From positions 523,504 through 587,503 of the forward strand of contig JBAZUB010000001.1 of the NCBI GenBank assembly GCA_041661625.1: a stretch of 64,000 nt of DNA, in the 5' to 3' direction. Below, piece by piece: positions 1 through 64,000 of the stretch. Made by a program: the position numbers and the translations under genes. The notes under the pieces are model-generated. The model ran no database searches and was not told where the DNA came from. It saw nothing but the letters and a program-made list of their open reading frames with translations. Numbering within the stretch: position 1 is the first letter of the stretch; every line of letters starts with the position of its first letter. The DNA comes from Patescibacteria group bacterium (lineage in GTDB: Bacteria; Patescibacteriota; Patescibacteriia; JAHIZJ01).

Positions 1-287
1 TGCCCGACAACATCTACAACATCATAGGACAGAACTTCACGTTCTTCTATGACCAGGTGCCAGCCGGTTGGAATTCGATCTCTGGCATCGTCTGGGGTAT
101 CGACTTCCGACCCGTGAAAGAGATCGATATTTTCGTCTCGGTCCCTTACATCAACGGCCTGCAGCTGAGATGGCTGAGGTACAAGCAGGAAAAAGGGCAG
201 TGGTACTGGCGTGCCTTCGATACTACCGGCACTAACTACGCAGGCACACTCATCATCCTGACCACCAATCCCCCCGCGCGGTCCTAG
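1..287 (+). CDS. 3' end of a hypothetical protein; the ORF is open to the window start
   Basis: Frame 3 is open from nt 3 to the stop at 287; a hairpin + T-run terminator follows. No recognisable domain. Confidence 0.35.
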   Translation, partial: PDNIYNIIGQNFTFFYDQVPAGWNSISGIVWGIDFRPVKEIDIFVSVPYINGLQLRWLRYKQEKGQWYWRAFDTTGTNYAGTLIILTTNPPARS

Positions 288-308
288 CCAAAGGACCGCT
301 TTATATTA
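276..308 (+). terminator. rho-independent terminator
   Basis: gcggtcc-tagccaaa-ggaccgc hairpin followed by tttatatt. Confidence 0.5.
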
Positions 309-464
309 GATTCGCATATATGACATCGTAACCTGGCAGCGCCACTTTACTTCCGCCGTACCTGTGCTATATTGCACCATTAAGTATCTTGATTGATCAT
401 TCGACACTCACCGGCAGATCACGCTGTCACATATCGGCTTCAACTTAATGGGAGGATTACTGAC

Positions 465-1094
465 ATGAAACCGCAGATTCCCGACCAGACTCGCCAAGTG
501 TGTGTGCTCGTTCGGCGAGGACATACCCTCATGGACGGCCCACCCAAATCTCGCACGCTAACGGCCTTGGGACTGCAACAATGCCTCGACCATCGGGTAG
601 TCTGGCAGAACGTAATCACAGCTATACCAACCGACCAGTTCGGTGAACCGGTCTATCGGGCGGGACCCTCGCCGGCGATGATACTGACCTGTTACCACCT
701 CTTCCAACCCGGGCAGATTGAGATTGCTCCCGAGCTGGCGGTCTGCCACAGCTTGAAGGAACTGCCCGGTGACTGGTTCCAGATCAGGGTAGCAGCCGAC
801 ATGACCCGCGCGGCCATCTTCCAGGACGCCTACGAAGATCGCGCCATCCGTGAAGAATCAGCGATCGGGATGGAGGCTAGACGACTGAGAGCCTTTCTGG
901 ATGGTGCTTGCGGAACGAATCGATTCGTGGTCGCGGTCAGCGATGAACCGGCGATCACCCTGGCGCTGCTAGACGTGGTGCCCAGCAGCGCGCTGGCGCT
1001 GGCTCCCGGTGAGGGTGTCATCGTGTACCGCGATTTAAGCGGACACTTTATCGGCGCCCAGAAGGTGGCCTTCGACGCACCGGTTTCAGTTTAG
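465..1094 (+). CDS. histidine-phosphatase (phosphoglycerate mutase-like) superfamily protein, tentative
   Basis: SD ggagg 9 nt upstream of ATG 465. N-terminal motif CVLVRRGHT resembles the LxRHG(E/Q)T catalytic motif. GC-rich ORF. Confidence 0.4.
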   Translation: MKPQIPDQTRQVCVLVRRGHTLMDGPPKSRTLTALGLQQCLDHRVVWQNVITAIPTDQFGEPVYRAGPSPAMILTCYHLFQPGQIEIAPELAVCHSLKELPGDWFQIRVAADMTRAAIFQDAYEDRAIREESAIGMEARRLRAFLDGACGTNRFVVAVSDEPAITLALLDVVPSSALALAPGEGVIVYRDLSGHFIGAQKVAFDAPVSV

Positions 1095-1122
1095 CTGGAC
1101 CGGTTTTCTTTTCGTACACAAA

Positions 1123-1163
1123 CGTAGGCGAGCAAACATTTGCTCGCCTATGGAACTTTTTTT
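1123..1163 (+). terminator. REP-like palindrome (CGTAGGCG...CGCCTA family) + T-run; acts as terminator
   Basis: cgtaggcgagcaaacatttgctcgcctatg is a perfect long hairpin followed by ttttttt. Same outer stem as repeats at 9368, 10233, 10895, 48224 and 50952. Confidence 0.6.
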
Positions 1164-1319
1164 GTAATAATACTGTCGTTTCGTTAACAACAACCATTGA
1201 CATCGATCAAGATTTAGGGTATCGTCGATAGGTTCTAGCTTGTCTGATGTTCGTGTTGTAATAGCCAAGCTCATGATTCTCGAATGATCCACCGCCATTT
1301 TCGGGAAAGGAGACCCGCT

Positions 1320-1523
1320 TTGACCACACCGGACAACGCTACGCCAACCGCGCCCTCCGACATGGAGGCCTTCCCGACCAGCGCCACGCCCCAAGTTCCA
1401 CCGCGACACCCCAACTTCCATTACGGTGTGGCGGGTATCATCACGGGCTACGCCGGAGGCGCCCCGGTGGTGACCAGCGGGCGGCTCAACCCCGTCCACA
1501 TGGACAGCCAGACCCGCGCATAA
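1320..1523 (+). CDS. small hypothetical protein (TTG start), low confidence
   Basis: SD aaggag 7 nt upstream of in-frame TTG; terminator follows at 1552-1586. GC-rich, no homology recognised. Confidence 0.2.
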   Translation: MTTPDNATPTAPSDMEAFPTSATPQVPPRHPNFHYGVAGIITGYAGGAPVVTSGRLNPVHMDSQTRA

Positions 1524-1551
1524 TCGCCAACCTGCCACGGGTGTTTCATGC

Positions 1552-1586
1552 TCGTTTCGCCGGTCCAGTTTCACTGCGACCGGCCT
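1552..1586 (+). terminator. rho-independent terminator
   Basis: gccggtc...gaccggc hairpin followed by tttttt. Confidence 0.5.
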
Positions 1587-2960
1587 TTTTTATTACAAAT
1601 AGAAAAGGTTCGATCTGGTGTCGAACCTTAGCAGACCGGACGGCGCGTCAGCGGGTCGCGCCGCATGCCCGGCGGACGGATAGCGCTGCGAAAGAGTCCG
1701 GTAACGGACAGGCTTGGCAGAACAACGCCCATTAGTCGCCCAACCGCGGTTTCGTCGGCTGCCGCCGGGATCGTCATAGCGGCGTTACAGCTTGGGCAGT
1801 GGCTGGGCAATGGTAGGCCGCGCTCCACACATCCGCACTCGCTGCACGAATGACCGGTTGCCATCAAACCAGGCCCGGCTAGTGGCATCCAGCTGCCAAC
1901 CTGATCATCGGTCACTTCCATATTGGCTCCCTCCTGATTTGGCACCGGTGGTTCCCAACACCGAGCCCAACCAGATACAGTATACACGGCTGTCGGCAAG
2001 AAACAAGTAAAATAAAACGCCTCATTGCTGAAGCGCTGCGTCCACGCCCATCGGATCGGGCAGGTGCGCGTGTGCGGGTTCGGGATAGATGATGTCAGCA
2101 AACGCCGTCAATACGACTGGCGGCACAGAGTCAGCCAACCTGACTGATGCCGGGTAGCCCGACCGGCGGTGATCCAGACGATAGTGCCCCCATTCGCCGG
2201 GACGAAGGTGTTGCGTGTGCCGGGTGGTCATCAGTCGGCGCCAAGTAATCCGATGGGGCCGTAGTCTCATGAGTTGTGCCAACCGATACCGCGCTGTGGC
2301 GAATGACACTCCATCACCCGGACCGTCGCTGCCCACATCAGCGAAGTAGCAGACGGGTAGTTTCCGACCCGGCGGTGGTGACAGCAACAGTATCCGGATC
2401 GTTACCTGGCCGATCTTGCACTCAAACCTGGCCAAAACATCCATGGCTCCTCCTAACCTAATACCACATACCCCGTTGCTCATCCGGTCGCAGTTTACTG
2501 CAATAATCGATTCATTGTCAATCGGATTTCGTGCAGTAAAAGAAACGACCCATCCTGTTACGAATGGGTCTCGACCGGCGCTGGCGTTCCAAGGTTCGTG
2601 AATCAGCTTGTCACTCACGCCCGAGTCTGGCGTCGTCGGCCATGAGCGCTTGCCATGCCTGCTCGACGTCCACATCAGGTTCACCCCAGGAACGTCGAAT
2701 CGTTTCCTGGAAGTTTGACTTGGCTCGCTGTAGTTCTTGTCTGGTAGCCGATACACGACCGCCCTTCTGGCCAAGCGCCAGAACTACGTAAACCCCCTCA
2801 TCCATTGGGCGCCTCTTGCCGTACAAGTCTCCCCTCCTGTTGGTGGCCCAAGAAACATCATGACATGTGAACGCGTTCATCCTAATACCACAACAACTTG
2901 GTGTCAATATTCACCGGTACTAAAAGTTATTATTGTACCCGTGCTATAAAATATTGCTCC

Positions 2961-2989
2961 TGGACAAAATCACAAATTTGCGCTATAAT
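2961..2989 (+). promoter_or_regulatory. sigma70-type promoter for the amidase gene
   Basis: TGGACA -17 nt- TATAAT, ending ~11 nt before ATG 3001 (very short or no leader). Confidence 0.5.
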
Positions 2990-3000
2990 AAAGTCAGAAA

Positions 3001-5241
3001 ATGAAAAATAAAAAGCGCCACAATCTGGGTTCACGGCATATGATCCGTCGGCTGATCGGAATCGTTTTTGTATTCACCATCATCGGCTGGATCGTAGCCG
3101 CGACGGCTCAAGCCGAACCAACACCCCAAGTAACTGCGGACACCTACACGCAAGATTCGCTTTCCGGCCAGCGTCACAGCTCACCGGCTGTGTTCGAATT
3201 CACTTCCGATCCCATTCAAGCCGAATCGTTAATCGAAGCCGTCGGATTCACCTGGAGCGAACCAGCTGATATTTCATTTGATATTCAATATCTCACCGAT
3301 GGTCAATGGAGTGGCTGGACCACCATCACCGCCTCGACCGATATTCAGCCCAAAGACGCGAGCCGGCACGCCACCGATCTGTTTTTCTTAATACCATCAA
3401 AAACTTTTCGCTATCGTACCCACTCGGTTGCAGAACCAAGCGACATTAAAATTACCGTTTTGTCAGAGGGACATACCCGCGCAGTAACCGGGTTCTTCCA
3501 TAATCTCTTGACGCGCCTGATTCCAAAAGCCACCGCCAGTGTCTCAATCGTCAACCGAACCGCCTGGGGTGCCGATGAATCGATCTCAACCTGGCAGCCG
3601 GAATACGCCGCTCCTAAAAAATTCATCGTTCACCATACCGTGACCAGCGATGGCGGCACTGACCCGGCCGCCACAATTCGGGCTATCCAGTACTATCACG
3701 CGGTGACATTGGGATGGGGTGATATCGGTTATAATTATTTAATTGATTCATCCGGCTTGGTATATGAAGGACGCAAAGGCGGCGACGCGGTGATTGGCGC
3801 CCACGCGGCGCGCGATGCGACCTGCAATCAGTCACGTTTCGGCGGCGGAAATGTTGAAATCAACTTTAATCCCGGTACTATTGGCATTGCCCTGTTGGGT
3901 AACTATGAGACGAATCAACCGACCCAAGCGGCAATCGACGCCTTATCAAACTTGATTGCTGAAAAAGGCGCTCTTGACGGTATCCAGCCGGCCGGCGCCT
4001 CAGACTTCCTAGGTATGTCGGCCCTGCCAAACGTCGTCGGCCATGGTGATATTGATTGTACGTTGTGTCCCGGCCAGAACCTGAATACATTACTGCCTCA
4101 AATACGCACCGCCAGCCAAACGCTGTACGATAGCGGAACGATTCAGCTCACCCAAAATGCCCGGCTGGATTTAATCAGCGAATCATCATTTGATCTGGAG
4201 CGCGGCACCACGAAAACTATCCGGGCTATCATTTCAAATATTGGTAATGTGCCGTGGCACAATTTTGACCAGGCATTGCTGGCCATCAGGCCAGTTAAAT
4301 CCCCGGCGATCATGGCGTCATCCAACTGGCCAGCTGCTAGCATCGCCGGGCAGTTAACTGCCGCAACTGTTACCCCGGGCGACAACGTGGCCGTTGACTT
4401 TACAGTAACGGCACCGAGCGATCGACTGACCGCCGATGAAGAATACTTGGTCGCGATTGGCGATCAGTTGTTCAACGGCACTAAATTTAATATACACATA
4501 GATGTTACCGGCTTAGATCGTGCGGCAAGCTTGAAACAAAAAACTGTCCCAGTAGCTACGCTGGTTAAATCGCGTCCCAAGATGGTCTTGCAATATACCA
4601 ATCTAGGCAAGATAACCTGGACGCCGAAAAACACCTATTTAAAAATACTCGATCTCAACAACCGGCCCAGTCGCTACAGCGACCGCAGCTGGCCCGATTC
4701 GGCTGGTAAAATAAAACTTAAGGAAGCCAGCATCGCCACCGGGCAGGTGGGTACGTTTGAATTTTATGAAACCAGCCCGGCCTACAGCGGACTGTACAAG
4801 CAGGTCTTCAGTCTCTATACCGATAATCAGCTGGTGATAAATTCTGCTACCGAACTGATCAGTCGGGTCGATCCCATTTACAAAGCCGAGTTGGTCAGCG
4901 CTAATGTCCCATTAGCGACGCGGGTCGGTTGGCGCCCCACCGTCACGGTGAAAGTAAAAAATACCGGTTCGGCCACCTGGGATAGTTCGATGCGCTTGAA
5001 GATATATGATCTCAATGGTCGCGCCAGTCCATTCCGCGATACCAGCTGGAACACTTCCGCGGGTGATATCAAGATGAAAGAGACCACCGTTCGCCCGGGT
5101 GCTACCGCAACTTTTACCTTTCGCTTGAACCCGGCTCGATCTGGTCTTTACCGGACGGAACTTCAACTGACTACCTCCGCTTCACCCGAAATCGTACCGG
5201 ACAGTAACTTCGTCCGGATACTGCGCGTTGATCCTAAGTAG
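3001..5241 (+). CDS. secreted/membrane-anchored N-acetylmuramoyl-L-alanine amidase (Amidase_2/PGRP family) with C-terminal Ig-like repeat domains
   Basis: N-terminal TM/signal (IGIVFVFTIIGWIVAATAQA). HHT...GWGDIGYNYLID...VYEGR...H...C motifs are typical of PGRP/AmpD-type zinc amidases. Two ~110-aa C-terminal repeats (TWxPKNTYLKILDLNxRxS...). Confidence 0.8.
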   Translation: MKNKKRHNLGSRHMIRRLIGIVFVFTIIGWIVAATAQAEPTPQVTADTYTQDSLSGQRHSSPAVFEFTSDPIQAESLIEAVGFTWSEPADISFDIQYLTDGQWSGWTTITASTDIQPKDASRHATDLFFLIPSKTFRYRTHSVAEPSDIKITVLSEGHTRAVTGFFHNLLTRLIPKATASVSIVNRTAWGADESISTWQPEYAAPKKFIVHHTVTSDGGTDPAATIRAIQYYHAVTLGWGDIGYNYLIDSSGLVYEGRKGGDAVIGAHAARDATCNQSRFGGGNVEINFNPGTIGIALLGNYETNQPTQAAIDALSNLIAEKGALDGIQPAGASDFLGMSALPNVVGHGDIDCTLCPGQNLNTLLPQIRTASQTLYDSGTIQLTQNARLDLISESSFDLERGTTKTIRAIISNIGNVPWHNFDQALLAIRPVKSPAIMASSNWPAASIAGQLTAATVTPGDNVAVDFTVTAPSDRLTADEEYLVAIGDQLFNGTKFNIHIDVTGLDRAASLKQKTVPVATLVKSRPKMVLQYTNLGKITWTPKNTYLKILDLNNRPSRYSDRSWPDSAGKIKLKEASIATGQVGTFEFYETSPAYSGLYKQVFSLYTDNQLVINSATELISRVDPIYKAELVSANVPLATRVGWRPTVTVKVKNTGSATWDSSMRLKIYDLNGRASPFRDTSWNTSAGDIKMKETTVRPGATATFTFRLNPARSGLYRTELQLTTSASPEIVPDSNFVRILRVDPK

Positions 5242-5266
5242 ACAATATACTAATCATAAAGAAACA

Positions 5267-5299
5267 AGACCCCTAGCGAGTGGCGCACGGGGGTCTTTC
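5267..5299. terminator. bidirectional hairpin terminator between convergent genes
   Basis: agacccc-loop-gggggtct hairpin between the amidase stop (5241) and the csrA-like stop (5332). Confidence 0.45.
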
Positions 5300-5331
5300 G
5301 ACGAGCAGCTTGAAGGTGCCCGAGCTGCTGC

Positions 5332-5568
5332 CTAGGAGCCGGGTCGGGGCGGTCCGATCGCCTGACGCCGCCAGAACTGAACCCACAAACGGATAACCGC
5401 ATTCTTGAGCTGGAGCAGGTAATTCCAAGGTAGCTCCCCCCTCAGAATCGGCATCCACCACGGTGCTTCGACACCAATCTCGACCACTCTCCCCTTGACA
5501 GAGACTACGGTGATTGTAGCGGGTCCGATTCGGACCACGTCACCATAGGTACGTTTCATCACGAGCAT
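5332..5568 (-). CDS. csrA: CsrA-like carbon storage regulator / translational repressor homolog
   Basis: MLVMKRTYGDVVRIGPATITVVSVKGRVVEIGVEAPWWMPILRGEL matches CsrA beta-strand core (MLILTRR.GE...IGD.I.V.VL..KG..VRIGI.AP..V.I.REE). SD ggagga 8 nt upstream of ATG at 5568. Confidence 0.5.
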   Translation of the reverse strand: MLVMKRTYGDVVRIGPATITVVSVKGRVVEIGVEAPWWMPILRGELPWNYLLQLKNAVIRLWVQFWRRQAIGPPRPGS

Positions 5569-5783
5569 GGCCACATCCTCCTGCCTGATGGCGCTATCTT
5601 CGTTTGTTGTGATCTGAGGTGTCCCAAGGTGCGCTAATTGGCAGCACATCGCACACAGTATACTGGCTGGTCGTCGCCTTGTCAACTGGTATGAAATACT
5701 CATACTATTTTCGCTTTACCTAGGAGAGTTTTTATGCTATTATGAAGCCTGATTATACCCGATAATACCTAACCGATTTTTTT

Positions 5784-6392
5784 ATGTATCTTACCTGGCT
5801 GGGCTTAAATTCCTTCAAAATTCAAACGTCCGATTGCACACTTTTCACGGACCCTTATGGAATTGTTTCCGGACTGAAATTCCCCCGTTCCCAGGCTGAT
5901 GTTGTGACCGTTTCCCAACCCGAAAATCCACTAGCTAATAACCTTGACGGCGTCAGCGGCACACCCTACCGGATTGTCAGTCCAGGAGAATATGAGGTAA
6001 AAAAAATCTTTATCCGCGGCATCGCCGATGCTGGTGTCACGTTGTTCTATTTTGAAGTCGAAAACGTCAGCATCGCCCATATTGCGGCTCTCAAGCACCC
6101 GCTGACCAGCGAACAGCTGGAAACTTTTGAAGATGTCGATGTGCTGCTGGTGCCAGCCGGGAATCCGAAGGCTGTCGAAGTGGACCAAGCCGTCAAATTG
6201 ATTAGTCAAATTGAACCCAGGTTGGTTGTGCCAATGTTTTATAAAATACCGGGCTTGAAATCGCCGGCCGAACCGTTGCAGCCTTTTCTCAAAGCCATGG
6301 GCGGACAGACGCCGGAGTCGCTCCCCAAGCTTAAACTGATCAAACGCGACCTGCCCCAGTCTGAAACCAAGGTGGTTGTTTTGACCCCGTAA
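5784..6392 (+). CDS. MBL-fold (metallo-beta-lactamase-like, UPF0173-type) hydrolase homolog, possibly degenerate
   Basis: N-terminus YLTWLGLNSFKIQTSDCTLFTDPY resembles the MBL-fold metal-dependent hydrolase family start (ITWLGHS.F.I....ILIDP); the canonical HxHxDH motif is not obvious. Confidence 0.45.
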   Translation: MYLTWLGLNSFKIQTSDCTLFTDPYGIVSGLKFPRSQADVVTVSQPENPLANNLDGVSGTPYRIVSPGEYEVKKIFIRGIADAGVTLFYFEVENVSIAHIAALKHPLTSEQLETFEDVDVLLVPAGNPKAVEVDQAVKLISQIEPRLVVPMFYKIPGLKSPAEPLQPFLKAMGGQTPESLPKLKLIKRDLPQSETKVVVLTP

Positions 6393-6397
6393 TCATC

Positions 6398-6874
6398 ATG
6401 CCCAGAGCCGCTAAAAAACTTGTTGCCAAACGATCCCGCCGCGTACCGATTCGCGTACTTGAATCCGCTCCGGAACCGGCCCGGCCGGCGTTAGATGAAA
6501 CATTCCTGGAGCACCGCCCACTCACGAGTGCGGCCGTGAAACCCAAGCCGGACACGGTGGCCAAACGCACTCCGCCGGTTTTTCAATTACCTGACCGGCC
6601 GGCCAGACGCGGCGCCTTGGTCTGGGGAGTGGGTATCAGTTTCATGTTGGTGCTGACGATATGGTTGGGCGTCATGCGCTTCCGGCCCCAGCGATCCGGC
6701 CCTAATTCGGCCGACGAGACAATAGCCAATATCGGACGGGTGCTGTCAGACTTCTCTGACCAATTCGATCAGCAGGTTAATGATGTCAAACAGCAATTGG
6801 ACGACGCCGGCGACCCAACTACGCCGGAAGTCAAGGAGTTGCAGAAACAAGTTTTTCCCGAGTTTATTAAATAA
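6398..6874 (+). CDS. hypothetical single-pass membrane protein
   Basis: Basic N-terminus, one TM (LVWGVGISFMLVLTIWLGV), acidic C-terminus. Sits directly upstream of gyrA. Confidence 0.45.
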   Translation: MPRAAKKLVAKRSRRVPIRVLESAPEPARPALDETFLEHRPLTSAAVKPKPDTVAKRTPPVFQLPDRPARRGALVWGVGISFMLVLTIWLGVMRFRPQRSGPNSADETIANIGRVLSDFSDQFDQQVNDVKQQLDDAGDPTTPEVKELQKQVFPEFIK

Positions 6875-6902
6875 TAGTAATCACAGTTAATATTACCGAC
6901 GT

Positions 6903-9353
6903 ATGACTGAAAATCCCATCGGCACAATTTCACCCCGCCAGATAACGGACGAAATGCAGGAGTCGTATCTCGACTATGCCATGTCCGTGATAGTTTCGCG
7001 CGCCTTGCCGGACGTGCGTGACGGTTTGAAACCGGTCCATCGACGAATCCTCTACGCCATGTGGACGATCGGCTTACGGGCCGGCGCCAAGTTCCGCAAA
7101 TCGGCCAATGTGGTCGGTGAGGTGCTGGGCAAATATCACCCGCACGGGGATATGGCCGTCTACGATTCCATGGTCCGCATGGCCCAGGATTTTTCTCTGC
7201 GCTACCCGCTGATCGAGGGCCAGGGCAACTTCGGTTCGATCGACGGTGACAGCGCGGCCGCCCATCGTTATACCGAGGCCCGGCTTGATCGCATTTCGGA
7301 CGAGATGCTGGGCAGTATTGAAAAGAACACCGTCAACTTCCTGCCCAACTATGACGGCTCGCAACAAGAGCCCCAGGTGTTGCCATCACGGCTGCCCAAT
7401 CTGCTGCTCAATGGCACGATGGGCATTGCCGTCGGCATGGCCACCAGCATTCCGCCGCACCATCTCGGCGAAATCATCGAAGGGACCGTTCACCTAATCG
7501 ACCACCCCAACGCGTCGGTCGAAGACCTGATGCAGTTTATCAAGGGGCCGGACTTTCCGACCGGCGGTCAAATATTTGATATCAATGAAATTTCCCAGGC
7601 CTACGCCACCGGCAAGGGCCGGATTGTGATGCGCGGCAAGTGTGAAATTATCGAAGCCGATTCCGGACGTTTTCAGATTATTGTCAATGAAATACCGTAC
7701 CAGGTAAACAAGGCCCATCTTATCGAACATATCGCCCAGCTGGTCAATGATAAAAAGATCGATGGCATTAGAGACCTGCGCGACGAGTCGGACAAAGATG
7801 GCATCCGGGTGGTGATCGATTTGAAAAAAGACGCCTATCCCAAGAAAGTTCTCAACCGCCTGTATAGCCTGACCGAGCTGCAAACCGCTTTTCACGTCAA
7901 CATGCTGGCGTTAATTGATGGCTTGCAGCCGCGCGTGCTCACGCTCAAGATGGTGCTCGAAGAATACATCAAGCACCAGCAGGAAGTGACCCGGCGCCAG
8001 GCTCAATACGATCTGGATCGAGCCAAAGAGCGGGCCCATGTGTTGGAAGGTCTAAAAATCGCCTTGAGCCATCTGGATGCGGTAATCGCGACGATCAAGA
8101 AGTCGAAAGACAAAGATGAAGCGAAAGTAAACCTAATGAAGCGGTTCAAGCTGACCGAGATCCAGAGCGTCGCCATTCTGGAAATGAAGCTGCAGCAGCT
8201 GGCCAACCTGGAACAGCAAAAGATCCTGGACGAATTAAAAGAAAAGCTGGCCATCATCAAAGATTTGCAGGCATTACTAGCTTCTCCTAAACGGATTCTA
8301 AGCGTTATCAAAGCCGACTTGGCGCGTATCAAAGAGAAATACGGCGATGCCCGGCGTACTCAGGTCTTCCCCAACGCCGTCGATAAATTTACTCAGGAAG
8401 ACCTGATACCAAACACACCGACTATCGTCATGACAACCCATGACGGATATATCAAGCGGGTGGAGCCGGAGTCTTTCCGCACCCAGGGCCGCGGCGGCAA
8501 AGGTGTTATCGGCCTAACCACCAAAGAACAAGACTTCGTGGAACACTTCTTCAGCACCACCACTCATACCGACCTGCTGTTCTTTACTACTAAGGGCCGT
8601 GTCTTCCAGCTTAAGACTTATGATATTCCGCCGGCCAGCCGTACCGCCAAGGGCCAGGCGATAGTAAACTTCCTGCAGCTGCCGAGCGAGGAAAAAGTTT
8701 CAGTAATTCTGCCGATATCGGAATTGAAGGAATACAAATTCCTGACTATGGTCACCCGCGATGGCGTGATCAAGAAGGTCGACATTACTGACTTTGCCAA
8801 GGTGCGGCGTTCTGGTTTGATCGCCATCAAGCTGCGAGCCGATGACATCCTGCAATGGGTCAAACCCACTACCGGACATGACAATCTGATTCTGGTCAGC
8901 GAACAGGGCCAGTCGATTCACTTCCGGGAAAAAGATATTCGAGCTATGGGTCGCAATGCTTCCGGTGTACGCGGCATCCGGTTAAAGAAGAATGACCGAG
9001 TCTCCGGAATGGACGTAATCTCCGAAGGCAAACCGGGACCGAACGAGCAAATCCTGGTAGTGATGGCTAATGGCTTTGGCAAGCGCACCGGTATCAAGAA
9101 CTACAAAGTCCAGGGTCGGGGCGGCAGCGGTATCAAAACCGCCAAAATCACGCCCAAGACCGGCCAGATTTGCGCTGCCTTCATCGTCAATGCCAAACTG
9201 GAACAAAACGATATTATCATTATGTCCGAGCGTGGACAAGTAATCCGCCTGCCGCTCAAATCGGTCTCCGTGCTCGGCCGCGCCACTCAAGGCGTCCGTC
9301 TGATGCGATTCTCCGAGTCAGCGGATAAGGTGGCGTCGGTGACAATCATATAA
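6903..9353 (+). CDS. gyrA: DNA gyrase subunit A
   Basis: [28 protein letters not shown]...GKYHPHGD...IEGQGNFGS and C-terminal beta-pinwheel repeats are unmistakable GyrA. Confidence 0.95.
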
Positions 9354-9367
9354 CACACCAATTTATT

Positions 9368-9397
9368 CGTAGGCGACCAAGCGATTGGTCGCCTACG
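9368..9397 (+). repeat. REP-like palindrome (CGTAGGCG...CGCCTACG family), terminator for gyrA
   Basis: cgtaggcgaccaagcgattggtcgcctacg is a perfect 13-bp stem. Confidence 0.6.
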
Positions 9398-9555
9398 GAA
9401 CAGATAATAGCCTCCGGAGGACGGGGGCTGTTTTGGTATATGACTTCAATTCGAAACTTTTAAAAGTTTCTAAATACCGAAAATGAAGCCACGGCGTGGT
9501 CCGTATACAATACCAAAAGAAAACTCGAACTGTTACGTCCGAGTCTGATTGTCTG

Positions 9556-10098
9556 TCACCGCCCAACATCTTCCGTTGTGAGCGGCCACACCGTTTCGAT
9601 GTTCCGGAACAGATCCGTCAGCATGCCACCCAGCCGTTCTCGAATGACCCGGATACCATCATCGTCCGGTTGATGATTTGCGGTCAGAGCCCAGAGGTAC
9701 CCTCGCAGTTCAAGCATGGCCGCGATGACCTTAGGATGCCGTGGAGCAACTTCCAACACACCACTTTTAGCCCGGACGCAGGCAACGGTTTGGCGCTGAA
9801 CGCTGTACTGTTCACACAATCCAGCCTTGTCCCATGATTGGACAAGCCTAGTTAGGTCCTCATTCCGCCAAAGTTTGCCAACGGTGTGTTCTAGATGGGA
9901 ACCTTGGCCACCTAAGTGCTCGCCGAAAATGAACACAACCCACGGCTGGTCACCCGCGTTCCACCGTGTGACCACCTCAACTAACCTTGATGGTTCCCAT
10001 GTTCCAGCTTCGAGTTGACTTGGGTTCCAAACAACTCGGAAAAGTAGCCTTTTTTCGGTGAACTCCGCTAGCCAGTCAACAAACCCTTCAGGAATCAT
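9556..10098 (-). CDS. hypothetical protein
   Basis: 205-aa ORF trimmed to Met with SD ggaggg; no recognisable domain. Confidence 0.4.
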   Translation of the reverse strand: MIPEGFVDWLAEFTEKRLLFRVVWNPSQLEAGTWEPSRLVEVVTRWNAGDQPWVVFIFGEHLGGQGSHLEHTVGKLWRNEDLTRLVQSWDKAGLCEQYSVQRQTVACVRAKSGVLEVAPRHPKVIAAMLELRGYLWALTANHQPDDDGIRVIRERLGGMLTDLFRNIETVWPLTTEDVGR

Positions 10099-10232
10099 CA
10101 TGCCCTCCAGTCGCCTAGGTAAAAACCGTCGGCTATGGTTGTTGGATCGGGCTTCCGGTTTGGAAACCGTCAAAGAACCAACCGAACCTTAATATCAATT
10201 GGAAATTGTGTCAAACTTCAGAACCTTCAATT

Positions 10233-10280
10233 CGTAGGCGGGCCCCGTACCAGACTCGGTACGGGGTTTGCCCGCCTACG
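10233..10280. repeat. REP-like palindrome (CGTAGGCGGG...CCCGCCTACG family)
   Basis: cgtaggcgggccccgtaccagactcggtacggggtttgcccgcctacg is a nested hairpin. Confidence 0.6.
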
Positions 10281-10295
10281 TTGTATTGATACTAA

Positions 10296-10327
10296 ATAAA
10301 AACGACTCGGATGATCTCATCCGAGTC
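10296..10327 (-). terminator. rho-independent terminator for minus-strand gene 10327-10773
   Basis: gactcggatga-tct-tcatccgagtc hairpin followed on the minus strand by a T-run. Confidence 0.5.
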
Positions 10328-10773
10328 TAGGTTAGTGGTGGTGGCAGCTCCCAGTCGCCACCCGATGCCGTCACTTGAATTGGTTTCTCGCCCAGCCAGA
10401 CGCGGCACAACGTCAGGACAACTTCAGGGCACGGCGTTGGCGTGGTAGCGAAGAATCCTCCCAACGGCGCGTATGAGCCCCCCGCCCCGTAACGCAGTAT
10501 GACGCGAGCAAAGAGATAGTGGCCGGGGCTTCCGATGAAACGGGCGTTGAGCCCGGCCAGTAGCACAAAATGCTGTACCGAGTCCGGATCGAAACCCTCT
10601 TTCCGAGCCGCCGCGATAATCGCACTGCCCACTGAGACCGCGTTGACCAAGCCCGGGACGCCATCATAGACCGGTGGATAGCAGTAAACGATTGAGTCGT
10701 CTTCGAGCACGACATAATATGGTCGGCGGCCTTGGCAAAGAGGACAGGTAATGGGCTTCAATTCAAGTGGCAT
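10327..10773 (-). CDS. hypothetical protein (Cys/Gly-rich, 148 aa)
   Basis: SD gaggag 8 nt upstream of ATG; no recognisable family. Confidence 0.45.
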   Translation of the reverse strand: MPLELKPITCPLCQGRRPYYVVLEDDSIVYCYPPVYDGVPGLVNAVSVGSAIIAAARKEGFDPDSVQHFVLLAGLNARFIGSPGHYLFARVILRYGAGGSYAPLGGFFATTPTPCPEVVLTLCRVWLGEKPIQVTASGGDWELPPPLT

Positions 10774-10894
10774 CTTTTAGCTCCTCGTTGAAAAAGGGCA
10801 GAAATCGGATCATCTCTGGTTTAGAGATTGTTTTGCTTTGGCCATTTGAGTTACCCAGACTCTAGCATTTTTATCACTACTGTCAACCCAGTAC

Positions 10895-10953
10895 CGTAGG
10901 CGAGGATGCCTGCCCGCCGAAGCCCTGGCGTAGGTGGGGCCAACCTCGCCTAA
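10895..10953. repeat. composite REP-like palindrome (CGTAGGCGAGG...CCTCGCCTA)
   Basis: Outer stem taggcgagg/cctcgccta enclosing a GC-rich inner hairpin; same family as 50952. Confidence 0.5.
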
Positions 10954-10974
10954 GTCCAGGGTGTACACCAGCCC

Positions 10975-11003
10975 TTGCCAAAATACCAAATATTAGTTAT
11001 GAT
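10975..11003 (+). promoter_or_regulatory. sigma70-type promoter upstream of rpmF
   Basis: TTGCCA -17 nt- TATGAT. Confidence 0.45.
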
Positions 11004-11017
11004 TCTCTCGAACACAT

Positions 11018-11245
11018 ATGGGATTACCTGGGAAAAAACTACCGAAGTCCGCAAAAGGTCCGAGACTGGCGCGCTTGAAACAAATCGCAGCCAATCTGAC
11101 GTCCTGCCCAAAATGCAAGAAACCGATTCGGCCGCATCAGTCCTGCCGTTTCTGCGGTTATTATAAAGGGCGCGAAGTTGTTGCCGTGAAATTCAAAGCC
11201 GGCAAATCGAAAGCCAAAGCGGAAACAAAGAACGCTAAATCATAA
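11018..11245 (+). CDS. rpmF: 50S ribosomal protein L32
   Basis: CPKC...[12 protein letters not shown] zinc-ribbon; basic, ~75 aa; immediately followed by nusB. Confidence 0.75.
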
Positions 11246-11258
11246 ACTGTTTCACGGC

Positions 11259-11717
11259 ATGTCGAACCGACACCTTGGTCGAACCATTGCGATGCAGACA
11301 CTGTACGAATGGGACTTCAACGGCCAAAAACAGTCCGATTTAACGCAGGCGGCGCGGTCGAACGTGGAAAAGTTCGCGCCCGGTTTTGATGACAGCGAGT
11401 TTACCGTTCAATTGATCACCGGCATTCAGAAGCACTTAGATGGCATCAACGGCATCATCGTCAAATACGCGCCCGAATGGCCGCTGCCGCAAATCACCGT
11501 GGTAGATCGGAATATACTCCGGATCGGAGTTTTTGAATTACTATACTCGCCCGACATTCCGCCCAAAGTGGCGATCAATGAGGCGATTGAGTTAGCTAAG
11601 ACTTTTGGTGGCGAATCATCGGGCAAGTTCGTTAATGGCGTACTGGGCGCTATCTTCAAGGATCTCGAAGCCAAGAAAATCACCCCCCAAGTTCCAAAAT
11701 CAGCAGTTTCAAGATAG
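11259..11717 (+). CDS. nusB: transcription antitermination factor NusB
   Basis: [13 protein letters not shown]...[13 protein letters not shown]...[10 protein letters not shown] is the NusB fold signature. Confidence 0.85.
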
Positions 11718-11838
11718 TTCCTGAGTTTCTATTGGTTAATTATTATTTGTTACTTATTAATTCTTAAATCCTGGCCGGCGCAGGAAACACGGTATCAAAC
11801 TTGATACCAGGTTCCCTACTCTGGTCCGCGGAGGACAC

Positions 11839-12534
11839 ATGAAAGATCTTGCCCGACTCGAAGAACGTTTAGGCGTCAAGTTTAAGAATCAGGATTTACT
11901 CACTCAGAGCCTGGTGCATCGTTCCTATCTCAATGAACATCCGGAATTCCGGCTCGGTCACAATGAGCGCTTGGAATTTTTAGGTGACGCAGTGCTCGAA
12001 TTGGCTGTAACGCGCTATCTTTATGAGCAGTACCCGGCCCAAACCGAGGGCGAACTGACCAATTGGCGCGCCAGCTTGGTGAATAGCGATAAACTAGCCG
12101 AGTGCGCCGAAGAGCTGAATATCAACGATTTTCTTTATTTAAGCCGAGGCGAATCAAAAGACTCACAATCCAAGGCGCGCCGCTACATTCTCGCCAATGC
12201 CTACGAAGCTATCATTGGCGCGATCTATCTGGATCAGGGCTTTGAGGGCGCCGAAAGTTTCTTGCATCGCGAGCTGCTGCCCAAGCTGGCCAACATCCTG
12301 GCCAATCAACTTTACTTGGATCCGAAAAGCCGGTTTCAGGAACGCAGCCAGGAAGTGGTTGGCGTCACGCCCCGTTACCAGGTAATTGCCGAGTCGGGCC
12401 CTGATCATGACAAGAGATTCGAAGTGGGGGTTTTCCTCAATGATGAGCGGGTCGCTACTGGCATTGGCGCTTCGAAGCAGGAAGCCGAAGAAGCAGCCGC
12501 CCGCAAAGGCCTCGAAGTAAAAAGCTGGCTGTAA
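11839..12534 (+). CDS. rnc: ribonuclease III
   Basis: ERLEFLGDAVLELAVTRYLY catalytic signature plus C-terminal dsRBD; a 120-nt hairpin-rich leader upstream is a possible autoregulatory site. Confidence 0.9.
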   Translation: MKDLARLEERLGVKFKNQDLLTQSLVHRSYLNEHPEFRLGHNERLEFLGDAVLELAVTRYLYEQYPAQTEGELTNWRASLVNSDKLAECAEELNINDFLYLSRGESKDSQSKARRYILANAYEAIIGAIYLDQGFEGAESFLHRELLPKLANILANQLYLDPKSRFQERSQEVVGVTPRYQVIAESGPDHDKRFEVGVFLNDERVATGIGASKQEAEEAAARKGLEVKSWL

Positions 12535-12594
12535 TCTTTTCCTCCGGAGAATTACCTTAATTTTACCTTTTAAATTTTGAATTATTAATTTTTC

Positions 12595-13089
12595 TTGACT
12601 ATGAGCGCGCTTGATCTCGTTCTCATTACCATGACTACTTTCCTGATGATTGTCGGCTTTTTAGGTACTCTTGTGCCAACGCTGCCGGGATTGCCGTTGC
12701 TCTGGGGCGTGGTCATGATTTATGGCATCACTACTAAGTTTGAAGAAATCGATAAGAATTTTATGATTCTGACGACGTTGCTGGTGGGATTGATTATTCT
12801 GCTTGATTTGATTGCCAGCCTACGTGGCACTCAAAAAATTAAGGCGAGCTTTTGGGGTGCGGCTGGAGCGATAATCGGCGGTGTGGTTGGGGCCAGTTTT
12901 CATTCATTAGCCACGCTGGTTATTATGCCGATTGTCGGCGCCGTCATCGCCGAACTGCTAACCGGCCGTGACGCGATTTATAAAGTCGAAACGCAGAACT
13001 ATCATTTTATCGGCTTTGTCGGGGGTACAATAGTAAGAGTAGCCGTAGGCGTGACCTTGATTGCCATGTTTCTGTCGAAGGTGCTGTAG
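12595..13089 (+). CDS. DUF456-like integral membrane protein
   Basis: Four TM segments; the N-terminal LPGLPLLWG motif is typical of the DUF456 family. Confidence 0.5.
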   Translation: MTMSALDLVLITMTTFLMIVGFLGTLVPTLPGLPLLWGVVMIYGITTKFEEIDKNFMILTTLLVGLIILLDLIASLRGTQKIKASFWGAAGAIIGGVVGASFHSLATLVIMPIVGAVIAELLTGRDAIYKVETQNYHFIGFVGGTIVRVAVGVTLIAMFLSKVL

Positions 13090-13255
13090 GTCTTTTATCA
13101 CGATTCGAGTCTGACCTATTGACAAAATGACAAAAATTTGGTAGCGTTGGGTTAGACATCAAGCGATGAGGCAATAACCGTTTCCATAATAAGCGCACCT
13201 TCCAAGTAGGTCAGTGTGATACGTTCGTTGCCAACCTAGAGAAAGGGGCGAATCC

Positions 13256-13849
13256 ATGAACAATAGAGCGTTGGTAATTCTAGCGGTACTGTTCAGCCAG
13301 TTCTGGGCGTTCAACCCGGCAATGTCAGCTGACACCGAGTCGTCGGCATCAGCCGATACCGATAAATGCTTCGTCAAGCCATCCGACATTGACAAGGCCT
13401 GCATCACCAGAGGTTGGTGTATCCAGGCGGAAAACTTCGCCTTTCGGATTCTCCCGAAGGAGGACATGTCGGTCCAGTTTCTTCAATATCTGCAAACAAC
13501 ACCGGGCAGCCCGAATTTGGAGTTTGTTATCAAGCAGGTGATGGAAAACCCGAATACGCGAACGTTCTCATGTTCAATCCGGCCGTTACCCGCGGTTCAC
13601 GCCATTAACTTCAAATGGAACATCGGGTTAGTTCTCAAATCCGGTGATCGAGTGTGGGCGACAAGCTGGATATACCTGACTAACGGAATCTTTTCCGCCC
13701 ACGAGCCATTCGGGTTACAGTTTGTTCCCGGTGTACAAGGCATGAGTGACTCCGGCTGCTCGTTTGAATTATTTTGCGTTTTTCCCAACCAGACTGAATC
13801 TGGGAAAGAATGGCGCAACGGCCAAGTTTCCGGCCTCGTCATCGAGTGA
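13256..13849 (+). CDS. secreted hypothetical protein (signal peptide, 8 Cys)
   Basis: N-terminal signal LVILAVLFSQFWAFNPAMSA; no homology recognised. Confidence 0.5.
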   Translation: MNNRALVILAVLFSQFWAFNPAMSADTESSASADTDKCFVKPSDIDKACITRGWCIQAENFAFRILPKEDMSVQFLQYLQTTPGSPNLEFVIKQVMENPNTRTFSCSIRPLPAVHAINFKWNIGLVLKSGDRVWATSWIYLTNGIFSAHEPFGLQFVPGVQGMSDSGCSFELFCVFPNQTESGKEWRNGQVSGLVIE

Positions 13850-13947
13850 CATGGGCCAAGAGTGTCCGTGGCATAAACGCAGCGAAGGTAACCTTAGTTG
13901 CCACGGAGGAATGGCGGCCATTGGGATAGCCGCCAAAGGAGGTTCTC

Positions 13948-14241
13948 ATGAGACGGCTTCTGGTTCCCCTGTTCGCGCTGGTTCTGTTGGTCACGCCCAT
14001 GGTCATACCGACCGTCCAGGTCACGACCGATCAGAACAACGCGACGATCATGACCGCCGGCAACGTCAACACGGCGACGGCACCGACGGACATCGGGACA
14101 ACGATCCATCTGGCGAACATCGAGATCACATTCGCACAGGGTGGAAACGCGCAAGCCTGGAACTTGATCTACGAGCTCTGCAGGGCCGGGGTGCCTGGCA
14201 TGTGCGAGCTCTACCAGGACGGTCAGGGTATCCTCTGGTAG
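13948..14241 (+). CDS. small secreted hypothetical protein
   Basis: Perfect SD aaggagg 5 nt upstream of the start; signal peptide LLVPLFALVLLVTPMVIPTVQV. GC-rich region. Confidence 0.5.
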   Translation: MRRLLVPLFALVLLVTPMVIPTVQVTTDQNNATIMTAGNVNTATAPTDIGTTIHLANIEITFAQGGNAQAWNLIYELCRAGVPGMCELYQDGQGILW

Positions 14242-14774
14242 ATCGACGGTTCCGGGGTTCCTGATCTGGTACTCGGGCATCGTATTTCAATCGCAAGGGC
14301 GGATGAAGCACGATGCTCTTTTTTTATTATTATATCGCTTTAGCCTGACTGCTTATTTTACAAAAGTTGGCCCGCTCTTGACATTGTATACAGGTAGTAC
14401 TAAGGTGGAATCAAATTGAATATGTGAGGCGATGAGCTATTGTCTGAATCTGGTCGCTTTCCCTATATAATTGCTAGTCTAAAGGCTTTTATGGAGGGGC
14501 GGACAATAGGGAGCTAGTAGCGAAACCGACACGATTCCACTCGATCATCAGCCTCAATTCGTTGAGGTTTTTGTGTAATATTAGGCATTTTCTCAAGCAT
14601 CCTAGTCTTATCCGAATACAAACCTCGGGTGAGACGGGGTGCTGGAGGGAAACCCGACAGCACCTTGACAACCTGTTTGACAAACATCCAAGTGATAGTA
14701 AAGTTCTGCACAACTGCCGATGGGAATACATCTCAGCGGCCATCCGGTCCGTCCTGATCGAAGGAGGTCTTGTC

Positions 14775-15476
14775 ATGCGACTCATCGGAACACTCATCAT
14801 CCTCACCGTGCTCATCACGAGCGTGGCGGGGGCACAGACGGAGCAGGTCTGGATCAAGGGGAACCCTATTCCCCCAGACACTACTGCTGCGACGCCCTAT
14901 ACGTGGGCCATCGTCGGTGATACCCTGTCGGTGAACGGCTACGTGGCGGCTATCGCACCACCGACGCCGCCGACTCGACGGCCCGACACACCGACTGGCA
15001 ATCTGAGCCAGGAGGCATACGATGCCATGTTCGTAGCCAAGGCTACGGACAAAACCAACTACGCCATCGCGCGAGCCGGGTGTGAAGTGTTTGGAGCGAG
15101 TGATCTAGTGGCCAAGGCCGAGATCATCGACGAAATCACGATCCTGGTAACTTGGGCTGACCAGCCCGACCGCCCGGAGTACGTTCGCATACCGACCCAG
15201 GAAAAAGCCGGCAAGCGTTCCGGGCCAGCACGGCTTCAAGACATCAAGACCGCCTACGAATACGACCTAGCACGCGGTAAGTACCTGCTCATCTACTCGT
15301 CTTCCAGTTTTGCTTCCGTCGGATCAGCCGACTGGCCAGCCTGGAAGGCGGAGATTGAGCGGGCGCGCGCCGGATTCGACAAGCGCACCTGGAATGGCCA
15401 CCTGATCGATCCGATGTCGGCGATGCTCTTCCGAAACCCGGCGACCCTGTCCAAGGTTCGCCGCGTGGCGGGCTGA
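14775..15476 (+). CDS. secreted hypothetical protein
   Basis: SD aaggagg 7 nt upstream of ATG 14775; signal peptide MRLIGTLIILTVLITSVAGAQ; ~62% GC. Confidence 0.5.
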   Translation: MRLIGTLIILTVLITSVAGAQTEQVWIKGNPIPPDTTAATPYTWAIVGDTLSVNGYVAAIAPPTPPTRRPDTPTGNLSQEAYDAMFVAKATDKTNYAIARAGCEVFGASDLVAKAEIIDEITILVTWADQPDRPEYVRIPTQEKAGKRSGPARLQDIKTAYEYDLARGKYLLIYSSSSFASVGSADWPAWKAEIERARAGFDKRTWNGHLIDPMSAMLFRNPATLSKVRRVAG

Positions 15477-15481
15477 CCGCT

Positions 15482-18328
15482 ATGCGCCGCCCAGCAATCA
15501 TCACCGTGGTCTTGCTGGCAATGCTGGCGGGACCGGTACTGGGGGCTAACCAGTCCCCGAAATACCACCAAGGACTGCTGTTCGCGCCCTACAACTGGGC
15601 GCTACAGAACTACAGCAACTTCTGCTTGAAGCTCACCGACCAGGGTAAGACCTACGTGGTCTGGGCCAACGACGAAGGGGACAACGCACCCGACGACGCC
15701 ACCGTGGATCGGTGGCGCTGGTACTGCAAGGAAGGTAGTATCGCCATGTACTTCGTGGATACCCATTCATGGAGTACGGCGGCTGCCTTCGAAGCATACA
15801 GTCTTACGGGGCAGACAGAGCGCAACAATGCGATCACCGCCTATGAGGCGACCGACGACTGGGCACCGGGTGATCTTTGGCCTGGACAGACATCGGATGG
15901 ATATGACATCTGTATCAATCCCACCAAGATATCCTGGCTGCTCCAGTCGGGGCTGAACACAATCGCCATCGTGGACGGTTGCTTCAGTGCTGGATGGATC
16001 GGCACTGGGTTCGCCAACGCCCGGGTTGCCGTCGGTTTCAGTGGCTCAACGGCTGGCAACATATACACCAACACCATGCTCAGCCGTATGAACGGGGAGG
16101 GCGGCGCCAACCTTAGAAGCGCCAGCTCGGCCATCGCTGGAATCGGCAGTGGGCTTACTTACACCGGTAGCGGGGAAACCGTATTCTCCCCGGTGGTTAC
16201 GGATGTCAACCCTGACCCCGGAACACTACTCAATGACGAAAAGACCGACGGTTGGATCGAGTTCGATTCAGCTATGGACACCAATCAAGACGTCGCCACT
16301 CGTGTCCAAGCCAGCGGTTGGGCCTATCTAACCGACTTCTGGTGGTCGGGCGACCACCGGCTGAACTACAAGATCAACCTGCTGCTTCCGGGTGATTTCA
16401 CCATCACTTGCGCAGACTTGACGGATGGCAGTAATGCCATCCTGGACGGCAACCAGAACCCCTATGACACAAACGGACAAGGTCCCAATGGGGACGACTA
16501 CGTCTACAGCCTGGCCAGCGGCTACACTAGCCCGAACACCGCCGCTACCTTCACCGGTGTGTGGGCGTTCCGGGACATAGACGGAATCCACGTTCTTTGG
16601 CTGACGGATCCGGAACTGGGATCGATCAACTTTCAGGTCTGGGGCGGTGAACACCGAGAACAGCTCCTGACAACCGTGCCAGCCGAGGGCGGCGTTCTGC
16701 CGCACTTCTATGAGGTGGTCGTCCAGAGTACGGCCGACTTCCTAGAAGTCGCGGAAAAAGCCAAGGATCCCACGACTGAAACCAGTTCGCGGCCATTTCC
16801 GGTTTCACCGGTACCACCACCGGAGCTGGCCAGCCTTCGCAAGCTGAACCAAACGGTGTCGACCTGGCAACCAACCCCATACACGCCGGAGCTACCACAA
16901 GACCGCTCCACGACAACTGTCCTTCCGGCGTCACACTTCACCTACTACACGTCCCAAGCTAGCTGGGTGACCATCATCCAACCCATCATCAACTACTGGG
17001 CTCAGTGGGGCTGGAACTCGCAGGTGATCGTGGGGTCGAACGACCCTAACGCGGCCAAATCAACATTCCGGGCCGCTTACGACGCGAACGTTGCCGCCGG
17101 GTGTTCCTATCCCCCATTCTGCACGATCGTCGGGGAAGCTAACCAGGGCGACCGACCCGCGGCTAACATCGTTGGGACATTCTACATTCCCGACGAGAAT
17201 CAACAGTGCTACTGGAATAGCTGCGGTTCAGACCTGCAGATGGTCAACTTCTTCGATGAAGGACCCGAGTGTTACTACTCCCGGGTCTACGCTACTACAA
17301 CGCAGGAGCTCAACAACTGCGTCACATCCACACTGCAGTACTACAATGGGCAGTACGTGTCCAGCCCCAGAGCCCTGGCCATCGTTGGCGACCTATCCAG
17401 CATGTGCCACGACGTGCCGGCCCCACGCCTCCTCTTCCAGGAGATCGGCGGGTGGTACACGGGTGCCGGGGTACCTTTCACCCAACTCAACGAAACAAGT
17501 ACGGGCTGCTATGACTACCTTGCTAAGCGCAATATGTTCGTGGCAGCTGTCCAGAGTGGGGTGACCGAGATCATCGGAACCGGCTCGCTGACAACGCGTG
17601 AAATCTGGCCCGGCTTCTTCGCTCAACTATCCATGGGCTCTCCGTTATCGATGTCACTGCTTCCCACGAAGCAGCGGATCGTGCTGGAGTTCCCGGGATG
17701 CGACATGGCCGACGGGGACCGCAACAATCCCACCTACTACCCGCCGCTCACCAAACGGTGGATGGTGAACGATCCCGCGGCCGGCGCATCAGCCGTGCTC
17801 GAGCTGTCTCATTCCCGCGGCGGATCCCAAGCCTTCCACCACCGACTAGCCCGGGAGTACTTCAGCGAAAGGATTTCTCCCGGACATTGGTGTGCACAGG
17901 AGGTCTACCAGACCGCAATCAAACGACTCTGGAAGACCGAGTCCATGCGCACCTATCTGAAGCTGGCTATGGCCTATGGTTTTCCCATTCCACTGCACGA
18001 CTTCCTTAGCCCGGCCGGCATGCCCGACTTCCAACCCCTGCCGGACAAAGCCGACCTGCAGCTGACCAACGCTCCAAATCCTGGCCGGACCACGGAGCTG
18101 CGCTACGACCTACCGGGTATGGCGCGTGTATCCTTGACCATCTACGGCGTCTCCGGCCAGCGCGTCCGAACTCTGGTGACACCGAACGTCATCCAGAGCC
18201 CCGGATCATACAGCTTGACCTGGGACGGCCAGAATGACAACGGCGCCCGCGCTCAGGCCGGTGTCTACTTCGTTCGATTGGAATTGGATGGGCGGATCGT
18301 AACATCGCACAAGGTTACGCTCCTCTAG
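15482..18328 (+). CDS. large secreted protein with C-terminal T9SS-type (Por/FlgD-Ig-like) sorting domain
   Basis: Signal peptide. The last ~85 aa (LQLTNAPNPGRTTELRYDLPGMARVSLTIYGVSGQRVRTLV...SLTWDGQNDNGARAQAGVYFVRLELDGRIVTSHKVTLL) match the TIGR04183-type C-terminal sorting domain consensus. ~60% GC. Confidence 0.65.
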   Translation: MRRPAIITVVLLAMLAGPVLGANQSPKYHQGLLFAPYNWALQNYSNFCLKLTDQGKTYVVWANDEGDNAPDDATVDRWRWYCKEGSIAMYFVDTHSWSTAAAFEAYSLTGQTERNNAITAYEATDDWAPGDLWPGQTSDGYDICINPTKISWLLQSGLNTIAIVDGCFSAGWIGTGFANARVAVGFSGSTAGNIYTNTMLSRMNGEGGANLRSASSAIAGIGSGLTYTGSGETVFSPVVTDVNPDPGTLLNDEKTDGWIEFDSAMDTNQDVATRVQASGWAYLTDFWWSGDHRLNYKINLLLPGDFTITCADLTDGSNAILDGNQNPYDTNGQGPNGDDYVYSLASGYTSPNTAATFTGVWAFRDIDGIHVLWLTDPELGSINFQVWGGEHREQLLTTVPAEGGVLPHFYEVVVQSTADFLEVAEKAKDPTTETSSRPFPVSPVPPPELASLRKLNQTVSTWQPTPYTPELPQDRSTTTVLPASHFTYYTSQASWVTIIQPIINYWAQWGWNSQVIVGSNDPNAAKSTFRAAYDANVAAGCSYPPFCTIVGEANQGDRPAANIVGTFYIPDENQQCYWNSCGSDLQMVNFFDEGPECYYSRVYATTTQELNNCVTSTLQYYNGQYVSSPRALAIVGDLSSMCHDVPAPRLLFQEIGGWYTGAGVPFTQLNETSTGCYDYLAKRNMFVAAVQSGVTEIIGTGSLTTREIWPGFFAQLSMGSPLSMSLLPTKQRIVLEFPGCDMADGDRNNPTYYPPLTKRWMVNDPAAGASAVLELSHSRGGSQAFHHRLAREYFSERISPGHWCAQEVYQTAIKRLWKTESMRTYLKLAMAYGFPIPLHDFLSPAGMPDFQPLPDKADLQLTNAPNPGRTTELRYDLPGMARVSLTIYGVSGQRVRTLVTPNVIQSPGSYSLTWDGQNDNGARAQAGVYFVRLELDGRIVTSHKVTLL

Positions 18329-18339
18329 CCCTCCACCAG

Positions 18340-18395
18340 ATCGAACCCTCAGCCAGTGCCTGTGCTTAGTCTGCCCTCGAGACTAACGCACAGGC
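18340..18395 (+). terminator. long hairpin terminator
   Basis: cagtgcctgtgcttagtct...agactaacgcacaggcac, a ~17-bp stem. Confidence 0.4.
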
Positions 18396-18449
18396 ACCAC
18401 ATCTGAGTGTTTGATTATTAACCCCACTAAATGGGGAGAGGAAACGACT

Positions 18450-18644
18450 ATGCAAAAACTGCAAATCATTGGCCTAGGAAGTGGCCTGCTATTGGCGACG
18501 TTATTTGTGGTAGTAGCTGGTTGGCTGACACAGCCCAAACCGGCTGAAGCCAGAACTGAAATTACGTACGGACAACTGAAATTGTGTTACCACGATTGTG
18601 GCAATGATCACGACTGCTTAGCTCGCTGCTTAGCGAAGAACTAG
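18450..18644 (+). CDS. Cys-rich secreted peptide paralog 1 (signal peptide + C-x3-C-x6-C-x3-C core)
   Basis: SD ggagaggaa; signal with AEA cleavage motif; core LKLCYHDCGNDHDCLARCLAKN. Confidence 0.55.
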   Translation: MQKLQIIGLGSGLLLATLFVVVAGWLTQPKPAEARTEITYGQLKLCYHDCGNDHDCLARCLAKN

Positions 18645-18706
18645 CATTAATAGTTATTGAACTATTTACACGTAATCACCCTTAGGGGGGGTCGAGGAAA
18701 TAACTT

Positions 18707-18904
18707 ATGACAAGAAAGCGTCTTATCAGCCTAGGGTTTGGCTTGCTGGTTTCGGCCATATTTGTGGTCGCAGCGGGTGTATTTTTCCAGCCCAAACTGG
18801 CGGAAGCATCAAATAGAATGACTATAGGTCGGATTAAGTATTGTTACCACGAATGCGGCAACGATCAAGCCTGCCTGGATCGATGTCTAGCTAAGGATCA
18901 GTAA
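18707..18904 (+). CDS. Cys-rich secreted peptide paralog 2
   Basis: SD gaggaaa; signal ...KLAEA; core IKYCYHECGNDQACLDRCLAKDQ. Confidence 0.55.
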   Translation: MTRKRLISLGFGLLVSAIFVVAAGVFFQPKLAEASNRMTIGRIKYCYHECGNDQACLDRCLAKDQ

Positions 18905-18980
18905 ATATATTATCGGTACAGTACCGGTTTAAATATATCAGTGCTAATTATTTATCTCATATAGAGAAAAGGAATGGTGT

Positions 18981-19199
18981 ATGTCAAAGATACGTTTGCT
19001 CGGCATGGCCATTGGCCTGCTCGTCGTATCCCTCTTCGTCGCCGGTATTGGCGTGATGGCCAAACCTAAACCGGCTGAAGCGACCTGGGGTAGGCTAAAG
19101 TATTGTTACGAACAGTGCGGCAATAATTCTGACTGCATTGCACGGTGTATGGGCAAAACTCAAAATGCCAGCCAAGAGGGCGGCGGCTCAGACTGGTAG
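18981..19199 (+). CDS. Cys-rich secreted peptide paralog 3
   Basis: SD aaaggaatgg; signal ...KPAEA; core LKYCYEQCGNNSDCIARCMGK plus tail. Confidence 0.55.
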   Translation: MSKIRLLGMAIGLLVVSLFVAGIGVMAKPKPAEATWGRLKYCYEQCGNNSDCIARCMGKTQNASQEGGGSDW

Positions 19200-19212
19200 G
19201 GTGAATTAACCG

Positions 19213-19262
19213 AAAATAAACCGTCCAACTCCCGGTCGGGTGCCGGGTAAGGGCGGTTTTTT
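19213..19262 (+). terminator. rho-independent terminator
   Basis: cccggtcgggtgccggg and an outer stem, followed by ggcggtttttt. Confidence 0.5.
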
Positions 19263-19379
19263 AGTTTACAATAATAATTTTCTTGCCGGATTGATAATAA
19301 TCTTGTACAATATGTGGGTAATTATCGTTAGTTTCTGAAAATTTTCTTATTTTCAAAGTCTGTCTGTAAACCACCAGTT

Positions 19380-22061
19380 ATGTATCTCGAAAAACTCGAA
19401 ATCCAAGGCTTCAAGTCATTCGCCAACCGAGTATCAATGCAATTCAACCGGGGGATCTGCGCGATTGTCGGCCCTAATGGTTCGGGAAAATCCAACGTGG
19501 CCGACGCGGTGCGCTGGGTGATGGGCGAGCAGAGTTTGAAACTGCTGCGCGGTAAAAAGTCCGAAGACGTGATTTTTTCCGGTTCGGATAAGAAAGCTCG
19601 CTTAGGGCTAGCCGAGGTCTCTTTGCATATCAACAACGAGGACAATACTATGCCGATCGACTACCCACAGGTGGTCATCACTCGCCGGGTGTTCCGATCG
19701 GGTGAAAATGAGTACTTATTGAACAATTCCAAGGTCCGACTGCAGGATATAATTCTATTGCTCGCCAAATCCAACTTCGGCCAGCGCAGTTATTCGGTGA
19801 TCGGCCAGGGTATGATTGAATCCGTGCTGACTTCATCACCCCAGGAACGGAAAGAGTTTTTTGATGAAGCCGCCGGCGTGCGCCAATTCCAGATCAAGAA
19901 AGAACAGGCGCAACAGAAACTGGAGCACACTCGAGAGAATCTGCGCCAAGGCGAAATGCTGATGCAGGAAATCGAACCGCGGCTGCGTTCACTCACCCGC
20001 CAGGTCAAACGCCTGGAGCGGCGCGAGACGATCGAACAAGACTTACGCTTGGTACAGAAGGAATACTTCGCCGGGCTGTGGCGGGACATATCCGGCCAGT
20101 TGAGCGAGTTGGATGGTCAGCAGTCAGCCACCAACCAAAGACTGCGGTCGGCTACTAGCGAGCTGCGCGCTGTTCAAACCCAGCTGGAAAAGATCGAGAG
20201 CGAGAGTTCCCGCGAGGATGCTTTCCGCCAATTGCAAAAAGAATACAACCGCTTACTCGACCAAAAAAACACCCTGCTGCAAGACCAAGCCGTACTCAAG
20301 GGCCGCCTGGAAGTCGAAGCCCATCAAGCCGGTGAGACAAATCGGGTCTGGCTGTCAAAACAGGCCGAACAGATCGACCGCCGGATCAAAGAAGTATGTG
20401 ATGATCTAGCACCGATCAATGACCAGCTTAGCGCCGCTCAAACCGCCCTGGAAACCAAGCGAAGCGAACAGGCCGTGGTGGTGACAAAGTTCGAAGAATT
20501 AGAACGCGGTTTGCTGTTGGCTAAGGAGCGCATGGAAACCAGCAAGCCTATTTCGGTAAAAGAGATCCACGACCATCTCAAGGATATCGAGACACGTCAA
20601 GCAAAATTCATAGAGGCGCTCAATGCCGCCCAGACGGTGGAGGATATCGGACGTATCAAAAAGCACGCCCAGGAAATATTCCGCAGTCTGAGCCAGTATT
20701 TAACCGAGTTGAGCCGGTCAGCGCCCGCTTCCGGTACCGATGAAGTAATACGCTTACAACACGAGCTGACCAACTTCTTGAAGAGCCGCGATAGCCTGGT
20801 CAATGAGATCAATGACTGGATCGTCAAAGTACGTATGCTGGAAGACAAGAAAGCCTTATTGATCGAACATCAGAATGAACTGGAACAGGAATTAAATCGT
20901 TTACGACGCGAACTGGAATTGTCCGAAAGCAGTTCCAAACAACCGGCTGAATCGCGCGCCGCTGCCGCCAAAGAGAACCAGAGCCTAAATCAGAGCATCG
21001 AAACCCTAGATCGTGATTTGAAATCGTCTAGAATCAAGATCGAGCAATTCAACCAGGTCGAGCAGCAGAAAAAAGAAGAGCTGTTTGCCCTGCAGAAACA
21101 GTTCCGTGACCGGCAGAATACTCTCAACGCGGTGACCCAGGAATCAAACGAACTGCGGGTCAAACAAGCCCGCCTGGAAACCCGCCGCGACGACCTCGAT
21201 CGGGAAATGCGCGCCGACTTGCCCGAAACATTGTTAATCGAAATACAAAAAGACTTTATAAATATTATCAGCGAATCGCCCGCTTCCGTATTGCTAGAAC
21301 GAATCACCAGCATCAAGCATCAGATCGAGCTGATCGGCGGCATCGACGAGAACGTCAGCTCGGAATATGAGCAGACCAACGAGCGCTTTGAGTTCCTATC
21401 CAAACAGGCCGAGGATCTGCACCAAGCCATTGAGTCATTGGACAAAGGCATCGCCGAGCTGGACGAACAAATCAAGGATCAGTTCGACGAATCGTTTCAA
21501 AAGATCAATACCGAGTTCACCCGGTACTTCAAGATGCTGTTCAAGGGCGGTTCGGCTAAATTAATTTTGAACAGAGAAGAGCTTTTTGAAGACGCCGATG
21601 AGGACGACGAAGATGATGAATTCGATGGCGAAGAAGACGCCACAGAAGAAGCGCCGAAACAACCGAAGAAGCATTCGATTGGCAAAGTCGTCACCGGCAT
21701 TGAAATCCAAGCCATTCCGCCGGGTAAACGGGTCAGCAGCATCAATGTGCTGTCCGGCGGTGAGAAGTCGCTCACTTCCATCGCGCTGATTTGCGCGATC
21801 ATTGCTAATAATCCATCGCCTTTCGTGATCCTGGACGAAGTGGACGCCGCCTTGGACGAATCGAATTCGATTAAGTTCTCGAACATCCTAACCGAGCTGG
21901 CTCACAAGACGCAGTTCATTACCATCACCCACAATCGCGCCACCATGCAACAGGCTTCAATTCTCTACGGCGTTACCATGGGTGCGGACAGCGTGTCGAA
22001 ACTCTTGTCGGTGAAAATGGAAGAGGCCGAAGCGGTCATCAACCAACACGGGAATCGGTAA
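19380..22061 (+). CDS. smc: chromosome segregation protein SMC (short form, 893 aa)
   Basis: Walker A GPNGSGKSN, long coiled coils, hinge, C-terminal signature LSGGEKSLTSIAL and Walker B ILDEVDAALD. Confidence 0.9.
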   Translation: MYLEKLEIQGFKSFANRVSMQFNRGICAIVGPNGSGKSNVADAVRWVMGEQSLKLLRGKKSEDVIFSGSDKKARLGLAEVSLHINNEDNTMPIDYPQVVITRRVFRSGENEYLLNNSKVRLQDIILLLAKSNFGQRSYSVIGQGMIESVLTSSPQERKEFFDEAAGVRQFQIKKEQAQQKLEHTRENLRQGEMLMQEIEPRLRSLTRQVKRLERRETIEQDLRLVQKEYFAGLWRDISGQLSELDGQQSATNQRLRSATSELRAVQTQLEKIESESSREDAFRQLQKEYNRLLDQKNTLLQDQAVLKGRLEVEAHQAGETNRVWLSKQAEQIDRRIKEVCDDLAPINDQLSAAQTALETKRSEQAVVVTKFEELERGLLLAKERMETSKPISVKEIHDHLKDIETRQAKFIEALNAAQTVEDIGRIKKHAQEIFRSLSQYLTELSRSAPASGTDEVIRLQHELTNFLKSRDSLVNEINDWIVKVRMLEDKKALLIEHQNELEQELNRLRRELELSESSSKQPAESRAAAAKENQSLNQSIETLDRDLKSSRIKIEQFNQVEQQKKEELFALQKQFRDRQNTLNAVTQESNELRVKQARLETRRDDLDREMRADLPETLLIEIQKDFINIISESPASVLLERITSIKHQIELIGGIDENVSSEYEQTNERFEFLSKQAEDLHQAIESLDKGIAELDEQIKDQFDESFQKINTEFTRYFKMLFKGGSAKLILNREELFEDADEDDEDDEFDGEEDATEEAPKQPKKHSIGKVVTGIEIQAIPPGKRVSSINVLSGGEKSLTSIALICAIIANNPSPFVILDEVDAALDESNSIKFSNILTELAHKTQFITITHNRATMQQASILYGVTMGADSVSKLLSVKMEEAEAVINQHGNR

Positions 22062-22094
22062 ACTGGTTTCAACCGCCCCCAATTAATTCCGTCA

Positions 22095-22190
22095 TTGCGA
22101 CCCCGCTCAGCGGGGGAAGCAATCCCCATGAAGGTTCACCAAACAATGGGATTGCCGCGCTCGCTGACTCGCTCGCAATGACTGGAATGG
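22095..22190. repeat. complex palindromic intergenic element
   Basis: Outer 11-bp inverted repeat cgtcattgcga/tcgcaatgacg encloses a ccccgctcagcgggg hairpin and a gcaatccc/gggattgc stem. Confidence 0.4.
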
Positions 22191-22273
22191 AAGTGGTTGT
22201 CATGATATAAATAGAGCAAGGCGCGCCCCACCTGGAAACGCGCTTTTTCGTTCTTTACTTTTATCGTAGCGTG

Positions 22274-22642
22274 CTACTGGGTTGGGGCGGCTATCTTTTT
22301 TGGTTTTGACGTCCAAGCGCCCACTATAGTAATAACCGCGATAATCATCTGCTGAACTAATATCGTCACGGCCGTGTTTGTAGACGTAAATTCATCGACC
22401 CGGGCAACCAGATAGAATATGCCCATGATAATCGAAAGGCCAATCACGTAACGGCGCCCTAGCAGTGCAGAAATGAAAAGTATTATCGATAAGATGGTGC
22501 CTAGAATGGTAATTATGTGCTGCCCGAGCGATAACCCCTTGTCTCCGGCGGTTGTGTACACTGTGATCATCCCCCAGACATTAATCGCAGCCAAAATTAG
22601 CAGCAGCGCGATTCCAATCCAACGACGTAGTTTGTGCGACAT
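22274..22642 (-). CDS. small integral membrane protein (3-4 TM)
   Basis: Hydrophobic 122 aa starting MSHKLRRWIGIALLLILAAINVW. Confidence 0.4.
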   Translation of the reverse strand: MSHKLRRWIGIALLLILAAINVWGMITVYTTAGDKGLSLGQHIITILGTILSIILFISALLGRRYVIGLSIIMGIFYLVARVDEFTSTNTAVTILVQQMIIAVITIVGAWTSKPKKIAAPTQ

Positions 22643-22724
22643 GGATGTTTGCCTTTTATTCAAGGTTAATATATAAACTGTACACTCGATTTTGGACCAA
22701 ATCAATAAATCAACATGCCTAATG

Positions 22725-22753
22725 TTGACAAAAACAGCCTGTTTCTGTAATAT
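22725..22753 (+). promoter_or_regulatory. sigma70-type promoter upstream of rpsP
   Basis: TTGACA -17 nt- TAATAT; ~120-nt leader to the rpsP ATG. Confidence 0.5.
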
Positions 22754-22876
22754 CACCATACCATCAATCGGGTTACGAAGGGCAAGTTATAAGTTACGCG
22801 TGTAACGAAAGGCTTGAAACTCTAAGTCACCAAAGTTCCGAACTTAAATCTTGTCATCATAACCTACGACTATTCT

Positions 22877-23347
22877 ATGTTAGCAATTAGACTCTCACCA
22901 ACCGGCAAGAAAGGGCAGAAATTCTTCCGCGTCATCGTCTCCGAAAAAACCAAGGATGTTTTCGGCGACTACATTGAACTGCTCGGCAACTACAATCCGC
23001 ACCCGAATCCGGCTCAGGCGACACTCAAAGCCGAACGGATAAAATATTGGCTGTCTCAAGGAGCTCAAGCCTCGCCCACCGTGCACAATCTTTTGGTAGA
23101 TCAAAAAATAATTGACGAACCGAAAGTGACCAGCTGGAAGCCCAAGAAGAAAGAGGTCAGCCCCGAAGAGGCCACCAAGGCAGCCACCGCTTCCGAGCCA
23201 GCCAAAGCTGAATCGATCGTAGAAGCCACATCAGCACCGGCCGAGCCAGCCCCTGAAGTGACTCCCACGCCTGAACCGATTAAACCCGCGCCAGCCGCCG
23301 AAACTGCGCCGACGCCAGCGCCAGCTGAGCCGAAACCAGCGGAATAG
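22877..23347 (+). CDS. rpsP: 30S ribosomal protein S16 with Ala/Pro/Glu-rich C-terminal extension
   Basis: AIRLSPTGKKGQKFFRVIVSEK...ELLGNYNPHP...KAERIKYWLSQGAQAS matches S16; low-complexity PAPE tail. Confidence 0.85.
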   Translation: MLAIRLSPTGKKGQKFFRVIVSEKTKDVFGDYIELLGNYNPHPNPAQATLKAERIKYWLSQGAQASPTVHNLLVDQKIIDEPKVTSWKPKKKEVSPEEATKAATASEPAKAESIVEATSAPAEPAPEVTPTPEPIKPAPAAETAPTPAPAEPKPAE

Positions 23348-23411
23348 TTCCATCCAAATTTATCATCGATACATCCAGCTCCTACGGGGGCTGGGTTTCG
23401 TTTATCGGGGG

Positions 23412-23440
23412 TTGACAACTATACCCCACACACATATACT
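23412..23440 (+). promoter_or_regulatory. strong sigma70-type promoter driving the RT leader and gene
   Basis: TTGACA -17 nt- TATACT, a near-consensus match. Confidence 0.55.
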
Positions 23441-23446
23441 GGTGCT

Positions 23447-23689
23447 GCCCTACAATACTAACCTTTGGCCCTATTGATGGGTCCTCGGCCCGGGGAGATG
23501 CGACAGGCACTGGTTATGAAGAGGGCTGGCGTACCTTGCAGATGCGCTCCGAGGGGAGCGTTTTCGTACGAGGCGAATCGCAACGCTTCGCGTTTGACCT
23601 GAAGCCTAGGGAGACAGTCGCAGAGGAGCAATCCTTCCCAACGTCTCCCTTCATATTTCTTGATCCTTTCATCATAAGGAGTGTACCCG
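23447..23689 (+). ncRNA. candidate structured non-coding leader / template RNA associated with the reverse transcriptase
   Basis: ~240 nt between the predicted TSS and the RT ATG with no ORF and multiple stable hairpins (agggagac...gtctccct 8 bp; gcgaa-tcgcaacgc-ttcgc; GC-rich stems around cggcccgggg). Ends with SD aaggag. Confidence 0.35.
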
Positions 23690-24793
23690 ATGCTCCGTAG
23701 CAGCCAGAGGTACTATTCGTTCGTCAACCCGCGCCAGTTTGCGCTCCCCTCTGACCCGCGTGTTGTGATGCGGGTGTCGGGCTGTGCAGCACTCCTCAAG
23801 GAGGTGCGGATCGGCCAGGCATTTCTTGCATCGATCCTGACAAATCCTGATCTTCACTGGCATCGCCGCATCGTTACAGGTGGGCGCAGTTCGCGCAAGG
23901 GAAAACAGCGCATTTGTTTCGTGGCAAGCGGCGAGCTCCGGTGGTACCAGAACAGACTGTGGAACCTCATGCGCTATATCCTTTCCGTCCGGAACGGACA
24001 TCTGCTCATCGCGCAAGAGCCGTGCCACTTGTATCGGAACATCAGAACGACCCAGTCGAGTGAGGGAACCGATTTCCCGGCAACAGCATACAACACCGGG
24101 TGCAATGTCATTCGCAACGCCCGATGGCACCGCCACAATCAGTCAAGCTGGTGTCTTGACATCTCGGGTGCATTCGCATCCATCCGCATGAAGCACTTGT
24201 ACCGCTTTCTGCTCCGCAAGCAGTTCCCGCCCGATCTAGCATGGATTATCTGCCGGATGTTCACCTATAACGGCGGACTTCCGCAGGGTGGCCCGTACTC
24301 ACCCTTCATCTACAACCTGCTCATGCAGCGGTTTGATGAAACTGTTGCGGCTGCGATCGGCGCTCCGACGAAAACTGTGACATTCCATCGAGCCAAACTG
24401 GAGGGATTTCCATACAGCGGTCCGATATATACGCGATACGGTGACGACCTCTGCTTCTCCCACCCGGATGAAGAATTCCCTGATGCGCTCAAGGGAACCA
24501 TCGACCGAGTGATAAGAGAACACCACCTGATTCTCAACGCGACAAAAACGCGCGAGGGTAGACATGGGATCATGGAACTTCCTGGCGTGGTGATTGTACA
24601 CGGACGCGTACGGCCACCTTCGGCTTATGTCACCCGTGTATGTACGGCTGCCGACCAAGGAAACCTCACCTCCATTCAGCGCTGCGGACACCGCGGCTAC
24701 CTCCTCACGTTCGGGCGGGCGGGCAGACTCCGATGCCTACGGCAACGGATTAACCTGCGATCCAAGCCGCGCTACGATCAACTTCCGTTCTAA
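23690..24793 (+). CDS. reverse transcriptase (RT domain only; retron/DRT-like, not DGR, no maturase/endonuclease)
   Basis: RT motifs in order: RICFVASGELRWYQNRLWNLMRYIL (motif 1/2-like), NARWH...WCLDISGAFASI (motif 3, catalytic D), LPQGGPYSPFIYNLL (motif 4, QGxxxSP), YTRYGDDLCFS (motif 5, YxDD), LILNATKTREG (motif 6). SD aaggag 8 nt upstream. Own terminator downstream. Confidence 0.8.
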   Translation: MLRSSQRYYSFVNPRQFALPSDPRVVMRVSGCAALLKEVRIGQAFLASILTNPDLHWHRRIVTGGRSSRKGKQRICFVASGELRWYQNRLWNLMRYILSVRNGHLLIAQEPCHLYRNIRTTQSSEGTDFPATAYNTGCNVIRNARWHRHNQSSWCLDISGAFASIRMKHLYRFLLRKQFPPDLAWIICRMFTYNGGLPQGGPYSPFIYNLLMQRFDETVAAAIGAPTKTVTFHRAKLEGFPYSGPIYTRYGDDLCFSHPDEEFPDALKGTIDRVIREHHLILNATKTREGRHGIMELPGVVIVHGRVRPPSAYVTRVCTAADQGNLTSIQRCGHRGYLLTFGRAGRLRCLRQRINLRSKPRYDQLPF

Positions 24794-24806
24794 TCACGCT
24801 TTCAGC

Positions 24807-24832
24807 AACCGGCCGACACAGACCGGTTTTTC
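24807..24832 (+). terminator. rho-independent terminator of the RT gene
   Basis: aaccgg-ccgacacaga-ccggtt followed by ttttt. Confidence 0.55.
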
Positions 24833-25004
24833 TATTGATAACCCAGCCATTTGTGACTAGTTGATTTGGGTGGATTTGACACTACGCCAGAACATTTTAT
24901 AATGAAGCTACTGATGCCAGGCTGTCGTGCCTCTCTCTCCGAGGTTAACACGTCGAAACAGCATCTCCGGCTATCAGCTCGTAACAATTAACCGCAACGA
25001 TGTA

Positions 25005-25343
25005 ATGGCTAAAGAACAAGATCAAGAGTTTGTCGAGTATTGCGTGAAGGGCCTCGTCGACCGTCCGGAAGACGTCACGACCGATCGCATGGTTGATGAA
25101 ATGGGAGTGTTGATCACTCTCAAAGTCAATCCAGAAGATTTGGGCCAGGTGATCGGCCGCCAAGGCCAGACCGCCAAAGCGCTTCGCACGCTGCTCCGGG
25201 TCGTCGGTGCCAAGCACCACGCCCGAGTGAACCTCAAGATCTATGAACCTGAAGGTCACCGTAAGAGCAAGATGATGGAAGAGGCGCCGCAGGAGACGCA
25301 ACCAACCGCGGTTGACGCCGATATGGACGATCTGAAACTATAA
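25005..25343 (+). CDS. KH-domain RNA-binding protein (YlqC/UPF0109-like)
   Basis: LGQVIGRQGQTAKALRTLLRVVG is the KH GxxG core; position between rpsP and trmD is typical. Confidence 0.6.
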   Translation: MAKEQDQEFVEYCVKGLVDRPEDVTTDRMVDEMGVLITLKVNPEDLGQVIGRQGQTAKALRTLLRVVGAKHHARVNLKIYEPEGHRKSKMMEEAPQETQPTAVDADMDDLKL

Positions 25344-25408
25344 CTAGCAGAGGTCAGAAATCGGAAGTTAGAAATCAGAAACCATGTTCCTGATAACGAG
25401 AGGACAAC

Positions 25409-25440
25409 AGCCGCTGGCTTAACTGGCGGTTTTTGTTTTT
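25409..25440 (+). terminator. rho-independent terminator
   Basis: ccgctgg-cttaa-ctggcgg followed by tttttgttttttt. Confidence 0.5.
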
Positions 25441-25486
25441 TTATCGTGAGGACAATTTGCTTGTTTTATGGTACAATTCGGCCAGC

Positions 25487-25597
25487 GATTTGTTGAGAAA
25501 TGTAAAATTGTACAATTCAAAATTCAAAACATGTGATTCCCCGCTGGGCGGGGTTACATTCATTTTGCATTTTGCATTTTACATTTTGAATTGCTTC
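25487..25597. repeat. inverted-repeat / microsatellite element (cattttg units) with central CCCCGCNNNGCGGGG hairpin
   Basis: aattcaaaattcaaaacatg ... ccccgctgggcgggg ... cattttgcattttgcattttacattttgaatt; the two arms are reverse complements. Confidence 0.45.
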
Positions 25598-25598
25598 C

Positions 25599-26270
25599 AT
25601 GCGCTTCGACATCCTGACCACGTTTCCCGATATTTTTGTATCATATTTCAACACCAGCATAATCAACCGCGCCCGGAAGAGCGGCCGAATTAATATAGTC
25701 ATACACGACCTGCGGGATTATACGACCGACAGACACCGCACCACCGACGACCGTCCCTATGGCGGCGGGCCCGGCATGGTGATGAAAGTAGAACCGGTTT
25801 TCAAGGCTTTGAAAAAACTGCGCGCCGTGGCACCGCACAAACTTAAGGATACGAAAGTTATTCTGCTCACACCTCAGGGACGGACTTTTAATCAGCCTAT
25901 CGCCCGCCAATACTCCGAACTCAAACGATTGATCTTTATCTGCGGTCATTATGAGGGTTTCGACGAACGCATTCGCTCACTGGTGGATGAACAGCTGTCG
26001 ATCGGCGACTACGTGCTGACCGGAGGCGAGCTAGGCGCCATGGTCGTAGTGGACGCCGTCAGCCGCTTGCTACCTGGCGTGCTGGGTGATGAAACCTCCA
26101 GCCATGACGAGTCTTTTTCTCAAGATTTAAAGACCCTGGAATACCCCCACTACACCCGCCCGGAAGTATTCCGCCGCCAACGGGTACCGAAGATTTTATT
26201 GTCAGGTGACCATTCAGCCATTGCCAACTGGCGCAAAGCAAATCAGCGTATAAAAAAGCCACGGCCATGA
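25599..26270 (+). CDS. trmD: tRNA (guanine37-N1)-methyltransferase
   Basis: MRFDILTTFPDIF...GGGPGMVMK...SIGDYVLTGGEL is the SPOUT/TrmD signature. Confidence 0.9.
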   Translation: MRFDILTTFPDIFVSYFNTSIINRARKSGRINIVIHDLRDYTTDRHRTTDDRPYGGGPGMVMKVEPVFKALKKLRAVAPHKLKDTKVILLTPQGRTFNQPIARQYSELKRLIFICGHYEGFDERIRSLVDEQLSIGDYVLTGGELGAMVVVDAVSRLLPGVLGDETSSHDESFSQDLKTLEYPHYTRPEVFRRQRVPKILLSGDHSAIANWRKANQRIKKPRP

Positions 26271-26863
26271 AGACCGAAATCGAAGCTAAATTCTTAGACA
26301 TTGATCCGGGCGCGATACGAAATACATTGAAGCAAATTGGAGCACGCTGCGTTTACTCTGAACAATTACAAAAGAGAAAGATTTTCGATTCCCCCGATCA
26401 TCACATGGAGCGGGTTGGCGGCTGTGTTTGGGTTCGTGAAGAAAATGGCAAAATCACATTGGCCTATAAGCAACTTAATAACCGTACACTACAAGGCACA
26501 AAAGAAGTTTCGGTACGGGTAGATGATTTTGATCGTGCTTGTGAATTTCTGCTGGATATTGGATTGGTTCTAAGATCCTACCAGGAAACCCGCCGCGAGC
26601 AGTGGTTATACCAATCGGTTGAGATTACCATTGACACCTGGCCCTGGATACCCACTTTTTTGGAAATCGAGGCACCTACCGAAGTAGAAGTTCGCAAAAC
26701 TGCCGCAGCTTTAGGTTTGGAGTGGGAACGAGCCTTGTTTGGCAGTGTCGAAATCGCGTACCAGCAAAATTATGATGTTACGGAGCAAGAAGTTGATTCT
26801 TGGCCAAGTGCCACTTTCACCGATATTCCTCAGGATTTGCTCAAAAAGCGAAAAAGAAAATAA
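26267..26863 (+). CDS. CYTH-domain protein (class IV adenylate cyclase / triphosphatase fold)
   Basis: N-terminal EIEAKF motif (EXEXK) and acidic strand pattern of CYTH; 4-nt overlap with trmD. Confidence 0.55.
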   Translation: MKTEIEAKFLDIDPGAIRNTLKQIGARCVYSEQLQKRKIFDSPDHHMERVGGCVWVREENGKITLAYKQLNNRTLQGTKEVSVRVDDFDRACEFLLDIGLVLRSYQETRREQWLYQSVEITIDTWPWIPTFLEIEAPTEVEVRKTAAALGLEWERALFGSVEIAYQQNYDVTEQEVDSWPSATFTDIPQDLLKKRKRK

Positions 26864-26866
26864 CTC

Positions 26867-28195
26867 ATGGATGTTCAATCCGAAAACTTGTCCGCATCAC
26901 CCGCCACCCGCACCCATCGTTACGTGAGCATTTTGAGATATCGAAACTTCCTCAAGCTCTGGGGCGCCCAGGCCAGTTCTAAGCTGGCCGAGAATGTACT
27001 AAACTTCAGCCTTGTGATACTGATCTACCAGCTGACCCATTCCAGTTTTATGGTCAGTCTGTTGTTGGTGCTGATTGGCGTACCGCCCATCCTACTATCC
27101 GCGGCAGCGGGCGTGGTTGCCGACACCCATAATCGCAAAACAATCATGTTTTTATCAAACCTGACTCGTTTTTTTCTGGTTGTCATGGCGATCATATTTC
27201 ATGAACAAGCCTGGGTACTGTTGGGAGTCGCCTTTATCCTGTCGGTGCTGGCTCAATTTTTCAGTCCGGCCGAAGTTTCCTCGATTCCCACGCTGGTCGA
27301 CAAGGAGCATTTATTCACGGCTAACAGCATTTACTCATTTACCAGCTATACCACTTTTCTAATCGGCTATACGATTGCCGGCCCGCTGCTTCAGCGCTGG
27401 CACTCCACCAACCTATTTATTTGCGTCATGGTGCTTTACGGCATTGCGTCATTACTGTCGGGCTGGCTGCCTCCCCTTGTTGAGCATCTGCGCGACGCCG
27501 CCCAACGCAGTCTGCGGCTGATTGACTGGGCCGACTTCCGTCATCGCCTGACCGAAGGCATGAGAATAATTCTTACCAACCGGGTCATCCGATTCGTGAT
27601 GATCCAGATGGCTATTGTATTCAGCATCCAGCGCGGCTTCTTATCTATGGCACCGGCCTTCGCTGAAAACTTTTTGAAGTTTAACCTCGACAAGATCAGC
27701 GTTTATTTAATTCTACCCGTCGGCGTCGGCGCGCTTGCGGGCGTCTTGTTAGCCAACACTATCAAGCATCGCGTCGCCAAGAGCCAGATGATCACCGGCG
27801 GCATGATTATCAACGGGCTGGCCCTGCTCTCTTTGGCTTTTTGGACGGCTGGACATTCGGCTCTAACGGCGTTGGGTGTATCAATTTCCCAGGAAGCATT
27901 CGCTCCGATTATTGTATCTATTCTGGCATTTCTATCCGGCTTCGCAGATCCGTTTATTATCGTCTCGGTTCAGACCACCCTCCAGGAACGCACCGAGCCG
28001 GCTGACCGCGGACGGGTCTTCGGCGGATTGTATACCTTTATGAACCTAGCCGGGCTGGCTCCGATTTTGATCATTGGCGCCATTACCAACCTAGTTAATC
28101 TCAACGTTGTCGTCTTGATTCTGGGACTGACTGTTATGACCGCGGCCGTCTGGGGTATCTTCTTCTACCGTCGGTATGGTTTGGGCGCAGAATAG
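26867..28195 (+). CDS. MFS transporter (12 TM)
   Basis: Hydropathy with 12 predicted TM helices, 442 aa, conserved loop 2-3 region. Confidence 0.75.
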   Translation: MDVQSENLSASPATRTHRYVSILRYRNFLKLWGAQASSKLAENVLNFSLVILIYQLTHSSFMVSLLLVLIGVPPILLSAAAGVVADTHNRKTIMFLSNLTRFFLVVMAIIFHEQAWVLLGVAFILSVLAQFFSPAEVSSIPTLVDKEHLFTANSIYSFTSYTTFLIGYTIAGPLLQRWHSTNLFICVMVLYGIASLLSGWLPPLVEHLRDAAQRSLRLIDWADFRHRLTEGMRIILTNRVIRFVMIQMAIVFSIQRGFLSMAPAFAENFLKFNLDKISVYLILPVGVGALAGVLLANTIKHRVAKSQMITGGMIINGLALLSLAFWTAGHSALTALGVSISQEAFAPIIVSILAFLSGFADPFIIVSVQTTLQERTEPADRGRVFGGLYTFMNLAGLAPILIIGAITNLVNLNVVVLILGLTVMTAAVWGIFFYRRYGLGAE

Positions 28196-28228
28196 CCATT
28201 TACTGCCATTTTCCGTAGATTCCATCTT

Positions 28229-28259
28229 GACCCCCCCCTATTGGTAATGTGTATAATGA
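28229..28259 (+). promoter_or_regulatory. sigma70-type promoter with extended -10
   Basis: TTGACC -18 nt- TGtgTATAAT; followed by a ~190-nt leader. Confidence 0.45.
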
Positions 28260-28451
28260 CGGTCGTGGGCGATTCGTCAGTTCTTGGTGAATTGAATCGT
28301 TCCTTACATCCGCAAAGTTATCTGTAGCCAAACGACTGACGTTGGCATGGAGAACAAATGGGAAGGAGGTAGCAAAAAGACTTTCCATGTTCACTCGCCA
28401 CACTACCAGCCACTGTGCAACACGAAACCTAAAAGGAGACCAAGAGAAGTT

Positions 28452-28829
28452 ATGAAACTGAAGAATCTCTGTGTTCTACTACTCTTCGCGGTGATCGCGA
28501 TCGGAGTCGTCGCGTCCGTTGCTCAGGCTGACACGGCACGAGTCGCCATCAAGGGACCCTCGTATGGCGTCAGTTACACGGTTCAACCTTGGCAGAACGG
28601 GGTGCTAAGGGCTCAAAACACCAACGTGACTCTGGTTAATGGATATCGCAATGTCATTTTCTACAACATTCCTCCCGGGTGTGGTTACATCGGAAATGCC
28701 TGGCTGAACGGCGTAGGAATCGAGTCTCACACTTGGCCATCAAAGTGCGTCAGTGGAACCACCCAACTCGGTTGTCTGCAGTTCAATGGAGCGGGCGAAC
28801 CGGAACCATGGAGCGGCAGCTGTCCGTAA
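28452..28829 (+). CDS. secreted Cys-containing hypothetical protein (125 aa)
   Basis: SD aaggag 7 nt upstream; signal peptide MKLKNLCVLLLFAVIAIGVVASVAQA. Confidence 0.5.
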   Translation: MKLKNLCVLLLFAVIAIGVVASVAQADTARVAIKGPSYGVSYTVQPWQNGVLRAQNTNVTLVNGYRNVIFYNIPPGCGYIGNAWLNGVGIESHTWPSKCVSGTTQLGCLQFNGAGEPEPWSGSCP

Positions 28830-28931
28830 CCACCGACCAGCGCTCTGACGACTAACAAAACTGTCGTCAGAGCGATTTCTTACTATCAACCAAGTCATAT
28901 ACATTTAGTATTAATACCTAAAATACAAGAC

Positions 28932-29489
28932 ATGAACAACTTTGGCACAAACATGATCACTTGGTACGTCATCTTTCCGGTTCTACTGATCGGGCTGGCG
29001 GGCATCATTTGGTTTATCTTCAAAATGAGTGTATCGCCCTGGAAACGAGTGGGTATCACCGCGATTAGTATCTTTGCGTTTTTCGGATTCACCGTAGCCG
29101 TGTTGGGAGTCTATTATCAATTTAACAAACCGTTCGCCGCTGCATTCAAGACCTATTCTTATTCCGCTTTGGCACCTGACTATGCCTTGTCCGCCTACCA
29201 TCCAACAAACAACGACCCGTTCCAACTACCCGAAAGAGGGTATGGACCCATGCTGGCCACTCTTGAAGTATACAAAGAAAACGGACAGACAAAGATATTG
29301 CGCATTCCGAGAAATAACACCAAATGGAGTGGTTATATATACACTCCCGGAAAGTGGTCAATCGTGGATATCGAAAATGACGTGATGACTATTGCGAAGG
29401 ATTCTGATTCAAAACCCCTTGTTACTCATACCTCACTTTGGTGGGCATTGACGAAAGACGTCTATAGTATGAATGCGTCTACCCAATAA
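28932..29489 (+). CDS. hypothetical membrane protein (3 TM N-terminal, soluble C-terminal domain)
   Basis: Hydrophobic N-terminus ITWYVIFPVLLIGLAGIIWFIF...; no homology recognised. Confidence 0.45.
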   Translation: MNNFGTNMITWYVIFPVLLIGLAGIIWFIFKMSVSPWKRVGITAISIFAFFGFTVAVLGVYYQFNKPFAAAFKTYSYSALAPDYALSAYHPTNNDPFQLPERGYGPMLATLEVYKENGQTKILRIPRNNTKWSGYIYTPGKWSIVDIENDVMTIAKDSDSKPLVTHTSLWWALTKDVYSMNASTQ

Positions 29490-29521
29490 ACTCTAGACTG
29501 GTTTGTATACCAGCTGTCCGA

Positions 29522-29556
29522 AACGACCTAGCGAGAAACACCGGGTCGTTTTGTAT
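29522..29556 (+). terminator. rho-independent terminator
   Basis: acgacc-loop-ggtcgt followed by tttg. Confidence 0.45.
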
Positions 29557-29605
29557 CCATCATTATTGAATAGCTTGGGTATTCGTTTTAGTATGGAAGT
29601 CTGAT

Positions 29606-29666
29606 TCTGGTAGCCGCCGTGCGCGGGATCTTCTTTTACCGCCGGTACGGTCTGGGTGCTGAATGG
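29606..29666 (+). pseudogene. remnant of the 3' end of a paralogous MFS transporter gene
   Basis: Translates to VAAVRGIFFYRRYGLGAEW; the MFS gene at 26867-28195 ends AAVWGIFFYRRYGLGAE*. ~75% nt identity over ~55 nt. Confidence 0.4.
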
Positions 29667-29714
29667 GCTGTATTTTAAACATTTTGGCGCCTGTTAATCT
29701 ATACCGAGCATCGC

Positions 29715-29743
29715 TTGACAGCCTTTTGGAAATACCTTATAGT
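29715..29743 (+). promoter_or_regulatory. sigma70-type promoter upstream of the 16S rRNA gene
   Basis: TTGACA -17 nt- TATAGT, ~370 nt upstream of 16S; a second weaker TTGACA lies at 29973. Confidence 0.5.
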
Positions 29744-30114
29744 ACTAGTGCTACAGAAAAGTCGGGGTTTTCAAACAAAACCGTTTAGTATTAACCGGGG
29801 AGACAACATTTGACCCAAGGTTAACCACCATCAGTTCCTTTGACCGCTCGGAGAAAAAACAGGGGTATCAAATCATATTGGGTATCACTGTTTTTTCTTC
29901 GCCCTACGCCAAGGCTACGGGCGACACTGTCCCCCGTACTTTTTGCGAAGTGCTACCGAAGAAAAAATGCACGTTGACAACCGAAAAGTGATAAGAAAGG
30001 CTTCAATCAATTCAATTCCGTCTCCTCAACCGCTTCTCACGAACGGTTTGAGCGAGACAACAAGAAATAATAGAGCTTCATTCCTTAAACGGAATGACAC
30101 TCTCTCATTCTAAT

Positions 30115-31727
<1,613 letters not shown>

Positions 31728-31947
31728 AGGGAGAAAAGTCAGTACCGACGCGCAAGCGCCTGGTACTGACCAACCCCGTTACCTCGGTGGGTAACGGACC
31801 CTATAAAAGGGTCGATGCATGGATCATCTTCGGATGATACATGTCACTGCCTTTCTTATCACCTTTCGGAATGTCAACCCCCGTCAGTCGCGACTGACGA
31901 GGTTAACAAACCTAGTACCCCCGTGGTACTGGGCAACAAACAACATT

Positions 31948-31972
31948 CCCGTTTCAACAACGGGTTTTTTGT
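31948..31972 (+). terminator. rho-independent terminator after the 16S gene and structured spacer
   Basis: cccgtt-tcaac-aacggg followed by ttttttg; the spacer 31728-31947 is hairpin-rich but contains no tRNA or 23S. Confidence 0.5.
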
Positions 31973-32070
31973 TATTACAGTGGCTATTGACAATCTGCCT
32001 CTTTTCCTGTATTATTCCCTATTCACGAAATCGACTTGGGTTGCCCGAACGATAGAGGAGGGTTCCGGCC

Positions 32071-33078
32071 ATGTCCAAGATACTGGTGGTTTCGGATGTT
32101 CATTTGATCAGTCATGTGGAGTCACTTTCGACTCAACAGTTACGGCTTCAATTCATGCCATGGCTGCTGCAGCGGCGCTGGATACCGCTGTGGCTGGTGC
32201 GCTGGATTGTCGCCAAGCTGCGGCAGACCAGCGTCGCCGCGATGGAGAAGCTGGTGTCCGTGGTCGGGCCTTACAAGTTCGACTCGGTTATTACGGTAGG
32301 TGACACCATCCACGGTGTCGAGGAGCGTGGCGGCCACGGTCTCGCCGGACGCGCGGTGATGGCGGAATTGCTTAGCTATCTACCCAGGCTAGCCAAGCGA
32401 GTCCTCTTCCAAGTACCTTCCGAACACGAATTGGGGTACTGGGATGGAGTTGATTATTTCCCTCATGTGAAGTGGTGGCCTTTTCGTTTCATTGTCTGGT
32501 TGATCCGCCTGCTTATCGGCCACCCTCATCCCTTCCCCCGGCTAACCTGGAATAGCCTGGTACCGAGACCCGGGCTAATCCTACAGCGTGAAATCGGGGG
32601 ACGGTACGATCCCGATGCGATCACGCAATGGCTCGAGCGAGTCGGACCGCTCTGGGGTAGCACCGTGGTCGAAGGCTGGACGTTTGTCTGGCTCGACTGC
32701 GACCTCATCCGCTGGCGGGAGAAGTTTTACAGGCTGAATAATTCCTACTACCTCGACCTAATGCGCCGCCAGGATGAGTTCCTGCAGCAGGTGCTCATGG
32801 ACGCGCCGATCGGTCGAGTGGTTCTATTCACCCATCGGGTGAGCGTGATGATCGACCCGGTACTGCGGCGGTTCTGGTACACCATTCACGCGGTCACATT
32901 CGGTGACGCGCACTTTGCGGCCCAAGCACGGCGCGATGTGGCCGCGCTTGGATTGATTCCGTTCAAAACATGGTTTATCCCGGCCGCCTGGGGCTTCCAA
33001 TGCGGCATCGGCCATCCCGGCTATGCCACCATCAACGTCACCCCAGAGGCGGTGACGTTCACCTCCACGACGATATAA
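32071..33078 (+). CDS. calcineurin-like metallophosphoesterase family protein
   Basis: MSKILVVSDVHL (D-x-H) and VITVGDTIHG (GDxxxG) motifs; ~58% GC. Confidence 0.5.
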   Translation: MSKILVVSDVHLISHVESLSTQQLRLQFMPWLLQRRWIPLWLVRWIVAKLRQTSVAAMEKLVSVVGPYKFDSVITVGDTIHGVEERGGHGLAGRAVMAELLSYLPRLAKRVLFQVPSEHELGYWDGVDYFPHVKWWPFRFIVWLIRLLIGHPHPFPRLTWNSLVPRPGLILQREIGGRYDPDAITQWLERVGPLWGSTVVEGWTFVWLDCDLIRWREKFYRLNNSYYLDLMRRQDEFLQQVLMDAPIGRVVLFTHRVSVMIDPVLRRFWYTIHAVTFGDAHFAAQARRDVAALGLIPFKTWFIPAAWGFQCGIGHPGYATINVTPEAVTFTSTTI

Positions 33079-33141
33079 CCCACATTCCCCTGACTGACGG
33101 CTCTGCTGCGGTTGGGGGTTTCTTTTTTTACCATGATAATA

Positions 33142-33576
33142 TTACGGTCTCGCGATCAAGCGACTATACGCACAGTTCATAAATACTAACGAACCAAGTA
33201 GCGGTATGTAAGCAAACAAAACATAATAATCAGCCGCGAAAATAAATACTGATAGTATTAAAAATATGGCGACTGATAATTTTATTATCAGATATGCTTG
33301 AGTCAACCGATACATGCGCCAGATACCTATTACGGCTAGCGTGTTTAAGACGACCAGGCTAAGAAATAAGATGGAGCCTACCAAAGAATATATTCGATCA
33401 TTCAATAACCCATCAACTGAAATCGGTGCCACATTTTTTGATAAGTGACGAATGAAGTATGGCATGGCCATTGCTACCATCCCCAAACCTGCAATCTGTA
33501 ATATTAACAAAATCCGCCAGGTGAGTCGGCGCCTGGGAAACTTATCGAAATAGTCCCGTCTTTCGTTTCTTTTCAT
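33142..33576 (-). CDS. small integral membrane protein (4 TM)
   Basis: Hydropathy; 144 aa. Confidence 0.4.
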   Translation of the reverse strand: MKRNERRDYFDKFPRRRLTWRILLILQIAGLGMVAMAMPYFIRHLSKNVAPISVDGLLNDRIYSLVGSILFLSLVVLNTLAVIGIWRMYRLTQAYLIIKLSVAIFLILSVFIFAADYYVLFAYIPLLGSLVFMNCAYSRLIARP

Positions 33577-33718
33577 TATGGCAATAAACTAGAATGTGTT
33601 CTATTATCATGAAATAGCTAACCCGGACAATACCGACCCTTGTCAAATATACTATTTTCTGCTAAATTGTGATAGTCACTAAATGGCTTTTTTCAAATAT
33701 ATTATTAATTCGGGCGAT

Positions 33719-33790
33719 TAGTCCCGATGTCCCGTTGCGGGAATCGGGATCCCGATCGATTACGAAGTAATCGCATCGGGACTCAGGTCG
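33719..33790 (+). repeat. tRNA-Ile 5'-end fragment (gggcgattag...ctcaggt) interrupted by a ~58-bp palindromic mini-element (TIR tcccgatg/catcggga; core atcgggatcccgat)
   Basis: gggcgattag + tcccgatgtcccgttgcgggaatcgggatcccgatcgattacgaagtaatcgcatcggga + ctcaggt. A related element lies at 57346-57400. Confidence 0.45.
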
Positions 33791-33833
33791 TGAGGCGGCG
33801 TAAGAAAGGATCATTAAATAATTGAAATTGTAA

Positions 33834-33869
33834 GGGCGATTAGCTCAGGTGGTTAGAGCGCGTCACTGA
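33834..33869 (+). pseudogene. exact copy of the 5' half of tRNA-Ile(GAT), nt 1-35, ending within the anticodon
   Basis: gggcgattagctcaggtggttagagcgcgtcactga is identical to the 5' 36 nt of the intact gene at 33929. Confidence 0.7.
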
Positions 33870-33928
33870 CCCGCCTGCCGAAGTAGGGAGAACATTGCCA
33901 GATAAATAGCTGAATTCGCTACCCTCAT

Positions 33929-34005
33929 GGGCGATTAGCTCAGGTGGTTAGAGCGCGTCACTGATAATGACGAGGTCCCAGGTTCGAGTCCTGGATCGCC
34001 CACCA
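33929..34005 (+). tRNA. tRNA-Ile (anticodon GAU), CCA encoded
   Basis: Cloverleaf: acceptor gggcgat/atcgccc, D-arm gctcaggtggttagagc, anticodon arm cgtca-ctGATaa-tgacg, T-arm ccagg-ttcgagt-cctgg, discriminator A, CCA. Confidence 0.9.
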
Positions 34006-34045
34006 GAGCGAAGCAGTTATTTATAGCGTTCGTACGGCGGGCAGG

Positions 34046-34086
34046 TAATGACGAGGTCCCAGGTTCGAGTCCTGGATCGCCCACCA
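34046..34086 (+). pseudogene. exact copy of the 3' half of tRNA-Ile(GAT), nt 36-76 incl. CCA
   Basis: taatgacgaggtcccaggttcgagtcctggatcgcccacca is identical to the 3' 41 nt of the intact gene; together with 33834-33869 it reconstitutes a full tRNA. Confidence 0.7.
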
Positions 34087-34108
34087 GCCTACGCCAAGGC
34101 TTCGTCTG

Positions 34109-34240
34109 GCGGGGCCATGTCTAGGTAGCTCAGCTGGGCCACGCAAAGCGGGGCGGGCAGAAGCGAACAAGCCCGCAGGGCGCCGTAAGCATCGACTGCT
34201 CAGAGCAGTAGCAGGTGCTGCCCCGGAAGAGCGAAGGAAA
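34109..34240 (+). pseudogene. degenerate tRNA-Phe-like D-arm fragments flanking a GC-rich structured insert
   Basis: gtctaGGTAGCTCAGCTGG ... ccggaaGAGCGAAGG resemble nt 5-19 and 22-30 of the downstream tRNA-Phe. Confidence 0.3.
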
Positions 34241-34266
34241 ATTATTTTAAAAAGTACTGACAATAA

Positions 34267-34342
34267 GCCGAGGTAGCTCAGCTGGTAGAGCGAAGGACTG
34301 AAAATCCTTGCGTCGCCGGTTCGATTCCGGCCCTCGGCACCA
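34267..34342 (+). tRNA. tRNA-Phe (anticodon GAA), CCA encoded
   Basis: gccgagg-ta-gctcagctggtagagc-g-aagga-ctGAAaa-tcctt-gcgtc-gccggttcgattccggc-cctcggc-a-cca. Confidence 0.9.
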
Positions 34343-34393
34343 GAGTTTTTTTGAATGAACCCAAAGTATAAGCGATCGTTGGTAGTATGATAA

Positions 34394-34470
34394 CGGGGTG
34401 TGGCGCAGTTGGCTAGCGCGCCTGCTTTGGGAGCAGGAGGTCGAGGGTTCAAGTCCCTCCACCCCGACCA
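34394..34470 (+). tRNA. tRNA-Pro (anticodon UGG), CCA encoded
   Basis: cggggtg...cctgc-ttTGGga-gcagg...gagggttcaagtccctc-caccccg-a-cca. Confidence 0.85.
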
Positions 34471-34482
34471 GCTGTATATACT

Positions 34483-34592
34483 ACCGGTCAGCGCAGTTGG
34501 ACTTGGAAACAGGAAGTCGAGGGTTTCCGCCCAAGGCGGACCACGAACCCGCTGTGGCTCGCGGCAAGTCCCTCCACCACGACCAGCTGTAT
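34483..34592 (+). pseudogene. degenerate tRNA-Pro-like copy with 40-nt insertion in the T-arm, bounded by direct repeat accagctgtatatact
   Basis: gtcgagggtt[tccgcccaaggcggaccacgaacccgctgtggctcgcgg]caagtccctccaccacgacca; the 16-nt direct repeat is also found at the 3' end of tRNA-Pro (34467-34482). Confidence 0.45.
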
Positions 34593-34713
34593 ATACTCCC
34601 GGTTAAGGCAGTCAGACGGGATCAGGCGGTCATAGTAGATTACGTTTTATTATACCTCACTACAATTGAAATGTGGAGTGTTGTAATTTTCAAGCAAAAC
34701 AGTTTGCCAGCCT

Positions 34714-35880
34714 ATGTCAACGATGATAGCATTATCGTATATGGCTCCATCGGCTGAACTTAAAACACAATTAGTATCCCTACTTCCAGTTTGGACAATC
34801 TGTTTACTGATGTTTTTTGGGTTGTGCGCCGGCGTTTATTTATTCCAGGCAAAACCAACGACTAACGCACTCCCGACGGACATAGCCAACGAACCAACTA
34901 CCCCAAACAATCCCACCAAACCACTGCCCGCCATTGAATCCAAGCGTGAACTGACTTTTTTCGCGGTTGGTGACATTATGCTATCTCGAACTGTGTCGGA
35001 TAAAATACGTAAATATGGTTTTAATTATCCGTTCGCTAAAACAAACGAATATCTCAATTCAGCTGATTTTGCTTTTGGTAATCTGGAAACGTCGATTACG
35101 GCTGGTCCCAACATTACTGCCGGCATGATGAGTTTTCGCGCTGATCCCGGCGTGGAGAATGCTTTGAAGCGGGCTAACTTCCAGGTCGTTTCATTGGCCA
35201 ACAATCACACTCCAAACTTTGGCCAGAATGGTCTTTTGGATACATTCAGCTATTTGAAAAAGGCCGGTATTTCTTATGCCGGAGCCGGATCCAACAGTAT
35301 CGAAGCGCATCAACCGGCTATCATCGAACGTAACGGGATTAAATTAGCCTTCCTGGCCTACAACGATACCGATGTGGTTCCTGCCTCCTACGGTGCTAGT
35401 GCCAACCGAGCCGGTACCGCCCTAATGAATATTACCGAACTAAAAAAAGATATCGCCGCCATTAAGCCGACGGTCGACTTTGTGATTGTCTCAATGCATA
35501 GTGGTACGGAATATACTTCCGCACCAAATAATCGACAAACCGATTTCGCCCATGCCGCTATCGATGCCGGCACGGAATTGGTGATCGGCCATCATCCGCA
35601 TGTAGTTCAAACGATCGAAACATACAAAGACAAATTGATTATGTACAGCCTGGGTAATTTTGTGTTTGACCAGATGTGGTCGGAAGATACCCGCCATGGT
35701 GTAACCGCAAAAATAATTGTCGACGAAGATGGCGTTGAACAAGCCGCGTTCTCACCAATTATTATTGATGATTACTCCCAACCTCGTCCGGCTGCACCCG
35801 GTGAAGCATCGGCTATACTAAAACGGCTAGACGCAAATCATCCCCCAACCGCGATTGAATTATGGGAGCCAAAACGGTAA
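34714..35880 (+). CDS. CapA/PgsA-family (poly-gamma-glutamate capsule biosynthesis-like) metallophosphatase
   Basis: N-terminal TM, VGDIMLSRTV and LANNHT motifs, and GHHPHV typical of CapA family. Confidence 0.65.
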   Translation: MSTMIALSYMAPSAELKTQLVSLLPVWTICLLMFFGLCAGVYLFQAKPTTNALPTDIANEPTTPNNPTKPLPAIESKRELTFFAVGDIMLSRTVSDKIRKYGFNYPFAKTNEYLNSADFAFGNLETSITAGPNITAGMMSFRADPGVENALKRANFQVVSLANNHTPNFGQNGLLDTFSYLKKAGISYAGAGSNSIEAHQPAIIERNGIKLAFLAYNDTDVVPASYGASANRAGTALMNITELKKDIAAIKPTVDFVIVSMHSGTEYTSAPNNRQTDFAHAAIDAGTELVIGHHPHVVQTIETYKDKLIMYSLGNFVFDQMWSEDTRHGVTAKIIVDEDGVEQAAFSPIIIDDYSQPRPAAPGEASAILKRLDANHPPTAIELWEPKR

Positions 35881-35925
35881 ATCAACCCAACTGTTAATTG
35901 ACTTCTTTCGTGCCAGCAATTCTCT

Positions 35926-35954
35926 TTGACAAAACGTCGTTTTTCAGCTATAAT
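35926..35954 (+). promoter_or_regulatory. consensus sigma70-type promoter for adhesin-like gene A
   Basis: TTGACA -17 nt- TATAAT. Confidence 0.55.
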
Positions 35955-36011
35955 TACCTTATTGACTAAGGAATAATTGCCACAAAGATAGTACAGAGTG
36001 ATAAAATATTC

Positions 36012-37631
36012 ATGTTATCAAACGATACCAAACCAAAAAGAGACAACGTGACGCGTTGTTTTTTTATTGTCGATCGTAAACCAAATAGTTTACTTTTGTA
36101 TGCAGTCACTGTTGTGATGATCGGTTTTGTATTTATTTTAACTAACCGTCCCACGCCAGCCAAAGCCGATACGACTCCTGTAATTGACTATGCTCCTAGT
36201 GCCATACAGAACGGTCAGATTGTAACCATTAACGGAACTGGGTTTGGAGTAAAAAGCCCGGTCGAACCCCTACGTTATGACGACTTCCAAGACGGGACGA
36301 TCGGACAACGTATAAATGATCAGGCCAGTGGCGGATGGTTTACACAAGCATTCGTGCACTACCCGTACTATTCAACCGAGTCACAACGCGTTATGGGCGA
36401 CGTCGTTGCTACCCAGCATTATGACGTAACCGACTACAACCAAAATATAGGTTTGCAAGAAATAAACCCGCCCTATAAGCACATGTACACTAGCATGTAC
36501 ATCCACCGGGACGACATCAGCGGTGATGCCAAATACAGCACCAATGTAAAGCTTTGGAGCAGGTTCGAAGCCGATGCGGGTGATTATATTTACCTTCCTC
36601 AAGCCCGCTGTGAGTCCCAACCCAGCAATGGACAGGGCCTCATGGTCGGATACGACCGCAATCAGATTGCCTCATGCAGTACCTGGTATGATATGTCACC
36701 CTGGTGGGAAAACGAGTTCTCGGGTTGGGTGCGTTCGGAAAGATACATTGATGCGGGGACTATAAATGGCAACGATTGGGTGCAGTGGTTTCGTGAAGAT
36801 TTACAGACCGTATCAGAAACGGGTCCTGGATGCGGTAGTCTTTTAGTGACTCCCCTCGATCTTAGTATGCTATATATCGGCAACTATTGGCGAGCTGAAA
36901 ACGCTCAGCAGGAGTCTAAAACATATACCAGCGAACTTTATGTGGACACCACCCAAGCCCGTGTCGAGATCGGCAATACCTCAACCTGGGATACGAACAC
37001 TCATCGTGAGATTCAAATACCCCACACCACTTGGAATGACGACCAGATTCAATTCACCGTCAACCAAGGCACTTTCACCGACGGTGAGTCGGCCTACCTC
37101 TATGTGGTAGATGAGAATGGAGTGGTAAATACCACCGGTTATCCAATTACTTTCGGGGGTATCGCCTCAAATATTCCCCCGGTTTTAGCCAGCATTGGTA
37201 ATAAGTCTCTTCATGAACAAGAGACCCTGACGATCAACGTGTTAGCTTCAGACGATGATCCGGAAGATACGCTGACTCTGTCAGCTTCCAATCTTCCTAC
37301 CGGCGCTACTTTTACAGATAATGATGGTGGATCGGGTGCCTTCTCTTGGACACCGACCGATCAACAGGCCAATATATATTCTAACATACACTTCGAAGTC
37401 ACGGACGGAACCGACACGGATACCGAAGATATTACTATTACCGTATTGGATGGAGCGGCTGACTGTACTCCGGCCTGGGATTGTTCGAATTGGTCTGTTT
37501 GCGCTGATTCGATTCAAACCCGATCCTGCCATGATGACAACAATTGCGGTTCCGATGCCGGACGGCCGGTGGAATCGGCCGAGTGCGACAGTACGGCACC
37601 GGGGGCGGCGGTAGATTTGGTGGCTAGTTAA
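36012..37631 (+). CDS. secreted adhesin-like protein A: signal/TM, IPT/TIG domain, variable middle, cadherin-like (putative Ig) domain, Cys-rich TSP1-like C-terminal module
   Basis: VTINGTGFG (IPT); ...LASDDDPEDTLTLSASNLPTGATFTDNDGGSGAFSWTPTDQQANIYSNIHFEVTDG (dystroglycan-type cadherin-like); CTPAWDCSNWSVCADSIQTRSCHDDNNCG. Confidence 0.7.
   Translation: MLSNDTKPKRDNVTRCFFIVDRKPNSLLLYAVTVVMIGFVFILTNRPTPAKADTTPVIDYAPSAIQNGQIVTINGTGFGVKSPVEPLRYDDFQDGTIGQRINDQASGGWFTQAFVHYPYYSTESQRVMGDVVATQHYDVTDYNQNIGLQEINPPYKHMYTSMYIHRDDISGDAKYSTNVKLWSRFEADAGDYIYLPQARCESQPSNGQGLMVGYDRNQIASCSTWYDMSPWWENEFSGWVRSERYIDAGTINGNDWVQWFREDLQTVSETGPGCGSLLVTPLDLSMLYIGNYWRAENAQQESKTYTSELYVDTTQARVEIGNTSTWDTNTHREIQIPHTTWNDDQIQFTVNQGTFTDGESAYLYVVDENGVVNTTGYPITFGGIASNIPPVLASIGNKSLHEQETLTINVLASDDDPEDTLTLSASNLPTGATFTDNDGGSGAFSWTPTDQQANIYSNIHFEVTDGTDTDTEDITITVLDGAADCTPAWDCSNWSVCADSIQTRSCHDDNNCGSDAGRPVESAECDSTAPGAAVDLVAS
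36951..37603 (+). repeat. copy 1 of ~653-bp segmental duplication (3' 500 bp 100% identical to copy 2)
   Basis: Direct comparison with 38500-39151: ~10 substitutions in the first 150 bp, none thereafter. Confidence 0.85.
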
Positions 37632-37634
37632 AAT

Positions 37635-39173
37635 ATGTCGAGCTTAAACCATAAAAACATCTTAAGAATATTAACACTGATATTTTCTATTGTCGGTAGT
37701 GTTTTTGTTTTGTTTAATTTTCCAACACGGGCTAAGGCGGATACGACTCCTGAAATAATCTTTATGCCTAGTACCATACAGAACGGTCAGAGCGTGACGA
37801 TTAATGGAAGTGGGTTTGGGATAAAATATCCGGTTGAACCAACAAAATGGGATACATTTGACGTTGGTTTAAACGAGGCCCTCCTAGGCTCTACCCAGCC
37901 TGAGTGGATAGCGTTTCAGCAAGGCGGGGCTAAATATGATAGCACATATTATCATAGTGGCCCTTTTTCAGTCGGTAATAAGCTCACCCCAGAATCACAG
38001 TGGGCAACAAATTATTTTCAATTCACACCCACGGATAACATATTCGTTTCTTATTGGTGGCGCACCGCTTACACTGATATCGACGACTATGGCATTACAA
38101 AACTAACCAGAATAACATCAAGCCCAGCCGCAGGTGGAGAAGGTATTTATGACGGGGTCGGCACAACAGCTCTGACCAATATGAATCCACGGTATAATTC
38201 AATACCGTATCTGTTTTATCAAAACACTAGCAGTCCCGTTGCGCCACCATTAGCCGAACTTACCGTTCCTTATAACGAATGGGCGCGAATCGACACCCAC
38301 ACCAAACGTTCGACGGCTGGAGTTTCCGATGGTTCTGTTATGACGGAATGCGTCGGCCATGACATTCATGCGCTGATATCGCAAGAGAACTGCTCAATCG
38401 GATATGACTATCATTGGGACACAGTATTACTTGGTCTGATGGCGGCAAATGTCGCTGGATATTATGAACTGTACTTAGATGACATCTATATTGACACTAC
38501 CCAAGCCCGTGTCGAGATCGGCAATACCTCAACCTGGGATACGAATACCCATCGTGAGATCCAAATACCCCACACCACCTGGAATGACGACCAGATTCAA
38601 TTCACCGTCAACCAAGGTACCTTCACTAATGGTGAGTCGGCCTATCTCTATGTGGTAGATGAGAATGGAGTGGTAAATACCACCGGTTATCCAATTACTT
38701 TCGGGGGTATCGCCTCAAATATTCCCCCGGTTTTAGCCAGCATTGGTAATAAGTCTCTTCATGAACAAGAGACCCTGACGATCAACGTGTTAGCTTCAGA
38801 CGATGATCCGGAAGATACGCTGACTCTGTCAGCTTCCAATCTTCCTACCGGCGCTACTTTTACAGATAATGATGGTGGATCGGGTGCCTTCTCTTGGACA
38901 CCGACCGATCAACAGGCCAATATATATTCTAACATACACTTCGAAGTCACGGACGGAACCGACACGGATACCGAAGATATTACTATTACCGTATTGGATG
39001 GAGCGGCTGACTGTACTCCGGCCTGGGATTGTTCGAATTGGTCTGTTTGCGCTGATTCGATTCAAACCCGATCCTGCCATGATGACAACAATTGCGGTTC
39101 CGATGCCGGACGGCCGGTGGAATCGGCCGAGTGCGACAGTACGGCACCGGGTATTGTATCCGACCTCCGATAA
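37635..39173 (+). CDS. secreted adhesin-like protein B (paralog of A; same IPT N-terminus and identical cadherin-like + Cys-rich C-terminus, different middle)
   Basis: Starts 4 nt after the A stop; the C-terminal 220 aa are identical to A except D->N. Confidence 0.7.
   Translation: MSSLNHKNILRILTLIFSIVGSVFVLFNFPTRAKADTTPEIIFMPSTIQNGQSVTINGSGFGIKYPVEPTKWDTFDVGLNEALLGSTQPEWIAFQQGGAKYDSTYYHSGPFSVGNKLTPESQWATNYFQFTPTDNIFVSYWWRTAYTDIDDYGITKLTRITSSPAAGGEGIYDGVGTTALTNMNPRYNSIPYLFYQNTSSPVAPPLAELTVPYNEWARIDTHTKRSTAGVSDGSVMTECVGHDIHALISQENCSIGYDYHWDTVLLGLMAANVAGYYELYLDDIYIDTTQARVEIGNTSTWDTNTHREIQIPHTTWNDDQIQFTVNQGTFTNGESAYLYVVDENGVVNTTGYPITFGGIASNIPPVLASIGNKSLHEQETLTINVLASDDDPEDTLTLSASNLPTGATFTDNDGGSGAFSWTPTDQQANIYSNIHFEVTDGTDTDTEDITITVLDGAADCTPAWDCSNWSVCADSIQTRSCHDDNNCGSDAGRPVESAECDSTAPGIVSDLR
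38500..39151 (+). repeat. copy 2 of ~653-bp segmental duplication
   Basis: See copy 1. Confidence 0.85.
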
Positions 39174-39319
39174 AGCAGTTATAAATTACATTAAATCAAT
39201 CTGGGCATATTTTACCGATGGGGCTATTTAAGGTACAATGTTTAACCATCAGGACTACGATAAGATAATCATATAGTACCCAACTATCGAAACATGGAGC
39301 CAAACAACAAACGAATTCA

Positions 39320-41116
39320 ATGATTCAAGTATTAATAAAAACAGTGTCAAAAAAACCTCGTATCGTACTTGTGGTACTATTTGTCACACTAAGCTATGTA
39401 ACGATATTGCATAATACTCCTCAAGCTCGTGCAGACGCGTCTACCTACTATGTTCGGCCAACTGATTGCAGCGATGATGGCTCAGGATCATCGAATTTGC
39501 CTTACTGTACGATTCAGAAAGCGGCCAACACTGCCCGGGCGGGCGATACGGTTCTTTTGTACGACGGCATATACCGCTCGAGTACGAATACCACCTTCTC
39601 ATATTCCGGGACGGAATCGCAACCTATTACATTTCGGGCAATTGGAGACGGTGCCATCTTAACCGGAAACGTGCCGCTGGATGAATCATTGTTTCAAAAA
39701 ACTGCTGGCTTCACTTCGGTCTATGAAATAACTGAAGCGCAAATCCCCGCTTCCGCTTATTACCAGGGTGTGTTTGATATTGTAAGAAGCGGACTCGTCC
39801 AGCTAGACGGGCAGTCGGTGTATACCGGATATCGAAGTGACCAGTTTAATAATATCCTCCACGAAAACTCCGCCGTACCAGTAGCTAACATAGCCGCGGT
39901 CGACTCGACAACTTATTCGTGGTACTTCGATACCGAATCGCGCAAACTCTACATCCATACCCGCGAGGGTGACGCCCCGACCACACATGAGTGGGAAGTT
40001 AATCGACCTTTTGGAGGACGATTTCTCACGCTGGCGGCGTCGGTAAAGAACCTGGTGTTTGATGGTCTCATATTTCGCTATGCCTCGATCTATTTTGGTA
40101 ATAGAGGTAATGAAAATATTACCGTGCAAAATTTCGAAACCATAGGATCTGGAATGTCGATCGACGGAGGGGCAATCAATGTGACCTTCCAGAACTGCCA
40201 TATTCACGATACGCTGGTGGCGGTCAATGCGGGATATGACGGGTTGAATGTTTCGGAAAGTACGGGTGCTAAAATAATAAACTGTGTGATAGAGCGTGGC
40301 TGGAATAATATCCAGTGGGGCAATAACACTAACACGTTATTTGACCGGGTAATTTCACGCGATTGCCCAAATCATCCTATGAATGGATCGAACTCAATAA
40401 ATATGAGCGTGTCAAATTCTATCATCTTGCGTGGCCAAGAAGGTTTTTATATCCACGGCGATGTTGGTATGACCATTGGGAATTCATTGTTTTCTAGTTT
40501 ACTCATGGAACGTAGTTCAAATTATGAGTGTCGCATTCCCAATCAAATCACATTAAGAAATAATATTTTTAGTGGCTACTATATAAACGCCGTTGATTGT
40601 CCGGCTTTCACTTGGGCGGAAGTTCTGCTCGATTCCGATGATAATTACTTTCTTCCCACTGATGGTCCAGACTCCAACTGGCTCGCGCAGACCGGTTGGT
40701 TTGAGATCTGTCATACTACCCAAGACACACTTACGATCTGCCAGGGTATAACCGGACAGGACATGAACTCGCGGACAGCCGACGGAACACCGCTTTGGAC
40801 GGATTGGACAAGTGATAACTTTCATCTGCTTTCAGGCGCGCTCGTTGTAGATACTGGCGTCAACGTTGGTAATTCTCATGATTACGATAATGTCCCGCGT
40901 CCCAAAGGTGCTGGTTTCGATATTGGCGCTTTCGAATACGACCCCAATTGCACTCCCAACTGGTGGTGCACCAATTGGTCGGTGTGTGCTGATTCACAAC
41001 AAACCCGATCCTGCCATGATGATAATAATTGCGGTTCGGATGCTGGCCGGCCTGTTGAGTCAGCCGATTGCGATAGCACGGCGCCAGGGGTAGTGGTAGA
41101 TTTGATGGCCAACTAG
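39320..41116 (+). CDS. secreted right-handed beta-helix (pectate-lyase-fold) protein C sharing the Cys-rich TSP1-like C-terminal module of A/B
   Basis: Signal peptide; parallel beta-helix repeat pattern (NxxxxNCxIHD, GxxNxxxxNC); C-terminal CTPNWWCTNWSVCADSQQTRSCHDDNNCGSDAGRPVESADCDSTAPGVVVDLMAN ~80% nt identical to A's tail. Confidence 0.65.
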   Translation: MIQVLIKTVSKKPRIVLVVLFVTLSYVTILHNTPQARADASTYYVRPTDCSDDGSGSSNLPYCTIQKAANTARAGDTVLLYDGIYRSSTNTTFSYSGTESQPITFRAIGDGAILTGNVPLDESLFQKTAGFTSVYEITEAQIPASAYYQGVFDIVRSGLVQLDGQSVYTGYRSDQFNNILHENSAVPVANIAAVDSTTYSWYFDTESRKLYIHTREGDAPTTHEWEVNRPFGGRFLTLAASVKNLVFDGLIFRYASIYFGNRGNENITVQNFETIGSGMSIDGGAINVTFQNCHIHDTLVAVNAGYDGLNVSESTGAKIINCVIERGWNNIQWGNNTNTLFDRVISRDCPNHPMNGSNSINMSVSNSIILRGQEGFYIHGDVGMTIGNSLFSSLLMERSSNYECRIPNQITLRNNIFSGYYINAVDCPAFTWAEVLLDSDDNYFLPTDGPDSNWLAQTGWFEICHTTQDTLTICQGITGQDMNSRTADGTPLWTDWTSDNFHLLSGALVVDTGVNVGNSHDYDNVPRPKGAGFDIGAFEYDPNCTPNWWCTNWSVCADSQQTRSCHDDNNCGSDAGRPVESADCDSTAPGVVVDLMAN

Positions 41117-41160
41117 ATATCAACCAACCAACTTGAAGCCGATCAAGTGATTTTGTCGTC

Positions 41161-41189
41161 TTTACATTATCGCCTCTTCGGGGTATGAT
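41161..41189 (+). promoter_or_regulatory. sigma70-type promoter upstream of the nuclease-ECF operon
   Basis: TTTACA -17 nt- TATGAT. Confidence 0.45.
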
Positions 41190-41222
41190 GTTCGGGACTA
41201 TTAAGTATTTTACTGCCGATAT

Positions 41223-42005
41223 ATGTCAAAGTATTACACCCCGAAACGGGTAAAAAACGTCTTCGATCCAAAACAGAGCTTCCCGTTTCAAATCAGCCGA
41301 TCGAAAATCGACTTGTTTATGAACTGCCCCCGATGTTTTTATTTTGACCGGCGTCTGGGCGTGGCTCAGCCGCCTGGCTATCCATTTAGTTTAAACTCAG
41401 CCGTGGATACGCTTCTGAAAAAAGAATTCGACTCGCACCGCGCCGCCGGCACACCGCATCCAATGATGAAGGTTTACGGACTCGATGCCGTGCCCTATCA
41501 GCACGAGCAATTGGAAGCGTGGCGCGATTCGCTCCGGCGCGGCATTCAATATCTGCACCCGGGCACCAATCTTTTAATCAGTGGCGGCGTCGATGATGTT
41601 TGGGTTAACCCGACTGGCGAACTCATCATCGTTGATTATAAAGCTACCGCAAAAATCGGCGAAGTCAGCCTGGATGCCGATTGGCAAATCGGGTACAAGC
41701 GGCAGATGGAAGTTTACCAGTGGCTATTCCGCCAAAATGGATTTCAGGTTTCACCCACCGGTTATTTCGTTTATTGCAATGGCCAAACCGATCGAATCGC
41801 TTTTGATGCGAAACTGGAGTTTGAAGTTAAGTTGATCCCATACACCGGCGATACCCAGTGGATTGAACCGGCCTTGCTTATAATGAAACAGTGTCTGCAG
41901 TCGGCGTCACTGCCGCCCGTTGGAGCGGATTGTGATTATTGCCGGTATCGCGAAGCCATCAAATCGGTCGAACCCAAGTTAACCGGTGTGGGAAAATTAC
42001 TCTAG
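41223..42005 (+). CDS. PD-(D/E)XK nuclease superfamily protein, Cas4/RecB-like with 4-Cys Fe-S cluster (no CRISPR array present)
   Basis: N-terminal C-x2-C (NCPRC) + C-terminal C-x2-C (CDYC); GVDDVW...IVDYK (D...D/ExK) and QMEVYQWL (QxxxY) motifs. Confidence 0.6.
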   Translation: MSKYYTPKRVKNVFDPKQSFPFQISRSKIDLFMNCPRCFYFDRRLGVAQPPGYPFSLNSAVDTLLKKEFDSHRAAGTPHPMMKVYGLDAVPYQHEQLEAWRDSLRRGIQYLHPGTNLLISGGVDDVWVNPTGELIIVDYKATAKIGEVSLDADWQIGYKRQMEVYQWLFRQNGFQVSPTGYFVYCNGQTDRIAFDAKLEFEVKLIPYTGDTQWIEPALLIMKQCLQSASLPPVGADCDYCRYREAIKSVEPKLTGVGKLL

Positions 42006-42034
42006 CCTATAGGCGCCAATAATAGTGTAATATT

Positions 42035-42601
42035 ATGCCCGCATCAAACGATACAAGTACCACGGAGCCAACCGAAGCGGACATCCAGATCATTGTGTCT
42101 CGAGCCCAGCAAGGTGACGCGGACGGCTTCGCCCGCTTATTTGATATCTTCAGTAATCGGATCTACCGGTTCTTCCGAGTTCGTCTGTCTGACAATGAGA
42201 CCGCCGAAGACTTGACCCAGGTGGTTTTTCTAGAGATGCTCCAGGCTTTGGGCCGCTACAAAACTCATCCAGACGCCAAATTTTCGACCTGGTTGTTTCA
42301 GATCGCCCGCTTTCGATTGATTGACCACTATCGCCAGCATCGTCAGCACGTTTCAATCGACGATCTGCCGGCTCAAGCGCACCCAAATCTGTCCGTTGAC
42401 GCGGTGGCCTACGAGCTGCCGGTGGTCGATGATCTACTGAATCAATTGCCGGAAAACTACCGCACGATATTGCACCTGCGCTACCAGGAACAACTTAGTA
42501 CCAGCGAAATTGCTAAAGTTCTGAAAACCAGCGCCATCAATGTCCGAGTGCTGCATCACCGGGCAATTCGCGCCGCGCGTAAATTATTGCCACCAACCTA
42601 A
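42035..42601 (+). CDS. ECF-type RNA polymerase sigma-70 factor
   Basis: Region 2 (IYRFFRVRLSDNETAEDLTQVVFLEMLQAL...FSTWLFQIARFRLIDHYRQ) and region 4 HTH (LSTSEIAKVLKTSAINVRVLHHRAIRAARKLL). Confidence 0.8.
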   Translation: MPASNDTSTTEPTEADIQIIVSRAQQGDADGFARLFDIFSNRIYRFFRVRLSDNETAEDLTQVVFLEMLQALGRYKTHPDAKFSTWLFQIARFRLIDHYRQHRQHVSIDDLPAQAHPNLSVDAVAYELPVVDDLLNQLPENYRTILHLRYQEQLSTSEIAKVLKTSAINVRVLHHRAIRAARKLLPPT

Positions 42602-42605
42602 TTAT

Positions 42606-43739
42606 ATGAATATTCCATCCACCTCCGGATCAAAGCCCGATATCGCCGACCGGCTATGCCAAAACGCAAATGTCTGCCTGACATCGGATGCGCAACGGCG
42701 CATTCGGGAGCGTTTGTTGTCCGAATATCAGGAGCAGAAATACCGCTATTCAATGCCTCCGGTTTCCGCAACGCCCCGGCATCGCCTGGCTCCGGTAATT
42801 ATCTCCGTGGCCTTCGTGGTAATAATTGGCGCCGGGATTGGCACTGTTTCGGCTGCCAACGACGCTAAACCGGGCGATCTCTTATTTGGCATCGACCGAG
42901 CCGTAGAACGCGTCCAGCTGGCGGTTACGCCCGATCAGATCCAACGGGCCAAGCTGCTGGCCGACATTGCCCGGGAACGGGAACAAGAGCACCGAGATTT
43001 GAAGTTGACCGACAATACCGCGGCCGCCCAAAAAGCCGAACAGCTGGCCGTGGCCGCTGTTAGCCGGGCGGTTGAGACCAATGACACCGTTCGAGCTGAA
43101 TTGATCGAGCGGGGCGACAGTGCGGCCGTGACCGACTTGAACCAGGTTCGTAACGAAGTGGACTCGCTGACTAATTCAGAACCCAGCCCGGCCACCACAG
43201 GACTGACCGGCGTCAGCATAAAGATACAACAGCACTCGGCGACTGTAACCCTGAAACTGAACGCGGCTGTCGCTACCTTTCAGCTTCCAACCGACAATTT
43301 AGCCGAAATTGAACAAAGTATTGCCCAACGCACCGGCATCGGCTTGCCGGAGATCAAACAAATGGTCGTACTCGAGCCGGATCACGCGGCCGATGGCATA
43401 CCGAATTCCGAAACGCCCACTGGTGCCAACGATTCAAACACTAATTCCACGAATGATGGCCAACCGGTAAGTGATATTACTGCTGCCCCATCTACCGCCG
43501 ATACCAATTCAGCCGACCCGTCGCCGGTAAATGGTAGTACAATCTTGCCGGCAGGGTGGGACATAACAGTAACCACCCAGGACGACACGGCCAGCGTTGG
43601 AATCACGCAAAACGGTTTGGCGATCTTTGCCTGGACTCTCCCGACGGCTGACGCCGAGCAGATTATTGCCAGCATCAGCCAAAGAACTGGTTTAAGTGCT
43701 GATCAAATTCGTTCAACCTGGCATCTCGTAGCTGAGTAG
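42606..43739 (+). CDS. putative anti-sigma factor / single-pass membrane protein with extracytoplasmic domain
   Basis: Starts 4 nt after the ECF sigma stop; one TM (LAPVIISVAFVVIIGAGIGTVSA); Thr/Ala-rich periplasmic part. Alternative upstream start at 42540 overlaps the sigma gene. Confidence 0.45.
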   Translation: MNIPSTSGSKPDIADRLCQNANVCLTSDAQRRIRERLLSEYQEQKYRYSMPPVSATPRHRLAPVIISVAFVVIIGAGIGTVSAANDAKPGDLLFGIDRAVERVQLAVTPDQIQRAKLLADIAREREQEHRDLKLTDNTAAAQKAEQLAVAAVSRAVETNDTVRAELIERGDSAAVTDLNQVRNEVDSLTNSEPSPATTGLTGVSIKIQQHSATVTLKLNAAVATFQLPTDNLAEIEQSIAQRTGIGLPEIKQMVVLEPDHAADGIPNSETPTGANDSNTNSTNDGQPVSDITAAPSTADTNSADPSPVNGSTILPAGWDITVTTQDDTASVGITQNGLAIFAWTLPTADAEQIIASISQRTGLSADQIRSTWHLVAE

Positions 43740-43785
43740 TATCCAGTTGGAGCCGTCACTTCATTAACTGATATACCGAGAACTG

Positions 43786-44814
43786 ATGCAGCACTTGCCG
43801 CACCAAAATCATCGTCTATTGCCCTGGCCGATCGAATCGGCAGATTGGCCGGCTTTTCGTTACGCGCAGATTAATCGCGCCGTGTTTCATGATTTGATCG
43901 ACAATTGGTCACAGGCCACCACTTTGCCACAAACGGTTCGTGCCGGTTTGGCTAATACGTGGCCCTTGTCTTTTGAAGTTAGAAGATTGGAATCAAGCGA
44001 CCAACGCACCACGAAAGCGCTGATGACGCTGGCCGATGGTGCGGTAATTGAGTCAGTATTGATGCGCTACCCAAAACGCAATAGCGTCTGTGTTTCCTGC
44101 CAAGTAGGGTGCGCAGTTGGCTGCAGTTTCTGCGCCACTGGCCGGCTGGGTTTTCGGCGCAATTTAACGCCCTGGGAAATCATCAGCCAGGTCTTGCTAT
44201 TCAGCCGCCAATTGAAAGTCAAAAACGAGCGCGTCGACAGCGTCGTGTTTATGGGTATGGGTGAGCCCTTCCTGAACTACGAATCAGTTCTACCTGCAAT
44301 CCGATTGCTCAATGACCCGGCCGGCCTCAACCTGGGCGCCCGGCATATGTCGATTTCCACCAGCGGAATAGTTCCGGGTATCAGACGTTTTCTCAAAGAA
44401 CGCCTCGAGGTCAATTTGGCAATATCTTTGCACGCCCCCAATGACCGTCTGCGCACCCGCCTGATGCCGATCAACACCACCTACCCGCTCAAGACGCTAA
44501 TGTCCGCTGCGTCTGAATACGTGTCCAAAGCTCGACGCCGTTTGATGTTTGAATATATAATGATAGCGGGTCTGAACGATACCGACGATTGCGCCGAAGA
44601 GTTGGCAGCGCTGTTAAAACATCCGCTATATTTCGTGAATATCATACCGTACAATCTGACAGGCATTTATTCGCCCACTCCCGCCCACCAAGTAAAGCGC
44701 TTCATCAATCTGCTGCGCCGGCAACACGTCAGCGTTACCCAACGAGCCGAGTTCGGCCAGGAAATTATGGCAGCCTGCGGCCAGCTGGCCGGTCGGTCAG
44801 GACAGTCAAAGTAA
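43786..44814 (+). CDS. rlmN: 23S rRNA (adenine2503-C2)-methyltransferase RlmN (radical SAM)
   Basis: CQVGCAVGCSFCATG radical-SAM CxxxCxxC; MGMGEPFLNY and SGIVP motifs. Confidence 0.85.
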   Translation: MQHLPHQNHRLLPWPIESADWPAFRYAQINRAVFHDLIDNWSQATTLPQTVRAGLANTWPLSFEVRRLESSDQRTTKALMTLADGAVIESVLMRYPKRNSVCVSCQVGCAVGCSFCATGRLGFRRNLTPWEIISQVLLFSRQLKVKNERVDSVVFMGMGEPFLNYESVLPAIRLLNDPAGLNLGARHMSISTSGIVPGIRRFLKERLEVNLAISLHAPNDRLRTRLMPINTTYPLKTLMSAASEYVSKARRRLMFEYIMIAGLNDTDDCAEELAALLKHPLYFVNIIPYNLTGIYSPTPAHQVKRFINLLRRQHVSVTQRAEFGQEIMAACGQLAGRSGQSK

Positions 44815-44839
44815 TAATCATATCAGTAATAATTTATCT

Positions 44840-46846
44840 ATGTTTTTACAACGACGCTTGGACAGTTACGTAGCTCTGGTATCCAGTCTGATTATTGTCT
44901 TTATCGGCGCTACATTGTATATCGGGTTGGATCACAAGCTAAATCAAACAGCCGATACTAAACCATCCCCGAGGGAACTCCACTACCCCGGCAATGGTTA
45001 TTTTACCAGCGCCGACGATTTCAAGAGTTTTCTCCAAGAATCATCGAGTGTCAACGCTCGCAATTATTCCAACGCCAGGGTAACTGACTTAGCATTGCCG
45101 AATATGGCCGAGCAGGATGCGGCTGGTATTCTAAAATCGACCAGCGGCGCCAGCCGATATTCACAAACCAATGTCCAAGTGGCGGGCATCGACGAACCTG
45201 ATATCGTCAAGACAAATGGCCAAGAAATATTTATCTCTACCGAAAGCCCCTATTATGGCGCGGTTGAACCAGCTATACTGGAAGAAGACCAAGCGGTCAA
45301 GAGCAGCGCATCGAGTGAAACGGCCTTGCCCGCCCCCACCACTCCCACCCGGATTGTTTCTGCGCTTCCGGCTGACAAAGCCGCCGTCGCCAGCACGTTG
45401 GCCAAAACTGGCCCACTACTCTATGCGCAAGATACACTGGTTGTTTTTTCCACCGATAAAAAAGTGACGGGCTATAACGTAGCCGATCAAAATAAGCCAA
45501 CCCAAAGCTGGACTTACGACATTGATGGCTCGTATCTGACCGCGCGCCTGTGGCAGAATAAAATCTATCTGATTGTCGACGCTAGTATCGACGAATCAAA
45601 TCCCTGTCCGATCCAACCTCTAGCGACCGATCATACAACTATCACTATTCCTTGCAATCGGGTATACCATCCAGCCGCTGATACGGCCGTCGACTCAACC
45701 TATTCAGTCATGAAGATCGACCCCGCTACCGGCCAAGTTGAACAGTCGCTTTCGTTTGTCGGCAGTACCGACGCGTCAACTGTTTACGTATCGCCGAATG
45801 CTATTTATCTGACCCATCCCGCCGTGATCGACTATGCGGCTTACTCTTACACCTCGATGATTGAATCGGCGCTGACCCTGCTGCCTACCAGCGTTCAAGA
45901 TAAAATCACCCGGCTTAATACTTATGATATAAGCATCGAGGCCAAATATACGGAACTCCAATCAATCCTGGATGACTACTACAACTCGCTAACCGCCGAG
46001 GATCGTCTGCGCCAGCAAACCGCGATCGAAAAAAGCCTCGACGCGTACTTCCAGGAACATCGCCGCGAATTGGAGAAAACCGGCCTGACAAAAATAACCC
46101 TATCTGACCTGACAGTTACCGCTACCGGCGAAGTGCCCGGTTATCCCCTCAACCAATTCTCAATCGATGAATACCAGGGTAACCTGCGCATTGCCACCAC
46201 ATCAAGCAGTCAGTTCTCTTCTCTGGGCTCGGGGGACACCGCCAACGATATCTATGTCTTCGATAGCAAATTGGACAAGATCGGCCAGCTGCAAAATCTC
46301 GGATTGGGCGAGACAATATACTCCGCCCGTTTTGTCGGCAACCGCGGTTATTTAGTTACCTTCCGGCAGACCGATCCATTCTTCGTCCTCGACTTGTCCG
46401 ATCCCCGCAAACCTGAATTGAAGGGTGAATTGAAAATCCCCGGCTACTCATCATATCTTCACCCCCTAACCGATACATTAGTCCTGGGAGTTGGGGCTGA
46501 GAGCTCCCATGCGAAGTTATCGCTGTTTGACGTGACCGACGCCAATAAACCCATCGAGCTGGCAAATCAGAAATTGGATGACTACTGGTCCGAGGCGCAG
46601 AATAATCATCACGCCTTCCTTCAGGATGCACAACATAAAGTGTTCTTCCTGCCGGGCGGAACTAATGGTTACGTGTATAGCTACGACGCCAACACCCTGA
46701 CCCTGGCGAAAAAAGTAGATGGCCTGTCCATGAAACGGGCGGTATATCTCGATAACAATCTCTACATAATCGGCGAGTCGAGCCTGGTGGTGCTGGATGA
46801 AACCAATTGGAATCAAGTGGGTCAGCTTCAATATCCGACGAATTGA
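44840..46846 (+). CDS. secreted protein with C-terminal beta-propeller domain (COG4880-like)
   Basis: N-terminal TM/signal; C-terminal repeats ...IYSARFVGNRGYLVTFRQTDPFFVLDLSDP... match the secreted beta-propeller family. Confidence 0.5.
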   Translation: MFLQRRLDSYVALVSSLIIVFIGATLYIGLDHKLNQTADTKPSPRELHYPGNGYFTSADDFKSFLQESSSVNARNYSNARVTDLALPNMAEQDAAGILKSTSGASRYSQTNVQVAGIDEPDIVKTNGQEIFISTESPYYGAVEPAILEEDQAVKSSASSETALPAPTTPTRIVSALPADKAAVASTLAKTGPLLYAQDTLVVFSTDKKVTGYNVADQNKPTQSWTYDIDGSYLTARLWQNKIYLIVDASIDESNPCPIQPLATDHTTITIPCNRVYHPAADTAVDSTYSVMKIDPATGQVEQSLSFVGSTDASTVYVSPNAIYLTHPAVIDYAAYSYTSMIESALTLLPTSVQDKITRLNTYDISIEAKYTELQSILDDYYNSLTAEDRLRQQTAIEKSLDAYFQEHRRELEKTGLTKITLSDLTVTATGEVPGYPLNQFSIDEYQGNLRIATTSSSQFSSLGSGDTANDIYVFDSKLDKIGQLQNLGLGETIYSARFVGNRGYLVTFRQTDPFFVLDLSDPRKPELKGELKIPGYSSYLHPLTDTLVLGVGAESSHAKLSLFDVTDANKPIELANQKLDDYWSEAQNNHHAFLQDAQHKVFFLPGGTNGYVYSYDANTLTLAKKVDGLSMKRAVYLDNNLYIIGESSLVVLDETNWNQVGQLQYPTN

Positions 46847-46867
46847 TCGTGAATTATTGCTGAAGAT

Positions 46868-46900
46868 AGACGGAGCGCCAAACTTGACGCTCCGTTTTTG
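46868..46900 (+). terminator. rho-independent terminator
   Basis: gacggagcg-ccaaacttga-cgctccg followed by tttttg. Confidence 0.55.
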
Positions 46901-46940
46901 TCGCGGTATAGTGTGTGGTTATTAACTTAGGAACAACTAT

Positions 46941-47414
46941 ATGAATATTACTGTCGGACAAAAAGCGCCGGATTTCTCACTGGCCGATCAGAGCGGTCAG
47001 GTTCGCCACTTGAACCAATACCGCGGCAGTTGGGTATTGTTGTATTTTTACCCCCAAGATGACACGCCCGGCTGCACCACCGAAGCCTGCGGCCTGCGTG
47101 ATGCTTTCCCAGATTTTGGCAAATTAGACACCGTGGTTTTGGGCGTCAGCACCGATTCGGTGGCCAGCCACAAGAAGTTTGCCGCGAAGTACCATCTGCC
47201 GTTCACTATCCTGGCCGATGAGCAGAAAGAAGTGGTCAAACTTTACGGCGTTTGGGCGCCGAAGAAGTTTCTCGGCAAAGAATTTCTCGGTACGAAACGG
47301 GTTTCGTTTCTCATTGACCCCGCAGGCTTGATTGCCAAGATATATGACCCGGTCAAACCCGCCGCCCATACCGATGAAGTTAAACGCGATCTGAAAATAC
47401 TCCGCGGCAAATAA
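46941..47414 (+). CDS. bcp: thiol peroxidase / peroxiredoxin Bcp
   Basis: APDFSL...LLYFYPQDDTPGCTTEAC is the 1-Cys/atypical 2-Cys Prx (BCP) active site. Confidence 0.85.
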   Translation: MNITVGQKAPDFSLADQSGQVRHLNQYRGSWVLLYFYPQDDTPGCTTEACGLRDAFPDFGKLDTVVLGVSTDSVASHKKFAAKYHLPFTILADEQKEVVKLYGVWAPKKFLGKEFLGTKRVSFLIDPAGLIAKIYDPVKPAAHTDEVKRDLKILRGK

Positions 47415-47494
47415 ACGGCGCAGTCATCAGCTTGACTAAGTGGCGTGTTATTCGTTAGGCTTAGGGGGTATTTACTAAATCATTCTTATGCCCC

Positions 47495-48202
47495 ATGCCT
47501 GATTTTACACCGTATCGAATTGCGCGCCGGGAGCAGCTGACGCCCACGATTATTTCTTTTACCCTACAACCGGAAACGGGCCAGTTAATTGAATACCAGC
47601 CTGGGCAATTTGTCATGGTTGGAGTCTACGATAAAGCTGGTCAGATAATCGCCAAGAAACCCTATTCTATCTGCAGCACGCCCACCAACAAGCACGAACT
47701 CCAGCTTTCTTACAAGATCCAGGGGGAGTTTACGCATCGGCTGGCTGAGTTGCGGGAGAATGACCGGGTCGCGATCGCCGGGCCATTCGGCGTGTTTACC
47801 CTGCGTCCGCAGACCACCCGGGATGTAGTGCTGCTGGCTGGCGGCATCGGCCTGACGCCGTTGTTGGGTATGCTACGTTACGCGGCTGATAATAATATTA
47901 CGCAGAACTTCACCCTTCTGTACGCCGTTCGCAGTCCGGAAGAGCTAGCTTTCAAAACTGAATTGGATATACTGGCCCAACAACATCCCAACATCAAGTG
48001 CGTCTATTTTGCTGAATCATTCTCCGATGACTGGTCTGGCGAACGCGGACGGATTACGCCGGAACTGCTAAAAATATACAGTGATCCGATGGCAGCTAAA
48101 GAATACTACATTTGCGGACCGCCGATATTTATCCAAATAATGATCAAGCTATTGGCAGATGGCGGCGTCCCCGCCCAGCAGGTGCATAATGAGAAGTTTT
48201 AA
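47495..48202 (+). CDS. ferredoxin-NADP+ reductase-like FAD/NAD(P)-binding oxidoreductase
   Basis: KPYSICS (RxYS FAD motif) and GGIGLTPL (NAD(P) binding). Confidence 0.65.
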   Translation: MPDFTPYRIARREQLTPTIISFTLQPETGQLIEYQPGQFVMVGVYDKAGQIIAKKPYSICSTPTNKHELQLSYKIQGEFTHRLAELRENDRVAIAGPFGVFTLRPQTTRDVVLLAGGIGLTPLLGMLRYAADNNITQNFTLLYAVRSPEELAFKTELDILAQQHPNIKCVYFAESFSDDWSGERGRITPELLKIYSDPMAAKEYYICGPPIFIQIMIKLLADGGVPAQQVHNEKF

Positions 48203-48223
48203 ACTCTTCAAGCTAGTTTAAAC

Positions 48224-48253
48224 CGTAGGCGGGCAAACGTTTGCCCGCCTACG
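48224..48253. repeat. REP-like palindrome (CGTAGGCGGGCAAACGTTTGCCCGCCTACG), bidirectional terminator
   Basis: Perfect 13-bp stem; near-identical inner sequence to the 1123 copy. Confidence 0.6.
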
Positions 48254-48281
48254 TTATTGTATTCGCAAAAGTGGCTTGGTG

Positions 48282-49151
48282 CTACCTAAACTCCGCCAAG
48301 ATCTTCTTGGCCGCGGTTCTATTGGCCAGCTGCCGCACTAACGGCGCTTTTTGTAACTGGGGATGAAGTGATTCAAAAGTCGGTTTTGATTCTTGAAATA
48401 GAATCCCGATTGGCAGCTTTTCCATTTCACCGGCTTTGACATAAGCCTTTGCCCGATTATTGGCCAGCCAGTTGATTGTCTCCAGTTTGTATATGCGCAG
48501 CTTAACTTCCTCGCGTAAGTTTTTCTTGTCGTAAAATATCACGCAGGGCTGGATTACTTCGACCACCGCGAAACCGGGGTGCTTGATGGCAGCTTGGTAT
48601 AAATCTTTCAGATGGCTAACTTCGTCTGAAAACCCACGGGCGACAAACGTGGCGCCAGCCGTCAGAGCCATCTGCAAACCATTGAGCGGATATTCTTTTG
48701 CTCCGGTTGGGGCGGTTTTTGTTTTATCGCCGGTTTTGGTAGTGGGCGAAGTTTGGCCGGTCGTTAAACTATAGCGCTCATTATTATGCACAATCATGGT
48801 CATATCAATATTGCGCCGGCAGGCATGTAAGAAATGGTTGCCGCCCTCACCATATGCGCCGCCATCGCCGCCCATCGCTAATACCGTCAGGTCGTGATTG
48901 GCTAATTTAACTGCTTGCGCTACCGGCAGTGCCCGCCCGTGCAGACTGTGGAAACCGTACAGCCGATGCCAGTTGGCGCCATTACTGGAGCACCCGATAT
49001 CAAAAGCCATCATCACTTGATACGGTTTTAATCCCAGACCGCTGAGCGCCTGGGTCAACGCCGTCCACATGCCAAAGTTGCCACAACCGGGACACCAAGT
49101 CGGCTGATTCTGGTTCATAAAGCTTTGTGGCGATGTGGTTGAGGTGGGCAT
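48282..49151 (-). CDS. 2-oxoacid:ferredoxin oxidoreductase beta subunit (TPP-binding)
   Basis: CPGCGNFG...GGDGG..YGEGGNHF...TGQ; TPP-binding fold of the KorB/PorB family. Confidence 0.85.
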   Translation of the reverse strand: MPTSTTSPQSFMNQNQPTWCPGCGNFGMWTALTQALSGLGLKPYQVMMAFDIGCSSNGANWHRLYGFHSLHGRALPVAQAVKLANHDLTVLAMGGDGGAYGEGGNHFLHACRRNIDMTMIVHNNERYSLTTGQTSPTTKTGDKTKTAPTGAKEYPLNGLQMALTAGATFVARGFSDEVSHLKDLYQAAIKHPGFAVVEVIQPCVIFYDKKNLREEVKLRIYKLETINWLANNRAKAYVKAGEMEKLPIGILFQESKPTFESLHPQLQKAPLVRQLANRTAAKKILAEFR

Positions 49152-49152
49152 A

Positions 49153-50901
49153 TTATATTCGTTGAGTACAAGTAATCTTGGTCACCCGCTCGACTATTTC
49201 TTGCGGGTAGAATTGTGAACCGTTGTACTTGAGTATTTTGGCAGTAATGGTAATACCAGTGGCTTGGCGCAGCAGCTGAGCAAATTGTCCGGTGGCATTG
49301 TTTTCGATCGCGACCAAATGTTTGGTATTTTTTAATAACTGAACGTAGGTTTTTTCATCTAACGGCCAGGGAGATTGGACATGAATATAATTTACGTTCG
49401 GCAATGATTTCAAGGCTTCCAGCACCGGACCCTTAACCGAACCCCAACCGATCAAAGTCAAACGGGCTTTAGCCGGCCCGTATCGCTTTGGCTTGGGTAG
49501 TTCTTTCAATACTCTCTTTAGTTTTGCCAACCGTTTGTTGGTCTGGGCCAAGCGCATCGCCGGTGTAAAACCTTCGATAGTGAAACCCGCTTCATCGTGC
49601 TCATCACTATTGGTTAGATGTACCCCGCCAGGCTGACCCGGCACTGCCCGCGCTGAGATTCCGCTGGCGGTAATCTGGTAGCGTTGATAGTTTTTTATCT
49701 TGGCCAGTTGAGCGGTCGTTAACATCACACCGCGATCAACGGCCACGGTCGTGTTTGGCAACTTGATAGCCTGATGGCCTTCGGAGAGATATTTGTCCAA
49801 TAATACAAACGTGGGAATCTGATATTTCTCGGCTAAATTTAATGCCAGAGCCGTATGTGTAAACGCTTCTGCTTGATCACCCGGCGCTAACACTGCCCGC
49901 ACAAACTCTCCGTGTCCCGCGTGACAGATATACTGCAGATCGCCTTGTTCGGTCCAGGTGGGTAAGCCGGTCGCCGGTCCGGGACGTTGCGAATCTATGA
50001 CGGTCAATGGCGTCTCGGTCATAGCCGCCAAGCTCACACCCTCGTTCATTAGCGCGAAACCGCCACCGGAAGTCGCTACCAGCGATCGTACGCCGGCATA
50101 ACTGGCGCCAATCGCGTGATGCACGGCGGCAATTTCATCTTCCGGCTGCACCACCAGCATACCTGTTTTATCCGCCCAGTTCGTTAAATTGTGTAATATT
50201 GAAGTGGCCGGAGTCATGGGATAGGCCACATAGTATTGGCAACCAGCAGCGACAGCGCCTAGAGCGGCCATCTCATTGCCCGTGACCAACACACGGTTGT
50301 GTCCAGACTTACCGTGGTCAAACTGATAGGGGTACTGCTTGGGATGAAGTTCTCGCTGGGCATATTGATATCCGAATGTAATCGCCTTCACGTTCGATTC
50401 GGCTACCTCGCTTCCCTTACCGCCAAACATCTCGCGTACTACTTGTTCAATCATCGCTAGATTATGACTCATCAGCCGTACCGCGATACCCAACATAATC
50501 ATGTTGCCGGCGATTATCGGCACCCCGGCTTGTTCGGTCATTGCTTTCAAAGACACGCCGTGCATTTTGCGGCCGCGGGTGTATTTGGCTTCGGGCGTGA
50601 ATTTGTCTTTATCAAACAGAATCAAACCCTCACGCACCACGTCTTTTTGGCAATACGCGAAAGCCTCTGGCGATAACGCGATTAACAGATGAGTCGGCTC
50701 GTATACGGCATAGATTGGTTTATTTGACAGACTGACTTGAAACGTGACAATGCCACCCCGGATCCGTGATGGATATTCCGACATATCACAAACATATAAA
50801 CCAGAACGCATACACGCCTTGGCGAAAATATTACCGGCAATCTGCTGGCCGGCACCAGCCGGTCCACCAATCTCCCAATTAAAGATTTTTGTTTGCACCA
50901 T
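49153..50901 (-). CDS. 2-oxoacid:ferredoxin oxidoreductase alpha subunit (fused gamma-alpha type)
   Basis: MTGNEMAALGAVAAGCQYYVAYPMTPATSILH and C-terminal domain III; adjacent to and co-oriented with the beta subunit. Start trimmed to MVQTKI. Confidence 0.85.
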   Translation of the reverse strand: MVQTKIFNWEIGGPAGAGQQIAGNIFAKACMRSGLYVCDMSEYPSRIRGGIVTFQVSLSNKPIYAVYEPTHLLIALSPEAFAYCQKDVVREGLILFDKDKFTPEAKYTRGRKMHGVSLKAMTEQAGVPIIAGNMIMLGIAVRLMSHNLAMIEQVVREMFGGKGSEVAESNVKAITFGYQYAQRELHPKQYPYQFDHGKSGHNRVLVTGNEMAALGAVAAGCQYYVAYPMTPATSILHNLTNWADKTGMLVVQPEDEIAAVHHAIGASYAGVRSLVATSGGGFALMNEGVSLAAMTETPLTVIDSQRPGPATGLPTWTEQGDLQYICHAGHGEFVRAVLAPGDQAEAFTHTALALNLAEKYQIPTFVLLDKYLSEGHQAIKLPNTTVAVDRGVMLTTAQLAKIKNYQRYQITASGISARAVPGQPGGVHLTNSDEHDEAGFTIEGFTPAMRLAQTNKRLAKLKRVLKELPKPKRYGPAKARLTLIGWGSVKGPVLEALKSLPNVNYIHVQSPWPLDEKTYVQLLKNTKHLVAIENNATGQFAQLLRQATGITITAKILKYNGSQFYPQEIVERVTKITCTQRI

Positions 50902-50951
50902 AGTGTATGTATTGTACCAAAATATCGCCGCTTTAGGAACATCACGACCAT

Positions 50952-50981
50952 CGTAGGCGAGGTTGGCCAACCTCGCCTACG
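50952..50981. repeat. REP-like palindrome (CGTAGGCGAGGTTGGCCAACCTCGCCTACG)
   Basis: Perfect 13-bp stem directly upstream of korA. Confidence 0.6.
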
Positions 50982-51041
50982 GCGTATTTAAATACATTGA
51001 CTTGAAATTAATCCCGTTTATTGCTAAATTAACTTAGTCAT

Positions 51042-51362
51042 ATGGACTTTTTTCAACAAGTTTACGCCATTACCAAACGGATCCCGCGCGGCCGGGTGGC
51101 CACCTATGGCCAGATTGCGGCCATGATTTCCACGCCCCGAGCCGCGCGCGTGGTCGGCTGGGCATTGCACGCACTGGACAATCAACCCTATCCGTGGCAG
51201 CGGGTAATCAATAGCCGGGGCGTGATCAGCACCACTTGCGAGACCCACACCCGGGAATATCAAAAACAGTTGCTTGAATCCGAAGGAGTAAAGGTAGAAA
51301 CCAATGGCGATGAGTATCGGGTTGATTTGAAAAAGTATCTTTGGCAACCAAAAGTTAAATAA
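51042..51362 (+). CDS. alkyltransferase-like (ATL) protein: MGMT DNA-binding domain lacking the acceptor cysteine
   Basis: HTH with RIPRGRVATYGQIA and active-site region YPWQRV (Trp replaces the Cys of PCHRV). Confidence 0.65.
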   Translation: MDFFQQVYAITKRIPRGRVATYGQIAAMISTPRAARVVGWALHALDNQPYPWQRVINSRGVISTTCETHTREYQKQLLESEGVKVETNGDEYRVDLKKYLWQPKVK

Positions 51363-51382
51363 TCGCAGTTCGTGTCTTCTGA

Positions 51383-51453
51383 GCGGGTGTCGTATAATGG
51401 CAATACCTCAGCTTTCCAAGCTGATGCTAGGGGTTCGATTCCCCTCACCCGCT
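51383..51453 (+). tRNA. tRNA-Gly (anticodon UCC)
   Basis: gcgggtg...tcagc-ttTCCaa-gctga...aggggttcgattcccct-cacccgc-t; flanked by extended stem ctgagc/gctcag. Confidence 0.85.
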
Positions 51454-51490
51454 CAGTTGACATGAACAGAATATATTTCATTATTCGATT

Positions 51491-52027
51491 ATGAAAATCG
51501 GTATTATCGCCGACTTACACGATAACCTCCGCCACCTAGAAATCGTGCGCCAAGAATTACTAGGACACAATGTTGAACTGTTGTTGTTCTGTGGAGATTT
51601 CGATATGCCTTTTTCAATGCGAGGCTTTATCGATTTTAATATTCCGATAAAAGCCGTCCTAGGCAATGGCGATCCCGACATCCAGAAGTTTCAATATCAA
51701 TTACAAAATCTTCAGGTACTTAAGAGCCTCGACCTGGATATCGGCTTACGTTTTCAGGATATAACGGTCGATGGCCGCCGTATTGCTATTTCCCACGGTG
51801 ACGACGAAGCGCTGAATAAAGTTATTATTGAAAGCCAGTTGTTTGATGTGTTTTGTCTAGGGCACAATCATGTCCCACGGATTAACCAGGAAGGCAAAAC
51901 AACAATCATAAATCCAGGTTCGTTGGTGGGTTGGTTTTATGAACAGCCGGGACGGTTAGTCCCGGTGACCTATTCGATATACAATACTACCACCGGTACG
52001 GCTGAATTGTACGAAGCCAAGCTATAA
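51491..52027 (+). CDS. metallophosphoesterase, YfcE/MJ0936 family
   Basis: IIADLHDN (DxH), CGDFD (GDxxD), GNGD, GHNH motifs. Confidence 0.7.
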   Translation: MKIGIIADLHDNLRHLEIVRQELLGHNVELLLFCGDFDMPFSMRGFIDFNIPIKAVLGNGDPDIQKFQYQLQNLQVLKSLDLDIGLRFQDITVDGRRIAISHGDDEALNKVIIESQLFDVFCLGHNHVPRINQEGKTTIINPGSLVGWFYEQPGRLVPVTYSIYNTTTGTAELYEAKL

Positions 52028-52277
52028 TCACGCGCTTCGATACTCAATGATTTTATACAATCGCGGCGGGTTGATATCCTATCAGCCATTGACATAAATA
52101 TTGTATCGTGGTATCTTTAGCACCAATCAACAACCGCCCCACAATTTGATGGGGCAAAGACTCGAACCACATTGTGTCATAGCTTTCCGTGACTCAGAGG
52201 AATCGGGTCACGGATCTTCGTTCTCCCTAAACCCACGAACGGAATCCAGCACCCCCGTGGTGCTGGAAAAAGCAATT

Positions 52278-53741
52278 ATGACACAACCTCAAACTGTCCA
52301 GCCCGATTTTACGGCTCTGGGCGTCAACCCAAAACTCGTCCAGATTCTCAAAGGACGGCGGATTTTTACACCCACGCCGATCCAATCTCAAACCATCCCC
52401 ATCGGCCTGACCGGCAAGGATGTGATGGGTATCGCCCAGACCGGTACCGGCAAGACGCTGGCTTTTGGCTTACCCATAATTCAGCGCATCGCCACCAAAG
52501 GCGGCCAGGCTTTGGTTATTCTGCCAACCCGCGAACTGGCGCACCAGGTCAATGAGGCGCTACAGCAGATCGGCAGCGTGATCGGACTGCGCACGGCTAT
52601 TTTGATCGGCGGCGAGAACATTAATCGCCAGATCAAACAATTGGAGCGCAAGCCGCATATTGTCATCGGCACGCCCGGCCGACTGATCGATCACCTACAG
52701 CAAAAAACTCTCAACCTGACCAAGGTGAATATGTTGGTGCTCGATGAAGCCGATCGGATGCTGGACATGGGCTTTCTGCCCCAAATTAAGCAGGTGCTGC
52801 TGAGCGTTTCCCGCGAACGGCAGACGATGCTTTTTTCAGCCACGATGCCCAATACGATCGTCAAAATAGCCCAGGCCACGATGCGCTCACCGCTTCGGAT
52901 CGAGGTCAGCCCAGCCGGTACCGCGGCCGAACATGTCACGCATGAAGTTTTTATCGTGCCAAACGCCAATAAGAATCAACTGCTGGAAAAACTATTGGCT
53001 GAATACCATGGTACTGTCCTGGTGTTCACCCGCACCAAGTTCACGGCTAAAAAGGTTTCCCGCGCCATGAGCCAGCTCAATCACAAAGTTACAGATATAC
53101 ATTCGAACCGATCGCTGTCACAACGTCTGGAAGCGCTCAACGGCTTTAAAAAAGGCAAATATCGGATTCTGATTGCCACCGACATTGCGGCTCGTGGCAT
53201 TGATGTCAAAAACATCGAAGTGGTAGTTAACTACGACCTGCCACAAAACTCCGACGACTACGTACATCGGATTGGCCGCACCGGACGCGCCGGATTGACG
53301 GGCAAGGCGATATCATTTGCCACCCGGGATCAAGTCAAAGATATCCGCCAAATTGAACGACTGATTCGATCGCAAATCCCGGTAACACCCCTGCCTGATT
53401 TCCCGAGGCAAACCACACCATCTGAACCGATGACGCGCGAGTCTCGGCCGGAACGTTCGCGCTTTCAAAAATACCAGCTGCAGCGCGAACAACCCATTGC
53501 CGGTTCACGTTTCAATCGGAATAATCGGTCGGCGCGCCCCCAATTTCCCAGACCACAGACAGAGCATGTTCGATCCACAGACGACACCCAGGGCATACCT
53601 TTTACTACTCCAGCTGAATTCGCCCTTCGTACTGGCATCAAGTCGACTGGCCAAGTGCCGCGCGAACGGTTCTTTAACCGACGCGGCGGTAGTCATGGTC
53701 GGAGCCGCTCCGCTCGACCCCAACGTTCCAAACGGCCCTAA
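52278..53741 (+). CDS. DEAD-box ATP-dependent RNA helicase with basic C-terminal tail
   Basis: Q-motif, AQTGTGKT (I), PTRELA, DEAD (VLDEAD), SAT, HRIGRTGR (VI). The ~250-nt hairpin-rich region 52030-52277 is probably 5' UTR. Confidence 0.85.
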   Translation: MTQPQTVQPDFTALGVNPKLVQILKGRRIFTPTPIQSQTIPIGLTGKDVMGIAQTGTGKTLAFGLPIIQRIATKGGQALVILPTRELAHQVNEALQQIGSVIGLRTAILIGGENINRQIKQLERKPHIVIGTPGRLIDHLQQKTLNLTKVNMLVLDEADRMLDMGFLPQIKQVLLSVSRERQTMLFSATMPNTIVKIAQATMRSPLRIEVSPAGTAAEHVTHEVFIVPNANKNQLLEKLLAEYHGTVLVFTRTKFTAKKVSRAMSQLNHKVTDIHSNRSLSQRLEALNGFKKGKYRILIATDIAARGIDVKNIEVVVNYDLPQNSDDYVHRIGRTGRAGLTGKAISFATRDQVKDIRQIERLIRSQIPVTPLPDFPRQTTPSEPMTRESRPERSRFQKYQLQREQPIAGSRFNRNNRSARPQFPRPQTEHVRSTDDTQGIPFTTPAEFALRTGIKSTGQVPRERFFNRRGGSHGRSRSARPQRSKRP

Positions 53742-53907
53742 CGAGCAATACCAGACCGGCTCAGTATCCGTGGGTCGGTTTTGTGCTGCACATTATTGGC
53801 ATTGACGGACTTGACATTGCGGATAAATAATCTATAATACCTGACAGAGATCCAGGCAAACAGGGTCGTTTGCGCGGGTCTTTCGTTTTCTATTCGCGAC
53901 TGTTAAG

Positions 53908-55095
53908 TTGGGCAGTTGGCGCGGATGGCAGGGGGTGCCATTCGATCGACGACAAGAGTTTGCATCACTAATCACCGGGGGTTCAGAAATGCCATCAAGT
54001 TCACTGGTCGAGTTTCTACTGGAGCACAACGCGCGTCAAAGCGAAGCGTTTTGCAGTCCCGACGCTCGGCTCTGGCGCAAACAGTATCGCAGCCGGCATC
54101 CAACTGAGATTGCGGCGTTGAAGTGCATGGATGGCCGGCTAAACCTGGCGATTATGAGCAACACTCCGCCGGGCATCATCCAACCGTTTCGGAATATTGC
54201 CGGCAAATTCGACATCGGCTGGCCGTACTTCGGGGAATTGCTGGAAGACTGGGTGAACTATTCCATGAGCATGGGGCGCGACTGCCTGATCCTGGTCACC
54301 CATCACTGGTCAAAGGGTGAACGGCATCGGGGCTGCCGCGGCTTCGAATACGACACCGGGTCGGCTGCTAATTACACCCACGAACTCAAAGCCCAGATTG
54401 AACGGGTATTCGGCTCCGGACACGTGGTGGTCTACCCAATCCGTCTCGGCATCGAGACCGACGAGGACGCGTTTGTGCTGTACGGTAACAATGGCGACTA
54501 TCTGAACCTGGCTCAGCTTGGTCAGACATTGCCCGAGGATCTCCAGCTAAGGGTTCAAGCGCTCTACCCCGACATGAAACCGCAGATGGTGAACGATCTT
54601 CTGCCGTTGTTGCTGGGCAACCTGGAGCACATCGCCAATGTCCGGCGCGAACAGAGACCAATCGAGGAGGCACACCACCAGGAGCAGGTTCTGGCGGTGG
54701 GACGCGGATTTGACTGGCTGCACCTGCCAAATAAGGCGCTCATTATCGGACCGTATACCTACGACCTGGCTGAACCAGTCGCCACCGCCGCTGGTATTCT
54801 GCTTTCCAATCTGCAGGAAGAGCGCGTCCCGGCCAATGAAGGTTTCGTGCTTATGACCTCAGCGGTATATCGCGATGAGGCTGGCTCGCAAAGGTTTCGG
54901 GCGATTGAAAAAACCCTCTCGCTGGCTCGATTTGCCGAGACTACCATTAGTCGTACGGTACCACAGCTAAGGGAGCGCTTGGCTATCCTGCCCGGCATCG
55001 TGAACCTGAATACTCGCCGTTTCACTCAGATACCTTTCAACGTTGAACCGGCCGCACACCACACAACCGCTGTGTCGTCGGCTACTGCGATCTGA
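53908..55095 (+). CDS. hypothetical protein (GC-rich); probable start at 53989
   Basis: Long ORF, 58% GC; KCMDGR...HRGC loosely resembles beta-carbonic-anhydrase CxDxR...HxxC, but this is unverified. Confidence 0.4.
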   Translation: MGSWRGWQGVPFDRRQEFASLITGGSEMPSSSLVEFLLEHNARQSEAFCSPDARLWRKQYRSRHPTEIAALKCMDGRLNLAIMSNTPPGIIQPFRNIAGKFDIGWPYFGELLEDWVNYSMSMGRDCLILVTHHWSKGERHRGCRGFEYDTGSAANYTHELKAQIERVFGSGHVVVYPIRLGIETDEDAFVLYGNNGDYLNLAQLGQTLPEDLQLRVQALYPDMKPQMVNDLLPLLLGNLEHIANVRREQRPIEEAHHQEQVLAVGRGFDWLHLPNKALIIGPYTYDLAEPVATAAGILLSNLQEERVPANEGFVLMTSAVYRDEAGSQRFRAIEKTLSLARFAETTISRTVPQLRERLAILPGIVNLNTRRFTQIPFNVEPAAHHTTAVSSATAI

Positions 55096-55121
55096 CCGCG
55101 GCATCACCCAACGACAACTAC

Positions 55122-55150
55122 CGCACACCCATTCGCGAGTGTGCGTTTTC
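55122..55150. terminator. hairpin terminator
   Basis: cgcacac-ccattcgcga-gtgtgcg followed by ttttc. Confidence 0.45.
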
Positions 55151-55191
55151 TTATTTGTTTAAAAGAATATAGTGTGCTCGTCCAATTGCAA

Positions 55192-55842
55192 CTAACCCAG
55201 ATGCGCGTGATCGTTGTATATCCACACGCGCCATCCTATGCCTTCCCGCATTTTGCAATACTTTAATACAGAAAGACCGGTATTTTCCATTGATATTCGC
55301 GATTTGAAGTATTTGAATGTTTCGGGCGTTAGTGAGACACCTAATAGAACCAGCGCAAAAATGACTTGCAGAAAGAACCCGTGTGTCACGACCACAATTT
55401 CCTTCTCTTTCCTAGCCCTAAGGTAATCAAGCGCCTTACCCGCGCGCACAACTAGGTCGTCATAATTTTCACTCTCCTCAACCCTAATACCGGAAGTAAA
55501 TAGGCTTTTTTCCCACTCATTCCATAACTTTTTTGCGTCTTCATCAAGGTGCGATTTGCCCACGAGCCTTGCGGGTTTTGCACGTTCGACGAATAGGTCA
55601 GAATATTCTGGTTTATGCCCAGTTATTCTACCGATTACTTCGGCGGTTTGTTTTGACCGCGTCAGGGGGCTAGCAATTAGCACTTCAAACGAAAGCCTGG
55701 CGATGCGTTTGGCTATGTGCAGCGCCTGCTTTTTACCCAGCTCTGTTAGCGGCGAATCGAGCGGTTGATAGATGGGCAAACTATTTGCCTCGCTTTGACC
55801 GTGACGGACAAAGTAAACAATTTTTTCTGGCTGCTCATTCAT
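55192..55842 (-). CDS. histidine phosphatase family protein (phosphoglycerate mutase-like)
   Basis: KIVYFVRHGQSEAN (RHG motif) and VVTHGFFLQ (second catalytic His). Confidence 0.7.
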   Translation of the reverse strand: MNEQPEKIVYFVRHGQSEANSLPIYQPLDSPLTELGKKQALHIAKRIARLSFEVLIASPLTRSKQTAEVIGRITGHKPEYSDLFVERAKPARLVGKSHLDEDAKKLWNEWEKSLFTSGIRVEESENYDDLVVRAGKALDYLRARKEKEIVVVTHGFFLQVIFALVLLGVSLTPETFKYFKSRISMENTGLSVLKYCKMREGIGWRVWIYNDHAHLG

Positions 55843-55915
55843 TAGCTTGTTGGATCAATAATTATTGCGCCAATCGCGATGTTTCTTCTGCGCCAATCTT
55901 GAAATATTCTCTGCG

Positions 55916-56455
55916 CTAACGCATCAAGAGTATGACCAATATACCAACAGTATTGGAGACTAGGGCGAGTCCGATAAATTGTTTTACCGACAATCGCAAG
56001 AATCCAAAAAAACCAGCAGCAAATTCGTCTGGAAGCGGAGAGCCGAGTATCGCGACTCCGACAGCTATCGATAACCAATTTGGAATCCGTCGTTTCGAAA
56101 CCAGGATACTCATCCTTTCAAACACGCCCTTCCGTGATCCACTTTTAACGATGCTATAAATTGTCAGATCATAGAGAGCCGCCCCTAGCCCGCCTAAAAT
56201 GGCCAAGAGCACTGTATTGCCAGTTTTAGGGATATTAAGAAATATAACCGTGGCCGTGCTTGAGGTAAACGCAAAGGCATAAAGTACGCCACCGACTAGA
56301 GCGCCCACGATGCTCGATTGTCCAAGATTGACGATCAGCTGCTTGGTGCTAGGCATTTGCATCAGCAGAACAGTCAACGCCAATCCCACTAAAAACAGAA
56401 ATAACGGCACTCTTGCTTTACGTAGATTGTTCATATTTCTAGATACTTTTTCCAA
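55916..56455 (-). CDS. integral membrane protein (5 TM), hypothetical
   Basis: Hydropathy; no recognised family. Confidence 0.45.
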   Translation of the reverse strand: MEKVSRNMNNLRKARVPLFLFLVGLALTVLLMQMPSTKQLIVNLGQSSIVGALVGGVLYAFAFTSSTATVIFLNIPKTGNTVLLAILGGLGAALYDLTIYSIVKSGSRKGVFERMSILVSKRRIPNWLSIAVGVAILGSPLPDEFAAGFFGFLRLSVKQFIGLALVSNTVGILVILLMR

Positions 56456-56456
56456 T

Positions 56457-56705
56457 TACACACCTTAATTTAGGCTCTGGCCGGTGTCACCCACTATGTA
56501 ATTACTACAGGCGTTTGACGAGAAGAGTTTCGCTGGTCGGCCCTACCGACCCCGGACTCTGATCCGGGGGAACCGGTCTCCAGGGTCTCGCTGGCCACAC
56601 TTCGCTAAAGTTACGCGTGACACCGCTCGACCCGTCTAAGCTCTCGTAGACTAAAGCAGTTCAGTCTACTCGTGGCTAAGACCCTCCGCGTTGTCCCGAT
56701 AGTTT
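56457..56705 (-). other. structured non-coding region downstream of tRNA-Ala (unassigned; possible small RNA)
   Basis: 250 nt without an ORF; several stable hairpins (gtagact...agtctac; ccccgg...ccgggg; ggtcgg...ccgacc). I could not match it to 5S, SRP, tmRNA or RNase P consensus by eye. Confidence 0.2.
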
Positions 56706-56708
56706 GGG

Positions 56709-56781
56709 TGGACCCTACCGGGCTCGAACCGGTCACCTCCGCGTTGCAAACGCGGCGCTCTACCAAATGAGCTAAGGGCCC
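56709..56781 (-). tRNA. tRNA-Ala (anticodon UGC) with G3:U70
   Basis: gggccct-ta-gctcatttggtagagc-gccgcg-ttTGCaa-cgcggag-gtgac-cggttcgagcccgg-agggtcc-a; flanked by inverted repeat cgatagtttgggtgg/ccacccaaactatcg. Confidence 0.85.
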
Positions 56782-56791
56782 ACCCAAACTA

Positions 56792-56920
<129 letters not shown>

Positions 56921-57118
56921 TCATGGTCTATGCAAACGTGTTGTTTTACTGCATCTCTATTATGTTGGGCCAAACGTTTATCGCTATCTTCAGCACTACC
57001 AATATAGTACCGTCTACTATCGACCGACTGTTATATGTATGTGTCGTACATGTCGTCGCAAAGTATCGGAACAAACGCGATGCCCCGCCTGCCACGACGG
57101 CATGCCGGGCGGGTCTAC

Positions 57119-57140
57119 CAGCTGAGCTAACGGCCCGTGA
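57119..57140 (-). pseudogene. tRNA 5' fragment (gggccgttagctcagctggtag) followed by GC-rich hairpin
   Basis: 19-22 nt identical to a tRNA acceptor + D-arm start; no complete cloverleaf follows. Confidence 0.3.
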
Positions 57141-57298
57141 TCCTGTTGTTACTCATTGCTAAGATGCTTTGGTTGATATAACTGCGAGAACCTGGGCGGG
57201 TCGGTCAGAGACATCGCCCCGCCCGTCTCAGCCGTCGCGACACAAGCGGTTGTGTCGCTCCCCGCTTACAGCGGTGACGGCTTCGACCCAGCTGAGCT

Positions 57299-57318
57299 AA
57301 CGGCCCAAGTTGTTGTTC
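57299..57318 (-). pseudogene. second copy of tRNA 5' fragment (gggccgttagctcagctggg)
   Basis: Same 19-mer as 57119-57140, 180 nt away, again followed by a long GC-rich structured insert. Confidence 0.3.
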
Positions 57319-57345
57319 TCGTGTCTAAGAACCTATTTATGTATC

Positions 57346-57400
57346 TCAGATGAATCCCGATGTGGCTATAGGCCAATCGGGATCCCGACTCCCGTCATCG
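57346..57400. repeat. small palindromic element related to the one at 33729-33786 (TIR tcccgatg/catcggga, core atcgggatcccga)
   Basis: tcccgatgtggctataggccaatcgggatcccgactcccgtcatcggga. Confidence 0.4.
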
Positions 57401-57411
57401 GGACGTCGAGA

Positions 57412-57683
57412 CTAACGGACCGCGATTAAGTTCCTGATACCGGGAAGAATTGCTCCAAAAAACCCAGGCGTATACGTCCGAACGCGATTACTATGGATAC
57501 CAAAATTAATACCAACCCAACCACCCGATAAAAAATGCTGGTACCGCCATACAACTTGAAAACACGCCTTTCCACCCACTGAATTGGGCCGGTGATATTC
57601 ATAATCCAATTGGGTTTGAGGGCAAAGAATAGCCCACCAGCCATAAAACACAACGCAATAATGTATCTCATTTGTTTATTCAA
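57412..57683 (-). CDS. small membrane protein (2 TM), hypothetical
   Basis: 85-aa hydrophobic ORF. Confidence 0.3.
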
Positions 57684-57758
57684 ATTCTATCTGAACGGGT
57701 CCCCATCCGACGGGACTGTATTGCAAACAATTACTATAACGCGCCACGCTCTGCGTGG

Positions 57759-57843
57759 TGCGCGGGAGAGGACTCGAACCTCCACGGCCTTGCGACCACT
57801 AGCACCTCAAGCTAGCGCGTTTACCAAATTACGCCACCCGCGC
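57759..57843 (-). tRNA. tRNA-Leu (anticodon GAG), long variable arm
   Basis: gcgcggg-tg-gcgtaatttggtaaacgc-g-ctagc-ttGAGgt-gctag-tggtcgcaaggccgtgg-aggttcgagtcctc-tcccgcgc-a. Confidence 0.8.
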
Positions 57844-57942
57844 ATGTTACATAAAACTTGAAACTACGAAAACATCGGTAGGTATGTAACCCAGTACCCG
57901 AGCGAAGCGAATGGTGCTGGGCGCCCGCGCCTGTCGGCAATG

Positions 57943-58302
57943 TTACTGTTTCCGTCTTTTATTCTTGGCGCTGTCTTTCAACGGTCGGGCCTTGGGGTCG
58001 CGAGAATAATACAGTTTGGCACGGCGAATGTCGGACGAGCGCACGATTTCTATCTTGGCAATCTGGGGTGAATGCACCGGAAAAATGCGTTCCACGCCGA
58101 TGCCTTCCGATACTTTTCGTACGGTGATAGTGCTGCGCAAACCAATTCCATTATTGCGAGCCAACACCATGCCTTCAAAAATCTGGATGCGTTCTTTTTC
58201 GCCTTCTTTGACCCGCTGGTGGACTCGAATGGTTTGGCCAGACTTAATATCCGGCATATCCGGTTTGATTTTGCTTTGCTCCAAAGCGTGAATAACGTCC
58301 AT
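57943..58302 (-). CDS. rplS: 50S ribosomal protein L19
   Basis: [70 protein letters not shown] matches L19. Confidence 0.85.
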
Positions 58303-58417
58303 GATATACTGCGTTACAAATAAAAAGACTACCGAGAGTATAGCTAAATTGCCCCTGAATGTCAACTGTGCCGACGACCTATCGCGTGAAGGGTTTAACC
58401 CACGCTCCGACCAAACA

Positions 58418-59338
58418 TTAGCCTTTTCTCAGGCTTTTTAGGGTCTGCTGCCACCAGGCTGGCGGGTCTATCTTGAAAGACTGGCTCTGGCCGTCACGGT
58501 CGGAAAACTCCAGGCGGTCGGCTAAAAGCATCAGATGTTCGGTGCTAGCCAAACGGCTAAACCGGCTGATCCGATATAATGGGTCGCCAACTAGCGGATG
58601 TCCTAGCCCGTGAAAGTGAACCCGGATTTGGTGGGTTCGGCCGGTGAGAGTTTTTACTCCCACTAACGCCATGTGGTTGAATCTTTCCAATACCTCATAC
58701 TCGGTATGCGCCGATCGCCCTTCGGCCTGTTCGCTGGGACGGCTCGACATGCGGCCTTCTTTGGTTCGGACAATATTGAAAGTAATTGCGCCCTCGTCCG
58801 GCAAAACGGGATCATACACCAGGGCTAAATAATGTTTGTGTATTTTATGAGCCTGGAATTGGCTTTTGTAATATTCAAACGACGCTTGATTCAATGTCAC
58901 CAAAATAAGTCCACTGGCCTCCTTATCCAACCGATGGACAATGCCGGGCCGGATCGGATCGTCGCCGACTTTTATGATATCCGGCCAACGATGTGTCAAC
59001 CCGTTGACCAGTGTATGAGCCGGCGCACCTTCGGCCGGATGTACCACCAAGCCAGCCGGTTTTACGATTACCGCGTAATCTGCTGTCTCGGCCAGTATTT
59101 TAAAATCAATATCCGGTTCGGGTAATGTGTTCATAATTGGCCGAGCGACTGGTTCAAAATTTATTTTGTCATTAACACACAACGCCAAATGTGGCTTGGC
59201 TATCACGCCATTAACCCAAACTCGCTGATCTAGAATCAGTTTTTGGATCCAGGACCGGCTATATTCCGGATGCTGGTTGTGCAAGTATTTATCTAGGCGC
59301 TGCCCGATGGCTTCGGGTGCGATGGTGAGGTGTTCCAT
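58418..59338 (-). CDS. RluA-family pseudouridine synthase (RluD-like, S4 domain + catalytic domain)
   Basis: QRLDKYL (S4), [13 protein letters not shown] (catalytic Asp), and YLALV... motifs. Confidence 0.8.
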
Positions 59339-60794
59339 GGCGTTTTTTTAAGTAGGTCCGCGCTTGGTCCTTGGTGGTAACTTGTCCTCGCAATTGGCGC
59401 AATCTCAGATCTTCCAGCGCCAGGCCAACCTGCGGTCCGGGTGACCATTTTATTAGGCGCATTATTTCGGTTCCATCCAGCAATAATTTGGGGGTAGCGG
59501 AGTGGCTGTAACCTGTTTTTTTTATACGCTGAATTGACCGGACTGTCGCCTGGTATCTTTGCAATGCGGGTTTATTATTTTTTGTCCGGCTGCCCCCGCC
59601 ATCGGCGTATAGCATCTGGAGCAGTCTTTGCCCGCGCTCGGGTGGAATAAGAAAATACCGCTCCAGCGTGGTCGGGCGCATCTTAGCCGGCTCACCATGG
59701 AGCACCACCATATGGGATTGAATCAACCAACATAACCGGTCGCAGTCTATCAAACCCTGATAACTGCTTAGTTTTAGCCGTTGGCAAACATCACCCGCGA
59801 TTTTACTGCCAACGATTTCATGACCATAGAAAGACCGCCGGCCATTAGGTAAACTCTTGGCTGTGTATGGCTTTCCGACATCATGCAGCAACACTCCCAG
59901 AATCAGTTCGGGATGCAACTGGGCGGTGTCCGGAAATTCTTTTTTAAATCCTGGCGATGCTAACACCTCCAAAGCTAGCCGTGTATGCGTCCAGACGTCG
60001 CCCTCCAAATGAAACCGTGGGTCATGGCGACAACCTTTCATTTTCAACAGTTCGGGTAATAATACCTTGAACGCGCCGCTACGCTCACAAAGGTCAAAAG
60101 CTCTCACTGGCTGAGCAGTTAGCGTTTTTATCAACTCTTTGGCCACCGCCTCCCTGGGTACGACCGCCGAGTTAACCCTGGGCATTAGTCGGACCAACGC
60201 CAGCCAGGTAGCTGGTTCAATATCAAAACCCAATTGCACGCTGAAACGCAGGGCGCGCAACAGCCGTGAATAGTCCTCTTGAAATCGACGTGTAGGTGAA
60301 CCGGCTGCCCGAATCTTCTTGGCCGCTAGGTCAGACAAACCGCCCGTGGGATCAATTAATTTTTCCGCTGCCATGTCCCAGGCCAGCGCGTTGGCCGTAA
60401 AATCACGCCGCTTCAAATCTTGTTCGATCGGCAGACGATAATCAGATTGGACTTTGAAATCGTGGTACCCGCCGGACATGTGTAGCGAATGCTCGGTGCG
60501 AGGTAGTGCCACATCGATCGGATCCGCACCGCTCTGGTCTCTGGGCACCACTTTGTATACACCGAATACTCGGCCGACGTAATCGACCCGACCGACACGA
60601 TTTAAATATTTTTCCAACTCCTTGGGCGGTAAGCCAGACACAACGATATCGACATCTTTGGTCGGACGCCCCATCAGCCAATCACGCACCGCACCGCCCA
60701 CAATATATATCCGGCATTTCGGATACAACTTCAAAAGGCGCGTGGCAAAATTCAATCGCGCGTCCCGCTTGATATGTTGTTTGATGGTAATCAT
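59289..60794 (-). CDS. cca: CCA-adding enzyme / poly(A) polymerase family nucleotidyltransferase with HD domain
   Basis: YIVGGAVRDWLMGRPTKDVDIVV (GG..RD...D.D head), RRDFTANA, and C-terminal HD (LLHDVGK). Confidence 0.8.
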   Translation of the reverse strand: MITIKQHIKRDARLNFATRLLKLYPKCRIYIVGGAVRDWLMGRPTKDVDIVVSGLPPKELEKYLNRVGRVDYVGRVFGVYKVVPRDQSGADPIDVALPRTEHSLHMSGGYHDFKVQSDYRLPIEQDLKRRDFTANALAWDMAAEKLIDPTGGLSDLAAKKIRAAGSPTRRFQEDYSRLLRALRFSVQLGFDIEPATWLALVRLMPRVNSAVVPREAVAKELIKTLTAQPVRAFDLCERSGAFKVLLPELLKMKGCRHDPRFHLEGDVWTHTRLALEVLASPGFKKEFPDTAQLHPELILGVLLHDVGKPYTAKSLPNGRRSFYGHEIVGSKIAGDVCQRLKLSSYQGLIDCDRLCWLIQSHMVVLHGEPAKMRPTTLERYFLIPPERGQRLLQMLYADGGGSRTKNNKPALQRYQATVRSIQRIKKTGYSHSATPKLLLDGTEIMRLIKWSPGPQVGLALEDLRLRQLRGQVTTKDQARTYLKKRHGTPHHRTRSHRAAPR

Positions 60795-60851
60795 GATAGT
60801 TTGAGCATACGTAATAACCGGGAAACTGACAAGGGTGCTTGGGTAAGAAAA

Positions 60852-60878
60852 TCCGTACAGCCCCTCTGCTGTACGGTG
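60852..60878 (-). terminator. rho-independent terminator (minus strand)
   Basis: ccgtacagc-ccctct-gctgtacgg hairpin followed on the minus strand by ttttctt. Confidence 0.45.
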
Positions 60879-61211
60879 TCACTCGGCCGCCTCTGGAGCA
60901 GGCAGATTGACGCGAAACTCGTGCTGCTCGGTGTAGTCTGGCCTGGCGCAAACTAATACCTTGCGCCACCCTTCTGGCACATCGTCTCCAGGATACGTGC
61001 CCTCCTCTCTGATGACTCGATAAGCCCGACACGAAGCGGGGCCTTCGAGAAGAAGTGTCCCCGAGGAAAGCGGCTGGGTCGTGTGCACCAACAGCGTTAG
61101 AAAAACTTCACTGCCGCTTAGAAACCTCGCCACCGGTAAATGTTTCTCGTTGGGTGCATGTACTTCGTCGTAGTCACCAGTTTCGTCCGCCGTCAGACCT
61201 AGGTCAGGCAT
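60879..61211 (-). CDS. hypothetical protein (GC-rich, second gene of a 2-gene operon)
   Basis: 110-aa ORF overlapping the upstream gene by 8 nt (ATGA-type coupling); ~60% GC. Confidence 0.35.
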   Translation of the reverse strand: MPDLGLTADETGDYDEVHAPNEKHLPVARFLSGSEVFLTLLVHTTQPLSSGTLLLEGPASCRAYRVIREEGTYPGDDVPEGWRKVLVCARPDYTEQHEFRVNLPAPEAAE

Positions 61212-61497
61212 GACTCACCGCCGGCTTCACCACCACCTGTACGATACCCTCAAACCGTAGCGGCTGGATGCGTACCAAGCCGCCCTTCAAATCGCCGTTG
61301 GCAGAGTAGACAATCTCCGCAACAACAGCATGCACCTGCGGCCCGCCCTTGACGTTCAGTACGAGTGGGGTTCCCACAACTACCGGATATGGCGCACCCT
61401 CTTGGTGACTATCGACCCAACTCATCATGAAACGGCCGTCTCCGCAATCGTGAACGACCGTGCCAACGGTCTTGCGATCCTCCTGTCCATCAGCCAT
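61204..61497 (-). CDS. hypothetical protein (GC-rich)
   Basis: Strong SD ggaagggagg 6 nt upstream of the ATG; 97 aa. Confidence 0.45.
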   Translation of the reverse strand: MADGQEDRKTVGTVVHDCGDGRFMMSWVDSHQEGAPYPVVVGTPLVLNVKGGPQVHAVVAEIVYSANGDLKGGLVRIQPLRFEGIVQVVVKPAVSHA

Positions 61498-61577
61498 GGT
61501 TTATACCTCCCTTCCACGACTGGCGCCCAGAAACCTGCGCCAACCTTATCACCGAATTGGATTAACGTCAACACCAA

Positions 61578-61600
61578 AACACCCCGCTCGGGGGTGAATG
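61578..61600 (-). terminator. rho-independent terminator of the tRNA-Val transcription unit (minus strand)
   Basis: cacccc-gagc-ggggtg followed on the minus strand by ttttgg. Confidence 0.4.
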
Positions 61601-61610
61601 TGGGCAAATA

Positions 61611-61679
61611 TTATCCTTGGTGGGCGATAGAGGAATCGAACCTCTGTCCGGGGTGCGCCGGTCAGAACAACGGCACACC
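61611..61679 (-). pseudogene. tRNA 3'-end-derived fragment (T-arm + acceptor atcgccc + CCA) fused to a repeat also found at 62750-62781
   Basis: Minus strand: acgggtgtgccgttgttctgaccggcgcaccccggacagaggttcgattcctctatcgcccacca. The acceptor 3' strand matches tRNA-Ile (gggcgat). Confidence 0.4.
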
Positions 61680-61756
61680 CGTCGTGGCCCGCGCAAAGGC
61701 AAGCAGTTGCCTTTGCTTGTCACCACAACCCTCCACAACCCGCCCGCCAAAGCTTG

Positions 61757-61830
61757 TGGGCGGCACAAGAGTTGAACTTGTGACCTCCACAATGTCAATG
61801 TGGCGCTCTAACCAACTGAGCTAGCCGCCC
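61757..61830 (-). tRNA. tRNA-Val (anticodon GAC)
   Basis: gggcggc-ta-gctcagttggttagagc-g-ccaca-ttGACat-tgtgg-aggtc-acaagttcaactcttgt-gccgccc-a. Confidence 0.85.
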
Positions 61831-61846
61831 ACAAGCGGCGCGCGGG

Positions 61847-61884
61847 TGTCAATGTGGCGCTCTAACCATCTGAGCTAACCGCCC
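61847..61884 (-). pseudogene. duplicated 5' half of a tRNA-Val (ends in anticodon loop) 17 nt upstream of the intact gene
   Basis: Minus strand gggcggttagctcagatggttagagcgccacattgaca, i.e. nt 1-37 of a Val(GAC) tRNA, then diverges (cccgcgcgccgcttgt). Confidence 0.55.
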
Positions 61885-61942
61885 ACCAAGAAAATAATAT
61901 TTTCAAAATGCCCTTACAAATTAACACACTGCCCTAGCTTTA

Positions 61943-62581
61943 TCAAGCCCCCAGTGGAATGACGTGTTCGCGAATTACTCTTGCATAATCGTGACGCGAT
62001 TTATCATACGCGTACAGTCCGATAACTACCTCGTTAGCCACAAATGATTTGCCTCTCAGCGTACGGGCTTCCGCTTGGATTCGAGAAACATGCTTATACT
62101 GAGCCGTGACACTACCCAGCGTTACATGAGGATGAAACCGACTACCGACACGTAAATACCCGTATTTTAGTATCGCTTTAATTTCTATCGGTGTAAATAT
62201 CTTCTCTCGAATCCGTTGCATATCTTTGCTTCTGATTCGATTCCCGCGCAACTGATTAGCGATTCTGATAATATTCATATGGAATTTTTTTAGCAACGGC
62301 CTCTCGGTTATGCCCAAGCTAATGAATGTGCCCTTACGGTGCGGCGCCAGACGCACTTTGGTTATAGTCAATCGTATTGATTTGAGCTGGGTGCGTATAA
62401 TTTGCCTCTGAAGAATTGGAAAGTCGGTTTGCCTAAATTTAGACAAATATATAGTTACGTGCGGTTCATGCTGAAAATTACCCGGATAAACCAAACCAAA
62501 CGCTTTCTGTATACCCCGAATCTTCTTAGCGATATCAGGTCTAACGTTAAGATGTATACCGAGTACTGTTTCGGTTCTCAT
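61943..62581 (-). CDS. 2H phosphoesterase superfamily protein (LigT-like 2'-5' RNA ligase / cyclic phosphodiesterase)
   Basis: Two H-x-T-x motifs: EPHVTIYL and HPHVTLGS. Confidence 0.65.
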   Translation of the reverse strand: MRTETVLGIHLNVRPDIAKKIRGIQKAFGLVYPGNFQHEPHVTIYLSKFRQTDFPILQRQIIRTQLKSIRLTITKVRLAPHRKGTFISLGITERPLLKKFHMNIIRIANQLRGNRIRSKDMQRIREKIFTPIEIKAILKYGYLRVGSRFHPHVTLGSVTAQYKHVSRIQAEARTLRGKSFVANEVVIGLYAYDKSRHDYARVIREHVIPLGA

Positions 62582-62639
62582 TATACTATATTATTTGATA
62601 CTTGTAACAACGAGCTGCACGGCAATGCTTTACTCTTGG

Positions 62640-62713
62640 TGGGCGGTGGAGGACTCGAACCTCCGACCCTCTCGGTGTAAACGAGATACTCTAACCAACT
62701 GAGCTAACCGCCC
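62640..62713 (-). tRNA. tRNA-Val (anticodon UAC)
   Basis: gggcggt-ta-gctcagttggttagagt-a-tctcg-ttTACac-cgaga-gggtc-ggaggttcgagtcctcc-accgccc-a. Confidence 0.85.
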
Positions 62714-62749
62714 GAGTATGTTGATATAAATAGCGGAACCTGGATGCGC

Positions 62750-62781
62750 CGGTCAGAACAACGGCACACCCGTCTCACCCC
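62750..62781 (-). repeat. second copy of the tRNA-3'-fragment-associated repeat (acgggtgtgccgttgttctgaccggcgca)
   Basis: 32/32 identical to 61648-61679; followed by a degenerate T-arm-like sequence. Confidence 0.5.
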
Positions 62782-62902
62782 TCGTAGACGCAAACAGTTG
62801 CGTCTACTTGTGGGTTCGACCCATCTTATATCAGCCTCCGACCTGACATTGATTATTGTGGCTGATATATCAACGACCTCACAATCAGTATTTATCCCGT
62901 GG

Positions 62903-62975
62903 TGGGCGTGGATGGTCTCGAACCATCGACCCCTGCCTTATAAGGGCAGTGCTCTAACCCCTGAGCTACACGCCC
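62903..62975 (-). tRNA. tRNA with anticodon UAU (nominally Ile, AUA-decoding), CCA encoded
   Basis: gggcgtg-ta-gctcaggggttagagc-a-ctgcc-ctTATaa-ggcag-gggtc-gatggttcgagaccatc-cacgccc-a-cca; flanked by extended stem atcccgtgg/ccacgggat. Confidence 0.7.
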
Positions 62976-63206
62976 ACCACGGGATATTAATATTTGAAAT
63001 CGTCGCTATAAAGACGGTGCTCCCAGCTCCGCATCCCGAACGCAGTGAGTGGTGTGGGGTAACCTTCGCCTACTCACTTGGGCACCGAACAAAAGTGGGA
63101 TCAACACGCCCATAATGTATAACGTACTTTTTCACCAGACCGAAAGCCGGGCGCAGAGCGTCCGGGCTCGCTGACGCTGTCAGTGTCGGTGCTACTTTAC
63201 TTTGTT

Positions 63207-63914
63207 TTACTTCTTTTGTCCAGACACGCGACCGGCTAATCGTAGAATCCAGCTGGGTTTATGGCCTTCTTTCAGACGAAGGAATGTGGTCACCCAGGCT
63301 GAAAATTGAAAGCTGGACAATAGCGAACCAGTAATTATCACAATGGCCAACACCAGAGCAACGGCAGCCCCGAAGATAAAGTTGGCCGTGGTGGTGTAGC
63401 CACCGCTGTTCATCACTAGAATGATGATAAAGAACGGCAAGATGATCAGCGCAATTACCAGCAAGATAGCCAGATTGGCCACTAAGTTGATCAGAAAGAT
63501 CAATATGGCCATTTCGATACTATCGACCCAGTTTTTAATGAACAATTTCCAACCGGACAGGATGGCCCGGCCGGTGTTTTCGTTATTTACCACCACATAA
63601 CCGGCGGCGTATCGGGCTACAAAAGAAACGATCAGAGAAACGATGAATGATATTACGGCCAATAACGCACCTAGCCATAACCCGACCGCGTGCAACAGCA
63701 TCAAAGAGACCAACACGGCCATAAGTATCAGCACGCCATAGTCAACCACTTTGGCCAGTAGAATGATAACAATATTCTTCCAAAAGTATTTGTGCCCATT
63801 AGCCATTGCGCCATTGAATGATATCTTTTTGCCGGCGTCGAGCTGCGCAATGCTATGCGTCAGGGCACCGACCGATGCGACCATCAGCCAGACAAACAGC
63901 GCCAGTATCATCAA
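63207..63914 (-). CDS. integral membrane protein (6-7 TM), hypothetical
   Basis: Hydropathy; 235 aa; no recognised family. Confidence 0.45.
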   Translation of the reverse strand: MMILALFVWLMVASVGALTHSIAQLDAGKKISFNGAMANGHKYFWKNIVIILLAKVVDYGVLILMAVLVSLMLLHAVGLWLGALLAVISFIVSLIVSFVARYAAGYVVVNNENTGRAILSGWKLFIKNWVDSIEMAILIFLINLVANLAILLVIALIILPFFIIILVMNSGGYTTTANFIFGAAVALVLAIVIITGSLLSSFQFSAWVTTFLRLKEGHKPSWILRLAGRVSGQKK

Positions 63915-64000
63915 GGCGATCAGCGATCCGATAATGGCTGACGCCGTGGAATCAGTCAGCGATGACCAAATACTGGAAAATACCCCGCCAAAGCCATTCG

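What the first reader, a model, noticed from the sequence alone, without database searches (positions are those of the whole stretch)
33834..34086. tRNA-Ile(GAU) nested between exact copies of its own 5' and 3' halves split at anticodon position 35/36
33834-33869 is identical to nt 1-36 of the intact tRNA-Ile at 33929-34005 (ending ...cgtcaCTGA). 34046-34086 is identical to nt 37-76+CCA (TAATGacg...cgcccacca). Joined, the two outer halves give a perfect tRNA-Ile. The intervening 176 nt consists of a 59-nt arm X, the complete tRNA-Ile, and a 40-nt arm Y. X and Y are partly reverse-complementary (cccgcctgcc vs ggcgggcagg immediately abutting both half-ends; ataaatagctg..ttcgct vs the revcomp of Y). 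The outer gene therefore looks like a tRNA interrupted at the anticodon by a cassette that itself carries a hairpin-flanked full tRNA. A junction inside the anticodon loop with a helix abutting both exon ends is reminiscent of split/intron-containing archaeal tRNAs, but bacteria lack BHB splicing. Alternatives are integrase-type att duplication at the anticodon loop or tandem-duplication scars. Exact half-copies with single-nucleotide precision are hard to get by chance. More speculatively, an RT gene lies in the same window, and retro-insertion of tRNA halves is conceivable but unsupported.
Basis: seen in the sequence. Interest (0 to 1): 0.65.

Follow-up and report, generated by a model that had tools for sequence, protein, structure and literature searches.

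The report
tRNA gene nested inside its copy
In this candidate-phyla-radiation bacterium a 176-base cassette carrying a complete isoleucine tRNA gene has recently landed in the anticodon loop of the resident, identical tRNA gene; it is one fresh example of an apparently undescribed, widespread habit of these bacteria of replacing tRNA genes from within, often next to small GIY-YIG nuclease genes.

Summary
It is not an intron. There is no group I/II signal, the 5' exon ends in A not U, and there is no bulge-helix-bulge. Three syntenic relatives carry one uninterrupted, identical tRNA-Ile whose flanks match the flanks of the window's OUTER halves, so X-tRNA-Y is a strain-specific insertion.

A second nest (tRNA-Val GAC, minus strand) has an empty-site allele in one relative. 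An identical cassette sits in a more distant one.

Across 103 sources, 55 of 204 tRNAs carry partial self-copies, with 5' pieces upstream and 3' pieces downstream (p~1e-20). Several are full nests, one at the same Ile 35/36 site.

Seven small GIY-YIG nuclease genes lie 4-63 nt from tRNAs, five of them between an outer fragment and the inner tRNA. The window's tRNA-Ala nest holds a decayed one.

Best reading: repeated site-specific breaks in tRNA genes are repaired with a replacement tRNA cassette, a homing-like process. The inner gene works and the outer halves are fresh relics. The nuclease link is inferred for the Ile nest.

A ~85-nt structured insert family in tRNA D and variable loops was also found.

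The parts
33712..33721 (+). Oldest layer: tRNA-Ile nt 1-10 (GGGCGATTAG), lying directly after the conserved upstream anchor/promoter region
   Evidence: In relative L008 the intact tRNA-Ile starts at exactly this point. L009 and L010 share the fragment.
33722..33781 (+). 60-nt hairpin insert (TCCCGATG...CATCGGGA) in the D-stem of the old fragment; a second copy lies at 57355-57404 (-)
   Evidence: Present in L009 and L010, absent in L008.
33782..33801 (+). Decayed tRNA-Ile nt 11-30 (75% identical to the tRNA) belonging to the old layer
   Evidence: family D5.
33834..33869 (+). Outer 5' half: resident tRNA-Ile nt 1-36, ending ...CACTGA (through anticodon base 2)
   Evidence: Its upstream flank is orthologous to the flank of the intact gene in L009/L010.
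33870..33928 (+). X: left arm of the cassette (GC clamp CCCGCCTGCC, then the leader strand of the helix). No promoter-like site.
   Evidence: The first 14 nt recur inverted in L005. The L036 cassette at the same site starts similarly, CCCTGAAGTAG.
33929..34005 (+). Inner, intact tRNA-Ile(GAU): the presumed working gene
   Evidence: 71.3 bits.
34006..34045 (+). Y: right arm of the cassette (trailer strand, then GC clamp GGCGGGCAGG)
34046..34086 (+). Outer 3' half: resident tRNA-Ile nt 37-77, starting TAATGACG
   Evidence: The downstream 32-nt spacer (34087-34118) is orthologous to the spacer after the intact gene in L008.
34119..34137 (+). Remnant of the resident tRNA-Phe (nt 1-19) at the orthologous position
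34138..34227 (+). 90-nt GC-rich structured insert in the D-loop of the Phe remnant, followed by Phe nt 21-31 at 34228-34238
34267..34342 (+). Replacement tRNA-Phe. Its acceptor stem (GCCGAGG/CCTCGGC) differs, with compensation, from the relatives' GCCTGGG/CCCAGGC.
34491..34600 (+). tRNA-Pro debris downstream of the intact tRNA-Pro (34394-34470): partial copy, a 39-nt hairpin insert in the T-loop (34526-34564), and the 3' end plus trailer copy
   Evidence: Absent in L008 and L010.
61847..61884 (-). Val nest: outer 5' half (nt 1-38, through A37) of the resident tRNA-Val(GAC)
   Evidence: Equals the 5' part of the uninterrupted gene in L103.
61739..61846 (-). Val cassette: X (61831-61846, CCCGCGCGCCGCTTGT), inner tRNA-Val(GAC) (61756-61830), Y (61739-61755, AAGCTTTGGCGGGCGGG)
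   Evidence: X, the inner tRNA and Y are identical in L104; in L005, whose contig begins inside the inner tRNA, the inner 3' part and Y are identical.
61618..61738 (-). Val nest: outer 3' part = TTGTGGAGG (61730-61738), an 83-nt M-element in the variable loop (61647-61729), then the T-arm and acceptor (61618-61646)
   Evidence: (splices in silico to a perfect tRNA-Val).
56534..57306 (-). Ala nest (decayed). 5' pieces at 57281-57306 and 57114-57136; M-element 57190-57287; GC hairpin 57083-57113; GIY-YIG pseudogene 56959-57051; inner tRNA-Ala 56705-56782 with a 13-bp leader/trailer helix; 3' debris 56683-56693; M-element 56579-56682; broken T-arm and 3' end 56534-56578.
   Evidence: Parallel to L088, which has an intact GIY-YIG ORF.
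62738..62820 (-). Further M-element copy with a T-arm remnant, upstream of tRNA-Val(UAC). It shares a 30-nt exact stretch with 61654-61683.
   Evidence: 88.4 bits.

Best explanation
The locus is a fresh scar of tRNA-gene replacement from within. SHOWN: a resident, previously uninterrupted tRNA-Ile(GAU) gene was broken between anticodon bases 2 and 3, and a 176-bp cassette was inserted there with no loss, gain or duplication of any base. The cassette consists of a GC-clamped leader, a complete tRNA-Ile, and a trailer. INFERRED: the whole array is transcribed from the old upstream promoter. The X:Y helix extends the inner acceptor stem. RNase P and the 3' processing enzymes cut out the inner tRNA, which is now the working gene. 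The outer halves are new pseudo-exons that will decay. Older layers of the same process surround the Ile, Phe, Pro, Ala and Val genes in this window. INFERRED mechanism: repeated site-specific double-strand breaks in tRNA genes are repaired by copying or capturing a tRNA cassette from another allele or genome. The nuclease is most likely one of the small GIY-YIG nucleases found beside such cassettes in other candidate-phyla-radiation genomes and as a pseudogene in this window. One-sided repair would give '5' fragment - cassette - tRNA' or 'tRNA - cassette - 3' fragment'. Two such events at the same cut site, or capture of a whole hairpin-bounded cassette, or homing from an already nested allele using the outer halves as homology arms, would give the full nest. 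Any of these would explain the single-base complementarity of the halves. Insertions into a single-copy essential tRNA gene survive only if they bring a working copy, which explains why the tRNA sits inside its own kind.
For: Insertion into an intact gene: L008, L009 and L010 have one uninterrupted, 100% identical tRNA-Ile whose flanks match the flanks of the window's outer halves. All 92 other contigs with the same 36-nt 5' half continue as an intact gene. Second case: L103 has an intact tRNA-Val(GAC) equal to the window's outer exons joined. L104 (flanking LigT-like gene only 73% aa identical) has the identical X, inner tRNA and Y. The closer L103 (90%) is empty. This is an occupied/empty polymorphism discordant with relatedness. 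Generality: 55 of 204 tRNAs in 737 kb have flanking self-fragments with strict polarity (45/2/8/58, Fisher p 1e-20, one opposite-strand hit). Full nests occur in L011, L036 (same Ile 35/36 site, similar X start), L094, L065, L033 and L067. Foreign origin of inner copies: the window's Phe and L088's Ala have compensated acceptor-stem differences from the resident remnant. Nuclease link: seven GIY-YIG ORFs (Pfam E 3e-12 to 3e-17) lie 4-63 nt from a tRNA on the same strand. In L059, L088, L091, L095 and L067 the ORF lies between an outer fragment and the inner tRNA. A decayed copy sits in the window's Ala nest. Decay of outer copies: the L005 T-arm is destroyed while the inner tRNA 3' part and Y stay identical, and there are many incomplete outer genes. 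Expression: promoter-like sites lie only upstream of the array. Precedent: phage SegB, a free-standing GIY-YIG endonuclease, cuts within tRNA genes and drives tRNA+segB duplication by break repair (PMC13096335).
Against: No nuclease gene lies in or next to the Ile or Val cassettes of this window. The only GIY-YIG trace is a pseudogene 23 kb away, and only 64 kb of a ~0.7-Mb genome is visible. The GIY-YIG proteins are 70-83 aa, a catalytic domain with no recognisable DNA-binding domain, and none has been shown to cut a tRNA gene. No donor locus with X and Y flanks was found. The inner copy keeps the presumed target site. That fits the onion layers but is unusual for homing elements. Outer exons are strikingly intact in some genomes (window Val, L104, and L036 with six pieces). 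A pure relic model explains this only by recency or co-conversion. The loci surveyed were chosen for carrying one tRNA-Ile sequence, and some are duplicates of the same genome, so frequencies are rough.
Confidence: 0.6

Rival explanations
1. The outer gene is a real, expressed gene and the cassette is an intron-like element removed at the RNA level. RNase P/Z cutting of the inner tRNA would leave two outer halves held together by the X:Y helix. These would then be trimmed and ligated by an unknown bacterial system, or used as a two-piece tRNA-like RNA. On this view the D-loop, variable-loop and T-loop inserts are likewise non-canonical introns or tolerated expansions.
For: Both nests fold as a cloverleaf within a cloverleaf. 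Outer genes of the window's Val, L104, L094 and L036 (six pieces) splice in silico to perfect tRNAs. Outer Val exons are identical in the window, L103 and L104 despite 73-90% identity of the flanking protein. Inserts always sit in loops, and the M-element replaces exactly the length-variable positions 20 and 47. The M-element has strong covariation and always lies in the sense orientation. Y and the outer anticodon-stem strand are 100% conserved between the window and L005 although the neighbouring non-coding DNA is only ~73% identical. A 2H-phosphoesterase/LigT-like gene and a CCA-adding enzyme flank the Val nest.
Against: There is no bulge-helix-bulge. No group I/II or small-ribozyme match was found at E<=10. 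The 5' exons end in A, whereas group I requires U (PMC13011429). The outer gene always duplicates an intact gene of the same anticodon, so it is dispensable. Relatives have empty sites. Many outer genes lack essential parts (L005, L011, L033, L065, L059). The Ile split lies inside the anticodon, so an unligated product cannot decode. The LigT-like hit is weak (27 bits).
Confidence: 0.15
2. A small non-autonomous DNA transposon bounded by GC-rich inverted repeats (CCCGCC...GGCGGG) has captured a tRNA gene and transposes into tRNA loops, moved in trans by an unidentified transposase.
For: The Ile and Val cassettes share similar termini (CCCGCSYGCC / GGCGGGCRGG). 'Empty' GC hairpins with the same ends sit in outer tRNA pieces of L088, L091 and window 57083-57113. 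The motif recurs in L005. The Val cassette is identical in genomes that are otherwise diverged.
Against: There is no target-site duplication and no shared core at the junctions. The target tetranucleotides differ (CTGA, GACA, TAGA). No transposase lies nearby. Other nests (L011, L094, L065, L033) lack these termini. The terminal complementarity is equally well explained as an RNA leader/trailer processing helix, and it contains a G-U pair that would be a C-A mismatch on the other strand.
Confidence: 0.12
3. These are scars of integrase-mediated integration and excision at tRNA attachment sites, or of simple tandem duplication followed by deletions.
For: tRNA fragments next to tRNA genes are the classic footprint of integrative elements (PMC9897764). 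3' fragments downstream of intact genes are common here.
Against: 5' fragments upstream are equally common. No integrase is present in the window near the loci. The halves are exactly complementary, with no overlapping core. The inserted material is 100-180 nt, not an island. X shows no similarity to a tRNA 3' half plus spacer.
Confidence: 0.05
4. Reverse-transcriptase-mediated insertion: an RNA chimera is copied into cDNA and recombined into the gene. The chimera would be tRNA halves produced by an anticodon nuclease and ligated around a pre-tRNA.
For: Break points coincide with RNA loops. The inserts are compact folded RNAs. An RT gene exists in the window.
Against: The RT is retron-like and sits inside a ribosomal-protein operon 9 kb away. 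No RT accompanies nests in the other ~100 loci, whereas GIY-YIG DNA nucleases do. There is no poly-A or priming signature.
Confidence: 0.05
5. Assembly artefact caused by repeat collapse or a chimeric join.
For: Metagenome-assembled genome; short exact repeats.
Against: An independent k=141 assembly is identical over 5.9 kb. The repeats are 36 and 41 nt, shorter than k and the reads. The same architecture occurs in dozens of unrelated assemblies made with different assemblers.
Confidence: 0.02

Closest known systems
SegB and other free-standing GIY-YIG homing endonucleases of T-even phages (intronless homing; SegB-driven tRNA segmental amplification, PMC13096335)
   Same: A GIY-YIG nuclease gene sits next to tRNA genes. 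Cleavage falls within tRNA genes. Break repair duplicates a unit made of a tRNA plus the nuclease gene. The nuclease gene is often truncated or lost afterwards. The element needs no intron or splicing.
   Different: Here the setting is bacterial chromosomes, not phages. The proteins are 70-83 aa, a catalytic domain only, whereas SegB is a much larger protein (a 28-aa C-terminal truncation still leaves most of it; PMC13096335). The products are nested and polar fragment arrays rather than tandem repeats. Cleavage has not been demonstrated. The Ile cassette in the window has no ORF.
Group I introns in Patescibacteria tRNA genes at position 35/36 (PMC13011429)
   Same: Same phylum, same gene class, and the same unusual 35/36 position in the anticodon loop. 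Standard tRNA finders miss the interrupted gene in both cases.
   Different: No group I fold (no RF00028 match at E<=10). The 5' exon ends in A, not the required U. The element is too short (176 nt, of which 77 are a tRNA). The interrupted gene is redundant with the copy carried inside. The insertion is absent from close relatives.
Archaeal disrupted tRNA genes (multiple non-canonical introns, split and permuted tRNAs; functional RNA inside the tRNA-Trp intron)
   Same: Inserts lie at the D-loop, anticodon loop, variable loop and T-loop. A helix brings the exon ends together. Up to six pieces splice in silico to a perfect tRNA. An RNA gene sits inside the insert.
   Different: No bulge-helix-bulge motif at any junction examined by hand (the Val anticodon junction and the L104 D-loop junction); the Ile junction has the same helix-abutting geometry. 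No splicing endonuclease is known or seen. Every interrupted gene has an intact twin beside or inside it, and many are visibly broken.
'Fractured genes' and genes-in-pieces created by homing-endonuclease insertion (PMC2677866)
   Same: A free-standing endonuclease cassette splits an essential gene without an intron, and function is rescued by another route.
   Different: Rescue there is by split inteins or subunit assembly of the two protein halves. Here the cassette simply carries a whole replacement gene.
tRNA gene fragments left by integrative elements (PMC9897764)
   Same: Partial tRNA copies lie adjacent to intact tRNA genes.
   Different: Those are 3' (rarely 5') att repeats bounding kilobase-sized islands with an integrase. 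Here both polarities occur around 20-400 nt of insert, with exact complementary halves and no integrase.

Membership tests
Group I intron in a tRNA | Match to the group I covariance model (conserved P3-P8 core) | tested here: not met
   No RF00028 hit in 33600-34700 at E<=10 or at gathering threshold in the whole window.
Group I intron in a tRNA | U as the last base of the 5' exon and G as the last base of the intron | tested here: not met
   The 5' exons end in A (Ile ...CUGA; Val ...GACA). The intron-end G is present. Rule as stated in PMC13011429.
Archaeal/eukaryal protein-spliced tRNA intron | Bulge-helix-bulge: two 3-nt bulges carrying the splice sites, separated by a 4-bp helix | tested here: not met
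   Tested by hand from the sequences. At the Val junction the exon bases 32-35 (UUGA) cannot pair with the four intron bases that lie 2 nt before the 3' junction (GGCG). The L104 D-loop insert fails the same test (AGAU against ACCG). At the Ile junction no equivalent 4-bp helix could be found (the intron tetramer tried, GGCA, would need UGCC; the loop bases are CACU). The folds show the cassette helix starting directly at both junctions.
Archaeal/eukaryal protein-spliced tRNA intron | Splicing endonuclease (EndA) and RtcB-type ligase encoded in the genome | not testable with these tools
   Only 64 kb of a ~0.7-Mb genome is visible. None is seen in the window.
Homing-endonuclease mobile element (free-standing, GIY-YIG) | Endonuclease gene within or adjacent to the inserted DNA | tested here: inconclusive
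   Not met for the Ile and Val cassettes of the window, which have no ORF. Met for homologous architectures in L059, L067, L088, L091 and L095. A pseudogene lies in the window's Ala nest.
Homing-endonuclease mobile element (free-standing, GIY-YIG) | Occupied and empty alleles of the same site among related genomes, with a distribution discordant with phylogeny | tested here: met
   Ile: empty in L008, L009 and L010. Val: empty in L103 (90% flanking protein identity), occupied by the identical cassette in L104 (73%); L005 carries the identical inner 3' part and Y.
Homing-endonuclease mobile element (free-standing, GIY-YIG) | The nuclease cleaves the empty allele at or near the insertion site | not testable with these tools
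   Needs biochemistry. Indirect support only: in the census (exact 12-mers, not de-duplicated), downstream tRNA-Ile fragments start at linear position 37 (= standard 35/36) in the window, L036, L041, L052, L067 and L068; the L059 outer copy also resumes at TAATGACG.
DDE transposon / MITE | Terminal inverted repeats plus a target-site duplication | tested here: not met
   Inverted termini are present, but there is zero duplication at the Ile and Val junctions.
Tyrosine/serine-recombinase integrative element | Shared core (overlap) sequence at both junctions, and an integrase gene | tested here: not met
   No base is shared between the cassette ends and the exon ends. No integrase was found among the annotated genes.

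The most novel reading that the evidence does not exclude
The nested and multiply interrupted outer tRNA genes are not relics but expressed genes-in-pieces. On this reading, candidate-phyla-radiation bacteria possess a protein-dependent, non-BHB way of removing or tolerating structured inserts at the D, anticodon, variable and T loops. The ~85-nt M-element would then be a new class of small mobile intron or tRNA-embedded RNA domain, and the tRNA-in-tRNA a way of making two RNAs from one transcript.
Probability: 0.12. Interest if true: 0.95.

Novelty: new variant of a known kind. Interest (0 to 1): 0.78.

Why it matters
If the reading is right, tRNA genes in these minimal-genome bacteria are a battlefield for selfish nuclease cassettes. 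The cassettes avoid killing the host not by splicing, as introns and inteins do, but by carrying a spare copy of the gene they break. That is a third solution to the homing element's dilemma. It makes the host dependent on the invader's copy. It would also explain several things: why tRNA loci of these genomes are littered with half-genes, why tRNA finders under- or mis-call genes there, and how tRNA alleles are swapped horizontally (as the compensated acceptor stems suggest). It extends the recent SegB result from phages to cellular chromosomes. It also gives a natural counterpart of the engineered 'tRNA scaffold', in which an RNA is inserted into a tRNA anticodon arm. The M-element, which has strong covariation, no Rfam family, and always sits at tRNA positions 20 or 47, is a concrete new structured element to study. 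The minority reading, a real bacterial tRNA genes-in-pieces system, would overturn the textbook statement that bacteria have only self-splicing tRNA introns. It is directly testable with one small-RNA library.

Tried and rejected
1. ARAGORN intron mode (-i, -io, up to 600 nt) gave only nonsense chimeras, because it handles only canonical anticodon-loop introns.
2. Rfam at gathering threshold and at E<=10 on all three tRNA regions and on L005, L103 and L104 found no intron, ribozyme or other family.
3. The search for related loci with the 335-aa neighbour found no relatives in GTDB representatives. That gene turned out to be variable cargo between the 16S gene and the tRNAs.
4. PGA_cap homologues were too distant (68% identity or less) and not syntenic.
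5. A nest-specific gapped pattern in JGI metagenomes gave 0 hits.
6. The search for a donor locus with X or Y flanks among 100 loci gave only chance-level matches.
7. Three viral-contig scans, for the Ile 5' half and for the Val and Ile cassette junctions, gave 0 hits, so there is no evidence for a phage vector.
8. The 16S helix-6 expansion (~125 nt, absent in L009) is strain-specific but unrelated in sequence to the tRNA inserts.
9. The RT link was rejected: the RT gives only weak, sub-threshold retron-family matches and sits in a ribosomal-protein operon.
10. Twister-like or other small ribozymes in X were considered by eye. Rfam gives no support.
11. The integron attC, IS200/IS605 and IS110 models were considered and rejected on junction anatomy: no conserved target tetranucleotide, no core dinucleotide, and the termini are complementary to each other.
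Full report
OBSERVATION. The window is a chromosome segment of a Patescibacteria (candidate phyla radiation) bacterium. It has a bacterial 16S gene at 30109-31725. The flanking CapA protein is 100% identical to one from an NCBI 'Patescibacteria group bacterium' MAG with a 697-kb contig.

33834-33869 equals nt 1-36 of the intact tRNA-Ile(GAU) at 33929-34005. 34046-34086 equals nt 37-77. Joined, they give the perfect tRNA, and identity stops at the junctions. X (59 nt) and Y (40 nt) form a 10-bp GC clamp that abuts both half-ends, plus a ~19-bp inner helix. The minimum-free-energy RNA fold is a cloverleaf inside a cloverleaf (z -4.3).

An independent MEGAHIT k141 contig (L001, 405 kb) is identical across the region, so this is not an assembly artefact.

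WHAT IT IS NOT. It is not a group I or II intron. There is no Rfam hit even at E<=10. The 5' exon ends in A, whereas the group I introns recently described at this same 35/36 position in Patescibacteria tRNA-Asn/Asp require U (PMC13011429). It is not an archaeal-type intron: the cassette helix starts directly at both junctions, so there are no 3-nt bulges separated by a 4-bp helix. It is not an integrase or DDE-transposon footprint, because there is no shared core and no target duplication. The RT in the window (23681-24793) gives only weak retron-family matches and sits inside the S16-KH-TrmD operon 9 kb away.

COMPARATIVE EVIDENCE FOR THE ILE LOCUS. Through the 90%-identity cluster of the neighbouring 144-aa gene I obtained three syntenic relatives.
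- L008 (~90% nt identity): upstream anchor, one intact tRNA-Ile, a 32-nt spacer, tRNA-Phe, tRNA-Pro.
- L009 and L010 (~84%): anchor, Ile nt 1-10, a 57-nt hairpin insert, a decayed Ile 5' piece, an AT-rich spacer, an intact tRNA-Ile, then tRNA-Phe and tRNA-Pro.

The 77-nt tRNA-Ile is identical in all four genomes. The flanks of the window's OUTER halves are the orthologous flanks: the AT-rich spacer upstream and the 32-nt spacer downstream. The 176-nt X-tRNA-Y is therefore a strain-specific insertion into a previously intact gene.

A scan of public metagenome and species-representative genome collections for the 36-nt 5' half gave 92 contigs, and in all of them it continues as an intact gene.

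The window alone also has two further features. A 5' remnant of the resident tRNA-Phe sits at the orthologous position, followed by a replacement tRNA-Phe with a different, compensated acceptor stem. tRNA-Pro debris lies downstream of tRNA-Pro.

A SECOND AND THIRD NEST IN THE WINDOW. On the minus strand, tRNA-Val(GAC) (61756-61830) lies between X (CCCGCGCGCCGCTTGT) and Y (AAGCTTTGGCGGGCGGG). These in turn lie inside another tRNA-Val(GAC) split at 37/38. The outer copy has its own compensated acceptor stem and T-arm plus an 83-nt insert in the variable loop. With both inserts removed it is a perfect tRNA.

Relatives reached through the flanking genes show three states of the Val locus.
- L103 (flanking LigT-like protein 90% identical) has the empty site: an uninterrupted tRNA-Val equal to the window's outer exons joined.
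- L104 (73% identical) has the identical X, inner tRNA and Y, an intact outer 3' half, and a different ~90-nt insert in the outer D-loop.
- L005 (CCA-adding enzyme 92% identical) has the identical inner 3' part and Y, but its outer T-arm is destroyed by yet another insert.

So occupied and empty alleles coexist in a pattern that does not follow relatedness. The cassette is far better conserved than its surroundings, and the outer gene accumulates further inserts.

The tRNA-Ala region (56534-57306, minus strand) is an older nest. It has 5' pieces, a GC hairpin, a degenerate GIY-YIG reading frame (56959-57051), an inner tRNA-Ala with a 13-bp leader/trailer helix, and 3' debris.

GENERALITY. In 103 sources (737 kb, 204 tRNAs), 55 tRNAs have partial self-copies within 600 nt. 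5' pieces lie upstream and 3' pieces downstream (45, 2, 8 and 58 in the four classes; Fisher p 1e-20). Only one opposite-strand hit was found.

Full nests occur in these loci:
- L036: tRNA-Ile split at the same 35/36 site. X begins CCCTGAAGTAG, compared with CCCGCCTGCCGAAGTAG here. The outer gene is in six pieces.
- L011: split at 33/34.
- L094: a 2-nt overlap at the junction and tandemly repeated 3' pieces.
- L065: tRNA-Gly.
- L033: tRNA-Phe, split in the D-loop.
- L067.

Some outer genes still splice in silico to valid tRNAs, while many are visibly broken. That gives a continuum from fresh to decayed. These loci were selected for carrying one tRNA-Ile sequence and include duplicates of the same genome, so the frequencies are indicative only.

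THE NUCLEASE LINK. Seven small ORFs (70-83 aa) in these loci are GIY-YIG catalytic domains (Pfam E 3e-12 to 3e-17). All lie 4-63 nt from a tRNA on the same strand, six of them immediately upstream of it. In L059, L088, L091 and L095 the ORF lies between an outer 5' fragment and the inner intact tRNA. In L067 it lies between the inner tRNA and the outer 3' half. In L088 the inner tRNA-Ala has a compensated acceptor-stem difference from the outer copy, which marks it as a foreign allele.

The closest characterised system is phage SegB, a free-standing GIY-YIG homing endonuclease that cuts within tRNA genes and drives duplication of a tRNA+segB unit by break repair (PMC13096335).

MECHANISM (inferred). 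A site-specific break in a tRNA gene is repaired from, or filled by, a tRNA cassette of another allele.
- If only the 3' side of the break finds homology, the result is '5' fragment - cassette - tRNA'.
- If only the 5' side finds homology, the result is 'tRNA - cassette - 3' fragment'.
- Two events at the same cut site, capture of a whole hairpin-bounded cassette, or homing from an already nested allele using the outer halves as homology arms, each give the full nest with single-base complementarity.

Selection keeps only insertions that bring a working copy, hence Ile within Ile and Val within Val. Promoter-like sites lie only upstream of the whole array. The inner tRNA is therefore probably transcribed within the nested precursor and released by RNase P and the 3' processing enzymes.

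Weak points remain. There is no nuclease gene in the Ile or Val cassettes. No donor was found. The small GIY-YIG proteins lack a DNA-binding domain and are untested.

THE MINORITY READING. Several facts keep alive the possibility that some of these are real genes in pieces processed at the RNA level. Some multiply interrupted outer genes have perfectly preserved exons. The inserts are restricted to loops. The structured M-element is always in the sense orientation.

I give this reading about 0.12-0.15. The interrupted gene is always redundant, many copies are broken, and no known splicing signal is present.

VERDICT. The cassette description is correct, but the intron, att and RT interpretations are not. 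The feature is a recent, precise insertion of a replacement tRNA cassette. It belongs to a widespread and, as far as I could find, undescribed pattern in these bacteria. The most plausible driver is GIY-YIG nucleases.

Noticed in passing
window 61647-61729(-), 62738-62820(-), 57190-57287(-), 56579-56682(-); L104 903-991; L035 4769-4860(-); L039 2104-2195(-); L075 5939-6024; L056 1213-1291(-): 'M-element': an ~82-104-nt structured insert family with no Rfam match. It has a P1 closing stem (5'-GUC...GAC), a P2 hairpin with a conserved CAA-CUGC-UUG tip, a GA(R)AC linker, and a P3 hairpin (GGG...CCC) followed by a (C)GGA/AGG tail. In most copies it replaces the single T after GG in the D-loop (position 20) or the variable loop (position 47) of a redundant tRNA copy, and it is always in the sense orientation. 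The exceptions are L056, where an M-like copy precedes an Asp 3' fragment, and 62738-62820, which lies beside only a T-arm remnant. Covariation is strong: 19 of 30 pairs show double changes, 86% of cells are paired against 34-42% in slid controls, and 0 of 500 shuffles reach the observed values (the alignment was fitted to the model).
   Followed up: partly
window 57083-57113(-); L088 and L091 outer tRNA pieces; termini of the Ile (33870-33879, 34036-34045) and Val (61837-61846, 61739-61748) cassettes: A family of GC-rich hairpins (CCCGCCCGAAC...GTTCGGGCGGG and variants) is inserted in tRNA remnants. The same motif forms the clamp at the ends of the Ile and Val cassettes. Many cassette 5' ends begin with CCC. 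They may be empty footprints or minimal derivatives of the cassettes.
   Followed up: partly
window 33722-33781(+) and 57355-57404(-); L009, L010: A 50-60-nt hairpin element (TCCCGATG...TCGGGATCCCGAT...CATCGGGA) is inserted after G10 of tRNA-like 5' fragments. It occurs twice in the window and in two relatives.
   Followed up: partly
window 56959-57051(-): A degenerate GIY-YIG reading frame (MYDTYI*QSVDSRRYYIGSAEDSDKRLAQHN...) with an in-frame stop lies between tRNA-Ala 5' fragments and the intact tRNA-Ala.
   Followed up: partly
window 30188-30310 (within the 16S gene, 30109-31725): A ~125-nt expansion of 16S helix 6 is absent from the 97%-identical 16S of relative L009. It is strain-specific and GC-rich but unrelated in sequence to the tRNA inserts. 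The 16S gene is not followed by a 23S gene.
   Followed up: partly
window 31726-33576: The interval between the 16S gene and the 144-aa gene is variable cargo: a 335-aa protein with no Pfam match here, Lactamase_B plus LDcluster4 genes in L008, and a 117-aa gene in L009/L010.
   Followed up: no
window 23681-24793(+): A 370-aa reverse transcriptase with only weak, sub-threshold retron-family matches (St85/Ec67) is inserted between rpsP (S16) and the KH-domain/TrmD genes. The 330-nt upstream non-coding stretch was not examined for a retron ncRNA.
   Followed up: partly
window 61943-62581(-) and 59289-60794(-): A 2H-phosphoesterase/LigT-like gene (weak Pfam hit, 27 bits) lies immediately upstream of the Val nest, and a CCA-adding enzyme immediately downstream. 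The LigT-like gene keeps this position in L103 and L104. The adjacency may be coincidental.
   Followed up: partly
window 14416-14540(+): A cyclic-di-GMP-II riboswitch match exactly at the Rfam gathering score (53.5 bits), upstream of the 304-aa and 948-aa (Peptidase_C25/FlgD_ig) genes.
   Followed up: no
window tRNA flanks (e.g. 34378-34393/34471-34490; 56783-56795/56692-56704); L011, L035: Most tRNA genes in this lineage have leader and trailer sequences that pair with each other and extend the acceptor stem by 6-13 bp, sometimes pairing with the encoded CCA. In the window and its relatives the same tRNA-Pro carries different but internally complementary leader/trailer pairs, as if whole cassettes were exchanged.
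   Followed up: partly
window 62900-62975(-): A tRNA-Ile with anticodon UAU, which is uncommon in bacteria, lies next to tRNA-Val(UAC). It is flanked by an 18-nt inverted repeat (62893-62910 / 62969-62986).
   Followed up: no

Follow-up and report, generated by a model that had tools for sequence, protein, structure and literature searches.

Tandem genes of a Patescibacteria group bacterium for putatively secreted proteins with a shared six-cysteine module, two of them with near-identical 3' ends

Gene conversion homogenises duplicated bacterial genes, tufA/tufB for example, and it does the same in families of surface proteins. Such proteins are of special interest in CPR bacteria and DPANN archaea, which rely on host-cell contact and most of whose surface proteins are unannotated. 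A second design, with the same small module at the C-terminus of various glycan-active payloads, is seen in the dockerin-bearing (cellulosomal) enzymes and the choice-of-anchor families (NF041518, Haft). Here, we describe a locus with features of both. It lies in a stretch of 64,000 nucleotides, referred to below as the window, from a Patescibacteria group bacterium (assembly GCA_041661625.1, contig JBAZUB010000001.1, positions 523,504 to 587,503), in which three genes, A, B and C, each end in the same six-Cys module (Table 1). These open reading frames were found where an earlier note on this DNA had placed them, with a gap between A and B of 3 rather than 4 nt. We think it probable, at about 0.6, that A, B and C belong to a multigene family whose products, Sec-secreted and stabilised by disulfides, would bind or cleave glycans and were built by domain shuffling, that gene conversion acted on the 3' ends of A and B, and that the module is a widespread one.

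Table 1. Features of the locus, in positions of the window
Feature	Position	Strand	Remarks
Sigma-70-type promoter-like site	35926..35954	+	TTGACA-17-TATAAT, upstream of gene A; 12/12 consensus match only, putative function
Gene A	36012..37631	+	539 aa; ORF
Putative partial or older conversion tract in A	36939..37097	+	Sandwich-coding; 13 differences from B 38487-38645; SNPs mosaic vs P0012
Exact repeat R, copy 1 (gene A)	37098..37603	+	506 bp, no difference from B copy
Six-Cys module of A	37464..37586	+	41 aa, CTPAWDCSNWSVCADSIQTRSCHDDNNCGSDAGRPVESAEC
C-terminal tail of A	37587..37628	+	DSTAPGAAVDLVAS
Gene B	37635..39173	+	512 aa; ORF; NCBI MFA6198058.1; architecture as in A
Exact repeat R, copy 2 (gene B)	38646..39151	+	506 bp, identical to A copy
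Six-Cys module of B	39012..39134	+	41 aa, identical to that of A
C-terminal tail of B	39135..39170	+	DSTAPGIVSDLR
Gene C	39320..41116	+	598 aa; signal peptide, right-handed beta-helix, choice-of-anchor Q, Cys module, tail
Six-Cys module of C	40949..41071	+	41 aa; 78% nt identity to that of A, differences mostly synonymous
C-terminal tail of C	41072..41113	+	DSTAPGVVVDLMAN

Domain make-up of the three proteins and their paralogs

The product of gene A starts with a signal/TM helix (aa 24-44) and an AKA|D site at aa 52, after which come Ig/TIG-like strands, a PL-like beta-jelly roll reaching to ~aa 315, a sandwich (aa 316-381), a He_PIG domain (aa 387-478), the Cys module (aa 485-525) and a tail (aa 526-539). 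As had been proposed from the sequence, B shares this layout, with He_PIG at aa 362-453; the bodies of the two proteins are 35% identical in amino acids, and the last 665 nt of the genes are 98% identical. The dystroglycan-type cadherin-like domain ascribed to both was recovered by Pfam, with PF05345 (He_PIG) scoring 37.2 bits against a cut-off of 24 (E 4e-9) and PF17963 (Big_9) 34 bits against 23.6, and these Ig domains are ordinary members of their families. The N-terminal match to IPT/TIG (PF01833) stays below the gathering score.

No Pfam family matched the payload centre of A and B, and PF14099 gave no match in a profile search at E≤1. An AF2 model of A was built from an 88-sequence alignment. 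The beta-jelly-roll fold of the payload is superposable on PL20, PL14 and PL36 members, those like it being PL36 Aly36B (6kcv), PL20 glucuronan lyase (2zzj) and PL14 5gmt and 3a0n (PF14099), with the TtX122A domain of unknown function (8q28) also among the closest. The jelly roll shares just 10-13% of its sequence with these lyases, so it may act as a lectin and not as a lyase. It also departs from known lyases in being joined to an Ig/TIG-like sandwich with its own highly conserved motif (ARVEIGN...GYPITF).

In gene C, the choice-of-anchor Q domain (aa 500-541; NF041518, 34.3 bits, cut-off 25) directly precedes the module (aa 544-584). Its beta-helix is Pel9A/chondroitinase-B-like, with a precomputed match to PF22842 (Pel9A-like) and a match of GH120 xylosidase 3vst at E 3.7e-8, and the beta-helix Pfam matches in our own scan fell below threshold. 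C is thus, as first described, a beta-helix protein carrying the module of A and B, at 78% nucleotide identity over 161 nt. The label "adhesin-like" finds no support in the three, as the variable centre of A and B is a polysaccharide-lyase-type jelly roll and that of C a pectate-lyase-type beta-helix.

The same MAG contains at least three further paralogs that end in the Cys module. The module terminates at least six paralogs on two contigs of a genome of ~1.0 Mb, where assignment to one MAG rests on binning, accessions MFA6198057/058/261/429/430 and locus tags WC734_. This accession and locus-tag series led us to reject the idea that the two contigs (697 kb and 311 kb) stem from two related organisms exchanging DNA. 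One protein, P0189, consists in its 92 aa of signal, module and tail only; another paralog, P0271, is matched exactly by the L129 gene. DsbA-like genes adjoin the paralogs on the other contig. The module, then, is portable, as had been suspected, since it ends paralogs of two catalytic-type folds and also occurs in the stand-alone protein. Such proteins would have been assembled by domain shuffling from, in this order, a payload, an optional He_PIG Ig domain, one 41-aa six-Cys module and a 12-14 aa tail, the last two being present in every member; the payload is either a pectate-lyase-type beta-helix or a PL20/PL14/PL36-like beta-jelly roll held by an Ig/TIG-like sandwich. That one 1-Mb genome encodes at least six putatively secreted proteins with lyase-like payloads suggests that glycans are degraded or recognised at the cell surface.

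The six-Cys module and its C-terminal tail

Across 401 modules, the consensus is C-x3-W-x-C-x2-W-S-x-C-x6-R-x-C-x-D-x-N-x-C-G with a 41-aa period. The window holds only three copies. Elsewhere, at least 2,799 protein clusters match the module (E≤1e-3), often in tandem, a single protein having as many as 15 such stretches, mainly in DPANN archaea and Patescibacteria, which also account for most of the at least 120 genomic loci where it occurs. In module-rich proteins, 1-4 aa linkers join the copies and an N-terminal hydrophobic segment is common (115 of 136). Rather than being unique, the module is a single member of a huge family of tandem repeats. No match to the module was found in Pfam, NCBIfam or PDB sequences (module profile against PDB chains, E≤10), and we found no description of it in the literature on thrombospondin or cysteine-rich repeats of Patescibacteria, CPR or DPANN. 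A cluster look-up of module-rich proteins yielded no names. A word-index homology search returned only P0189 for the module alone and nothing for a 60-module alignment, and a search of GTDB species genomes with module plus tail gave no relative; the GTDB species representatives apparently do not include the present species or close relatives of it. The module belongs to a very large family of repeats in ultra-small archaea and bacteria; with thousands of clusters from both radiations and no entry in Pfam or NCBIfam, it merits being defined as a family and having its structure solved.

In the AF2 model, the module region forms 3-4 short strands (pLDDT 60-70). In the proteins described here, the module is a single copy of this widespread extracellular repeat and most likely serves as a rigid, disulfide-locked spacer or attachment unit. 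With its consensus D-S-T-A-P-G-x-V-x-D-L, the tail is similar to the strand that opens an FN3/Ig domain, and in A it is predicted to be disordered (pLDDT <50). The tails of A, B and C have neither a hydrophobic stretch nor a basic end, and no Pfam or NCBIfam match to LPXTG, PEP-CTERM, PGF-CTERM, T9SS CTD, dockerin or SLH was found at the C-terminal ends. On the strength of these tail sequences, we rejected a signal of the sortase or exosortase type. For the sorting role that had been suggested for the module, no known signal type and no partner emerged.

A broader version would make module and tail a new surface docking or retention signal, comparable to dockerin, SLH or a donated beta-strand, that holds secreted enzymes on the episymbiont envelope or the host. 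Each protein of this clade has one module, invariably at its C-terminus, and the payloads that carry it have two unrelated folds; the module also stands alone after the signal peptide in P0189, directly follows the choice-of-anchor Q domain in C and, in homologues of the A/B payload, has its slot filled by a type I dockerin or by Por_Secre_tail, a T9SS sorting domain; of the 70 base-family members, at least 29 terminate in this type of tail. Against this, the module elsewhere is mostly internal and tandem, as expected of a spacer, and 34 of the 136 module-rich proteins have a C-terminal hydrophobic anchor of their own. The tail, besides its lack of predicted structure, is not part of the conserved conversion tract and differs from one paralog to the next, and no partner or anchor was found. 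We regard such a docking role as unlikely, while noting that if module or tail were an anchoring device, it would explain how the enzymes are retained without known sorting systems.

Near-identical 3' ends of genes A and B

A aligns to B at an offset of 1548, with similarity starting at ~36939. Three mismatches fall at 36942-36950 and ten more at 36998-37097, all ten being transitions, of which nine are synonymous and one changes D to N. The exact repeat R that follows encodes the end of the sandwich, He_PIG, the Cys module and the first six tail codons, and downstream of it A and B are fully different over the last 8-9 codons. The alignment thus bears out the duplicated 3' ends reported before, with ~10 differences preceding the 506 identical bp. 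This clustering is significant (10 differences in 147 bp versus 0 in 506 bp, Fisher p = 2.6e-7; the probability of 0 differences in 506 bp at the upstream rate is 3e-16).

A third paralog, P0012, extends the picture. The bodies of A, B and P0012 are 27-35% identical and their sandwiches 98-100%, while the sandwich of the paralog P0271 is only 83-85% identical to these (77-78% at the nucleotide level). Within 217 nt, P0012 is A-like at four sites and B-like at six. We therefore find, together with diverged bodies, significantly clustered identity, sharp boundaries and mosaic sites among at least three copies, which speaks for gene conversion and not for DGR mutagenesis or a demonstrated cassette system. 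The very recent recombination that had been invoked for the identical tract agrees well with these data. Non-allelic homologous recombination between the tandem paralogs would account for the near-identity, with one very recent conversion tract of at least 506 bp and an older or partial tract upstream of it, and the sandwich segment would have been exchanged also with a third paralog at another locus. The constant 3' domains would in this way evolve in concert through recombination as the jelly-roll bodies diverge.

Could the identity have been created by the assembler, which might have threaded B through the repeat copy of A and so produced the 506-bp identity or even the whole 3' half of B? 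In assembly ERZ27249449, a 405-kb contig carrying A (L006) runs unbroken through the whole repeat to 37603, suggesting a single entry, and contig L002 leads from the body of B (100% identical to window 37463-38703) not into He_PIG but to a P0012-type module and on to P0010, an ending that the true B might have. Other assemblies have no record of the exact A and B products, and an exact-product look-up of A, P0002 and P0012 found no record. However, short-read assemblies of other data, which break exactly at the ends of R, contain both unique junctions (A tail to B and B tail to C), and these two separate exits are each 100% identical in independent contigs (L002, L004 and L005), so that the order in the window is the only single linear path. 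In addition, B-specific SNPs lie ≤60 bp from the start of He_PIG, so a read of ordinary length would cross this junction; judging by contig numbering, >265 contigs of the source metagenome are longer than 311 kb, suggesting long reads; and the mosaic SNPs point to real recombination among these paralogs. An artefact is accordingly improbable. Independent assembly confirms both exits of R and the entry of A; the junction from the B body to He_PIG lacks such confirmation, and the path taken by L002 leaves the window version of the 3' half of B unconfirmed. Assembly may have exaggerated the identity of 100%, or the structure of the locus may be polymorphic in the population.

The earlier note had also envisaged a cassette mechanism that keeps the anchoring C-terminal part constant as the N-terminal binding regions diverge. 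In a programmed form, the constant 3' region would be a recombination handle for swapping N-terminal binding domains onto one anchoring end, which would diversify surface or host-interaction specificity in the population. The abrupt rise in identity from 27-35% to 98-100%, located alike in three paralogs, would fit, as would the mosaic SNPs, the apparent hybrid of B body and P0012 3' end in L002 and the breaking of contigs at a shared 123-bp stretch in a third sample. Yet no silent cassette, site-specific recombinase, invertase or inverted-repeat pair was found at the locus, every copy is full-length with its own signal peptide, A has a strong promoter sequence, L002 may be a chimeric contig, and P0271 is not homogenised; the pattern therefore fits sporadic gene conversion. 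The constant part comprises sandwich, He_PIG and module, with the tail itself outside the converted tract. We consider programmed cassette variation very improbable. DGR mutagenesis, already dismissed before, was rejected, since the A/B differences are nearly all C/T and run both ways and the window contains no TR/VR pair or other repeat pair with A-biased mismatches, despite an RVT_1 gene at 23681-24793.

Comparison of the locus with known systems

The module had been called TSP1-like, and six Cys, conserved Trp and Arg, a WSxC motif, a length of ~41 aa, an extracellular setting and tandem arrays are indeed what a diverged bacterial or archaeal thrombospondin type-1 repeat (TSR) might show. 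hhalign aligned WSxC...QxR over 15 columns, with a probability of only 24.7% against five TSR sequences. TSP_1 (PF00090) matched neither A, B nor C (E≤1), neither the module alone nor three modules in tandem (E≤10), and none of the module-rich proteins, and membership was rejected at the sequence level. In addition, where TSRs have the W-x-x-W-x-x-W / R-x-R ladder, the module offers two Trp and a single Arg, and the CG of the module follows the Arg, whereas the CSxTCG of TSRs precedes the R-x-R strand. Descent from TSRs is hence highly doubtful.

Returning to the multigene family that we favour, a bolder extension seems a long shot, namely that the module with its D-S/T-T-A-P...L tail might be an unrecognised docking system common to CPR and DPANN episymbionts, tethering glycan-cleaving payloads at the symbiont-host interface, and that the sandwich/He_PIG/module DNA might be a recombination handle that reshuffles payloads among paralogs and within populations.

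Among known systems, TSR (PF00090) and EGF-like repeats resemble the module in having ~40-55 aa, six Cys, Trp/Arg and an extracellular beads-on-a-string arrangement, and the module differs from TSR in profile, motif order, Trp/Arg number and its prokaryotic (DPANN and CPR) distribution. From dockerin it differs in having no EF-hand or dockerin sequence, in being a six-Cys unit without a hydrophobic or charged sorting signal, in having no known cohesin-like partner, and in forming internal tandem arrays in other organisms. Finally, A and B share with concerted evolution of the tufA/tufB type a sharp-edged identity in diverged paralogs, mosaic SNPs and a tandem layout; unlike in those cases, only the 3' constant domains are homogenised here, the payloads remain ~30% identical, and exchange extends to a paralog at a distant locus.

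Putative lyase-like secreted proteins and their surroundings

Re-deriving the ORF coordinates recovered three neighboring genes (A, B, and C) as the earlier note had described them, with B beginning 3 nt past the stop of A. The region they occupy is slightly AT-richer than most of the window (46.8–47.5% GC), three tRNA genes are clustered ahead of it, and a promoter-like sequence matching the sigma-70 consensus at 12/12 positions lies 58 nt upstream of A. Directly upstream of A is a PGA_cap gene, whose product has an N-terminal membrane segment and represents another envelope-related function adjoining the putative glycan-active secreted proteins. A tRNA-Ile(GAT) gene 2 kb upstream of the locus has an exact copy of its 5' half on one side and of its 3' half on the other, the division lying within the anticodon; the pattern resembles either a tRNA gene into which an insert with a whole copy has entered or att-type duplications. 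Elsewhere in the window, three tandem small ORFs spaced ~260 nt apart, just downstream of a Peptidase_C25 protein gene, each encode a hydrophobic segment at the N-terminus and the motif CY(H/E)xCGN(D/N)xxC(L/I)xRC at the C-terminus, and make up a second paralog family of small secreted proteins that contain Cys.

Features of the window (window coordinates)
Feature	Coordinates	Strand	Remarks
Peptidase_C25 + FlgD_ig protein	15482-18328		948 aa
Three small ORFs	18411-19199	+	77, 65, 72 aa
rpsP	22877-23347
Reverse-transcriptase gene	23681-24793	+	RVT_1, E 4e-15
tRNA-Ile(GAT) site	33834-34087		span with half-copies
Copy of 5' 36 nt	33834-33869
tRNA-Ile(GAT)	33929-34005
Copy of 3' 42 nt	34046-34087
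PGA_cap gene	34714-35880	+	CapA-like, poly-gamma-glutamate capsule synthesis family
Gene A	36012-37631	+	539 aa
Gene B	37635-39173	+	512 aa
Gene C	39320-41116	+	598 aa
ECF-type sigma factor	42035-42601	+	downstream of A-B-C
DUF5667 protein	42540-43739	+	downstream; possible anti-sigma factor
Radical-SAM protein	43786-44814	+	downstream
Secreted Beta_propel protein	44840-46846	+	downstream; 668 aa

All three proteins begin with a hydrophobic helix and an A-K/R-A|D site, from which we infer a Sec signal peptide. Pfam finds He_PIG/Big_9 in A (aa 387–478) and B, in line with the dystroglycan-type cadherin-like domain proposed earlier; of the proposed IPT/TIG domains, only sub-threshold TIG matches at the N-termini were found. 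Homology searches place the first ~380 residues of A in a large family without Pfam annotation, whose members (~360 aa) are found in Patescibacteria, in DPANN archaea, and in further phyla and have in common a strongly conserved motif near the C-terminus, DDIYIDNTQARVEIGN...AYLYVVD.NG..N..GYPITFG. After polysaccharide lyases, GH16 enzymes and lectins come next among fold relatives of this jelly roll, and Foldseek is concordant, at sequence identities of only 10–13%. As far as this evidence goes, the jelly roll of A would be lyase-like, possibly a lectin. C is a right-handed beta-helix protein on the basis of a precomputed Pel9A-like match, the GH120 xylosidase 3vst (E 3.7e-8), and below-threshold matches to chondroitinase B/DUF1565; its choice-of-anchor Q domain (aa 500–541) abuts the C-terminal six-Cys module. 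The proteins are thus not obviously the adhesins they had been called.

Recombination among module-bearing paralogs

Cluster look-ups identified A as MFA6198057.1 and B as MFA6198058.1, both on a 697,186-bp contig, and traced three more proteins with the module to a contig of 311,612 bp (MFA6198261.1, WC734_03870; MFA6198429.1; and MFA6198430.1, WC734_04760). The shared accession block and single locus-tag prefix suggest that, subject to binning, both contigs belong to one MAG of ~1.0 Mb. The paralog P0271 (jelly roll and module) is encoded between ftsK/rodZ-like genes and recA; P0012 (jelly roll and module, without He_PIG) adjoins P0010 (beta-helix, He_PIG, and module), and a DsbA-like thioredoxin gene follows this pair. 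These layouts amount to a jelly roll or a beta-helix, with or without He_PIG, plus module and tail, so that the module is indeed the portable C-terminal unit that had been supposed. On L001, which carries P0012 and belongs to the second contig of this MAG, two DsbA/Thioredoxin_4-type genes (12212–12928 and 17839–18573) adjoin P0012/P0010 and a T4SS-pilin-like gene, an arrangement that fits disulfide formation outside the cytoplasm in the six-Cys module.

When A and B were aligned base by base at offset 1548, their DNA was unalignable until about 36938. Three mismatches at 36942–36950 and 10 at 36998–37097 (all transitions; nine synonymous, one D>N) are followed by 506 bp with zero differences (37098–37603 = 38646–39151), and past the codons for ...STAPG the last 8–9 codons are wholly diverged. 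The near-identical 3' ends noted earlier therefore hold, and the clustering of differences is highly non-random (10 in 147 bp vs. 0 in 506 bp, Fisher p = 2.6e-7; P of the identical run = 3e-16). The bodies share only 35% (A-B), 27% (A-P0012), and 32% (B-P0012) amino acid identity, and the 66-aa sandwich that follows is 98–100% identical among the three and 83–85% identical to that of P0271. Sandwich DNA identity to A and B is 95–96% for P0012 and 77–78% for P0271 (locus L129). Module DNA (with six further codons) is 99.3% identical between A and B and 73–87% in all other paralog pairs, with mostly synonymous differences. Within a 217-nt sandwich segment, P0012 equals A at four A/B-variable sites and B at six others, a mosaic that only recombination produces. 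Repeated non-allelic gene conversion among paralogs, in itself ordinary, is the simplest account, the latest A-B event between the tandem genes having spanned at least 506 bp; the identical tract and the mosaic sites bear out the recent recombination proposed before.

A separate MEGAHIT assembly (ERZ27249449) has three contigs that are 100% identical to the window and whose starts or ends fall exactly at the repeat. L006 (405 kb) stops at 37603, L002 begins at 37463 with the tail of A and the body of B, and L004 (133 kb) begins at 39011 with the tail of B, C, and 10 kb further. SRR6484324 Logan contigs behave alike, L007 ending at 36980 and L005 starting at 39122. Both repeat exits and the entry of A into the repeat are therefore real. 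That an assembly artefact lies behind the window version of B is improbable, even with two points in its favor: L006 is unbroken at the repeat start, where a second entry should break the contig, and L002 departs from the window at 38703 into a P0012-type module and then P0010, a continuation 99.93% identical to the contig that carries P0012 and P0010. L002 1–1417 (k141_1052516), set against window 37463–38703 and L001 9482–9883, fuses a body of B that matches the window at 100% to the 3' end of P0012, which lacks He_PIG (hybrid product P0268, 371/414 aa). Either the genome behind L002 is truly recombinant or rearranged, or the contig is a chimera. In a third sample, contigs break within a 123-bp stretch common to B and P0012. 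Either recombinant arrangements exist in the population or one of the assemblies is chimeric where the window and L002 part.

Neither a recombinase nor an invertase nor a silent cassette was found at the A-B-C locus, which leaves the suggested programmed cassette mechanism unsupported. Diversity-generating retroelement (DGR) mutagenesis, already discounted in the earlier note, is excluded as the source of the A/B differences despite an RVT_1 gene in the window, because the mismatches run both from C to T and from T to C and no TR/VR-like repeat pair with adenine-biased mismatches exists in the window. The RVT_1 gene itself, between rpsP and KH-domain/trmD genes, may be a retron, a group II remnant, or part of a DGR whose target lies far away.

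A six-Cys repeat family and its C-terminal slot

The window holds only three copies of the 41-aa module, those of A, B, and C (six-frame motif scan); that C shares it, as claimed, was confirmed by a repeat finder (three-copy 161-nt family, 78% identity). It matched nothing in Pfam-A (E<=10 included), in NCBIfam, or, as a profile, among PDB chain sequences at E<=10, and profile-profile comparison with five thrombospondin repeats reached a probability of 24.7% across 15 columns. The "TSP1-like" description therefore reduces to motif-level resemblance. No account of the module turned up in a literature search on thrombospondin/cysteine-rich repeats in Patescibacteria, CPR, and DPANN.

With the last 62 residues of A as query, phmmer was run in full against 1.84 billion representative proteins and matched 2,799 clusters at E<=1e-3, of which 549 also passed E<=1e-10; multiple matched stretches (maximum 15) were common within a protein. 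Pattern search in the best 144 matches gave 489 instances. In 405 the length is exactly 41 aa, and 401 distinct copies of that length yield the consensus C-[TS]-[PE]-x-W-x-C-x-x-W-S-x-C-x-N-G-x-Q-T-R-T-C-T-D-x-N-N-C-G-T-x-x-x-K-P-x-x-x-Q-x-C, with Cys1/7/13/41 and Trp5/10 invariant and Cys22/28, Arg20, Asp24, and Pro35 conserved at 93–99%. Copies in module-rich proteins are mostly tandem and mid-protein, with linkers of 1–4 residues, and a hydrophobic segment is N-terminal in 115/136 and C-terminal in 34/136 of these proteins, which is how a "beads-on-a-string" repeat outside the cell is laid out. A degenerate DNA pattern of the Cys/Trp/Asp spacing matches at least 120 loci in GTDB species genomes; among the matches listed, Woese-, Pace-, Aenigm-, Nano-, and Micrarchaeota and Patescibacteria lineages overwhelmingly predominate, and a few records have other labels. 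The noteworthy result is a very large, uncatalogued six-Cys repeat family common to DPANN and CPR organisms, a single copy of which ends a six-member family of putative lyase-like secreted proteins here.

Past the last Cys, close-clade members all end in D-S-T-A-P-G-x-[VI]-x-D-L-x(1-3). Of the 70 base-family homologues with a locatable conserved core, at least 29 end in a tail of the same type, (D-T-T)-A-P-x-A-P-x-x-L-x-V, placed directly after GYPITFG. The tail, disordered in the AF2 model (pLDDT below 50), looks like the first strand of an absent FN3/Ig domain. Most ~360-aa jelly-roll/sandwich family members (P0017–P0120) end 12–26 residues past GYPITFG in a conserved Pro-rich peptide, ...(DTT)APxAPxGLxV or ...PGPPGxPGxP, kept across phyla and likewise resembling such an orphan strand. 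One protein of 92 aa (P0189) has a signal peptide, the module, and the tail and nothing else. In other homologues the tail position is taken by a type I dockerin (in P0103, at 29.6 bits) or by a T9SS sorting domain (in P0087, at 36.9 bits). These observations make a docking role of the module and tail conceivable.
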